64,000 nt of DNA from NCBI GenBank assembly GCA_020137815.1, contig CM035354.1:5456001-5520000 (forward strand), read 5' to 3'. The notes below the pieces were generated by a model that had not been told where the DNA came from, ran no database searches, and worked only from the letters and a program-made list of their open reading frames with translations. Position 1 is the first letter of the stretch. Every line of letters starts with the position of its first letter. This document shows, piece after piece, positions 1 through 64,000 of the stretch. The position numbers and the translations under genes are program-made. This stretch comes from Hormiphora californensis. Taxonomy: Eukaryota; Animalia; Ctenophora.

Positions 1-355
1 CTTCCACTGGAAGTTCCAAAAGTGTGAATGACAGCTTTACAGCTTTGGTCACATAAAGTATTTTATGAAGGAGCAGTCTGTCGCTTAGATACCGCCTAAC
101 GAACGGCCATCACGTCGTTCATCTCCAAATTATAATAGAGATAAACTCAATTATATCAAAAATATCTTGAAAGTTCAAGAATGCCTAGAGACTGGAAACG
201 AGAAATTTCCTAAGAAGTGTGTAATAGCTGCTCTTCATGCACTAATGTAAATTAGTAATCGATGTCGGCCGTAAAAGAGGGACGGAGGTCGGACCTGGGT
301 CTCCTATGCGTCCGTGGCAAGGGGCGGCAGCGGGCAGCCACGGGCGTCGGGCAAT

Positions 356-1145
356 GATTCAAGATTCAAGATTCAAGATTCAAGATTAAAACAGAATTTA
401 TAATGTCTATAAAATCAACGTCCGCTCATACACTATACGAGCCTCGATATGCACAATGCAGTTTGCACTAACATATAACCAGGCCCGGTAATAATATTAC
501 TAGTTACCTTAAGCGGAGTATAGCAATTAGGTAACGAGAAATATGTAAGTACATTAGGTACTGTCCGAATCATCAAGTCAATCAACACATTATATAATAA
601 CAGTTGGTTTTCTTACACATTGATTAATGATTGGGTGCCACACGAAATAATAATAGTAATGAGAAAACACAGTTAGACAAGTCATCGTTATAACTCTGTT
701 TCTGATATGGATTAAGCAGTGAAGTAAAGTGACCCAAAGACCGATGTGAATTTAGGTTGGAGTAAAGGAACCCAGGAATGATGTCGCAAAGGGGGGGGGG
801 GGGAAAGGACCCAGGACTGGAACTGATGGGAAGTAGGCTGAAGTGAAAGGACCCGGAAAACCGATGGGAAATAATGTTGGAGTAAAAGGACCCAGTACAG
901 ATATTACAATGCAGTTACTGTCCGTATGCTTTATAGAAGAGGTGTGTCTTCAGTGCTGTTTTGAATGATGATAGGGATTTGGAGTCACGAATCCCTCGTG
1001 GTAATTCATTCCACATTTTTGGAGCTGCAACACTGAACGCCCCTTTGGTGCTTTCGTAGTGAAACTCACTTCTCCGTATTTCCTTGAGGGTTGTATCATC
1101 GTTATCAATCCTGAGTGACTGAACTTTCTGAGGTCGCTTCATTAA
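356..1145 (-). mobile_element. 5'-truncated L2/CR1-group LINE, 3' end (ORF2 C-terminus, 3' UTR, tandem tail)
   Basis: The 915..1277 ORF ends GAFSVAAPKMWNELPRGIRDSKSLSSFKTALKTHLF, a typical L2/CR1 ORF2 C-terminus. A (GATTCAA)x4 tail lies at 356-386. Confidence 0.8.
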
Positions 1146-1188
1146 CATTTCAGCCATGTAGGGGGGTGATTTTCCATGGATGGTTTTA

Positions 1189-1890
1189 GAATTACAAGAA
1201 TTACAAGAATTACAAATAAGTTTTGGTATTGTACACAATAAATAGTCAAAATAATACCACGCACTCAGCCTAAGCATCCACGTGAAGTGATGTGATAAGT
1301 GGGAATGAAGGTTACTTGCCTTCCGTCAGCAGACTAAAGAGCGAGTTGTCCCCAGTTGTGTGGTATCCTGTGACCGGAGGTCTGTCCGGAAGGGTGTCGA
1401 GAAATCTGCCCAGGTTGACTTTTAGGTTGTCAACAGATGTAGATAGACGAACTGATGTCGGCATCCTGTTGAAGAGTTGGATAGCTCGTATCCCAAAAGA
1501 TTCCTCCCGAAGAGTCTGGACTGATTTTTGAGCAGTGTGATGGATTTGTGGGAGATGGGCCTTTGGTCCATGGCGAAGGTGGTTGTAGAAGGATATGTTC
1601 GTGCTGTTTGGTACCATCTCGTGAAGTATCTTCCATACCTGGATTATCATGTACCGTTCTCTTCTTCTTTGTAGAGACAGAATCCTCAGATACTTGATCC
1701 TTTCCCAATAGTCCATACCTTCACATTCTTTCACCCGTCGAGTGAAGGATCTCTGTACGGTTTCCAGTTGAGCAATATCTTTGATTTTACACGGTGACCA
1801 AAGTGGGGAACAGTACTCCAGCTTTGGCCTAATCAAAGACTTTAGTAAGGTCAGCATCGTTCCTTCAGATCGGTCTCTGAATACTCCCGT
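1189..1890 (-). mobile_element. 5'-truncated CR1-like LINE, 3' end
   Basis: KSLIRPKLEYCSPLWSP...ETVQRSFTRRV...YWERIKYLRILSLQRRRERY is the post-RT region of CR1 ORF2. A (GAATTACAA)x3 tail lies at 1189-1215. Confidence 0.85.
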
Positions 1891-4792
1891 AAGCAAATTT
1901 TATACTCTATTCTTTGTCTTACAGGTAAGAAATGTGATTTCATTCTCAGTTTTGTCACACCGCGTCTGCCTTTCTTGCCATATATAAATCGTGTCGCAGG
2001 GTGAACCCCCATGGTCCAAAAGCAAGATTCAGGGACAGCCGCTTGGCCTACGCTGCAGTTCCCTTCGCCATACTAGTAGCCGTCTAAAACACACAAACTG
2101 GGGACTGCAGCACATGCCAAAACAGCCGGCAGGACCTTTCTCCTTTTTTAAAGACAGAGAAAAATCGGCAGAACTTCTTAACTTTTGAAATTCCGCCACG
2201 CGACGGCCACATCTTGGCCGCGCGGGGTTAATTGGTGAGGCTGCGCGGAATTTTTTTGCGCGTGTCAAATATTGACTTTGTGGAAATTGCTAAGTTTTGC
2301 ACTATTCTTTTGGATTTTGCTGCTATCGTAGTTCATTAGTGCCTCATTAAACAGCTAATTATCACCAGTAATTACCGATAATTCCAGGAACTTGCCGAGG
2401 AGTTCTGTTGCCGTGAAGTGAGAAGTAGCGCGCTAAGAGTGCTTAAATACTGCACTTTACACAATGTAAAGGCGCGCTAACTAGCAATACGATTATGTAG
2501 CGGCCCGTCTCGTCACAGGACCTGACGCCACTTTGGAATTCTTCCAATTTCTCTCTGAACTGGGCCGAGGATTGTTCTAACCCTCCGTTACAAGGCTAAT
2601 GCACAGGGCACGGGGCGAGCAAGGCAAGTCGATTAAAGTAAAGAACTCGTGTGATTTTAGTAAAATGAAACACAATTATGCTCAACACATATTTACACAA
2701 TACTCGAGGGGGGGAGTTAAAAAAGACCCTAATTCTAAGTTTGTGTAGAATCTTATAGCCATAACTTACTATCACTTTTACACATTTCAAACCCAACACT
2801 AGCATCTGTATTTGGGCGTAAAACCTGTCAACTATAACTTTTGGCGAACAGCAGATTGTCAGAAATTGTCAACTTTTAATATCAAAATCTTAGGAATTGT
2901 AAACTGTTTATCATTTTCTCTCTCATATCAAAAATTACAAACACATCTGTTATCTCTCTACATTCCTAAAGAATTTCTTCTCCCCTAACCCTGGACCTTA
3001 GTCCTATGACCGAATCCTCTCGTTCCATCGGGCCCCTTTGGTTCTCTGATGAGAGCCATGGGTATCGTGCTGGGACTAACTCGAACCTTCTGTCCGATAG
3101 GAACTTGATGTCTTGAAACTCCCCCTCCATATAGTTGGCATTCACTGATCACGTGGCAGCGAACCTGATGGGCTGCCGTTTCCTGTTTCTGGCGGTAGAC
3201 TCAGGGCACACATGATGTTAACAGACGGCTTTTGAAGTAGAGCTGTTCAAGGGTTTACCACACTGACTCCGATGTTTTCCTATTTTTTTTGCATCTCCTT
3301 CTGTACTGAGCATTGGTCGCCTGTTTACAGTTTGACCTGTCCGTTCTGCAGTCAGCCGGTGACTAGCAACGCTCTGATGGCCTCCCCAGCGCAGTAGGGA
3401 GCGCCAGTTTGGCTTTCGAATTGGTGTTGTTCCCAGTGAACGATACCGAACGGGGTTTCTGTTGCCACAATCTTTGAAGAAAGGCTTTGAGACTAACATG
3501 GGCGATCGGAGGTAGGAGTCATGGTTGAACGCCACCTCACCGTTTTGGCGAACTTGCGCGCTTGGGATGGGTGGTATCCTTCTAATTCCATGGTAGACAC
3601 TTCAGAGTGCAGATGGGTAGAAGGAGACGGCTTCCGAATCGTGAGTTAGAGACGAATTTCTAAAAGAGTGATCCATAAGATGACTCCCACATTTTGGTGA
3701 TCTGGTGCAGCCCTACTTCTAGACCTAGCGCGCGCTAAAGTGAATTACGGATCCAAATCTCACTTGGGGTTTCGGGTGTGATGGAGCCATGTTCCCAGCA
3801 AGAGTGGAAGGGCGCTCTGCGAATTGCTGCTCATGCACACATAAGATTAAATGATAGTGAGTCGATTTTAATCACATTATTTCACTGGGAGAGAGAGGGG
3901 TGTTGAGGGTGGTATTATGGATATAGTCTATAGGGAGATGGTGGGGGGGGGTGGGAGAGAATAAAAAATACTATGATATATGAAGATTCGACTGAAAGAG
4001 ACTTAAAAATAAACTTAGACTCACATTGCGTATATCTCTGTGATTGACCATGTTTTCCTCACTTTAGAATTCAGTGAACAGCGGCTTGCAACCCTCATCG
4101 ACTACATTTCTAAAGATTATTGATAGTTAGGTTATTTTAATTCGAAATTATTTTGAGCTTAGGGTTCTGCGACAGGCAGTGGTAGGTTCCTGGGCTCAGT
4201 ACTCGAGGGGGGGGGGGATTAATGAACATCACTTGTAATTCACGTATGCTTAAAACGGAAATGTAAATTTCTGCGTCACGATGTAACTTCTTATATACAA
4301 TACTCTCTCTCTTAGACTTCTCTTCTCGTGAGATAGTATCACATCACACTACACCTTCAGCTGCGTAGGTAGGTACTGCTGCTGAGCCGAACTGTTTCAG
4401 ACAATTCCAACCATATCGCCTTTGGCAGCCGTCTCTGGTAGGCGAAACTTCACAACACGAGCAGAGACTGGCCCGGGGACCATTATGACGGGAGAGAGTA
4501 GGGGATTAAACATCATGTTAGTTCTCTTGTCTTGTCTAACATCTGGTAAATGTTCTCTGTCTATGCCCTTCCTGATAGTCGTATGTACTCTCTATCTTCT
4601 TTCTCTTTCTAGCCTTTTCTCGTTATGCCTGTCAGAAAGATGTCACCTCAGTTTGACTCACGCCCTGCTCCTTCTATGTTGTCCTCTTCCAAACTGTCTG
4701 TGTACTCCACCTCATCTACGGCAAAGGTTCGCTAACATGTCTCGTCAGTGTCCATGCTGGTCTATATCGGAAGGTACGTTGCAGTTTCTTTT

Positions 4793-4925
4793 GTCTAGTG
4801 TCTCTGTCTAGTGTCCCTTCTCTGTCTAGTGTTTCTTCTCTGTCTAGTGTCTCTTCTCTGTCTAGTGTCTCTTCTCTGTCTAGTGTCTAGTGTCTCTTTC
4901 TAGCCTTTCTTCTCTGTCTAGTGCC
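4793..4925. repeat. Minisatellite, ~18-bp unit TCTAGTGTCTCTTCTCTG
   Basis: About 6-7 imperfect tandem copies are visible. Confidence 0.85.
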
Positions 4926-7114
4926 ACATTTCCCCCCTATATTGACATTCGCACAGCGACAAATAAAAAGGTTGGCTAAAATTTCAGCCTTTGGTGTGCG
5001 ACTTTTTGACCTAACCCCTTCTACTAAAGTCCCTTTTAGTTCACCCCCAAAGTTGTGTGTGGAATTATTTTGCGTGTTGATCACACTAGCACACCCATTG
5101 GGTGCACCTCAAGTAAGGGCTTTTTATAACCCACCCGGCTTCGCTGGGTGGTTCTTTTCGTCCCTTTCAACGTCAACAACACGGTTGCCATGGTAACTGA
5201 ATTGGTGACTATGGGCCATGGGGACTGCCCGTTAGAGCCGTTTTAGTGCAGGGTGCTTTTTGGCAGCGTGTAACTATAAACAGGCATCCAAACATCCAGA
5301 TCTTAACAGCGCCCAAAAATTGGTACAAAAGAGTTTTTCTTTTTTTGCGCTAATTTTAGGCCCGTTACGATCTGGGGGTGTTTTGGGGTGTGGAGGCTGA
5401 CAAAAGTTTTACTAAGGGTTACGCTAAAGTCAAGGTTTGGGTTATCAGGATTTTTGGGGTGGGTTAGGCCTTACCATCCCAACCCAGTAATAATACTTGT
5501 TGAAATCAATCCAAAACGATTTTAAGTGGTTGTGCGTTGAGGCCTTTAGTAATAAATTTTTCGGGGGTCGCGCATGTAGGGGCCTCACACCGATTCCAAG
5601 GTGGCCCCCAATTGTCGGATTTTTTGAATTTTTGCGCGCACAAGAAATTATGGAACCGCGACATTAATTTATACAATTTTGAGCTGAACTCAAAACATTT
5701 TTTGTCAAAAACATTCCGCTCAGAAAGGGGTGTGAACTTCAATCTGTTTTGTGTTTCGACCTTCCGTGCCAAAACAACATCACTAACTGACTCTAACCGC
5801 ACAGCGTTTTAACCGTTTTTTCTTCGGTTTTTTAACTGTTTCCCTTCTTCCTTCTAGTTTCGCAAGAAATGTGCGTTTTCGCTTCCTCACATTGTAACGG
5901 TGGTGGCTCAAATTGTTCCTTTACTCCGTTCAGTTTCCTTACAGTTTCAAAATCCGACTTTTTTACCAGGTGCTGTCGGAGTTTACCCCCAGCTATAAAC
6001 CCCAACCACCCCAGCCACCAACCCTTTACCCTCGATTTTTGCCTCTCCCTATAGTAAACCGTGACCTACACGTCCATCAACCCCCCAGTTTGTAATGTGG
6101 GCCCCCACAATTTTGTTGATGAGGTTAACAAGGTTTGGTCGGAACTTTATTTTTTGGGCGCGGCGGCAGAATAGCATATTGCCATGGGACCCCGCGCGAT
6201 GTTTATTTATGTTCCCAGGAATTGATTTACAGGTAAAACCTCACAAGGGGTTTTGTAAAATCCCAGCCTTCTTTGTCTTCTTTTCAAGTTTTTCACTTTA
6301 GAGTATTCCTTCGGAAAAGGGCGCGGTGCTTTTAATCACACTTATTATTGGGTGGTCTTCATCCCACCTCCTGTTGTTTAGTTTCACTTTTAATTTTTTC
6401 ATGGTAGTTTAAGGGGCAGTGCCTGTGGTAGTTTCGCGCGCCAGGCCCGTTCTATAGGGAGGTCTCTCATGTCTGCAGTCCCACGGTCATGGGTTGTAGG
6501 GGCGGTTAACCCTCCCTCGAGGGAGGCTGCCGGGGCTGTAAAAATTCTATTTTGACCCTTTTCCAATTTTTTTCTTTCATTCCCTTCTCCATAATTCAGA
6601 AGTGAATATGGGAGGGTGCTCCAGATTCGATTCGATGCAGAGCCGTGGTTTGTACATGTGTGGAATACTGGGCCTGTTGTCCCTTCGTAATTAGAGTATC
6701 GTGACTAGGTCCCCACGAGGAGGTCGGAGGATTGTCGTTCACTCAGCGATTCCTATTAATTATGGACTACAACATGACGGCGATATCTCGTCTGACGTCT
6801 CCCATCTTCTCTCCTTCTTCGCGTCCATCCACCACTGAAGTGTCTTTGGTGACCTACAACTCTGGCTCATGCAACTCTGGCTCATAGATTGAAGTATTCA
6901 TAGTTCAGTGTCAGACGACAGTATCAGGCGTCTAAACTTATAGATTCTACCATAGAATTGTAGCTAACCGTCAGGCGTCATTAGAATGATATGGGATATG
7001 GCAAGGTCCAGACTCCAGTTATACACAATCTTCAAAATAGTTTATCTAATCATGTCGAGACATCCACATTATAAACAAACGCTTCAGCCTCTCTGAACTC
7101 ATTCGGTTTTACAA

Positions 7115-7270
7115 CTAGAAGTCCGTGCCCCGGCTCAGGGCATAGTCCAACAAGGAGTTTCCATGAACACACGAGTACCCCCTGGTTGGTGGTCTATCAG
7201 CAATGCCCCTGAGGTGTCCTCCTAGTACAAACTTGAGTTCATCGATATTCCCATTTCCCGGCCTTCTTGA
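7115..7270 (-). mobile_element. Short CR1-like LINE 3' fragment
   Basis: ELKFVLGGHLRGIADRPPTRGYSCVHGNSLLD aligns with NLKVNLGRFLDTLPDRPPVTGYHTTGDNSL at the end of the 1312..1896 CR1 ORF. Confidence 0.65.
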
Positions 7271-8994
7271 TAACAATTTGGAAGAGTGTTCCATAGTTTC
7301 GCCCAAGACCCGAACATAGCAGGCTAGTCCATGTGATGGCGCCAAGTACTGCAAGGCAGTGATGCTTTTAGACGCTTCAAACGCTCTCAATCGACTAGTA
7401 ATAAAAATATAGAGCACATCTATCCTAAAATGGAGGTTGAAAGTAATGGAACCGCCTCGCCATTGTATGTTGGGTCCCATGTGATAATGAGTGACGAAGG
7501 CAGCACACAAGATTGCCCCAGTGCGATATCGATTTATAGCCTTGGAATTCTCCCCCTTATCAATCTGGCCGATAATATGGACGAAATCATATAGTGCTGG
7601 TACGCTGGTCGCTGATGAATGATGATGCCAACGGTGCAGGAAATTTGTCTCTTGGACTGGTTCTCGCTAGTTCAGGGTCCGTTTACATGATGGCTGATTG
7701 TTAAAGAACAACACTTGAAAGAGGCATGGGAGCTGTTCAAGGACTTAGGCGTTACATCGGCCGAGGCTCGCCACCTTGGTGCTTGGGATGGATTTATCGA
7801 ACCTCTTTTCCAGCATATCGAAAAACTTATCAGACATAAATTCATCTCGCTTTTCTTTACGATTAAGTGACTGTAGATAGTGAGGTTTGATAGGTATCTC
7901 TAGGGCAGTAGACTGGTATTATTTAGCCTTTTATTGGACCAGGCCAAATGTCACATTTTCATACTTGACAACAATTTAGTGTTTACCCTACACCTATCAT
8001 TTCCATTTAAAACGTGTTGGCATCGATACTTGCCAAACAGTTACATATGTTACACATTGCATTAGATCATCATCAATTGTCTTTACACAGTTATTTAGCC
8101 GCTGTGTTGAGCGTGTTGCCTTCTACAGAATCTTGTGTCGTGACGGGGAGATAAGAAAGATATACACAGAAGAATAATTAGGATGTTCTTTTATACCGCC
8201 CATATCCCATTACAGTAACAATTACAGCAACATGCCAATTAATTGGTACTGTTCTGTGGAATGTATATGAAGAGTAGGTACATGTTATATTGTATAGTAT
8301 AGATAGTAGATACCCGCCCTCTTCTTAGCTTAGCTCTTTTGTCCATATTGAGTTTATTCATACTTAGCTTTTGTTTTTCACAATGTTTATTAAATTTACT
8401 TTTTTCCTCACCTCTCTCTCGGTCTCTTGTCTCTTTTTAATTCATGGATAGTTTCCGAATAGTTATTTAACTTTTATATCAGGTCTCTTCAATTATTTAT
8501 GTCTTTGACCCAATAATTTATTTACATCTTTCTCTTTAGCGGATAGCCTGTTTTTCGCTTTCACTTTTTCTCCCCTGTCTCTCTCTCTCTCTCTCTCCAC
8601 TTGCAGCATTAGCTATCCAACAAACATGCATTTGGGAACCAATCTCTCCTATTTGATAACCTTTCAGATTTATCTATTGCCACATATTCGCAGCTTGTCG
8701 GATAGTAGTACATGCAGTTGCAACATTTGGAACAGCGATTCTGTGACACGGCCCGTTGAGTGACCCACCACGCAGTGATAGCAGTGACGCGCGGAGAGTG
8801 AACTTTAGACCATGTCGCGCGCTAAGAGTCTCTCACTCAGCCGCTGCGGTGACCTAAATTAGCCGTGATTGTGTGTGTATGGACTTATCAGTGACTTATG
8901 ACTACCACGGCATTCAACCGCCCCCATTCAGGCCAAGTACCACGGTACATATCCCTGACCACCTTTTAACAATCCCGCCCTTTTTTGTAGCAAG

Positions 8995-11900
8995 ATGACG
9001 GCGGCATCTCTGCGAGCTGACGGTATCGATGAAAAGTGGACATCCACATCTTGGCTGCGGATAGAGCAGGAACTGGGGGCCTTTGATAAGCGAGTCTTGA
9101 AGAGTTTAGTTGAAGATGCGAGACAGATATCCAGTAATGAGGGAGTGTATACAGTGATGGGGGAGTATCTGTACCAGGCTGTCCGGCCGACCCTTAATGC
9201 TGGCTCTGTAAAGCTGTTGGAGAAATTGGATTCCAGATCAAGTACACCCAGTAGTGTTGGAAGTCTCAAAAAACAGGGGAGCAACAGGAAGGCTAGAGGA
9301 GGAGGGGGTAACAAGGGCAAGAAACAGGGACCATCGAAAGCGGAACAGATCCGAATGCAGAACTCTCTCGGAACTCTCACTGCTAAGATTGAAACGGCCC
9401 TATCTGTGTTCTCTGAAACAAGTGATGTGTTTGTGAGACCCAAACTAATGGGTGAAAGTATTATCGAACTAAGAGGAGTTGGGTTTTTGTGTTGTGCTTG
9501 GTTTTTGTTAACCAAAAAACGGACACTCGTCTGGGACCGGGATATGACAGTGCTAACGTATAGTATCATCGTATCAATGCAACGGTTTACGGCATCTCTT
9601 GTTAACCTAAAGGGGAAGTCACATCTTCATGCCCTAAAAGATGATGTTGTGTCGACATCACTTGTAGCGGATCTAACAGACAAGCTGGTAGAGTTAAAGG
9701 AAAAGTTTGAGTTTACGGGGGGAAACGTCTACAAATCAGCCCCTCAACTCCTCATTTTTAGCTCCTTCGATGATACCCTTCCGATTAGTAATATCAAGCC
9801 TTACCCCCACCAAAAGAGAGTATGTGAGGTGGTGGAGGGGGCTATGGAGAGTGGGTGTTATGTCATGTATAGAGCTATGACTAATGCTGGTAAAACTACT
9901 ACCTTGGTATCCCTAGCGGCTACAGTTCAGCGGATAAGGGAAAAAGCCAAGGCAGAGGGTGATGAATACATGGCTCAACTTGAGGTGAGAAAGCTTTTCC
10001 AGACACCTAGTGTGAACCTAGTGTCCAAATGTTTTCTGTGTGAAGCATTATTTTCCGTCAATTCCTCAGTTATTGAATGACTCATTCCCTCTCTATCCTG
10101 ATCCAAATCCAAAGAACTATTTTACCAATTCTCCCCTCCCTTTAATTCAGATTCCAATAGTTTTACCCCCTCTTTTTCAGATTCTGTTTACCTGTAACGC
10201 CAACCCAGTTAAGGATCAAGCTTGTAACTGGCTCTTCAACACAACCAAACTCCAAAACACACCCTTTATCGGTTTTGGTATTGCTTTTGAGGGTCACATC
10301 CAAGATCCTAAAAGATTGGTGATAAGAGACAGTTATGCTACATCCAGGTTGGCCGAGGGGAACAATTCAGTTCGTGTTGTCACCGTGTGTTCCCCTGGTA
10401 TCGCCCTGAGAATTCTCCGGGAGCGGGCTTTCAAACCATACATTTTGTTTCACGATGAGCCCACTATCGGGGCTGATAATTTGAACACACCCGGTATTGT
10501 ACAGAACGTTAACTTGTTACGATTCCCTCCCAAATGGACCATCCTCTCCTCTGCCACTCTCCCAGCTCAGGAGGACCTCCTGCCATTTATAATGCGCTAC
10601 AAGAAGCGCTTCCCCGAGGCTGTAGTGGATAACATCCACTCATCTTCTATCACAGTGGGGTGCGATATCTTCTCTCTGGATGGGGTAACCTTTGCACCAC
10701 ATCTGGGTATCCAGACTGGGACGGAGTTGGTGAAATGTGTGGAAAGGATATCTGATAACATGTTCCTATCTCGGTCCTATACTCCCCCCGTTGTGTCGGA
10801 GCTACACAAACATGCCCAACACTGCCTGTCCCTACCTGATCTAGATGCCCATTTCACGGATATTGATAATCTCTCTGCGAACAGTGTCCGCAAGTACGGT
10901 CTCCAGATCCTGGGGGATGTTGCTAAGGGAGGGGATGAGACTGTAGCAGGGGTTTGTGGGACTGCTCTTGATACAGCTGGTAGGAGGGTGGATCTCTCTA
11001 GGATGGCGACGGTGGATGCCCATTTGTTCCCCCAGATGAGTCTAATAGCCACTAATGACCCTCTAAACCTAGCCCTGGACAAGTTTTCCAATTTGTTGGA
11101 TGCGGTAAAAAGCACCAAAGTCCACACTCCAGAGAAGATTGAGGCAGCCTATTGGAAGGCACAAGAAGCATGGTCCTCAGAGATCGACAAGATACGGAAA
11201 CGAAAAACCAAGTCTCAGGGGTCTGGTAGGAAGAAGAACGATGATGATGAAGGGGGAGAAGAGCCGGACTACGCTCAGCAAGAGATGGACATGCTGGCTA
11301 ACAAACCCTTCATTTCGTTCCCTGAGGAGTTCCAGATCAACACCCGACTACACGCAGAACGGTTCTCCCCCGCTGGAAGGATGGAGCTGGAGAGATACCC
11401 AATGCCTGATTTCGAGTTCATGGCGGACAAGAAACTGGGGGTGTCTAATGATGTCATCCTGCTGCTGTGTTGTGGGGTTGGGGTTTATGCACCTATGAAC
11501 AGTAGAGTGAACAGCAACGCCTACCTAGCGTAAGTAGATAGTACGGAGGTAACTTGAGTCGCTTGGCACTGTGAAAAATTCAAAGGGTGATGGGTATTTT
11601 TGGAAATCTGTGTCCTATTCCCGTCCTATTCTAAACAACATAATCCCCCTCCTCCTCAGGCTTGTTAAGGACTTGGCACAGAAGGGACGGTTAGCATTCA
11701 TGGTAGCTGACGATCACATAGCATACGGTGTCAACTTCCCCTTCTCCCGTACCATTGTTTGTAGTGATTTCTCGGCTAACCACAGTATCAACACTGTATA
11801 CCAGATTATCTCACGGGCAGGTTAGATAGTTTGTTTCTGGTTTTTAACTGTTTAAACACCGGCTGTTTAAACTGTTTAAACCAATTGTTAAACCAGCAGG

Positions 11901-12177
11901 CTGGGAAGTTTCAATATGAATAATCAGTACTGAACCACCCTATTATTGAGTATATCACCCCATCCCATCCCCAGGTCGTGTTGGACAGAGTTGGTTTGCG
12001 GAGGCGTTCATCTCGGACCAAGTAGTTGGTGTATTGAGGGAGCAGTGCCAATCTGATGTGAAGCAGAATGAAATGAAGAATGAGATAGATAATATCAAGA
12101 AGACAGCCCAGATGTTACTGGAGAAGGACAGGAAGGAGAGGGCTCTCCGGGAAGAATTAGCAAGAACTGCTGTATAG
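8995..12177 (+). CDS. SF2 (DExD/H-like) helicase-family protein, 4 exons: 8995-9984, 10181-11529, 11660-11820, 11975-12177 (~900 aa)
   Basis: GT-AG introns with consistent phases (0,2,1). Motifs: AMTNAGKTT (Walker A), ILFHDEPT (II), LSSATLP (III), YGVNFP (V), QIISRAGRVG (VI, spanning the last intron). Confidence 0.8.
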
Positions 12178-13115
12178 TGTGGGGGAGAGGAGTAGAATTT
12201 AAATTTAGATAATATATTGGACATGTATTGCTTCGTTTTACTGGAGCCGTTTACCACTGTCAGAGCATTGGCCTGACCCATTCTCGCTTCGCGAGAACTG
12301 TGGTCAGAGCATTGGCCTGACAGGTTTACCATGTTTTTGTGTGTGTTTGTGTGAGTAAGAGAGAGAGGAGAGAGAACAAGTTGTTGCGATGTTACAATGC
12401 AATACCCCCACCGACCATCCCCTGTCAGGGCATTGGCCTGACCCTATTCTCAGCGAGAACTGTGGTCAGAGCATTGGTCTGACAGACCATCCCTCATTTT
12501 GGGTATTGGGTATTTTTTGAGACGGATGGATCATGTTTTTAGTTATAATTTGTCTTCACGATCACCTACCCACTATTTGTCCTGACAAATAACGACCCTA
12601 TTAGTATTAGGAGACAGGGACTCTGTCAGAGTCCTGTTATAACTCTTTTTGGAGTTTGTTATGTGGTGTTAGCTGTGTTTCGTTAAGTGTAAGGGACTGA
12701 TTTGTTTTCTTAACTGTTTGCAATTAAAAACCACCGCCTTTTATTTCTAACACGGGCTGATAATACAGGGAACGGATGGTAAGGGGAGAGAGGATGATCT
12801 ACCGAACCTTCACAGAGCGGTTTTGGCCACACAAGGATCCCCACCGAGGGCTGAATCTAGTTGGGGAGTCCCAATATTCCGAACGGACAATAAAATAATT
12901 CAGAGTTCACCAGGTCCGAAATAAATCCGTCTGTACAAAAAACAACAATTTATTCTCATACAATCTCTTCCCCCTTTTCTCACAAATACACAGACACACA
13001 CTCCCAAACACAAATCATCCCGGGATAACTCCCCCTGTCTGAGACAGTGTCTCTCTCTACCCGTTTGTATACACAAACTCAATCACACAAGTCACAATTC
13101 GAATCCAATAAATAA

Positions 13116-14092
13116 TTAATCATCCTCATCTTCATATTCCTCATTATCATCAGAATAATAATAGTCACTCCCGCTATAATTGTAATCGGAATCCAAATTC
13201 AAATTATCAATACTGTCCAAGTTTTCCTCAAGTCGCGTTTGTATTGTGTACTCGGCGAGAGTCAATGGAATTACAACCCCGTCCGCTTCTGCCAGGCTCT
13301 TGTTCTTCTCTATCAGGTGCCTGGAAAAGAGAGGGGTTAGAACTGGGTGTGACAGAATTAACATGAAAATCTGATAATTCTGGATACACCATCTAATTTA
13401 TGGTAGGAGATCTTGCCTATCACCATCTACCCGATTTATCCCCGCCAGACACTGTATGCAGCATATGTGTGTATGTGTGTGTGTGGGCGACTGTATTTGT
13501 ACGACTTTTACACTGCTGTTGTGTGTGACTGTCTCGCACGATCCCAGATTCTATGTTTGGCTTTGGTTCGAGCGCGCGGCTCATTTTAGTGCTGAAAAGT
13601 TGCATTTTCAATAGAACAACGCGCACGATTCTCATTGCTGACAACAGAAAGAGGTTTTGTTTGTAAACAAAGCGAAGCAGTGAGGCTGGGAAAGTGAGAC
13701 GAAGTTATCAATTTGCCTGCCAAGAAATATTGACCTTAATTTTAGGGAGCCAAAGTTGGTTGTTTAGTTTTTGGACGTCAGAATCGAAAATTAAATTATT
13801 TGCTTTACTCTGCCTTGTTGAAAAAACAATCATGGTATCCCAAGTTTCTCTACCTCTCTCTAGCTCTCTCTCTCTCTCTCCCATGTATAACACAAACAAG
13901 CTTCTCCTCTCACTTCCTAGCCATCCTAGTTACACACTCACTCATGGCGGCACTAAGTAGATATATTATCGACAGTAGTTTCAGTCGACCACTAATTTAC
14001 ACACTTTGATGCTGCTGTACTGCTGATGCAATTACACACAGACCGAGAACTGTCTCTTTCTCTCTTTTTCTATCTCTCTCTCTCTCTCTTTT

Positions 14093-14123
<31 letters not shown>

Positions 14124-16283
14124 TTTTTTCTATCTCTCTCTCTCTCTTTTTCTATCTCTCTCAACCTGTCTACCCGTCATACCACGTCACCAAACACACA
14201 TAAAACAGCATACTAGAAATATTGGGTGATATGCAGTACTGCAGCGTGTAAAGAGTCTTCCAGACCTTCAAAAAAATGTTGACAAGACTAGAAACTTCTC
14301 TCTCTCTCTCTCAACCTATTATAATACAATATTATTTACCGCCCAATCAAGCTCTACCATCCCCCACTACTTACTTTATCCTCTCTACATAAGTGTTATC
14401 ATTATTAGAATGCCATTTCCTGTACATAACAGCAGCGTCCACGTTAGCAGGTGAGTTGATGTTGGGTGAATTTAACATACTTGCCACACTGATCAGAACA
14501 GACCTGGGGGAGATTATTAGGGGTCTAATTGGATCAGTGGAATAGAGGTCAAAGGATGTGATTCTAAATAATCTTGGATCCAGTCAACTAACAAACCTAA
14601 TCATTACAAGATAATACAAACCTGACTGTACGTGTGGGGTTCCATCGTTCACTAGGCAGTTCCCCACTAACTTCATCCACCGTGGGAGGGTGCAATATTG
14701 AGATACACACTGTACCATTCTGAGGGGGGGGGGTGGTTGTTAATTTGGAGGGGGAGAGGGTGTTTGTTTGTAGGGGTCAGGGGGGGGGGGGGGGGGTGAG
14801 AGGAGGAGGGTGCAATATTGAGATACACACTGTACCATTCTGAGGGGGGGGGGGGTGGTTGTTAATTTGGAGGGGGAGAGGGTGTTTGTTTGTAGGGGTC
14901 AGGGGGGGGGGGGTGAGAGGAGGAGGGTGCAATATTGAGATACACACTGTACCATTCTGAGGGGGGGGGGGGTGGTTGTTAATTTGGAGGGGGAGAGGGT
15001 GTTTGTTTGTAGGGGTCAGGGGGGGGGGGGGGGTGTTTGTTTGGAGGGGTCAGGGGGGGGGGGGGGGGGGTGTTTGTTTGTAGGGTCAGGGGGGGGGGGG
15101 GGGGGGGTGTTTGTTTGTAGGGGTCAGGGGGGGTGTTTATTTGTTTGGGGGGGGGGGGGGGGGTGGGTGGGGGTGATTGTTAGAAGGGGTCAGGGGAGGG
15201 GTCAGGAGGGTGTTTGTTTGGAGGGGGAGGGTGCAATATTGAGATACACATTGTACCATTCTGAGGAGGGGGTGTTTGTTAGGAGGGAGGGGGTGTTTAT
15301 TTGTTTGGAGGGGTCAGGGGGGTGGTGTTTGTTTGGAGGGGGTGGTTGTTCGTTAAATATTTGGAGGGGCGGGGAATGTATCATGGGAAACAAATGCTGA
15401 TTTCTGAAGAGATAATAACATCTTATTATGTTGTAACTTGTACATACCGGATAGACGTTAGGGTGCCAGATATCAGAGATGAACTTGATACATGGTGGGG
15501 AGAAAGGGTAGTCCAGGGGGAATGAGAGGACAGCCTGAAATAGAGAGGAAATTAGATACAAATGTAGAACTTTGCAATTTCAAATCATTTCCCATCATAA
15601 TTGTTTCACCAAAAAGATTTTTCTGATCTGAGGGAATTTATCCCATAAATATAGAGTTCTTATTTTGGTATAAATTGACACGAGCTTGACAAGCTTGAGA
15701 ATAGCTTTGAAACAGATAAATTATTATACTGACTCGTGTCCAACAAATTTCAGAATATTGCAACATGAACCCCTCCCTCATTGCACCACTATAAATTTGA
15801 CAACCTCCCCCCCCCCCCCCTTCAAAGATGGTTTGAACTAATTTGGTTCTGATTCTGATATCTTCAAGAGACGATTGATAAAGAAATTACCCCTCGTAGA
15901 GGCATCGCGGTAGTAAGGCACATTTAGCGTGCCCGCAAGGTAGGGGTTATTTCGTTACCAAAAGACTAAAGAGACGAGAAGTTTGGTATAAATCGTTGGT
16001 AAACGGGGTCGGTATTATATGGTGGTTACCATGGTAACTAAAGCTCCTTAAATTAGTAACCTTAAACGTTTGGTGGTTACCATGGTAACTAAAACAAATT
16101 AGTAACCTTAAAATATGCACCCTGGAAGATGGTATCAGGAGGTCCAAATATTCCCACTTGCCAACTCAGTAGATTACTATCATCTTCAAGCCACAGGACA
16201 CACCCCTCCACCTTGTCTCTCTGGAGATCTTTGTACTCTTTCTGTAGCGACTTGAGTGTCGATACTGGCACTTCAGACGACAT
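13116..16283 (-). CDS. CDC34: Ubiquitin-conjugating enzyme E2 R (Cdc34), 5 exons: 16283-16107, 15534-15448, 14719-14622, 14503-14375, 13320-13116
   Basis: The spliced product has [39 protein letters not shown] (catalytic Cys), the Cdc34 acidic loop [39 protein letters not shown] and an acidic tail. Phases are consistent. Confidence 0.93.
14686..15264. repeat. G-rich tandem repeat (~118-bp unit) containing copies of the CDC34 exon 3 acceptor and first 11 codons
   Basis: GAGGGTGCAATATTGAGATACACACTGTACCATTCTGA occurs at ~14686 (real exon), 14806, 14923 and 15227 (1 mismatch). Confidence 0.9.
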
Positions 16284-17302
16284 CCATACGTGTCAATGCT
16301 ATTAGAGAAGAGGGGGGGGAGATTAGTTGAATTATTATACCTCCTAGGTGGGTGGGTTTGGGGTCAGAGGCTGAGGAGGAACGGCGGGGAATTGTGTATT
16401 AGGGCACGATAGAGAAGGTATGGAGACTGGAGAGAGAATGAGAGAGATAGAGAGAGAGAGAGAGAATGAATGGAAGAGAAGAGAAAACCATTCGGATCTC
16501 AAACCTGTGACAGATTCGCTACTCAAGGAGGTATTGTGATCTCTCAGTGTACACATCTACCCTATAGCAATTAGTGCTGGCTTGTTGCCAACAGTGTATC
16601 ATGGCATGAGAGGCTCGCTTTGTCTTCTGTGGGTTAGATCATCAACGAAATGGCGGGAGAGAAAGAAAGTTCTGCTAGGGAATTATAGTGGGCGGGGAAG
16701 AGAAAGAAAGGTTAGATCACAGTGGTACGCTAAGTAAAACGATTGATTGGCAAGTTTCCCAAAATTAAGTTAATGGTTACTCACAACAAACTCACGAACC
16801 AGGATGCCTGCTCAAAGGGCAAGGGTGTTGCCTACACAAAAAATATACAGGGAGGTGTTAATGAGTTTATCATATCCTGGGTAACAGATTTTCCTTAAAA
16901 AACCATCATTTTCACTCTCTCTTTCTCTTCGTTTTTAAAAGACATCTGGGGTAATAACGATTTTTCTCAAAGGGTGTAAAATTAACCAGGTTTATCATCT
17001 TCTCGTTCAATAATTAGTGTCACCAGTATCTTAAACTGCAAAATATATATGGGAGAAGTTCCTAAAAAATGTTAATACTTCTTCAGAACCTAAATAGTCA
17101 GGCGTTTATATGGCTTATCATCGTGTAAAACAAAAAAAGGAGTGAGGAATATAGAGTCTTCGAGAAAATTGAGTTTTCGTGTTAAAAGGCCACTCAGTGG
17201 TTTGTCAACATGGGTTTCACCTCACAATTTATCTTGCTAATCACACTAGGAGGGGTGAACAACAATTCTCTCAGTTCTCTCTCTATCTCTTCCTCTGGGG
17301 CA

Positions 17303-17629
17303 TTATCCACGGAGCACCTGGGCATTTTCTGGAACCTGTGCCGGCTGTTGCTGTATACTCTCGCTGGTGTGTAACTTGTGAAACAGTTCCAGTGTTTCCG
17401 GGAAGTTTGGCGGCGTAGCGGGGGTATTACGGGGGGCTCGGAATGGCTGAAAACTGTTCGTATTGGGAGGGGGAGGACAGCACTGGGTTTCACGTAAAAA
17501 CATGCTCAGGGCAGAGTCAAAGTTCCACTTTGATTCCGAGAGGACTTGGTGAGCTTGGTCCCTGGTTCCCCCGCAGACGTTGATGAACTGATTGATCATA
17601 ACCTCCTGTCGCAGCTTGTTGTCGTCCAT
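17303..17629 (-). CDS. UBALD1: UBA-like domain-containing protein (UBALD1/2, FAM100 family)
   Basis: LRQEVMINQFINVCG..RDQAHQVL...WNFDSALSMF followed by the family hallmark NTPATPPNFPE. The paralog number cannot be resolved. Confidence 0.88.
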   Translation of the reverse strand: MDDNKLRQEVMINQFINVCGGTRDQAHQVLSESKWNFDSALSMFLRETQCCPPPPNTNSFQPFRAPRNTPATPPNFPETLELFHKLHTSESIQQQPAQVPENAQVLRG

Positions 17630-19138
17630 AGTTTAGCACCTACAGTGAATAATTCATTAGATTATCGTTAACTCAAAGTGTGAGTATGGAAAATTTTAAA
17701 TGAGTTCAATTCAATTGAAAGTATCAGCAGTTTCATGAAGTCCATGGACCTATGTCTCACGGCAAAAAAAGGTTTTCAACCACCAAATAGCAGAAGACGA
17801 TCATTCAGATTTCAGAGATACGACGAATGGAATAGTCTGTAGAGTCGACGGAGGCAAGAGCCGGCACCATGAAAACGCCCAAACAACTGACAACTCTAGA
17901 TAGTAGATTTACTAATGTGATCCCAGTCTCAACAATTGCAAGCTTAGCGGCCATTGTTCTAGCCTGTAGGCTCCTGAGAAGTTGCGTGGACGTGTGCGAG
18001 AGGATCAGGGTGGAATCATTCCACCCTGGAATCCCCTCACCGCGGGGTCTAGAGGCTTGGTGGAGCCCCAGCGGCCAGAGGAGGGGCAGAAACCCCAGAA
18101 ACAGGGCTGAGACGACGACGGCCACCGAAAACACTTTTTAAAGCCTTTTGATCACGTCAGCGTCTGTTTGAAGTGTGTTTGACGGAAAAAAAGTGTGTTT
18201 TTGAGCGAGCGTGTTTTTTTTCGGGAAATCTGTTAATTTTGGGAAGAGTACGAATAAAGTTATAAGTTATATGCGTCGCAGTTAACGTAACGCGCGAATT
18301 GTGTACGTTTTCAAATGGTAAAAGCGCTGCCAAACATTTACTTTCTTAAGCCGCGCGCTAAAAATTTGGTCGTTGGTCCGAATTTTTGCCCAAATTTCCT
18401 TTTTAACAATAAAAAAGCTCTTGTTTTTTCTGTTTTTTCTCTTCTCTCCCAACGAAAAGTTTGTTCAGGACGTAATGGACACAGCATAGCTTCTTCACTG
18501 TATAAGGCTACCGATTTCCAAAATTTGGTGCTTGTTTGAGCTCAAGAACATGTTTAAAATGACTCTGGGACCTGGATCACTGGTTAGTGGTGTGAACTGT
18601 GAGGCTGCGAAAAGCCCTTAAAAGGGTTTAGTGTATAATATGTTGTATTAGGTATTACACCTAGAATCTTGCGGTCTGTGGAGTGGTACAATCTAAGATC
18701 GGAAAACGTTAAAATCTGGGTGCCTTCCATTGCTAACAATTCATCGATTTTGGCGGTCGAGACGGGTTAGGGCTGTTGTTAGGGTCGGGTTAGGGTTTTG
18801 TTTGGGGTTATCGGTTAGGCTATCGATTCTCTATCAGATACCGTTTAGTTTACTCAAATCGGCCATGTGGTTGCGTGGCTATAGCCGTTTGAAAAAAGTC
18901 GGTCTAGGAAATAAAAGTGTACTCTTTTTGGTAGCGCGCACCTGTAAACACGTTGCAAGGCACCCAGATTATAATCGCGCCCTCTAAGATCTTTCTGTAA
19001 GCCAGTTTGTTTAGATATTTGCAAAGTATCAGTTTTTGGGAAGTTGGAACTTTGATCCTGCTTAGTAAGTAACAGATGCTGTCTGCAGTCTACCGATAAA
19101 ATGTAGAAAAGGAACAACTCAAGAAACTGACCCAGTTG

Positions 19139-19274
19139 TATGGAGGCGAGACACTGTGTTGAGACGGGCACCATTGCGACGCGCATTTTGGCTTTGCGAC
19201 GCGCACATGCGCGTCGCAAAGCCAAAATGCGCGTCGCAATGGTGTGCGTCTCAACACAGTGTCTCGCCTCCATA
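19139..19274. mobile_element. 136-bp near-perfect palindrome (hairpin MITE)
   Basis: TATGGAGGCGAGACACTGTGTTGAGACG...CGTCTCAACACAGTGTCTCGCCTCCATA. The arms pair almost to the centre. Confidence 0.75.
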
Positions 19275-19786
19275 AACACCATCATCTATATTCTATCGAA
19301 TATCCCCCTCTTTGTTGGGGCCTCCATTTAAAAGCGATGTTTGTGTGTGTGTGTGTGTGGCTCTAGGTTATAGCGTACCAAACTCTGCCGCACGACAGAA
19401 CGGTGTTGCAACCTGTCATAAAGTCTGTGGTCTGTATGAAAGATAGTAGCTAAAATATCACGCTCAAAATTACACCAAAATCAAACAAAATTTCTCTGAT
19501 ATTCTAACTGTTTGTGGTCTGTATTCGGGCACTCTCACGCAAGCTTTATGTCCTGTCAGCTTCTGAGTCTGGAACAAGGTAACGTTTTGCCTTTGAGAGA
19601 GTCTTGAGCGATGTTTGTTTAACCGTGTGTATTTATTTTTCCAAATTCGATAAAGCGTCCCTTGAGCACTGTTTTCACTTGGTTGATTTGTTTGTATAGG
19701 ACCTCTATTTTGAAAGGAAGTGAAATATCTAGTTCGCCATCCTTCTTTCAGCTCTTCTGTTGGAATTTACATTGCTCGACATTTAA

Positions 19787-20456
19787 AGTAAGAGTGGCGT
19801 GCCGTGTTTTCTCTTAAAACTTAGTGGATGAACGGGGAGTACCACCAGGACCATTGGTACGGTATCGAAAATTTCCAACTCTGTCTCGTTCATTAGTTAT
19901 GACGTAATATGTTCATTATTTCAACTTTCATAAAATTGCTCTACAGAAAAATCTGTACATTGTGGATTGAAATGGATGCTTGCATCGTGTTCAGCGTCAA
20001 AAAATAGCCGCGGTACCAAATTTTGGTGTCTCTACCTTGTCTGTGACGCGAGATATCGACAATAATCAAAAACGACCAAAATGGGTGAGAGAGAGATTGT
20101 TAGTTTTGGGTGCTAGTTGTTTGTGTGCGCCACCCACTTGTAACAAACTCTCTTTCTCTCACTTTGGTCGTTTTTGATATTTGTCGATATCTCGCGTCAC
20201 AGACAAGGTAGAGACACCAAAATTTGGTACCCCGGCTATTTTTCGACGCTGAACACAATGCAAGCATCCATTTCAATCCACAATGCACAGATTTTTCTGA
20301 AGAGCAATTTTATAAAAGTTGAAATAATGAACATATTACGTCATAACTAATGAATGCAACAGAATTGGAAATTTTCGATACCTTACCAATGGTCCTGGTG
20401 GTACTCCCCGTTCATCCAGTAAGTTTTGTGAGAAAACACGGCGCGCCACTCTTACT
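19787..20456. mobile_element. Non-autonomous foldback DNA transposon, Kolobok-like
   Basis: Inverted arms of ~320 bp, AG...CT (RR/YY) termini, TTAA on both sides (19783-19786, 20457-20460). Confidence 0.75.
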
Positions 20457-20488
20457 TTAACACTTATACAATCCTAGGTTTAGCTATT

Positions 20489-24859
<4,371 letters not shown>

Positions 24860-25419
24860 GATGGTGGAGCGGTGTTAGGGTTGGAGTTAAAATACCCGGG
24901 ACTTTTTTGAGGAATTTTTATTAAGCGATATCTGAATATTATGAGTTTGTAAAGTTTTTGTCACACACACACCACGCATTTGAGAGTTTGTAAACTGTAT
25001 ATGCTGCTGAAAAGGTTTATTTTTTTCAAAATCCAGGTTCAATCTCTGATTCTGTGGGACGTGTCCGTCACACTTTTTCCACTCTTCCTTGCGCATCATG
25101 GGCGTTGTTGGAGGGCGCGGGGATGGGGTTTTGGGGAGATGAGCGCAGATGTGACGCGCGCACGCTTGTAACACTTCGAAACTGATCTTGGATTCATTTT
25201 CAATGAATGGGAGAAAACATCACATGTTTGTTGAATTGCAAATAACTACATTAAAGCAATAAATAGAATTATAAAACAACTACACACTCTCCTAGCACAT
25301 ATGTCGTGAAGAGGAAAGACTAGAGGATCCCTTCGTCATTCACGGTAAAATATAGTATGTCAACCATTTTAGGAAAACTCTCCAGTATATGAACGACTTC
25401 TAAAACCAAAAGCACTTAC

Positions 25420-26781
25420 GAGAATGGCACTCGTTGGGAGTGGATCGATTTCCCCGGTATTTTAGAGATATTAACTGCAATATCTACGATGGTGACGTTT
25501 TGAGAGAAACTTCAAGTGAGGCAGGGGACCCATTCTCCCTTCCTCGTCGTTCACTAGAACCTTAAATATTAAGAATATATATATAATTCGAGTGAGTAGG
25601 GGAAAGAAGGCTTTATGAGGGTATAACATAATCGTTTAAACCTTTAACATGTCATGTGGATTATACATGATTTAGTAAGAGAAGGAACGGTTTTCTAGGG
25701 TATAATCATTTAAACTGTCATGTGGGTGCATATGCGATTAGGGAAGCATAAAAATGGGATCAAACCTTGACAGTTGCAAAGCTTGTCCCGTATATAAAAG
25801 TAGCATTGCTCTCGCCACCCTCATGTTTCAGGGCCTCCCAGGATTCCGTAGATAGAGGCAGAGTTTCCTCCTCTCCATTGCCGCCTCGGAGGGTAATGGA
25901 GTCGATATTCAGACCGAGACTGCTAGCAGCAGATATGGATACTGCTGTCGGTTCATCTGGACAGGAGAGAGATGAGGGGTAGTTACTAGAGGAGAGAGAT
26001 AGGAAGGTTAGACATGAGAGAGGGGATAGAGACAGAAAAACAGCGAAAAAGATACAAGCCATTAAATTTGAAAGCCAAAAGTAGGTCAGAGAGAGAGAGG
26101 GGATCACTAATGGTTATAGCTCGTAGTTATAGGTATGTACATAGTTATAAACATGAGCATGCGGTCAACCATTTGGTTACAAAGTCACCCAGTTAAGGGT
26201 CTCTCGCGTGAATTTGTGAATCATTCAGCAGAATCTGAGAGCCCAGAAAATCAGAGAAAAGAGGATTATAACTTAAATTATAAAGTATATCCATTGACAA
26301 TTAACTACCTTCATCGAATAGAGTCCAGTTAACAGACAAGTCCCCCTCGGTCCCACCATAGAATATTCCAGATAGGGTACTGTCCTGAGTGCTCCAAAGG
26401 GAGGTAGCATTGCTGCTTGTCGAGGCAAGAAGCATATTAGCCTCGCCACAAATTGTCGGGTCAGTACACCCTGGATTGTATTTCCAAGTCACCTCACATG
26501 TAACCTGCAGTACGGGGATCATATTGGATAATGGGTATTGAATTGTTGTTTCGATTCGAATTCAACCCCCATCCCTAGTCCCTCTATTAACGAGATGCAT
26601 ACAGATCTCAACATTTATGCATTTATTAATGAAATTGAGATTCGAGAAAAACTCCACAAAAGCTGTTCAATTTGTAAATTTACTTTTTGTGACAATCACC
26701 CCCGCCCTGCGATAACTTTCAAATGCCACGTACCTGGTGGAGGCTCGTCCCCAGAAGAAGTAGAATAGAGGCAAGCAACAT
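25420..26781 (-). pseudogene. GLMP: Partial copy (exons 1-4) of glycosylated lysosomal membrane protein GLMP/NCU-G1
   Basis: Signal peptide MLLASILLLLGTSLHQ|VTC, then EVTWKYNPGC...LSVNWTLF...GRMGPLPHL. The copy stops at 25351, just before the next acceptor. Confidence 0.6.
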
Positions 26782-27151
26782 TTTACACGCACACAACAGG
26801 GTATTACTGAAATGGTGTATCGGGTTACTATCATGTGCATGCACAACTGTAATCTGAGACATACGTCATACATACCACGTGTCCAATATGGAACCAGCTC
26901 AGAAATTATTATTGTGATTGTGATTGGACGATGAATTACTACAGCTGAATAGTTTGGTTTAGGATTATATATTAGTTGACCCAGGATTATACCTAATACC
27001 CCTGCAGCAGTAGAGGGTGGGGTGTTTTCCCCCGACACCTCAATTCTGTCTGAAAAGTTGAAAAGTATGCGAAACATTTGCCACAACGACACACGTCTCA
27101 CAGCTACTCAACTTGACTTTTTGAGAGGGAGTGATCCCCGATATCTCTCCA

Positions 27152-27183
27152 CCAATCAGAACGCTCGATACAGGTCACGTGAC
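27152..27183. promoter_or_regulatory. CCAAT box plus perfect GTCACGTGAC (CLEAR/E-box) about 400 bp upstream of the GLMP ATG; mirrored at 50648-50679
   Basis: Sequence CCAATCAGAACGCTCGATACAGGTCACGTGAC. GTCACGTGAC is the MiT/TFE CLEAR consensus. Confidence 0.5.
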
Positions 27184-27597
27184 TACTATACTAGGAGACT
27201 TTAACTCCACCCAGTTTGACAAATCGTTCTGTGATATCTTTTTCTTAGTTCAATCTCAGTTGTTTTTTATGCCAAATTTGAAATTTGGTTTTCAAAAGTC
27301 ACTTTGCAGCAACCAGTAATATAATAAACCTGTCATAGCTTCGATGGGGGCATAGTTTTTCAGCAATGAATATATATATATATATATTGGACAATCATTT
27401 CATCTATTTGTCTGTCTAGCATGATAGACAGCTACTAGTCTTATTTGTCTCACTCTCCCAGCTCTAAGTATAAGATACAATATCTCCCAGCTCCATTAGA
27501 TATAATGGGGGTTGCCTAGATAATACCAGATATGGAAACTATTCCACTACGAAATCTCCAGCCCCTCTATGTATAATATACAATATCTCTATTAGAT

Positions 27598-29319
27598 ATG
27601 GGTGTCGCCCAGATAATACCAGATATGGAAACTATTCCACTACGAAACCTCCAGCCGGATGGAGTAGTAACAGTTCAACCTGATGGTGGAGGAACTGAGG
27701 AAGACCCAACCGAGAAGTTTTATTGGTGTAAGTGGTATACAGGAACCGACCGAATCAGGAAATACTGGTCCCTGATTGGCTGATAACCAGTCACGTGACC
27801 TAAATAACGAGTTCTGATTGGTTATTTACTTGTGTCGGTCGGTTCCTGGTGGGATAGGTGCTGATTGTGTTGTCGAGGAGGGGTATTTAGAGAATATTTT
27901 CATTTTTGATGATTTTGTCGAAACTAACAAAAGTTCGACTATTCGTAAATTACCTATGAGAGAAAAGAGAATATACTATAGAATGTATGCCCTAGATCAC
28001 AGCTTGTAGGACGAATATTATATTCTATTCCCTGACTGACAAAATAGTATTTCACAACCCCCCCTCTCTCTCTCTTGTTGAGTAACTCAACCGGGTTGAG
28101 TCAACCCCCTCTGACCTCTCTCTCTCCACGCAGGGTTTTGGATAATTGCTATCCTGCTGTTCACCACAGTTATCTACTGGGCGTACTCGGTCGTAAGGTG
28201 CGTGGTCTCCAAGGACAAGATCCGAGAACAGGTCATGTGTGGTCTACAGGATGGTGGGTATGGGACCCTCTCCAGACCGGACTCTTTCAGCGATGATGAT
28301 TGCAGTGGAAACCTTGTGGTGAGTTTGGGAGAGAAAGAGAGGGAGGGATGATTACCTAATGCAATCCTACTTATATTAGTGGGGTGAGAATTCCATAGCT
28401 ATGCATATATGGCTGGGAGAAGGAAGGATATCCATTTGCAAATTGGTGGGACTGTGAAAGAGAGGAAAGGGTTACGTAGTTTTGGGAGATGGAAGGGTTA
28501 CGTAGTTTTGGGAGAGGAAAGGGTTACGTAGTCGTGGGGGATGGATAATTCGAGGGGGAAAGGGAAGTGGGCCCAGGGTAATAAAAAGGGTAGTCGATCC
28601 TTGTCACCAAAATATCAAATATGCCGAAAAATATATTCCCAAATATCCCCCAGTCTGGCATTATGAGTTGTTGACGGTATATAATATTATTTGTTATGAT
28701 CTCTTTCCGCTCACGTTTTCAATTCTGGTTATGCAACTAACAATTCCGCATGCGATCTATTGGCCACATCGGAGTTTCGCCAGGCTTTGTTTTTCCACAA
28801 TATCACATAGTTTTTCCATATATTACAATTACATCACTGATTCCTCTGGGGGAGGAGGGTTGGGCCAGAGCTAATCTGAAAAACTATAGGAATTCCTTGC
28901 CGATTAGACAGATGCCATGTGGCGGCGTGGCGCCTCCAAAAACCTAGATTTATCTAACATGCCTCTGTTTTCAGGACGGACCCCGTATTGTGATCTACGA
29001 CAGGAACAACCAACATGGTTACCAATACTCAGCTGCAGACCAGCAACAGGGCTACCAATTCACTACCAGTACTACTGCAGGTGCTGGGGACCCCCGACAC
29101 CACACATCCTACCCAATGGAAAACAACCCATTTTGGGAGGGTAATGATACCATATATGGGCATAATGGTGACACCTCAAATAGGGCCCGTCCCCAGCAAC
29201 AGCAGACACCTAGAGCAGCAAAATGGGACCACCGACAACCCGTGTTGATATGTGACGATAATGGTAACCATGGTTACTCGTACACGGGGGAATTCATCTT
29301 ACCATGGAATAGACAGTGA
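27598..29319 (+). CDS. Uncharacterised single-pass membrane protein, 3 exons (27598-27727, ~28133-28317, 28975-29319)
   Basis: GT-AG splicing gives an open frame with TM segment FYWWFWIIAILLFTTVIYWAYSVV and a polar, Tyr/Gln-rich tail. Confidence 0.6.
27740..27848. mobile_element. 109-bp MITE in intron 1
   Basis: TIRs CAGGAACCGACCGA / TCGGTCGGTTCCTG. The internal sequence has two ATTGG (CCAAT) motifs and GTCACGTGAC. Confidence 0.75.
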
Positions 29320-29414
29320 ATGTACAATTGTTTTATTGATAACTCTAAGATAAACTCATAATTGGGTCTATCAGACCTACCTATATTTTGTATGCTTGTT
29401 TCCGTGATGAGAAG

Positions 29415-29514
29415 NNNNNNNNNNNNNNNNNNNNNNNNNNNNNNNNNNNNNNNNNNNNNNNNNNNNNNNNNNNNNNNNNNNNNNNNNNNNNNNNNNNNNN
29501 NNNNNNNNNNNNNN
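29415..29514. other. Assembly gap (100 N)
   Basis: Run of N, followed by degenerate CT-rich, low-quality sequence to ~30120. Confidence 0.99.
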
Positions 29515-29971
29515 GTGAAAAGGCCAATCTGGCTCTCATCGTTCGCTCTCTTCGCTCTCGTCTCTCTCACTTCTCTCTCTCTCTTCTTCTCTCTCTCTAC
29601 TCTGCTGATCTCTTGTTCCATTGTCTCTCTCTTACTCTGTCCTCTGTTCGTCTGTTGTCTGTCTGTCGCGTCTGGTCGTCTGTATGTCTGTATGCTGTCT
29701 TGTCCCTTTGTCCGTGGGTTGTCGTGCTGTTGTCTTGTCTTGCTCTGTCTAGTCTCTCTCTTTCCTCTCCAGGAGATATGGGGTAGGATTGGGGTGTTCG
29801 TGGTTGTGTGGTCTATCTCTATCTATCTCTCTTCTCGCTCTCTCTCTCTTTTCGTAGCTCTCTCGCTCTCTTTTTTTCTATGGTATCTCTCTATCTCTTA
29901 TCATCTCTAGCTACTCTGCTCCTATATCATCTCTTGTCTGTCTCTGTTCTGTTCTTCTTCTCTGCTTCTCA

Positions 29972-30025
<54 letters not shown>

Positions 30026-30346
30026 ACGTATCTATCTCTCTGTCTCTCTCTCTTTCTGCCTCTCTATTTCTGCCTCTCTGTCTCTCCCTGTTCCTGTCTC
30101 TCTTTTGTATTTTTTCGATCCTCTGAAACACTGTTTCCCGGGGCATGCAAAGGTGACTGTGTCTTAATGGGCCACCTTTCAAGCCAACTAATTTTATTAG
30201 TTTTTGGCCTAATTTTTACGGTTTTTGGTATATAAAGAATAGCACAAGTTTCTGATGCTCTAATTTAGAAAATTATAATTTTTTTGCTGAATGATAGATA
30301 AAATTTGATATCAAACATGATCTCTTAGGTGTGGTAGGGTAATGTG

Positions 30347-30558
30347 AGATAACGTGGTTGTTACATGAGTCGACGCATTATTACAAGTAATGTGAGACAT
30401 TAGTAGATACATGAGATGATTGAGACAAGGGTGAATTGAGACACTTTTAAGATACAACGTGGTTGTTACATGAGCCGACGCATTATTGCAAGCAATGTGA
30501 GACATTAGTAGATACATGAGATGATTTAGACAAGGGTGAATTGAGACACTTTGAAGAT
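30347..30558. repeat. Two tandem copies of a ~106-bp unit
   Basis: AACGTGGTTGTTACATGAG...GGGTGAATTGAGACACTTT occurs twice. Confidence 0.85.
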
Positions 30559-30636
30559 ATTTAACCTAGCAGCTAACAATAGTCAATTATTCCCTTACTA
30601 TTCTTTGCACTACTAGTACTCTTCACTACAAACATT

Positions 30637-31113
30637 ATGATATTCCTCGTTATCTTCCTTCTCCACAGTTCGACGTCCACCTCCTTCCAGGAATGTTACT
30701 CTACATCAAACATCAAGTGCCCCACGCCAATCTACGAGGAAGTCCGACACCAATTCGACAGCTGCACATTGGAGTCAACATGCACGGGAAGAGTGCAGCA
30801 CGAGTACGTTCGGTCAGAGACGTTCTGCCGGTTCGCTGTGCACGTTACCTGCACCATTCTTGAGGAACCCACGGAACAGAGCTATTTACCAACAAGTGAT
30901 ACTCCTGCTGCAGAGACATCATGGGAACTACAACTGCCAACAATCGCCGGAATCGGAGGAGGTGTCACAGTGATCATTGCCTTCATCATTATACTGATTG
31001 TTTGCCAGCGGTGCAGCTGCTGCTGCCACACCGACTACCAGAGACCACGAGAGATCGACACGAACCCTTCCAGAAGAGGGGGCAGAACAGCCACTGCTGA
31101 AACTGTTTGTTAA
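30637..31113 (+). CDS. Small intronless type I membrane protein (158 aa)
   Basis: Signal peptide MIFLVIFLLHSSTSTS, 6-Cys ectodomain, S/T/P stalk, TM IAGIGGGVTVIIAFIIILIV, juxtamembrane CQRCSCCC. Confidence 0.7.
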   Translation: MIFLVIFLLHSSTSTSFQECYSTSNIKCPTPIYEEVRHQFDSCTLESTCTGRVQHEYVRSETFCRFAVHVTCTILEEPTEQSYLPTSDTPAAETSWELQLPTIAGIGGGVTVIIAFIIILIVCQRCSCCCHTDYQRPREIDTNPSRRGGRTATAETVC

Positions 31114-31206
31114 CTGACATTATAATTTATTTAGTTGTTTCCAGTCGAAATTCGACCAGTTTGATTAATCTGATGTTTTTTTTGTTAAAAAAATCACATA
31201 TCACAG

Positions 31207-31313
<107 letters not shown>

Positions 31314-31433
31314 TACACACACATACTCTTTATTTGTCACAAGAAAATCACCGTCATTTGTGTTTGTAGTTCATTGTTAGAATCATGATAAATATTATAG
31401 CACATTCCAGTTTTTGAATAATATACATAAACA

Positions 31434-33243
31434 TTAAACAGGACCGAGCATATTTCTCAAATTATTTGCAGTCTGAACTATGTAATTGAAAAGCTTCACT
31501 ACAAGTGTAGTACAAATTAGGACTAGTATTAAAATAAATACTGCACCAACATATAACACGAGTTGTACGAACGAGAGTTTCTTTGTGTTATCTTTTGTGT
31601 CAACCTGAAGTTTATCTAAGAGATTAGTAGACTTCTTGTTGTCAGTAATGATATTGTTTATAAAGTGCGACAGGTTTGTATGTGTAAGGAAGTGTGTGTA
31701 TAAGGTGTTAACTGAATTCTTCAAGACTGTCTGGTTGATGGTGAAAATGTTGGGATTTTCTAGGTATGATATGGTCACCAACGGTAATCTGTGTCCTATT
31801 GGGTGACCAGTGTATAAACTGTGGGTCCATGGAGCCTGTACATTTGGTGTACAGAACTCCCTTCGGGAATGAAATGTATTGGGTGCCAGTACAAGGGCTG
31901 TGTTCGACCTTACAAGACATTAGACAAATCCTGAAGACAGGATGGGCCCACCACTGTACATGAGTCCCTCTGGCAATCCACGTCCCGCCATACATCATTG
32001 ACCCGCGCCTGGTAGTTGCTCAGGGAAATCCGAACAGCTCCATTGGCCATGGCCAGACCCGTCTGAAATGCCTTGTAAATGGCTGGACTTCCAGGTGCTG
32101 GCTTTCGGACAGTCAGGTGTACCTGGAAGCCGGTCGATGTTTCACCTTCCCAGCATTCCGTCGGGCTAGCTAGTGTCGAATCCTTCAGCAATGGCAATAT
32201 ATTGGGGTTCCACTGTTGGTCAGCCTCCAATAGTATTGCTGGTCCAATTTCATTCACTCTTTTTAAGAGTGACACCAGCTGGCAGTAAGTCTTGATTATA
32301 TTACCCTGATGTTAAAAAAGGATAGGTAAAAAACACTATCATAACTGTGCAGTATCGTGGTCAATAATAAAATAAAATTATTAGTGTCACAAAAATGAAT
32401 AAAAAAGTAATTACCAACTGAATGTACAGGAGAATAGAATTGGTGTGGCACTCTGTCTCCAAGGTTAGCTGATGTACCGCACTGTCTTGTTCGATTGCAA
32501 GAAATATCTGGTTTTTCGTGCTATCAATTCTCTTAGAAAGTATCTTCCTAACCAGATCCTCATTCATTATAAGATTATCGATTGTCGATCTTGGATTTCC
32601 TAGAAAGGTGGTGACGGATTAGATAATCGTTGATCCATGCTGATTGCAAAGATGTTATATAGACCAATACATAAGTGAGTTTAGATTTTAGTGACAACTA
32701 TGCTAAGTTCAATCCTGATCAAATCCCATGATAATGATTATGCTAAGACTTACGATGTTTACAAGTGCAGCTGTTGAGCTGGTTTGACAATTCCCTCTCT
32801 AACAATAACCATCCATCAACACAACTGAAAAGAAGAATTTCAGTGATAGGGAATAGGGTGCACTGCATTGACACTGACAGTAAAAAATCTGACATATGAT
32901 CTATTACACTCGCCGATGCCCGATAACTACTATACCTTTTGAGCTCAACTTTTGGAGTGAAGCTACTCTCCAACTGGACTACTACTGGTGTTGGTCTAAT
33001 AATGATTGGCTTCTCAATCACTATATTTACCGTTACATCCTCAAGGTTAACTGAAAATTGAAATGTAATTTTGAACATTGAGAGCATTCGACTTAAATCT
33101 TGACTCAGATAAAATATATCGCGAAAGGGCTTACATTCAGAATGCGTCGTCCGTACAAGTGCCAGTCCTAGTTGTTTGTAAAATATCGTTTCTGTTGCTT
33201 GTGCCACTGCCAGGAGGTGAACTAGAGAGATGTACAGAAACAT
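31434..33243 (-). CDS. Putative viral-type envelope/fusion (F/env-like) glycoprotein, 5 exons (33243-33135, 33050-32936, 32824-32754, 32639-32415, 32305-31434), with 3 apparent 1-nt frameshifts
   Basis: Signal peptide MFLYISLVHLLAVAQA, N-terminal IFYKQLGLALV, basic RKxR-type site, Cys-rich ectodomain, sequons NRT/NQT/NLS, membrane-proximal amphipathic helix, C-terminal TM FVQLVLYVGAVFILILVLICTTLVV. The family assignment is by architecture only. Confidence 0.5.
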
Positions 33244-33342
33244 AGCTATATAATAGAGAGGATTTTGATTATTGGTCACATAATAATTTGATATTATTTG
33301 ATTATTATTATTATCATTATTACACACAGTCATTTAGTTTCA

Positions 33343-34490
33343 TTAAAATACACCATGGGATAAAAAATCAACAATTATTTTGATGTAGGAATCATTGCAT
33401 GATGCAGTTGTATTCAGGGCTTTCTTGATACTGTGGATCACATCCTGAAAAGAATTTAGCTACTTAGATAGTATAGAAAACTGCAGTTAACTGGTCACAT
33501 TAAACAATGGCAATCACGATTGACATAGACATTTTGAACACATATAATATGTGCACTATATTTTACATAACATAGAGATATTATTTACCTTTCTTAGTTT
33601 GCAAGCGTAAGTTTCACTCCTGACTCCCCCAATTAATTGTTGAGTGTGCCACGCCTGGTAACAGATGATCGTTTGTTATGAAAATTACAGAAAACGCTAA
33701 GCAAATGTTGAAATTTTGTTAGATACTTTAAATATTTTTTAGCGGGATGTACCTGTTTCTCCATTTAAGTGTTGTTAATCGTTGAACAAGAATAAAGGGG
33801 TCCTTGTTTTTTGCCAAGCAATGCCGACAATAATGATCGCTGGTGTTACTTCCATCTTCATGATGCTCGAATATTGTACGTCTTCCTGTAACATGCTCAA
33901 TTAGCTTCATGACATCTCTAAACACTGCAGCTACTTAAATCAGGCATTATTGCATACTAGAATGAAGTTTAAATAAAGGTTCTTTTGATTACCTACATAA
34001 ACATACTGGAATATTATGCAATCTATGGTCCAAGATTACTGATTGTGGGGTTTCCAGATACTTGGCATTTTTCCAATATACACAGTCAGCTTCATGATTT
34101 GATAGGTCAGTTTCGGTAGTCGAGTTTCTCAACACACGGACATTCACTGGTGTTTACTTTTAGGAGAATCATATTGGTGGAGCGCCACTTAACAGGGTTT
34201 ATATATCTGAAACATGTAAGGTTGTTCAATACTATTTTCAGATTAGTTTAAAAATATTTTCGAGAAATCAGTTATACGATAAGTTTAGGTGAAGTTACCT
34301 CAAATGTCTGGAGCGTAGCTGGTGGATCCAACAAGTATCAGTATCCCGATTTATCCACTCCTGTACTTGCTTCTGTCTTGCGTTGGATGCAATTTTATTA
34401 GATCCCACTATCTAGATCTACTAACAGTACTCATTAACTTACACACACGTAAAAATCAATGAAATATATATTTGTCTCAGTTTCCATCTC
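33343..34490 (-). CDS. Cryptic multi-exon gene of unknown function (frame disrupted)
   Basis: A series of short GT-AG-bounded segments: IVGSNKIA...RSRHL, ...CVYWKNAKYLETP..., VFRDVMKL...HYCRHC..., AWHTQQLIGGVRSETYACKLRK (33654-33589), DVIHSIKKAL...HGVF* (33444-33343). At least two phase mismatches. Confidence 0.4.
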
Positions 34491-34786
34491 TCATAGAATA
34501 GTTGCTGTTAATGTTATCGAATAACAAATATAAGAAATACAAAAACTTCACATATTACTTCTAATGATACTAACCTAGTAAGAACACTCAACTACAAAAG
34601 ATTAAGAAAATAGAACTTCTACACCGCTTTCTCTCTCAAAATAACAACCTGCTTCCATCATCAAGTTCATTATTGAAAACTAGATGTTATATGTAATCTT
34701 GATCTTCCTTCAAATTAGTCAAACCTCTACGTGCACCGGGGCATCTCTGTCTGTCACAGAATAGTTTTAGGTCAGCCAACTCATCA

Positions 34787-35420
34787 ATGACAGAGGAAAT
34801 GGCCTCAATGAAAGATGTACTGTTGAAATGCCAGCGAGAGGTAAATCAGATCCAGAAGCAGATTATCAACATGCAGAGCGAGGAATTAAAATCTGTGAGA
34901 TCTGTAACTGAGACTGTACAGAAAGACCTTTATTTTTGGTCTGCTGTAGTGACACAAAACTGTGCAGCAGCAACTGCACTGAGAAAGATTGGGGCGGCTC
35001 TCCACACACCGCAGCCCCCCAAAGAAGATAGCAGAGCTAAGAACCTTATTGTTTTTGGCCTGCCAGAGGAGGAGAACGAGACAGTTACTGACTGTGCACT
35101 AACTGTTTTTGAGGAGCTCGACGAGAAGCCTCCTAATCATCATCTTGTAGACTTGGAACCGCCGCTGAAGGGAAAACACGGCGCATCAGGGTTACCTTGG
35201 AGTCTAGAGACAGTGTTCTGACTCTACTGAGGGAGGCCCGACAGCTGAGAAGTAGCGAAATCTACAACAGAGAGTATCTCTGTCCAGATCGGACTATTGA
35301 GGAGAGACGAGAGAGAAGAGAGAATCTACAGACACTTGGAACTTATAAGAGATAACCCTGAGAGACAGTTCGAACTGAAGAGAGGGGTTATACAGTTTTT
35401 GTGCAATGGCCCCACTAATA
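34787..35420 (+). mobile_element. Isolated CR1/L2-type LINE ORF1 (coiled coil + RRM-like + CTD), frameshifted, no ORF2
   Basis: Coiled-coil N-terminus and RAKNLIVFGLPEE; then, in a shifted frame, RLG...RRIRVTL...LLREARQLR...YLCPDRTIEERRERR. Confidence 0.7.
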
Positions 35421-35545
35421 GTTAGGAGGATAGCACTCATATATTAGTAACTTCGTTACGCATAATATTGTGCTATCCCCCAATCTGCATGCCCATGGAG
35501 ACCATGGGCGCCAAGTTATGTTCAAAACCGTGTCAAAAACCGTGT

Positions 35546-35553
35546 CACACACA

Positions 35554-35643
<90 letters not shown>

Positions 35644-35645
35644 CA

Positions 35646-35690
<45 letters not shown>
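35546..35690. repeat. (CA)n microsatellite
   Basis: Direct observation. Confidence 0.97.
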
Positions 35691-35692
<2 letters not shown>

Positions 35693-35730
35693 ATACACTC
35701 ATACACACAAACGCACAAACACACTTAAAC

Positions 35731-36210
35731 TTATTGTTTGAGGGCCTCAAACTCAAGTAAACGAGCTAAAATATTTGCTCGGTAGAGAGGAAGCTTACCT
35801 GGAGAGATGGTTGTCATTGGTAAACCAGCCAAGTATAGCTCGAGGTTGACAAGAGCATGAACCCCACAGTCAAATGGATTTGCCTGGCGAACAGATCCTC
35901 CGTCCTTAATAGCATGAGTCCTCAGATTAACTGATACTGGATTCAGTTGAACACCAAGATCGCTTATTGTTTTTCGATACAGCTGGAGACCTTTGAGATA
36001 GTAGAGGCATCGTTCAGCAACGTCCTGGCTTTGATACCTACCCGAATCAAAATACGAAATTGTTTTGTGCGATGGTCGGTTATCAATGATTGTCATTATC
36101 CAGTGGTCCGTAGATAGATTACCGATAAGTGCAATAATGTCCTTATCCATGGGATCACCGTCTGCGATTATTCGCTCTTCTTTTGTACCAGTGATCACTC
36201 GTGTCGAAGA
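35731..36210 (-). CDS. Catalytic half of a Ulp1/C48-type cysteine protease, in frame with RepHel after a single TGA
   Basis: DHWIMTIID, YFDS and RQANPFDCGVH give the H-D-Q-C set. The N-terminal motif WLSDDVIQEY lies upstream of the TGA at 36213-36211. Confidence 0.8.
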   Translation of the reverse strand, partial: SSTRVITGTKEERIIADGDPMDKDIIALIGNLSTDHWIMTIIDNRPSHKTISYFDSGRYQSQDVAERCLYYLKGLQLYRKTISDLGVQLNPVSVNLRTHAIKDGGSVRQANPFDCGVHALVNLELYLAGLPMTTISPGKLPLYRANILARLLEFEALKQ

Positions 36211-39200
36211 TCACCTCCTGTGCATATAAGCCTGATTGATATACGTTGGTAGTATTTTGTCTTCGAAATCCCTCTCTGTGAGTTCACTCAGGCTCAATTC
36301 ACGGATGTTCTCTCCAGCTGGACAATTTACATCTCGATAAGTGTCAAAACATGCCGCCATACTAAAAAATGAGTATCCGGCATTCGAATTTTCCACTCTA
36401 TCGAGAACAGCCCACATATATTCCTGTATGACGTCGTCAGATAACCACTTATCCCGCACCCGTGATCTGTTGAATGGATCTGGATTCAATTGCAGAGCAA
36501 GTCTATTAAGGAAGCCATCCAAAGAATCTGCCAGGCCTGGAGTGATAATGGTCGAATACAAGATGTTTAGTTCCACCGATGTCATACCTTCCAAGTGAAA
36601 GTTAGCATTTCTTCCCCTTCTTGCCAGTGAGATGATTTCCTGTGTTTCATTGGTACCCGGGGCTTTCTGTGTTGTAGTGTTCGTTTTATTCTTTGTCTTA
36701 ACCGCCTTGACTTTCTTCTTCGGACGACCACGTGGCTTATTGACAACATTATCCTTTACGACATTGGTGATTCCATCCTTGGCCTTAGCAACTGCTCCTT
36801 TGTTTACCCACCATTGCCGCTGTTCGAAGCTCTTGCCCACCTTAAATACAGAGGGAGGCGCTTGTGGCATGTAAACACTGTTGTTACTGATACGCACATA
36901 CTCTTTGAGAGCAGAAACGTTAGCAATACCTTTCTTAGGGGAAAAGTTGATCAGGTGCAGCCCAGCTAGAGATCGAACTCTAGAAAGACAGACATACATC
37001 TGGCCAGGTGCGAAGAGTCGGTTACCAACATCCGTGAGCACAGTGTCTAGGGTAAGACCTTGTGCCTTATGTATAGTGATACTATAAGACAGGGTTATCG
37101 GGAACTGGGACCTAAAAAAGAATCCCCCGCTGAAAACCATGATTTCCCTCCTGTCTCTCAAAATGTCTTGTACATCATCAATATCATCAAACTTGATAGA
37201 GATTTTGTGAACAATTTTAGAGATAGGGTCGAGGTGAATCTTTACAATGGTACCCATGCTCCCGTTAACAAGGCCTTTCCCTAGATCGATATTGCGGCGA
37301 AGCATGACCCTCACATTTTCTCCTACAATAAGAAGCTGTTCCAGAGCTGCCGTGTTTCGCGAATCGTCTAGTTTATCAAGTTTCTTGATAGCCTGTTCGA
37401 TCCGCTGCCGCTTTGAGGCGATACAAGGCTGGATGTCATCAATGGCAGGAATAGTCACTGTCTTTGAGACAGTGGACTCCAGCATTGCATCGTTGAACTC
37501 ACCCACCATTGCTTTGGTGGGGAGCAAACAGACAGCTCTAGGGTCATGCTTCACAAGCTCCTTGTAATATTGGATAACCTCGATCTTGCACTTGTGTATA
37601 TCATCTCTTTCCTTGAGTTGTATAAGACGGGTTGATAGAAGTTTCACATCATCCCCTGTCATACCCCCAACTCTCAGTCGACCGAGCAACTCCTTCCACT
37701 CTTGTCCATTAGCAACTGTCATTTTTTGCCGCTGATTGATGTTCAACTCTGCGTACTCAAATAGACGCCAAATATTCTGGGCGAACTGGACACCACCAGT
37801 TAGTTTTTGTATCTTCTCGGAAGATATTTCCTCGAAAGGATAGGCCGCTTGAACAGGCTGAAGCTGAAGAAGATCACCAAAGAGGATAACGCACCTTCCG
37901 CCAAAAGGTTGATTACCTCCAGGTTGACCTTTGAACAGCTCAGAAAGTCTTAGGCTGATATAAAACAAAAGTATATTTGATACCATTGAAATTTCATCGA
38001 TAACGACACACTTCAGGTCAGAAAATACTTGCCTAGTCCTGTGAAGTTTGTCGCCTTGATATGATGTATATTTTGGTGTTTGACCGTGCTGAACGTTGAG
38101 TGAAAGTGCTGCATGACATGTGAAACCCCCAATTCCTAAAGCTGCAACTCCAGTTGGCGCCATCAGCAACAGGCCCATGTCCTTTTTGTGTACCTCACGC
38201 TGCACAAAACAGAATCCTGTCAGTGCAGTAATGAGGTACGTTTTGCCTGTTCCACCAAACCCAGACACATAAAGAAGAAGTTGTCCAGTGCAACCTTCTT
38301 CTTTACATGTCCCGTTGGTGTGTTCAGCTTCCATATGAAGCAGCCAACTGGTCACTTTGTTGTACACATCAAGTTGATCTTTATTGAGTGTAGCAACAAA
38401 GTTGTCGAGCTCTTGTTGTGTTTTGATACCACTTTGGCCTGTATTTTGTTGGTAATCATCAAGGATACCATCCATTCCAGGGTTGTTATCTGTCCCATCA
38501 CTATCTTCATCTTCAGCATCAGTTTTTACAGCTGTAACTTTACCATTGTCATCACCTGCGTTGTCTCCTTTCACTGCTTCTTCCACTTTCGTCTGCATTT
38601 CTGATCTGGCCTTTTCAATATCCAGTCTTCTCGCCGAATAATGTCGTAAGTCTTCAAATTCAGGCACATTATTGTCGATACACCGAAAGAACTCCTCCTG
38701 GTAGGTTTTACTTTCCCCCAGTATGTCTGATTCTTGTCGCCATGTTTTGTACAGCGATAGCATGCTATAATAAAACAGTTCAGGAGATTTCTTCACGTTG
38801 TGGTGGTGGTGATAAATGACGGGCTCTTTGTTTCGGACCTTCAACCTACAGATTTCTTTTCCCTTAACACGGAGAGGGGTGCCCATCGTACCGTAAACCC
38901 GTTCATACTTTGAAATGAATCTGAACAGATTTAGACTCTCATCCTTTTTCATCCTGTTAGGGTAAAAGTCGTGAACCCAGTCACGGTAGAATAACTCTGT
39001 CGACTCTTCATTCTTCTCCAGCTCCGAAACTTTCTTGAGTGTTCTTGACCGTTGTTCTGGCAATGTCGTGGGCACCCACACATACTTCTCCGAGCTAGAC
39101 CACAACTCGCCGCCGGTAAGAAGCATGAGGTCGCATGCCTCGTTGGCACTCATCTCACGCTGCTTAAGAAATGTGTATGCGAACTTGATGTATTTCTGAA

Positions 39201-42200
39201 ATGCTGATCCTGAAGTGTCTGCCATACTCGAAAAGTCACAGTTGATATTGCTTATTTCCCCTTTCAGCATATACTTAGTGACATAATCAGTTATCGAATA
39301 CGAGTTTTCGGAAAGAAATTGGATATCCATATTACCACCCCATAACAAGATACATGTCGGATTGTATGCATTGATGTTTCTTTCCTCGTGACTTCTTACC
39401 AAATCATACAGTCTCTTTCTAAATTTGTTTCTTGCCCTGCCTATCAGACTTGATAGAACGTCCCTTAGGAGGAACTGTCTGGAACTGGGAAATGGAAACC
39501 CGAATCTGCATAGCAATGTAAACCGGAGACTTGGAGACTTGACACTTCGAAGGCAATACTTTCTGCAAGCATGCATCTGGAACTTTTTTACAACTTCGTA
39601 GAGCTCGGGTTCTGCGTTCTTGTCTGGTAACCTACACGTAATGACCCTCTGGATAAATGTAGCTGCTTCTTCATCGGTACAATTGCCAAGTATGGGTGCG
39701 TTTTCTATCCACAGGAAACAATGGAAATGGACAGTTCCCCTGCCTTGGTATTCATATCTGACGAAGTGTGACTTAACCTTGCCCAACGGCTGCCCATTAA
39801 TAATAAATTCGAGGAGTGCTTGAAACTTTGTGTGAATAAAACGAGCGGTAAGTGCGGGCTCTTTGTTGAGAAGCTCACTGTCTGTCAGAGAATCAATATT
39901 GGGCAAATCTTTGTTCAAATCCCGAAGCATACCAATTAGTTCGGGCCAGGCATACTCAGCGGGACTGAAAGTAACGAAAAACGTCGGAGGGCCATACTTC
40001 TCCGTCTGTGCTCTCAGCTTACTTTTTACGCTTGCCCAATACTGTTTCGTCCCAGGAACATCTCTAAGGCTTGTTGTAATCTTCCTCTTTATGCCATCAT
40101 CATTGCTTTTGAGTTTTTGAAGTAACTCTCCAGACGACAGTTTATCAAGACCATGCACGTTTCTTAGTGCACAATACACACTCTGAGAAATCTTTCGACG
40201 CAACTGCTCCCCAGCCAGATAGAACACGTATTGTAAGTTTTGACGAAATCTCGAATCTCCAGAAAGTAATTTTGTTTTAGTATACTGTGCCGGGCCACAC
40301 TTTAAACTTACAGGTCTTTTGTCATGGAGGGATCCTTGACCGTAACAGAAAAGTTCAGGGAATGACAGCAATTCGAGCCGTTCATCACTCGTCAGTAACG
40401 GTGTTGATTCTACTTTTAACATTTCATAGAGGCTGTCTAGATTACTCTCCAAGAGAGCATCTAAGTTCATGAATGACATCTCCTCTATCCGGTTTTTGAA
40501 ATCGTCTGGCTTCAACTTTTTAATCAGTTTCCTTGCTTTTTCCGTAGTATCTGCATCAGCGCCAGCGTGAGATGATCCTGATGTATTGAGACTTGAAAAA
40601 TCCGATATAACCACATCATCTTCTTTGATCTCGTTGTCAGGATCACTGCTTTGATCCACAGCAGTAGTACCACCACACACCAGTCTGCAACTCTGTTCGG
40701 AATCAACACTTGTACTGTCGATCAATGACGGATTGGATGAACTCATAGTTGTATTAAAATCGTCTTCCCCACATACCACACACAAAAAGCAGTATGAGTT
40801 TAAATTATCCAAACGTAAGACAACATCATCAAGCATGTGAGTCAAAAACGTGGTTTCCAAATAGTCAGGTTTGAAAATAAAGCCACCTTTTAATCGCCGG
40901 AGCTGTTTAATAACTTGGTCCAGTACCTTGGTGCAGTTTTCACCGCACACTGAATGCCTTATCCTCTTACTTTCCCATGTCACGCACAGTTTATGTAGCA
41001 TATCTTTGTTCAAATCTTTGTCGAGTTTTTCACCAGTACATTTGTAATCTACCTGGTCTGCAAGTTCCTGCCACGATGAGTTGGAAGTTCTGGTCCAAGG
41101 TGCAATGTCCGGGTGCTGTTGAACTAACTCAGGTGCGGAGATAGATTTCTCACATTTCATACACTGATCGCTCGAAGAAGACTCCATAAGGTCAATTAAT
41201 CCACCGATGATAACTACAACACGATCTGCTGTTGCTGCAATTTTTGAGTTCTTTGTTGTTAAAGGACTAACAGTTTTCTCGCCTTTACCTCGTTCGTCTG
41301 GTGTGTTATAAACACAATCGACACAAAGGTACTTTGATTCAACAAACAAGTCAATCATATTTGCTAACGTTTCACGTGCCTCGACTAACTCTTTGTACGT
41401 TGTAATATTTTCCTCTTGTAGGGCTTTGCTTCTCTTCACTTTCTTGGAAACGCTCAGGTGCCCATTGAATCCATGACACAGTCGACACAGCGTTGTTTTT
41501 TGTTCCAGTACGGTGTATGGTCGCTCAGCCTTTTTCAGCAACTCTTCAACTCTTTTGACTCGCTGGATCAGTGAATTTTGACTAAGGAGTACAGTCCCTA
41601 GTCTCAGAACATGAAGTCGTGTCAATAGGAGGTGATTGGCACAATGTTTACAAACCGTGTCATATCCTGAAAGGCGTCTTAGCGAATGAATGAATTTCCG
41701 TCCTAGCACCTCTTTAGTGTGCTCTGCATCTATTCCCCCTTGAGAAAGAAGCACTGGCTGTGTTTCCTCAGCAGATGTCTCGGACACAATTGTCAGCTGT
41801 GAGGGCTGTGTTTCCTCAGCAGATGTCTCGGACACAATTGTCAGCTGTGAGGGCTGTGTTTCCTCAGCAGATGTCTCGGACACAATTGTCAGCTGTGAGG
41901 GCTGTGTTTCCTCAGCAGATGTCTCGGACACAATTGTCAGCTGTGAGGGCTGTGTTTCCTCAGCAGATGTCTCGGACACAATTGTCAGCTGTGACGGCTG
42001 TGTTTCCTCAGCAGATGTCTCGGACACAATTGTCAGCTGTGAGGGCTGTGTTTCCTCAGCAGATGTCTCGGATACAACTGTCAGCTGTGAGGGCTGTGTT
42101 TCCTCAGCAGATGTCTCGGACACAATTGTCAGCTGTGAGGGCTGTGTTTCCTCAGCAGATGTCTCGGACACAACTGTCAGCTGAGAGGGCTGTGTTTCCT

Positions 42201-45200
42201 CAGCAGATGTCTCGGACACAACTGTCAGCTGTGAGGGCTGTGTTTCCTCAGAAGATGTCTCGGACACAACTGTCAGCTGTGAGGGCTGTGTTTCCTCAGC
42301 AGATGTCTCGGACACAACTGTAAGCTGGGAGGGCTGTGTTTCCTCAGCAGATGTCTCGGACACAACTGTCAGCTGAGAAGGCTGTGTTTCCTCAGCAGAT
42401 GTCTCGCTAACAACTGTCAGCTGTGAGGGCTGTGTTTCCTCGAAAGACATTTCTGACAAAATTGTGTAATCCGAAGAATTGCTCATACACTCATCAATTG
42501 TCAAAAATGATTCATCACTGTGCAAAGGAACGACATCTTTTTCTTCAGATTCAGACGAACTTTTTCCAAGTTCGCCAAGGAAATCAATCACGTCCTGACT
42601 TCCTACCACATTTGCCTGCGGCGACGGCTCTCCAATATCAAATTGAGGAAGTATCTCATCCGGGGTAGCAGGGAGCTTTACATCAGCATACTGGTCGTTG
42701 TTGTTCACAAACCATTCCAAAGCGCGATAAACCTTATTTACGTCCACCAAATGATGCCAAACGAACTTATCTTTGTTTGGTACGCCCAGAAGCTGGATCA
42801 TCTTGTCTGGGTCAACAAGGGCACCTGGCTTGAGATCGTTTAGCTGGGACACAGTATCTTCAAGAGGCATTGGTATATGGACGCAGAATCCTTTCATGGC
42901 CTTCATTTTCTCACTTCTTTTCAAGTGACCACCGGTTGGGCCAAGAACAACTGTACTCTGGAACATACTCACTCTCCGCAGAAGCATTTGCTCAAAAGTG
43001 TTCAGGTCCTTTAACTCTGGAGGACAGCATCCGGCATCAAGATTGTTTGCTACAGATGTACGTGGCATCTTCCCAAGATTGAGTGAGCTATGACAATACT
43101 TGCACATAACTTTCCCTACTAAAGTTGTGATTGGAGAATATCCTCGGCGTATGTGTTCAGGGCTGTTCAAGTATTCCAGCAATTTGACAAACTGTGACCC
43201 AGGCTGATTTACCTTTTTCATGCGTTTACTTAGAAGCACCAGCTCGTCTTCTTTTATCAAGATTCTACAAGAAATGCAGGTATCTTTATAAACGCTTGTG
43301 GTCTGAAAGTAATATTCCAGTGTCAGTTATCCGAACGGGGGGGGGGGGGGGGGGGTTGGGGAGGGGATTACTTCCCAGCTCCTAAATAGGACTGAGATGT
43401 ATTACATTAAATAATGATTTCATTTTATTACAAACTAGTATATCATTTTCATTTTTACATGCACATACCTTGGTTATAAAAGTGTCGTAATGTTTGCCGT
43501 ACTTCTTTCGAACAGAACTGACAGTAACTGGACCTTCGCTTGGCAGACGATCAAACGTGAGGGGCGGTGTTGGAAAAGAATACATCAAAAGCTTTAGAAT
43601 GTATTCTAGGTCCCCTGTTACACACGCAGTGTCCAAGTCGCATAAGAATCCATCCAGGTGCTTGAGAGATGCTACCTGTCTGAAAATTAAAACAAAGTGT
43701 TAGCATGCCTTAGCCTCGGTAGTATAAACCTAAATTGTGAGCGTAACTAGCCGATGAGTCAGACAATTGTAACCGGTCCCTGCGGGACCATTTACAATTA
43801 TCTGCCTCATCTGCCATTCATTAAAATGAATTTACCTGTACACTTTTCTTGCATCCCGGTAGTGAACTGAAAGGTGCTGCATTGTAATGAAGGGACTGCC
43901 ACATGATGTAGCTGGGTCGTGACACTTCTCGGGATGATTTTGTTTTTCGGCATTGAGGATGTAAATATCCTTAAGAGGAGATACAGCATTCCCACTGGAG
44001 CACTTGGTGACAATGTGTAGATATTGCCTAGCTTTTTTATAATCTAGATCTTTCAACGTCTGCAGTTCTTTCAAGAATTCCTCCACCTGTCTGGGAGTTG
44101 CACCTGAAACAGGGGCAAGTAAAGGGGTCAAAATAAATTTAATTTGATATTACAGATTAGATATTGGATATTGGAAGTGTGTTGTACCTATACAGTTGTC
44201 GTCACAGAGTTGCTCGCCCCCAGTCTTGCCGCCCGTGTACTCTGCTCCATCCTTGAAGGAATATTTTGGGAAGTATGGTTCACTACCGGATGCATGGCAT
44301 GCAATTCCCAGGATCTGGTTTCCAACCTAAAGAAGTATTAGGGTAGAATTGAAACTTCCAAATCAATATTTAAAGAACATCTAAGCATGAAAATGCACCG
44401 AAATGATACAACAGCTGTAATTTGGACGCATGAAAATGAATCTTCAGCTCGATTTCAGTTACCTTTTTTGTCTTTTTAAGCACATGCCTAGCCAGGATTT
44501 CTTCAGCTGTAGATTTTAACTTTGAGCTGCCAACACCAAACCATCGAACAAGAGAATCTCTCTGTGTTTTTACTCTGATTGCAAGATTATTTACAGCTTG
44601 CCGTCTTAGTTGGCGTGGAGTCTTTCCAACTCCGTCATCATTGGGGTTTAACAGCTTAATAATCTTCTTTACTGCGATATCAGTAGCTGGTTCAACACAT
44701 TTCCGGATTACACTGATCAGAGAAACCTGGTAATTTAGCATGGTTTTTTGTTGCCTGTGGAACCGAGTTCTAAAAACTCCATTCATCCTGTCCCGAATGT
44801 TTTGAAAACTCGTTGAATTTGGTAGCCGCGGAGGAAATACTTTCTCCCTGTCTCGAAGAACAATCCGGCGATTACCAAAGAATCGTTTGCAAACAGCTCT
44901 GCTCAGTTTATGCTTTTTAATTGTTTCCAGGGCCTCCTTATTCTTAGGGTCGGATCGTATTCCAGTGAGATCGAAGGTTGTTTGTCCAGCACTTAACTTT
45001 TTCGACATCCTCTTCTTATAAGCAGCTGCATTCTCACATGTTTTCCTTGCAGTAATTTTAGTCCTCAATTCTGCGTTTTTCATTGCTCTCCTTACCGTGA
45101 AGCTGCGACGAATTTTTTCTGACTGAGCATGGGCTGCGTTTCCCTTTTTGTCTTTGTACTTTTTCCTCAGCTGTTGAAGTAAACTTTTTGACTTATCTGC

Positions 45201-48200
45201 ATTCAACCACTCTTTCATTCTCTGCTTCCCTAATTCAGACGATTTGAACTTTTTATCTGCAGTACTCTGTATTTCCTTTCCCCTCGATGAACGTCTGTAA
45301 TTTTGCTTGGCTTTTGCAACACCATCTGAGCTATAATACCTTCGATTTGCAGCACTCAGGGATCGTTTCCCTTGTTGTGAGCTAAAGTACCTCTGTTGAG
45401 CAGCACTCAGGGATCTTTTCCCTTGTTGTGAGCTAAAGTACCTCTGTTGAGCAGCACTCAGGGATCTTTTCCCTTGTTGTGAGCTAAAGTACCTCTGATG
45501 AGCAGCACGGTCAGATTTTTTCCCTTGTTGTGAGCTAAAGTACCTCTGATGAGCAGCACGGTCAGATTTTTTCCCTTGTTGTGAGCTAAAGTACCTCTGA
45601 TGAGCAGCACTGTCGGATTTTTTCCCTTGTTGTGAGCTAAAGTACCTCAGATGAGCAGCACTGTCGGATTTTTTCCCACGATCTGAACTCGCCCACTTTT
45701 TCTTCGCAGCTTTAGTAGCATCTATTCCCTTACCAGTGCTGTATCTTTTGTTCCTCGCCGCTCGCTTACGTCGTGGAGTGAGTAAGCTATCAGTATCATA
45801 ACAAGGACTTGTTCTTCGTAGAGATCCATTTTCCTCATCTGTTTCATTTTGTTCATTGCTGATTACCATACGTGTCGTGACAACTTGTGACCTCAAACTC
45901 CTGGTTCTTTTCATAGGTGTCTCTGGCAGTGGCACGGTCACATGTTCATCGACTAACCCCTCACTACTTTTAAATTTCTTCTCCCACTTTTTCATTGATG
46001 GAGTCAGCAGTAGTGATTCGTCGTCCAAAACCTCAGATGTACGTTTCCGGGGACTTCTAGTTCTTGGCGTCTCTGGCACGGTCACATATTCATCGACCAA
46101 CCCCTCACTACTTTTAAATTTCTTCTCCTCCTTCGTCATTGATGGAGTGAGCAGTAGTGATTCGTCGTCCAAAACCTCAGATGTACGTTTCCGAGAATTT
46201 TTGGGAGACTCTGGTTCCTGTTCAATTAGTGGTTTTTCTCTATCGCCAGTCTTATCAGTTGAGCTCTTTGATTTGAATCTTCTACCTATTCCAGATTTTT
46301 TTCTTTTCCTTCCCTGGTGAAATAGATTGGTGTTACATATTACATAACCAATAACTTCCTAATCACTAATAATACAATTAGTTTTTGTTTGTGTGCGATA
46401 TGACTTATGAGCGGTATATAAGCGCAGAATATTATTGTTAACATTGTGGATATTGCACTATACAGCTGCAGACATCACCCAATCACTTCATACAAACACA
46501 TCACCCACACACATAAGCAACCGTGTACGGTAGGTGATTGATCATCAGCTTTATAACAGCACGAGAGAGCCGTGCCTATCATGTCACTAGTATTATGAAG
46601 GGATCTGAAGGTCATGATAACAAGTAGTATGATTTACAATTGCATTATGAATCACGACGTCATACTACTTGTTACTATTTTTATTATTATTATTGTTATT
46701 ATATCGATATGACTTTAGACACGATTTTTGATTGTATTACCTTTGGTGCGCCTCCAGTGAGGGTATACTTCTGATGTCCAAATAGTTGGGATTCATTATT
46801 GTCAGGATCCTGAAAATATTATTTAACTTAGAAAGTGAATAAGTAGGTATTTAAAACCTAAAAATGAATTTTTTCAAGTATGTATGTTAATGTATTACTA
46901 CAAACCTACATTTGTATTTTCAATGTAAATCTCGAATTTACATTCTCCTTGGCATGTGCACGAGTTGTCGTACTCCCTTCTGAGTGCTTGATAAGGAACA
47001 CTGCCAACATTTGTTTTACTAATGGGTTGTTTTTTCTTTACAAAATCAACCCTCCTCAAAGCCAATGCCTGAAATTAGGAGTGTTTTAAATTGCGAGTAT
47101 GAATGAAATTCAATATATCCCAACAATTACATGTAGCTACTATTTAAACATTAAGAGCTTCAACTTACACGAGTATTATCCTTTTTAAGTGTATTGCATC
47201 CTGTTTTCCTATCCTTCAGTAGTACAATTTGAACATGACGGTGAATAACGTTGAGTTGAACTTCAAAGTCGACCGCGACCTTCTCAACATCCACCGAGAT
47301 CCACCGTCTCATTCCAGTATACTGTCCGCCCTTCTGTAGGATTTGGGATTTTGTAACACGTTAAATTATTGATCAGTTTGGTTAATTATAAAATGGTTGC
47401 AAGCTATAGATATATAATTCCCATTCTTACCTTACTGAAGTTCCAAGTGGGCCTCTTTGTTAGAGGAAGTCGATATGTCTCTTTAGGGGTATCAGGTACA
47501 GCTGTAGGGACATGTACCAGCTTTTCAGGAGCAGTAGGAATGGCTTTTATAGAGACCGGTACCAGCTTCTCAGGTGTGGGAGGAACAGCTGTAGGGACAT
47601 GTACCAGCTTTTCAGGAGCAGTAGGAACAGCTGAATGAACACGTGCCACCTTTAGAGGAGCAGCAGGAGCAGCTAGAGGGATCTGTATTACCTTTGTGGT
47701 ATCAGGGATAGAAAACGGGACCTGTACCAGCTTCTCAGGGACTGCAGGTACAGAAAAAGGGACATGTGTCAAATTTTTAGGAGTAGTAGTACCTGCTGAA
47801 TGAACACGTGCCACCTTTAGAGGAGCAGCAGGAGCAGCTAGAGGGATCTGTATTACCTTTGTGGTATCAGGGATAGAAAACGGGACCTGTACCAGCTTCT
47901 CAGGGACTGCAGGTACAGAAAAAGGGACATGTGTCAACTTTTTAGGAGTAGCAGGAACAGCTGTAGGGACATGTGAAATCTTTTCAGGAGCAGTAGGAAC
48001 GGCTTTCATAGGGACATGTACCAGCTTCTCAGGTGTGACAGGAGCAGCTGTAGGGACGTGTACCACCTTCTCAGGTGTGACAGGAGCAGCTGTAGGGACG
48101 TGTACCACCTTCTCAGATGTGACAGGAGCAGCTGTAGGGACGTGTACCACCTTCTCAGGTGTGACAGGAGCAGCTGTAGGGACGTGTACCACCTTCTCAG

Positions 48201-48960
48201 GTGTGACAGGAGCAGCTGTAGGGACGTGTACCAGCTCTTCAGGTGTGGCAGGAGCAGCTGAAGAGAAATTTGTCTTCTTTTTAGGGGCAGGAGGTACAGC
48301 TGGACGTGCACTCAACTGGCTGAAAGATCGAAGTCCCCACATCAGACTGGACTCTGCTCCCGAGTCATGAAACGTCAGATCGACTCCCTTAATGCAGTAT
48401 CGAAGGAAAGAGTACCCCGCTAAAGACAAGTGGAGGCCATCTCTCCGTGATATGTAGTGTTTGTAGGAGAAATATTCTTTTCCCATACCTGGTAGGAAAT
48501 GTACGCCCTCCAAGCAGGCAATTAAGGTGCTTAAAAGGGCATTGAAGTGGGCAGCGTGCTCAGCATGCTGTTTCCTAGGAAGAATAGGTATACAAAAGAT
48601 ATTGGCTTTCGGAAACTTGTGCTTTGCAACGTCAAGGAGAATACTGTAAGCAGCCAGCATTGAGTCAAAGTTAGGAGAAGGCTCGAGGTCATTCGTCCCA
48701 ACAAGTATAAACATGCTGTCAAGAGCAGCATCACCCGATATAACAGTGCCTTTCAGAGCATTTGCAACATGATTTATCTTCTTTCCGGGAAACGGGTGCA
48801 CACGCAAGGATTTAAAAGAAGTGGAGAAATTTCTATCTTCATGATATTTATCATTAGGCTGCACATACCTGATCATAGAATCCCCAATAACCATGACGGA
48901 GCGGGGAGAATAGGGGTACGTAGTTGCCTCAGTAATACATCTGCCAGTAGAGTACCGCAT
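36211..48960 (-). CDS. Helitron RepHel polyprotein, 9 exons: 48960-47431, 47333-47169, 47068-46910, 46809-46741, 46313-44463, 44326-44188, 44103-43836, 43679-43469, 43302-36211 (~3,830 aa)
   Basis: All 8 introns are GT-AG with compatible phases and no internal stop. SGNH motifs: GDS, FPG, GTND, DGLH. Rep motifs: PTFFVTFSPAE, RYEYQGRGTVHFH, YVTKYMLK. Pif1 motifs: GFGGTGKT, APTGVAA, IDEISMV, GDLLQLQPV, GLVNGSMG, TIHKAQGLT, GQMYVCLSR. Confidence 0.85.
41755..42441 (-). repeat. Coding 48-bp tandem repeat (~14 x EETQPSQLTV/IVSETSA)
   Basis: Visible in both the DNA and the 2349-aa ORF. Confidence 0.95.
45330..45690 (-). repeat. Coding 51-bp tandem repeat (~7 x YFSSQQGKKSDRAAHQR-like)
   Basis: Visible in the 44370..46172 ORF. 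Confidence 0.92.
47480..48260 (-). repeat. Coding 42-bp Pro-rich repeat (PTAAPVTPEKVVHV) with a higher-order ~160-bp duplication
   Basis: Visible in the 47404..48960 ORF. Confidence 0.9.
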
Positions 48961-50164
48961 AGTGATGTTGTTGAAGTTGGTCGATATCGGATAGAAAGCA
49001 AAATATAACGAAAAGCGAAATGGTGATTTCTGAGAGTCATCCCACGGGTTTTAAATTTTTGTTTTTTTAAACTGTGAAAATTATTGTTAAGTTCCTAAGT
49101 AAGGTTTCACTCTTTTTTAATTTCTACGATTTAAAGGCCAAGTTTGAACAATGTGGGGGCCCTATTTAAACAGGGATTACGAAAGGGGCCCTGATATTTC
49201 TGGACCTCAAAGGGCCAATGAAAACCTTTTATAAGAAAATTCTAAACACCAAGACTGTTTAAGACCACGTATTTTTAATTTTTTAAAACCAAATTTGAAA
49301 TACCCAGTTATCTTTTAAAAAAAGGAAAATTTAAGAAAAGGGAACATTACCCCTTTTTTTTTTTTCCCCCCCGGGCCCCCCCCCTTTGCAAATTACCCCC
49401 AAAATTTCCCCTTTTTTTTTCTCTCTTTTTTCCCCTTTTCTCTCCTTTCTTTCTTCTATACCCTTCTCCTCTCCTCTCTTTTTTTCCTCTCTCTCTTCTC
49501 CTCTCTTTACTGCCTCTTTCCTTTATCACCTCCCCTTCATTTTTTCATATTAACTTGTCAATATGCATTAATGGAAATATGAAAGGAAACGAAAAGTTTG
49601 TGGAAAATCGTATTTTAGACGTCATTATGACGTCATCCGACGTAATCATTGACGTCGTGACGACGTAATTGTATCACGATATATTTTGAATCAATACGTC
49701 AAAGGATCTTGTAAAGTTCTATTGACCAAAGCGGTCAGGAAAGGGAGTTTTTGCTCGAAATACATCGAATTTACTGAATTTTTCGTCAAATTTTTGACTT
49801 CCGACGCGATTGAAGGGCTCAAAATAATGAGATATGAAAATTCGCGATATAAAAACTGAAAGTTCAGACAATTTGCCGGTAACGATTTTTCGTCAAATCA
49901 GAAATCGGAACACGTCTTCAGGGTGCTAGAAGCGTTTGAAAAAAGTTAGTCAGTCTCGCGCAATGACGTCACTGATGACGTCATTGCGCGCGTCATAGGT
50001 AAGATGGAGAGTCGCCACCCAGATGGGTACATGCACGAGACAATTATCTGTCGAATGCCGCTTGGCTTAAGGTCGTACGATGTCTGGTTCATCTCAAACT
50101 GGGACCAAACGGAAGCTAACAAAGCGTCTATACATGTATGTATGTATGTATATATATATCAACC

Positions 50165-50367
50165 TAGTTATCCCCACACTGAATTTTCTGTTTTGGGGGT
50201 GGTGTTATAACTTTTGAACAAAATGAGCTAGCCACTTGAAATTTTTACCATCGATAGATGTCTACAAGAAGCTTCTGAGTACAAAATTTCAGCTTCCTAG
50301 CTCATCCGGTTCCGGAGTTATGGCGTGTCAAAAAGTGCCAAAATGGGCTAAAAGTATGAAATAACTA
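50165..50367. mobile_element. Small MITE-like insertion in a TA-rich tract
   Basis: TAGTTAT...ATAACTA ends, with internal inverted motifs (GAGCTAG/CTAGCTC, GAAATTT/AAATTTC). Confidence 0.4.
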
Positions 50368-50457
50368 TATATACGCTGTGAGCAAGCGGGCCGTTCTTTG
50401 GGGGAATTTTTTTCGGGGGGTTGGATGGGGCCACCTTTGCGCTTGCCAGCGCAGTGA

Positions 50458-52467
50458 TATTCATTGCTGAAAAACTATGCCCCCATCGAAGCTATGACAG
50501 GTTTATTTATATTACTGGTTGCTGCAAAGTGACTTTTGAAAACCAAATTTCAAATTTGGCATAAAAAACAACTGAGATTGAACTAAGAAAAAGATATCAC
50601 AGAACGATTTGTCAAACTGGGTGGAGTTAAAGTCTCCTAGTATAGTAGTCACGTGACCTGTATCGAGCGTTCTGATTGGTGGAGAGATATCGGGGATCAC
50701 TCCCTCTCAAAAAGTCAAGTTGAGTAGCTGTGAGACGTGTGTCGTTGTGGCAAATGTTTCGCATACTTTTCAACTTTTCAGACAGAATTGAGGTGTCGGG
50801 GGAAAACACCCCACCCTCTACTGCTGCAGGGGTATTAGGTATAATCCTGGGTCAACTAATATATAATCCTAAACCAAACTATTCAGCTGTAGTAATTCAT
50901 CGTCCAATCAACAATCACATAATAATTTCTGAGCTGGTTCCATATTGGACACGTGGTATGTATGAACGTATGTCTCAGATTACAGTTGTGCATGCACATG
51001 ATAGTAACCCGATACACCATTTCAGTAATACCCTGTTGTGTGCGTGTAAAATGTTGCTTGCCTCTATTCTACTTCTTCTGGGGACGAGCCTCCACCAGGT
51101 ACGTGGCATTTGAAAGTTATCGCAGGCGGGGGTGATTGTCACAAAAAGTAAATTTACAAATTGAACAGCTTTTGTGGAGTTTTTCTCGAATCTCCATTTC
51201 ATTAATAATGCATAAATGTTGAGATCTGTATGCATCTCGTTAATAGAGGGACTAGGGATGGGGGTTGAATGATCGAAAACAATTCAATACCCAATCCAAT
51301 AGATCCCCGTACTCAGGTTACATGTGAGGTGACTTGGAAATACAATCCAGGGTGTACGACCCGAAATTGTGGGAGGCAAATGCTTCTTGCCTCGACAAGC
51401 AGCAATGCTACCTCCCTTTGGAGCACCAGGACAGTAACCCTATCTGGAATATTCTATGGGGGAGAGGGGGATTGTCTGTTAACTGGACTCTATTCGATGA
51501 AGGTAGTTAATTGTCAAGGATATACTTTATAATTTAAGTTATAATTACCTATTTTACCTCTGATTTTCTGGGCTCTCAGATTCTGCTGAATGATTCACAA
51601 ATTCACGCGAGAGACCCTTAACTGGGTGACTTTGTAACCAAATGGTTGACCGCATGCTCATGTTTATAACTATGTACATACCTATAACTACGAGCTATAA
51701 CCATTAGTGATCCCCTCTCTCTCTCTGACCTACTTTTGGCTTTCAAATTTAATGGCTTGTATCTTTTTCGCTGTTTTTCTGTCTCTATCCCCTCTCTCAT
51801 GTCTAACCTTCCTATCTCTCTCCTCTAGTAACTACCCCTCATCTCTCTCCTGTCCAGATGAACCGACAGCAGTATCCATATCTGCTGCTAGCAGTCTCGG
51901 TCTGAATATCGACTCCATTACCCTCCGAGGCGGCAATGGAGAGGAGGAAACTCTGCCTCTATCTACGGAATCCTGGGAGGCCCTGAAACATGAGGGTGGC
52001 GAGAGCAATGCTACTTTTATATACGGGACAAGCTTTGCAACTGTCAAGGTTTGATCCCATTTTTATGCTTCCCTAATCGCATATGCACCCACATGACAGG
52101 TTTAAATGATTATACCCTAGAAAACCGTTCCTTCTCTTACTAAATCATGTATAATCCACATGACATGTTAAAGGTTTAAACGATTATGTTATACCCTCAT
52201 AAAGCCTTCTTTCCCCTACTCACTCGAATTATATATATATTCTTATATATTTAAGGTTCTAGTGAACGACGAGGAAGGGAGAATGGGTCCCCTGCCTCAC
52301 TTGAAGTTCTCTCAAAACGTCACCATCGTAGATATTGCAGTTAATATCTCTAAAATACCGGGGAAATCGATCCAACTCCCAACGAGTGCCATTCTCCGTA
52401 AGTGCTTTTGGTTTTAGAAGTCGTTCATATACTGGAGAGTTTTCCTATAAATGGTTGACATACTATA
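50458..52467. repeat. Right arm of the ~2 kb inverted duplication (partner 25351-27372)
   Basis: Reverse complement of the left arm, differing mostly by 1-nt indels clustered at ~50900-51560. Confidence 0.95.
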
Positions 52468-52977
52468 GGTACCCGAAGAAGGAGACATTTTTATAGACGA
52501 TTTAATGGGAACTGCCCCAGATGCTCCCAGAGCTTTCAAGTTGACATATATCAATCCATTACAGAAGTGGACATGGCAAGTGAAGGTGAGGGTATGGTGT
52601 TCAATGACAATAAGAAGTCATTTGATGACGAGGTTGCACCCGCCCTCTTCAAATATGCCATATTCACGGATAACATCACTGACTGTAAGTTCGTCTTTCC
52701 ATGTGGCCTGTTGGGGGGGGGGGGGCATCATGTCAACAAATTTGTTATTTTCCAGCGCAGTGAGAAACGGTCGAGTAAAGTAGTTATCAATCTTTGATAC
52801 CAATAACCTGTATTACTTCAGAAAAGTAATTGACACTTTCTTGCAGCTGTGATTGATAAAGTGTATGCCCTCTGGAGGCCCATCGTCTACACAGATGCGA
52901 CAAGGAAGATCCTATCAAGGATGTCTTTTAACAGAAGTGCAGATCCTTCCCCCACTGGCTCTTCCTTACTCACCAAG
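51051..52977 (+). CDS. GLMP: Glycosylated lysosomal membrane protein (NCU-G1); at least 6 exons seen, 3' exons not located, indels in this copy
   Basis: Signal peptide, YNPGC, LSVNWTLF, GRMGPLPHL, KKSFDDEVAPALFK and YALWRPIVY match the GLMP motifs LSVNW, SIDDEYAPAVF and QWRPVAY as I recall them. Confidence 0.72.
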
Positions 52978-53438
52978 GTACAGGGGACTAGGGAACATCT
53001 AGGGGGTCTGGAGAGATAGAAATAAATTGGTACAGGGAAAGGGACCTGTACGAGGGGGTCCGGAGATCTAGTGACTAGTTAGTTCCCTGGAGAATTGAAG
53101 TTATGTGTATTTGAATGGGGAGACTGCGTCATTATTCTGTTTGATATTATGGTTTTATATAATCTAGGACTCAAGTCTCAGGGGGGGGGGGGGTTTTGAA
53201 GGGAATGCAATCACACCTAATATAAATAAATTATCATCACGGAATCGTGAGATTCGAACAGATAATCAATTATACATTTTTGAATGACGGTATGTCTAGA
53301 CTTTGGGAATTAATAATACAATCATTCAAAGACTTCGTCAGACTGCTAGGCCGGGGTGTTTTAAATATCAGCGGGCGAAAATTTGTCTGATATACCCCGC
53401 CCGCTATAAAAAGCATGGATGATTTTGCCGCTAAAACT

Positions 53439-53736
53439 TATAATCAATAAATCCTTGCTATATCAAGTATAAACCCCTCGAGGGTTTTATACTTGATATA
53501 CCGATCCCTTTGGTCGGGTTTTATACCATATGTACCACCCTCCCTGCTTCGCAGGTCGGGCAGTATATGGTGTAGCGAATGACCCTAGCGTGTGACCCGC
53601 TACATAAACCCGCTACATATAAACCCGGGTTTATTGTTGATATCGAAGACACCTCACACTCTTCGCGGCCTTCGTTTGGGACGCTTCGCACGCCGGCAAG
53701 GGAGGGATAACTTCGTTACCAAGGTTTATTGATTAT
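53439..53736. mobile_element. MITE-like element with nested palindromes
   Basis: Ends TATAATCAATAAATCCTTG / CAAGGTTTATTGATTATA, with internal hairpin TATATCAAGTATAAA...TTTATACTTGATATA. Confidence 0.6.
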
Positions 53737-53802
53737 ATATCTGCATCGAATGTAATTCTATGGAACAAAACTTGTGTCTATAGAGATTAGTACAGATATT
53801 AA

Positions 53803-55105
53803 GGGTACACCTGGCGTTTTTCATCATCGAGTGCCCAACCAAATGACTTCACCAGGGTTTAGGCCATACAAAATGGACCTCAAATATGCAATTTTAGCCC
53901 TAAAGTCGAATTCATATTTTTGCTACAGCCTATTTTCAAAGTGGCGTTTTTTCAATTTTTGTTGAAATTTTTAACCTCAGGACCACTTTTTTTGAGATAG
54001 AAACATTAAATTCTTGGAATTTGAAGAGAATATAAAGGTGAATAAGCCCAAAGAAGGATTTTTGAAATAGAGCTTATTTCTGGCCATGAGAACGGTTTAC
54101 TTTTTTGCTTCTTTGACACGCTGGCTGAGAATGTTCCCATGCTTCATTAGAGATGAAAATCTGGAAATAGTTGCTCAAAACGATTATCTATGTGGCCCAA
54201 AAATTTTGGAACTTTCCCGCCAAAGATGTGGTATACAGAGCTTTTTTTGTGAAACCTGTCTTTTTGAAAAAGAGGGAAATTCCCTGTATCTCAAAAACGG
54301 ATGATCGTAGAGACCTGGGACCAAGCTTAATCGATTCAGACGGTCCGATTTTGGGGGGGTCTTCTGAGAGACATTTTGCTCCTACTCCAACCGTTTTTGC
54401 TGTAATTGCGAAAAAGGTATCAGCAAGTAAGGGGGAAATCAGCCCGAAGCAGGCTACTGGAATAGAGTTGTTTCCCCTTTTCATAGAATTAGTTTTTTGC
54501 AATTACAGCAAAATCGGTTGGAGTAGGAGCAAAATGTCTCTCAGAAGACCCCCCCAAAATCGGACCTTCTGAATCGATTAAGCTTGGTCCCAGGTCTCTA
54601 TGATCATCCGTTTTTGAGATACAGGGAATTTCCCTCTTTTTCAAAAAGACAGGTTTCACAAAAAAAGCTCTGTACACCACATCTTTGGCGGGAAAGTTCC
54701 AAAATTTTTGGGCCACATAGATAATCGTTTTGAGCAACTATTTCCAGATTTTCATCTCTAATGAAGTATGGGAACATTCTCAGCCAGCGTGTCAAAGAAG
54801 CAAAAAAGTAAACCGTTCTCATGGCCAGAAATAAGCTCTATTTCAAAAATCCTTCTTTGGGCTTATTCACCTTTATATTCTCTTCAAATTCCAAGAATTT
54901 AATGTTTCTATCTCAAAAAAAGTGGTCCTGAGGTTAAAAATTTCAACAAAAATTGAAAAAACGCCACTTTGAAAATAGGCTGTAGCAAAAATATGAATTC
55001 GACTTTAGGGCTAAAATTGCATATTTGAGGTCCATTTTGTATGGCCTAAACCCTGGTGAAGTCATTTTGTTGGGCACTCGATGATGAAAAACGCCAGGTG
55101 TACCC
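53803..55105. mobile_element. 1.3-kb foldback DNA transposon, Kolobok-like
   Basis: Nearly identical ~610-bp inverted arms with an ~80-bp spacer, GG...CC termini, TTAA at 53799-53802 and 55106-55109. Confidence 0.8.
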
Positions 55106-56384
55106 TTAATGTTATACTACCATATTCCAATCACCAACATACGTGTGTTACTAACTAGTATACTTACCTGCACGGCACAATACTGTTATTTCATTAGGAT
55201 CCCGCGCTGTCATCCATACGACTATTTAGAGTGACCCTCTCGCCTCACCGGGCATTGTAAAGAGGCCGGCCTCTCTGTGTTACATTTTAGAATTCTTCTG
55301 TATCTCCCCCTGCAGTACTACTATCATATGTACTTTTAGAATATATATTTTAGTAGTACATACCCAAAACTAGCACCTTTAAACTCGGTTATGTCATACT
55401 TGCGGGTGTTATAATATGTCTAGGGTGCAATCTTCAGCTTGATAGACTTTTTGATATCTGATATCTGATAGACTTTTTGATATCTGTATAACATGAATTC
55501 ATCTTTTTTTTCTTCGAAGAATCATCTTAGTTGGTTGTAATAATGGTGCATAGCTTAATCTCGTTAAAGATAAGCAACTCAAAAGCTAAGAAACTTCCTC
55601 GTTGGGATGTCTCTGAATTCTTTGATTCACATTTTAAAAGTTTCATTTAAAAAAGGTTCATACGATATCGTTTCTCTAAATCGACAGTATTTAAAAGAGC
55701 AATTACTGTTATAGCTCAAGCTGCAGCCCATACCATTTCGATGAATTGTGTAATACCCCACCGTGCCTATTTTATAGTTTATATTGGTAGAACTTTCAAG
55801 AAATCTTCTGTTTGTTATCGGTAGAACTCATAATATAATAATGGATGGTCCCGCCACGGTGGTGCCTTATTCTGCGTGAGGTAGCCTATATAACAGTTGT
55901 TATATGTTCTAACCCTCCTTTACGGGCGCGGGAAACAGGGCCGCGAGCAAGGCAATATAATACAGCAGGTGTGGTTCCTTTTTCACGGTTGAGGGGTGAT
56001 CGTTGTTAGAAACCTTGTGTGTCATGTATTCTGCCGCTCAGGTCAGTAGCAGATGGTGGGCAGCTGTTGAGTGTGCGGATCATTATTAGAACTATTATAT
56101 GCGTGAAGATCATTCTTTGAAGGACATAATGGCAAAAGTAATATTTGGCCTCTGATAATTATATTTTACTTTTATCAAAGTGTTATATATTGGTGGTGCA
56201 ACATGGTGTGATAGTGATTAAATATCTCTGAGGAGCAATGTATGCTATTTATAACCGGTATCATATCGGCTGTAATACACTATATATATCCATTGTTTGA
56301 AAACGGGGTTGTAGAAATAATCACCATGCGTGTAACATGTTGCATATAACTGTAATACAGTTACTGTATTCATATATATACCTA

Positions 56385-56563
56385 CAGTCGGACCCCGATT
56401 TAACGGCCCCCAATTTAACGGCACCCCGATTTAACGGCAGGATAATCTTCCCCCGATATAGGAAATTAACAGTATTTGACCCCGATTTAGCGGACACCCC
56501 GATTTAACTGCTAACGGACAAAACCTTTTCCCCCGAGAGTGCCGTTAAATCGGGGTCCGACTG
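56385..56563. mobile_element. Tc1/mariner-pogo-type MITE
   Basis: TIR CAGTCGGACCCCGATTTAACGGC, TA on both sides, internal CCCCGATTTA repeats. Confidence 0.85.
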
Positions 56564-56643
56564 TATATAACATAAAAATATATATTTAACGAGAAAGAGA
56601 GGCCTGCTTCCCCAGAATTGGTTCCCTCAACTTTGACTATATA

Positions 56644-56689
<46 letters not shown>

Positions 56690-57375
56690 TTAGCTATCAC
56701 ATGTGGGTTTGTAACTATAGATCACGTGTTTATAGGGCGTTAATGCAAAATATACAGAGGAGTCAACGCGTTACCATTACTTGTTATACTACAATATAAT
56801 ATACTAAGCCTCACAAAAGTTTCATAAATTTGTGAACCTGCACACGATCACCCTCTCTCTCTCTCTCTCGATATCAGTCTCCACCTATAGTTTGACACGT
56901 GCGGGATCGCACTTCAGCCCACTTGACGAACATGCTATAATGCTTTCAATCTTCATCACAATTATCCTTTCTTGGTAAAGCAACCAGAGATGCGATACCT
57001 GCAAGAACCCTCGTCCCACACACAACATCTATCATCGTGTTCCTTGTTATGTTCTAACCCTCCCTTTACATTGTTTCGGGGCGCCCGAAACACAGTCTAG
57101 CCAGGCAACGTGTTCCAAGCATTTAGCTTGATCATTATTTTATGTAGTTAATCCGTTTCCTATAAATCATGGAAAATCATTAGGCTACAGATTATACCTT
57201 TACAGATTTTGCTGGTAGAGAAATTGAAGGCAGAACTAACTTAGTTAATATATAGAATCTTGAATATTCCTACAGGAATATTCCTACAGGCATGCTTTGA
57301 ACAGGTTCAAAGATTGCCTACTTAGGGGGGTTTATATCTTGTCTCCTGGGAAGTATCGCCTGATTCGTAAAAGTT

Positions 57376-57933
57376 GGCAGGTCGGTAGAACTTCGAAAGA
57401 ATTTAGGGCAGGTCAATTTAGGGCAGGTCTGAATTTAGGGCGGGTCTGAATTTAGGGCAGGTCTGAATTTAGGGCAGGTCAATTTAGGGCAGGTCTGGGC
57501 AGGTCGGTAGAACTTCGACAGAATTTAGGGCAGCTCTGAATTTAGGGCAGCTCTGAATTTAGGGCGGGTCTGAATTTAGGGCAGGTCTGAATTTAGGGCA
57601 GGTCGGAATTTAGGGCAGGTCAATTTAATATTATTTACTTGTTACAATAGTTATGGAGAGATATTAGAAGATAAGAATTTGGGTCAATGTTTTAGATGAG
57701 TAGGAATAGCGAGAAGCCACGTACAGGGGATTGTGCGACGTGCCGAGAGGAGAAGCTGCCACGTCAGCCTAGGCTGAACTATCGGTTAAATGTAAATTTA
57801 TGCCGTTATTAACGAAAAATTGGAGAAAAATCGAAAATTCTCTCCTCTCATATCTCGCTCCCTGGTCACCTCTTTCTCAGACCTGCCCTAAATTGACCTG
57901 CCCTAAATTCTGTCGAAGTTCTACCGACCTGCC
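57376..57933. mobile_element. Non-autonomous TIR element (Merlin- or MULE-like) with ~17-bp subterminal tandem repeats
   Basis: TIR GGCAGGTCGGTAGAACTTCGA, 8-bp TSD TAAAAGTT (57368-57375, 57934-57941), GAATTTAGGGCAGGTCT arrays. Confidence 0.8.
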
Positions 57934-58354
57934 TAAAAGTTGATTGTAGGTAGAGAAGTCGTGACTGCTGCAGTGATCTTATAGATCGATAGAACTGAGT
58001 TTATCCTATTTTGTATTGTTAACAACATTTTATATGGTTCCTGGCTTTGAGTGAGTATCATCAGATCAGCATAACATCTGTTCTCCCTATACCGGCCTCT
58101 CTATCAGTCTCTGTCTATCTATCTGTAGTCCATCAGTCTCCGTGGCGTATTGGTCTATTTCTCCCTCTCTCTCTCTCTCTTACCCCATCTCTCTCTCGAT
58201 CATCATCTATTTGAAATGTATCATCTTTCTATGCGAATCAATTTCCCGTTTCCATGCCATCCACATATTTTACTGTTGTTTCTTAGCCCTTAGGTGGACT
58301 TATATGTGTAGCTTATCATGTCTCATCATTTTTTAGTTTTTCCACTGCTTTCTG

Positions 58355-58400
<46 letters not shown>

Positions 58401-60253
58401 CTTTATTCCAGAGAGACTCTCTCTCCCTGTCTCTCTCCCTGTCCCAGTCGTCCCTCTCTCATACAGGTCTACTGCACCTCATCGCCTGGTCATGATGCAT
58501 CGATGATCCGATTTTTCGTGCGTCGGCAGATTAATAGCAACGTTGTAGAAGAGGGTGAGAGAAAGAGAGATAGGGAGAGAGAGTGAGAAAGATAGGCCAG
58601 AGAAAAGAATGGATTGTGCACCTAAATTGTATTACAATTGCTCCCCATTTTTTTCAGGTGACCTTTATCTCAATCACAATGTCACAATTTTTCCCCCTGA
58701 TTTGTTTATTCGTGGCTGCAAGGCCCCTACGATTTTTCAATTTCATCAAACGATCTCCATGGTCTATCGGTATTATGTAAATGATATAGTCTATGACATA
58801 ACTATGTAACGTATCTTAATGAACACATTTATTGTATTATATGCACCTAACACCCCTAAATTGTGCACACACTTATGTGTGAATGGTATAATATGAGTAG
58901 ACCCCTTTTGTAGTTCTTGTTTTCGTCCTTTGTCCTACAACTCTGTCCGGTAAATTGTTCATGATGTTAGACGCTGCAATGGTTAGTTTTCAAATGTTTT
59001 CAATACTCATCATAATCTCTCTACTTATTATGAGCTAGTGTCTCTCAATCGTTTCAACTATCTTCCTTTTTCGTTTGATCAGTGCATCAACGATCAACAT
59101 ACTACACAGACGTTGACAATATCACTCAGAACCGTTAACTTATACTAACCTATCCCAATTCATGGTCAAATTTCATCTACGATTCTCCTGTGTACACGAG
59201 TTGGTTACGAAATCACCCCCGTTTTTATATTGCATGAGCTTTTGCGGGGGGGGGGGGGGGGGGGTGGTCAATTTCATTACCAAATACACGAGGCCTCTAG
59301 GCTCTACCATAACAAACATGGTATAGTGAACTATAATACAGGGAGTGACAAATGTTAGCACGGGGATGATCCAAAAAAAAAAAACTATAATACTTCGTGA
59401 ACTATAATACTTCGTGATTGAAGCAAATAGGGTCAGACAATTGCCTGACAGGGTTCACATGATGAGGTGGGGGGGGGGGGGGTGACGGATATATAAGGAA
59501 CATGTTCGTGTTTTGATAATGCTAGCTCTTCTGGTATGTTTCATCTGTACTGGATTTAATTAGTTCATGCTATATTTACCTAGCTTGACTTGGTTCATGC
59601 TGGCACTAGCGGTGGCAACATAATATATGTTCTGTCGACTACATAATTAATTATGAGGGTGCACCTTGCTTTTCCGAACCCTCGCATTTTTATGAAATAA
59701 AATGCGGTGTGACCTGGTTGTTAGTTGCTACAAATATTATATTGGCAATACCAATTCCTAGCTCTTTCTCTCTCCGTACTATAGAATTATGAATTTCTGT
59801 CGGAATGTTCTAAAAGTAAAATTTAAAAGGCACCCATACAAAGATTGATTCGAGGTAGCTTTTAGTAAGCGCTTCAAAAGCTTTCAACAACGACCAACGT
59901 ACATATGTTTCGAATATTTTTAGTTGACACGTACAATACGGCGTCGCTATATTTCCTCTCAATATGAGAGTATATTTGAAATATAGCACATGCACATGAC
60001 GATGTTTGGTCGACTCTTTGATACATATCTATCGTTGTTCAATTTCAAAACCCCAAAATCTCTCCACCGATGTTTATTACCACTGTTTTGGTATAGAATC
60101 TGAGATGCAGGGTCTGATAACAGTGAAATGCTCTAACAGTTCATCCCAGTTTTACCTATATACTATGTAGTTTGAAGGTAGCGCTTAGCTCCATGTATTA
60201 TACCTATCTTAGTTTGTATGAATAAATACAGGTTGGCAATTGAAAGTTCACCC

Positions 60254-60341
<88 letters not shown>

Positions 60342-60359
60342 ATATATTATCCTAATCAC

Positions 60360-60517
60360 TAGATATATTACTGTTGGTGGTTGCCCTAATTGTGCCTCAA
60401 TGAGCCCAACATATGGTACCTTGCACACACGTCCTCTCTCCATGCCTGCGCCCCATGCAGCACACTCGTTGTCGTCCCAAATCACGGTCATTCCTGACAC
60501 AATTAAATTGGGTGACC
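60360..60517 (-). other. Possible exon of an unidentified gene
   Basis: A pyrimidine-rich acceptor followed by an open frame SPNLIVSGMTVIWDDNECAAWGAGMERGRVCKVPYVGLIEAQLGQPP. Neighbouring exon-like pieces do not join cleanly. Confidence 0.25.
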
Positions 60518-60764
60518 TAGAGATCCAAGATGAAAAGAAAAGTAAGAAGTAATTAGATACAAGGATAGCCGTTTTTTGGTTATACGGTTAAAACGGTTCA
60601 GAGACGGTTATTGAGCTCATTTCCCCCGAGGATTCGGTAGAAAGTACCCACGTTTATAGGCTAGAAAAACAGGTTAAAACAAACCCGGAAATGAATTTCT
60701 TGCCCCAAACTCAGGGGTGTTTCTGTGGACCATTTGGAACACATCGATGAAGGAATTGGCTGGC

Positions 60765-60829
<65 letters not shown>

Positions 60830-60859
60830 TTTATACCCAGAAAACTATCTTTAGATCTG

Positions 60860-60967
<108 letters not shown>

Positions 60968-61301
60968 TCAGAGAGAGAGAGATCAAAGAGAAGAACACCA
61001 GAATCCGGTACAGTATTGCTACATAAACGATCATTTAGTTCGTTATACCCCGGATTGGTCTAATTTCTAATTAGGAGTGCTGAAATAAACGCAACTATCA
61101 CAACCTTCTTGTGCGTGTGATAAAATTGAGATACTTTTTTCGCAACCCGTTAAATCTTTTTTTAAATATATAATGAGGGGAGTAATTGGATTCGCACCTT
61201 ACTGAAACCTTACTGAAACCATTATCTTCATTACTCATGATATTAAAATAAGAAAACTGGGGCGATCGAACCGATCTTGAAAAAAATACCTCTCTTTTTC
61301 T

Positions 61302-61334
<33 letters not shown>

Positions 61335-64000
61335 AACAAGATGTTTTATAGTGTTATCTTGCTATCACTATTATATTATAGTGAGCTTGAAAATGACTAT
61401 ACATGATGACTTGGAATATAACTTTCTCTCTGTACTACACCAAGGTGCATTGCATATTTTATTAATTAACTTTATTACTGTAGGTTCATTTTTCATTTTT
61501 GTAGTTCAAGCCACTCATCTATTACTCCATCGCTAGTTGAGATGCCTGACACTGTGACCAGGACAAATAAAAAGTAATGTATGAACAATTCAAATCGCTA
61601 GGCCTATCTCGAAAACTGCATGACTGCTGGCTCTCAGACCGAAGGCCCGGTGTGAGTGCACTGAGCGAGGCTAAAGACAGCCTGCGTAGCATGACAAAGT
61701 AAATTTGGACTTTTCGGTACAGCAAATCATCTTCAGATAGATTGGTTTAGTACGTTGAGGAGCTAAAAATCGTGAAATTTGTTTGTTTTTAAGGACATTA
61801 AATCGGCTTTTCCCTCTTACTCTCGATTTTTGAACCAAACCAGAAACAATACCCAAGTAAAAAACGGATACCCCAAAAATATTAAATGAAAAAAAATGGT
61901 TTAAAGGAAATTTTAAATTTTGAAAAGGGTCAAAAAGGAAAGAAGGGGAAGAGGTGGAATAGATAAGGAGAGAGGGGGAGAGGGAGAGAGAGGAGAGAGA
62001 AGAGGAGAGAGAGAGAGAGAGAGAGAGGGGAAAAAAAAGGGGGGGTCCCGCCTCGGCCCCCGGTTGGTCTTAATCGTATATTAAAAGGGCAGGTTTTCAC
62101 AAAAAAAAAAGAGAGATAGAGAAGGATAGATAAAGGGAGATGAAGGTGCTCTCTGGGGGACCGTGGTACACTGGTGCTCACTGCAGCCCATGATCATCAT
62201 CTTAATTTGCCCCCTCATGGTAATTATCTTCTTCTTGACCTAGTCTGAAGATCTATTGGTCCCTGACGGAGAACAAAGTTCAAGAGCTTTGAGAGTCCTA
62301 CATACTATCTTTACCGTCATATTTAATTCCATGTTTACTAGTTTATACAACTAAATGGTTGACCTTCCTTTTGTTTTTACTGTCGCTGTATTGGTATGCC
62401 CTACGATGGCAGTATGGACCATACTATATGGTCAACATACAAACACAGTTTAGGCGCCGTAGGCCGTAGGGATACCTGCTGCACCATTGATTCACAGCTT
62501 GACCCCTTTGTTCTGTTTAGAAAGAAAATTTACATAAAAACGGTGGGGAGAAAAAGAAGAGGGGGGAGAAAGAGAAAAAGAAAAGAGGGAGAAAAGGAGG
62601 GGTTTAGAGAAAGGTAAGAGGGGAGAGGAGAGGGGGGGAGAGCGGGGGGGGGGGCCGCCTGGGGGGGAAAAGGTAAAAAAGGGGGGGCCCTGCTTTTCAA
62701 GGGGGAAAAATGTTAATTTGTTTTACCCCAAAACCATTTTCCCCCCTTTCCCCCCTGTTATTAAACGTGCGTGTGACCTGTATGTGCTATTTCCCAATTA
62801 TATGGTAGTTTTTTGGGCCATTTTTAAAAACCCATATTAGGGGCATCAAATCCCATGCCCGGACCAAAATTAAACAATGGCAAAACTTGTTAACCGGGAG
62901 CGCCCGCCCCCCTTCTTTGAATGGGGAGGAAGAAAATTTCCCCGTGGGTTACTATTTAACCTATCATTTTTAGGGCCAAACCAAAAAACGGGGTCCCCTC
63001 CCTACATTGTTGAAAAAATATGTCAATTTCCCCCCCCCGGCCCCCCCCATTTTCCCCTTTTCCCCCTTCCCCTTTCCTCCCCCTCTCCCCCCCCTCTCCC
63101 CTCTCTTTTGCAATTGAAAAACAAAATTTTCCTTTTTTGTGACCAGGTTTTTGAGGATGGGGGGGGGTTGGGGGGGGTGGAGTTGTGGGGGCCCCCCCCC
63201 GGGGTTGGGGGGGGGGGCGGGGGGGAGCGCCGGGCGGGGGCGGGGGGGGAAGGGGGAGGGAAAACAGAGGAGGAGAGCGAGGAGGGAGGGGGCCCCCTTT
63301 AAGGGGAACGCAAAAATTTGGGGAGACGGTTCACTATAAAGAAACACGGCCCCCCCTTTTTGGCACCACCAATCCCGGGAGAAAAGAGAGGGGGAATCAG
63401 GAACGGGTAAGATCTGGGGGGTGGGTGGGGGGGGGGGGGGGTGGTTTCGGGGGGGGGTTTTAGGAGAGAAATGAGAACAGGGGAAAACAGAGAGAGAGAG
63501 AAATAATCTATTGAATTCTGAACACTTTGGTGCCCTTAATTTTGTCTCTACTCCTTTCCTAACGGTTGTTACGCTTTTGGCTCCAGGCAACAAAAAAGGG
63601 CGTGGCCCGGAATTGACCTCCCCCAACGGGTAGAGCTTAGAACTTTTTTTTGGTGGCTTAGGAGGTCCCTGGCTAACATTTAGTGAAGGAATTAGCTTGC
63701 CCCCCAAAAAATATGAGATTATGGCAAGAACTGTTAACAGCGAAAAAGAAAATCAAAAGTAGGTACTTATTTGGTATTTATACTGTTTCATATCTGATCT
63801 GTCTGGCGCCGCCGACCCCAACTGAGCGCACTGTCAAATCAAATTGGGGTATGGCGCCGCCATACAGTATCTGACAGGCAGTGCCACTATTATCTATTTA
63901 CAATGTACAGGGTGTCCCATATATTCTCCGGGTCGGTTGGCGAGCTGTCACGCAAAAACGGTGATAGTTGTGTGAAAACAAACTGCGGGAGTGTGCTGGA

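Follow-up and report, generated by a model that had tools for sequence, protein, structure and literature searches.

Several described systems resemble the locus reported here in part. Among these are the F proteins of pneumoviruses and paramyxoviruses (RSV, hMPV, PIV5 and NDV; PDB 8vt2, 6cxc, 9hvw, 2b9b and 3maw). With these, the F-like protein that we describe shares a signal peptide, a basic site near residue 100, a cysteine-rich beta region, a short tail, and a domain II-like sandwich of about 60 residues that lies about 55-60 residues ahead of the transmembrane (TM) segment. Unlike them, it is the product of a predicted spliced nuclear gene, has no hydrophobic peptide after the basic site, and shows no significant sequence similarity to F; it is also about 90-125 residues shorter than the F proteins compared, which are 529-574 aa long.

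F-type envelope genes are widespread in animals, and the available text of PMC13524379 describes F-type ENV proteins of Ty3/gypsy errantiviruses across metazoans, including cnidarians, ctenophores and tunicates. These elements resemble our locus in that an F-type envelope gene rides on an animal mobile element, and they are a plausible donor pool; however, their ENV gene lies behind gag-pol between LTRs and keeps a furin site and a fusion peptide, whereas the F-like gene adjoins a RepHel transposase, with no LTR, gag or pol seen. The main text of that paper does not contain the word 'Helitron'. Drosophila Iris, as presented in the available portion of PMC1262188, is an F/env homologue without a fusion peptide that has been proposed to act as a decoy, and Iris-B gained an intron from coding sequence. 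The F-like protein is likewise probably of F/env type and is predicted to lack the fusion peptide, but Iris is a fixed host gene with no cleavage site, while the F-like gene retains a minimal R-x-x-R and is apparently cargo of a transposon.

The other half of the comparison concerns rolling-circle transposons. In the parts of the sources available, DUF6570 is given as the marker of HLE2 and Peptidase_C48 as a known HLE cargo (PMC11417382), Helentron ends are described as short inverted motifs with a 3' hairpin (PMC4067079), and SGNH texim genes are carried by fish Helitrons (PMC4021074). The accessible part of the HELIANO supplement (PMC11417382) has no envelope, glycoprotein, Baculo or Fusion_gly entry. 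The available text of PMC6431247 gives carriage by large DNA viruses as the usual proposal for the passage of Helitrons between cells and species, and draws no link between Helitrons and envelope or fusion genes. In the literature covered, with most subscription papers, other supplements and Repbase outside its scope, we found no report of an F-type envelope, a fusogen or a viral glycoprotein in a Helitron or Helentron; what came up were reviews and genome papers on other subjects.

The window (the whole 64,000-nt stretch of DNA analysed) is repeat-rich eukaryotic DNA, probably from an animal, with microsatellites, LINE-like pieces and an aldehyde dehydrogenase exon. It holds an element, probably Helentron-type and about 20 kb long, with the following features around the F-like gene.

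50430..50457, minus strand: element 5' end, beginning TC after an A
47404..49050, minus strand: SGNH/GDSL esterase-like ORF with Pro/Thr/Val repeats (Lipase_GDSL_2, E 3.2e-5, under the curated cut-off)
44370..46358, minus strand: basic, repeat-rich ORF of 662 codons, which probably belongs to the transposase gene as an upstream exon
36211..43326, minus strand: RepHel transposase ORF of 2371 aa (DUF6570, E 6.5e-18; Helitron_like_N, E 5e-26; PIF1, E 4.3e-22), with HUH motif FVRYEYQGRGTVHFH
35731..36210, minus strand: Ulp1/Peptidase_C48 domain (E 1.7e-9), continuing the RepHel frame past a single stop codon
34740..35420, plus strand: very high-copy repeat between the transposase and the F-like gene, without Pfam support, which we take to be LINE ORF1-like
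30637..31113, plus strand: second cargo candidate, an intact 158-aa type I membrane protein with a signal-like N terminus, a 6-Cys ectodomain, a TM and a Cys cluster
30110..30179, minus strand: putative element 3' end, with a motif common to the 5' end in both orientations and hairpins, unconfirmed by flank

With HLE2 and Helentrons, as far as the available texts describe them, the element shares Rep and Pif1, DUF6570, F-x-R before the HUH motif, Peptidase_C48 and SGNH cargo (PMC11417382, PMC4067079, PMC4021074), and also short inverted end motifs with a 3' hairpin, its own 3' end being putative (PMC4067079). It differs from the same descriptions in having G-T-V for G-S-P (or G-L-P) in the HUH motif, although F-V-R is present (PMC4067079), and in a 5' end that is TC after A, as in Helitron1, rather than T followed by T. 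It is also unlike them in carrying two membrane glycoprotein genes and no AP endonuclease; no such family was found C-terminal to the helicase, where Peptidase_C48 lies instead. Because the endonuclease is missing and the junction is A-TC, we regard the element as an atypical HLE2. An earlier note on this DNA, made from the letters alone, missed the probable status of the gene as Helitron-type cargo, which is the more interesting point.

A predicted five-exon gene in a dead copy

The F-like gene starts 2.5 kb past the RepHel-Ulp1 transposase. Five ORF pieces lie on the minus strand between 33243 and 31434 in the ORF list of the window, as the earlier note had described, and four introns can be placed between them. 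The predicted structure is as follows.

33135..33243, minus strand: exon 1, with ATG, signal peptide and IFYKQLGLALV
33051..33134, minus strand: intron 1 (84 nt, GT..AG, in frame, stop-free), which holds the 1-nt indel of the sample S2 contigs
32936..33050, minus strand: exon 2
32825..32935, minus strand: intron 2 (111 nt, in frame, stop-free, exon-like GC of 0.40), the least certain intron
32754..32824, minus strand: exon 3, with 3 Cys and a helix-like segment
32600..32753, minus strand: intron 3 (154 nt, stops in all frames)
32415..32599, minus strand: exon 4, with the R-x-x-R site (aa 99-102) formed at its 5' junction; KD19 maximum 0.33
32306..32414, minus strand: intron 4 (109 nt, GC 0.25)
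31434..32305, minus strand: exon 5, with the Cys-rich beta region, a small beta-sandwich resembling F domain II, the pre-TM helix, the TM and the tail

Exons 1-4 and exon 5 up to its first break give 288 stop-free codons across the four predicted GT..AG junctions; placing an X at each of the two breaks further on brings the product to about 447 aa. The earlier note had arrived at about 460 aa by splicing at GT-AG sites and correcting three 1-nt shifts. Its splicing can be placed, by prediction, but only two breaks are needed: the third shift is a splice-site error that goes back to an acceptor at 32639, apparently the earlier reader's choice. This upstream acceptor of intron 3 was rejected because the reading frame then stops at aa 120. 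If exon 4 instead begins at 32599, the basic site is in frame and no frameshift is required there. That site is one minimal R-x-x-R, reading R-N-P-R across the predicted exon 3/4 splice junction. The remaining landmarks were correctly described: the N-terminal hydrophobic stretch with IFYKQLGLALV, the Cys motifs that it quoted (the product has 13 Cys), three N-glycan sequons (aa 329, 348 and 368 of the read-through), and, from aa ~400, a strong TM (KD19 up to 2.9) followed by a short tail. The signal peptide, called by hydropathy alone, the single C-terminal TM and the short tail are present both in the read-through and in P0002, one of two related proteins described next.

Among 1.84 billion representatives, only two other clusters are related to the F-like protein. 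P0001 (271 aa, 72% identical, E 4e-48) is a natural predicted protein that runs unbroken through both breaks; P0002 (289 aa, E 2.5e-30) is about 30-35% identical to the window and has four near-identical members. These independent predictions are continuous over the last exon and keep the Cys pattern and TM of exon 5. The F-like gene is a real gene. A third candidate, P0003, was dropped as a chance match to a repetitive bacterial-type adhesin. We found no longer or further homologues beyond P0001 and P0002, and neither viral nor metagenome contigs held a locus with a relative of P0001/A1.

Differences among read contigs also bear on the model. In sample S2, all three indels between exon 1 and intron 4 sit inside predicted introns (chance 0.116), and the 1-nt indel within intron 1 supports that intron. 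Neither intron 1 nor intron 2 shifts the frame or contains a stop, with chances of about 0.05 and 0.04, so part of them may be coding. In run X6, 15 of the 35 coding differences were synonymous against an expected fraction of 0.228 (p = 0.007), with no stops; these differences come from 40 of 61 rows, with paralogous copies mixed in. The F-like cargo is under apparent purifying selection. The intron-exon chain itself is predicted from sequence. A sea-water run labelled as RNA gave three records of 151 nt at a depth of 2-3, and both of its close matches reach into predicted intron 4 and are possibly DNA; they leave splicing neither demonstrated nor disproved. One run with the same species label, guessed to be RNA, gave no match to the F-like stretch. 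Near-identical 151-nt records were found in two sea-water metagenomes, which makes a marine host probable.

The two frame breaks in exon 5 lie near 31.92 and 31.76 kb, where the tblastn alignment of P0001 switches frame. Six DNA runs from two samples of one organism match the stretch, the best-matching sample possibly being the one that supplied the window's DNA, and contigs from four of these runs were compared, over 31340-35400 only. The contigs of all four runs differ from the window at both breaks, but by short multi-base indels rather than the 1-nt shifts previously supposed, so the breaks are not single-base slips. Read depth in exon 5 is 2-4 times that of exons 1-4, with loose ends at 31647 and 32245, and there are additional incomplete copies of this exon whose flanks are unrelated. 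Because the contigs merge copies and exon 5 has these extra partial copies, the breaks may be either mutations of the window's copy or assembly errors. With two frame breaks in the cargo and one stop before Ulp1, the window's copy is dead, both for the cargo and for the full transposase.

Resemblance to viral F proteins

The earlier note had taken the protein for a homologue of class I fusion proteins such as F. This is the best available reading, and we consider it likely but unproven: F proteins rank first or near first with the P0002 model, yet no match is significant by itself.

Sequence profile similarity to F is not significant. Neither Pfam, searched with the window pieces, P0001 and P0002, nor the PDB sequence searches with the F-like proteins gave a relevant family or match. 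We compared them with profiles of 4 pneumovirus, 21 paramyxovirus and 38 baculovirus F proteins, whose family labels are inferred from motif, contig size and length; the 38 baculovirus rows exclude one metagenome-like contig, L063. The hmmsearch E-values were at least 0.079, and HHalign probabilities were 0.5-2.1%, mostly at control level. Profile Smith-Waterman (SW) alignment of the natural proteins gave z-scores of 3.3, 2.7 and 1.0, against 27.6 and 7.0 for known F pairs as positive controls; the score of 3.3, obtained against pneumovirus F, was equalled or beaten in 1 of 100 shuffles. In piecewise tests all ten comparisons were non-significant, and no piece was placed best at its expected position. 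By-eye resemblances of single exons to pneumovirus F were lost on shuffling and are not counted as support.

Predicted structures were more suggestive of F. We used two models, both poor, one of P0001 (model 1, pLDDT 43) and one of residues 1-192 of P0002 (model 2, pLDDT 54); the informative one is model 2, which is about 30-35% identical to the window and has a matched domain 12 residues longer. With model 1, which contains the pre-TM helix, Foldseek against BFVD returned named F proteins in 7 of 50 rows, starting at rank 2 and none significant, and the PDB fold list held five F chains; its matches in the wide VIA search were limited to TM helices. With model 2, the first Foldseek match was RSV F (E 0.009, prob 0.97, TMq 0.31), and named F or fusion proteins made up 10 of the 50 rows. 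In a second look with VIA, ranks 1-9 were all F, and F chains filled 42 of 50 rows, many of them redundant. Residues 127-188 of model 2 lie on residues 368-431 of hMPV F (Z 6.3, rmsd 2.5, 59 aligned), and residues ~127-190 on 401-465 of RSV F (Z 6.2), with rmsd 2.4-2.5 and 59-60 aligned over both F matches; this region of F we take to be domain II. Among the 48,161 chains of the wide VIA search, RSV and hMPV F stood at ranks 3-6 (Z 5.1-5.5, rmsd 2.5-2.9, 56-65 aligned), with F chains in 9 of 50 rows. The match to the F head fold is confined to its domain II-like part (Z 5.1-6.3, rmsd 2.2-2.9, 55-65 aligned). No structural match is significant alone, Foldseek E being at least 0.009 and VIA Z below 8. 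Positions also correspond: with an offset of 273, Cys120 and Cys144 of P0002 fall at 393 and 417, against Cys393 and Cys416 of a 574-aa pneumovirus F, and its TM starts at 513, against 519.

The same data could be read as Helitron capture of an unrelated type I membrane protein, of host or orphan origin, that has a small Ig-like domain and resembles F through a common fold and a generic architecture. The lack of any significant sequence or structure match would fit such a protein, as would the missing fusion peptide, the four predicted introns of spliceosomal type, and the non-F small sandwiches that tie for the top Z in the wide search: the RgpB C-terminal domain (Z 5.7, rmsd 2.4, 55 aligned) and DIG8 (Z 5.6, rmsd 3.2, 58 aligned). 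However, F proteins of several viral families keep appearing, in four of the five fold searches and in those 9 of 50 rows of the wide one; F aligns nearly gap-free, while most Ig/Fn3 matches span much longer chain ranges; and the Cys and TM positions are in register with F. On this evidence we think an unrelated protein unlikely.

The earlier note had cautioned that no clearly hydrophobic fusion peptide follows the basic site, and this holds in the four-intron model, in which hydropathy finds none directly after R-x-x-R: mean KD is -0.4 over the next 25 aa, and the KD19 maximum of exon 4 is that given above. The F-like protein is therefore not to be filed as a functional class I F member. For putative heptad repeats HRA and HRB, the share of hydrophobic residues at a/d positions is, in an uncontrolled comparison, 0.55 vs 0.43 in exon 4 and 0.56 vs 0.30 in the pre-TM segment.

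Intron 2 matters here. If it were coding, or kept in one isoform, it would give a basic site followed by a hydrophobic fusion peptide, and intact copies might make a working F-type fusogen, with the second membrane protein, for attachment, and the SGNH esterase helping the element to spread between cells. The intron starts right after K-R and, if retained, adds K-R and then a hydrophobic stretch with KD19 of 1.6-1.8, against 1.88 for the pneumovirus fusion peptide. It is in frame, stop-free and exon-like in GC, the only indel seen in it is in frame, and its inclusion lifts the raw SW score with pneumovirus F from 60.1 to 67.7 (0 of 60 shuffles); the second type I membrane gene within the same element also fits. 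Against this, the z-score is the same with intron 2 as without it (3.0 vs 2.9), T-rich intron DNA reads as hydrophobic residues anyway, and no capsid or gag family occurs among the 38 ORF pieces scanned. We hold a working fusogen to be quite doubtful.

Probable placement of the gene within the element

The 2 kb upstream of 50457 is repeated in inverted orientation at 25351-27373 with 98% identity, and that copy runs on into an AT repeat. At the 5' junction of the element A is followed by TC, and the empty-site copy has A-T at the same place; the junction is defined by this empty-site-like copy, and the 3' end is inferred. An assembly gap at 29415-29514 adjoins the inferred 3' end, and the 2-kb inverted copy and the gap would fit empty and filled alleles that were scaffolded together. 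A giant element with the inverted duplicate as its terminal repeats is less likely, and this reading was rejected: beside an assembly gap, one copy runs into the AT repeat at the very position where the other passes into the Helitron.

If the element ended before the F-like gene, the flank expected from the empty-site-like copy should reappear; it does not return anywhere between RepHel and the gap. Nor does a hairpin-CTRR-T end separate RepHel from the gene: CTRR-T occurs 28 times from 35730 to the gap, with a hairpin at 4 sites, all of these below 32 kb, and none is followed by the AT repeat. The 5'-end motif at 50430 recurs at 30149-30179 in both orientations with hairpins, although three of its six matches in the window are internal and the 3' hairpin has a z of -1.9. 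From the absent flank, the absent end before the gene and the recurring motif, we conclude that the F-like gene is quite probably inside the element. The 158-aa membrane gene, which has no Pfam family at E < 0.01, is convergent with it.

Alternatively, the gene might lie outside the Helitron, which would then have inserted next to a host gene or to the remains of an endogenous virus or an LTR element. No read contig joins RepHel to the gene, the contigs being confined to the span given above; the extra partial exon 5 copies have unrelated flanks; and the 3' end is unconfirmed by flank. Against this stand the absent flank and the absent Helitron-type end; in addition, the window has no long direct repeat pair bracketing the F-like gene, and gag, capsid, RT and integrase families are absent from the 38 ORF pieces. 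We see only a slim chance for this arrangement. A second locus that pairs RepHel with the F-like gene was found in none of the viral, prokaryote and metagenome contigs, and the viral and prokaryote contigs held no relatives of the Rep domain. The nearest ESM Atlas clusters to the window piece were unnamed phage clusters, at 0.91.

Proposed origin, role and meaning

A relative of class II fusogens (bunyavirus Gc, alphavirus E1 or EFF-1 type), with an Ig-like domain III before the stem and TM and an internal fusion loop that would explain the missing N-terminal fusion peptide, is very improbable: the nearest ESM Atlas clusters to P0002 are Phlebovirus_G2, Alpha_E1, Flavi E and EFF-AFF (0.89-0.84), and bunyavirus glycoproteins stand among the Foldseek matches of model 2 (e.g. 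ranks 25, 26, 31 and 42), but those Atlas scores are all < 0.9, below the recognition mark, model 2 opens with three helices, and the one alphavirus chain of the wide search reaches Z 4.2 (rmsd 2.7, 56 aligned) vs 5.5 for F.

To the reading that we prefer we give about an even chance: the locus is a broken, likely spliced type I glycoprotein gene, likely derived from an F of paramyxovirus or errantivirus type, that is probable cargo of a Helentron-type element and would act at the cell surface without fusing membranes. Helitrons capture downstream DNA, and most likely the element took up an F-type envelope gene in this way, either from a retroelement that bears env or from a domesticated copy. 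Host splicing would then express it as a surface protein; the four short GT-AG introns, as predicted, point to expression by this route and not from an RNA virus genome. Intact copies would encode a protein of about 450 aa that undergoes secretion and cleavage at R-x-x-R and stays anchored through its TM. Because the fusion peptide is absent and no capsid gene is seen, we propose that it might work as Drosophila Iris does, as a receptor binder or a dominant-negative decoy against enveloped elements with a related F. Such a decoy would favour hosts that carry the element. This receptor-binding or decoy role is our inference.

At low probability, the locus could instead belong to a lineage of rolling-circle transposons with a virus-like entry kit, made up of an F-type fusogen, a small attachment-like glycoprotein and an SGNH esterase beside RepHel-Ulp1, that passes circular DNA intermediates between cells or hosts. 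The cell-to-cell fusogen in it depends on intron 2 being coding. Envelope capture has made LTR retrotransposons infectious several times, and this lineage, if real, would be the Helitron counterpart of env-bearing retrotransposons. The F-like cargo is a concrete gene with which to test how Helitrons cross between cells and species. Even if it does not fuse membranes, the protein, if it is F-like, would represent a new and very divergent F-like family and a transposon-borne candidate antiviral decoy.

Dispersed fragments and domain length of the F-like gene

Read contigs from both samples contain a tandem duplication of 201-202 nt at window positions 31477-31678, together with partial copies of exon 5 of the F-like glycoprotein gene (31647-32245) that have other flanks. 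The duplication and the partial copies show that pieces of this gene are dispersed in the Hormiphora californensis genome. In the alignment of the predicted protein with its relatives, 12 residues inside the small beta-sandwich resembling RSV/hMPV F domain II are present in the more distant relative, P0002, and absent from both the window protein and P0001, its 72%-identical relative; judging from this alignment, the domain may be reduced in the closer lineage comprising the latter two.

Neighboring open frames

30637-31113, plus strand: intact type I membrane protein ORF (158 aa; 6-Cys ectodomain, TM, then Cys cluster)
33700-34420, minus strand: short protein-like open frames (for example, 33934-33728 and 34153-33989)

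The 158-aa membrane gene and the F-like gene are convergent. Its product, for which Pfam returned nothing below E 0.03, is a candidate attachment protein. The short frames, lying between the high-copy repeat insertion and the F-like gene, have only weak Pfam matches and are possibly a further spliced cargo gene.

The Helitron insertion and other window features

41756-42441: 48-nt in-frame coding tandem repeat within the transposase ORF (RepHel)
45327-45677: 51-nt in-frame coding tandem repeat within the basic ORF
47494-48260: 42/165-nt in-frame coding tandem repeats within the SGNH ORF
8959-11533, plus strand: a pair of long ORFs, of 373 and 503 codons, that overlap each other (Walker A-like TNAGKTT, DEAD-like ILFHDE)
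53798-55110: near-perfect foldback inverted repeat (618-nt arms, 77-nt spacing)
19783-20460: near-perfect foldback inverted repeat (330-nt arms, 18-nt spacing)
25351-27373 and 50457-52467: 2-kb inverted duplicate (98% identity) flanking the assembly gap at 29415-29514

The two long ORFs, without a match in Pfam, may resemble giant-virus helicase-like genes, and the foldback repeats are probably MITE or foldback elements. The duplicate and the gap look like filled and empty alleles of the Helitron insertion that were joined in scaffolding, which suggests that the insertion is young and polymorphic.
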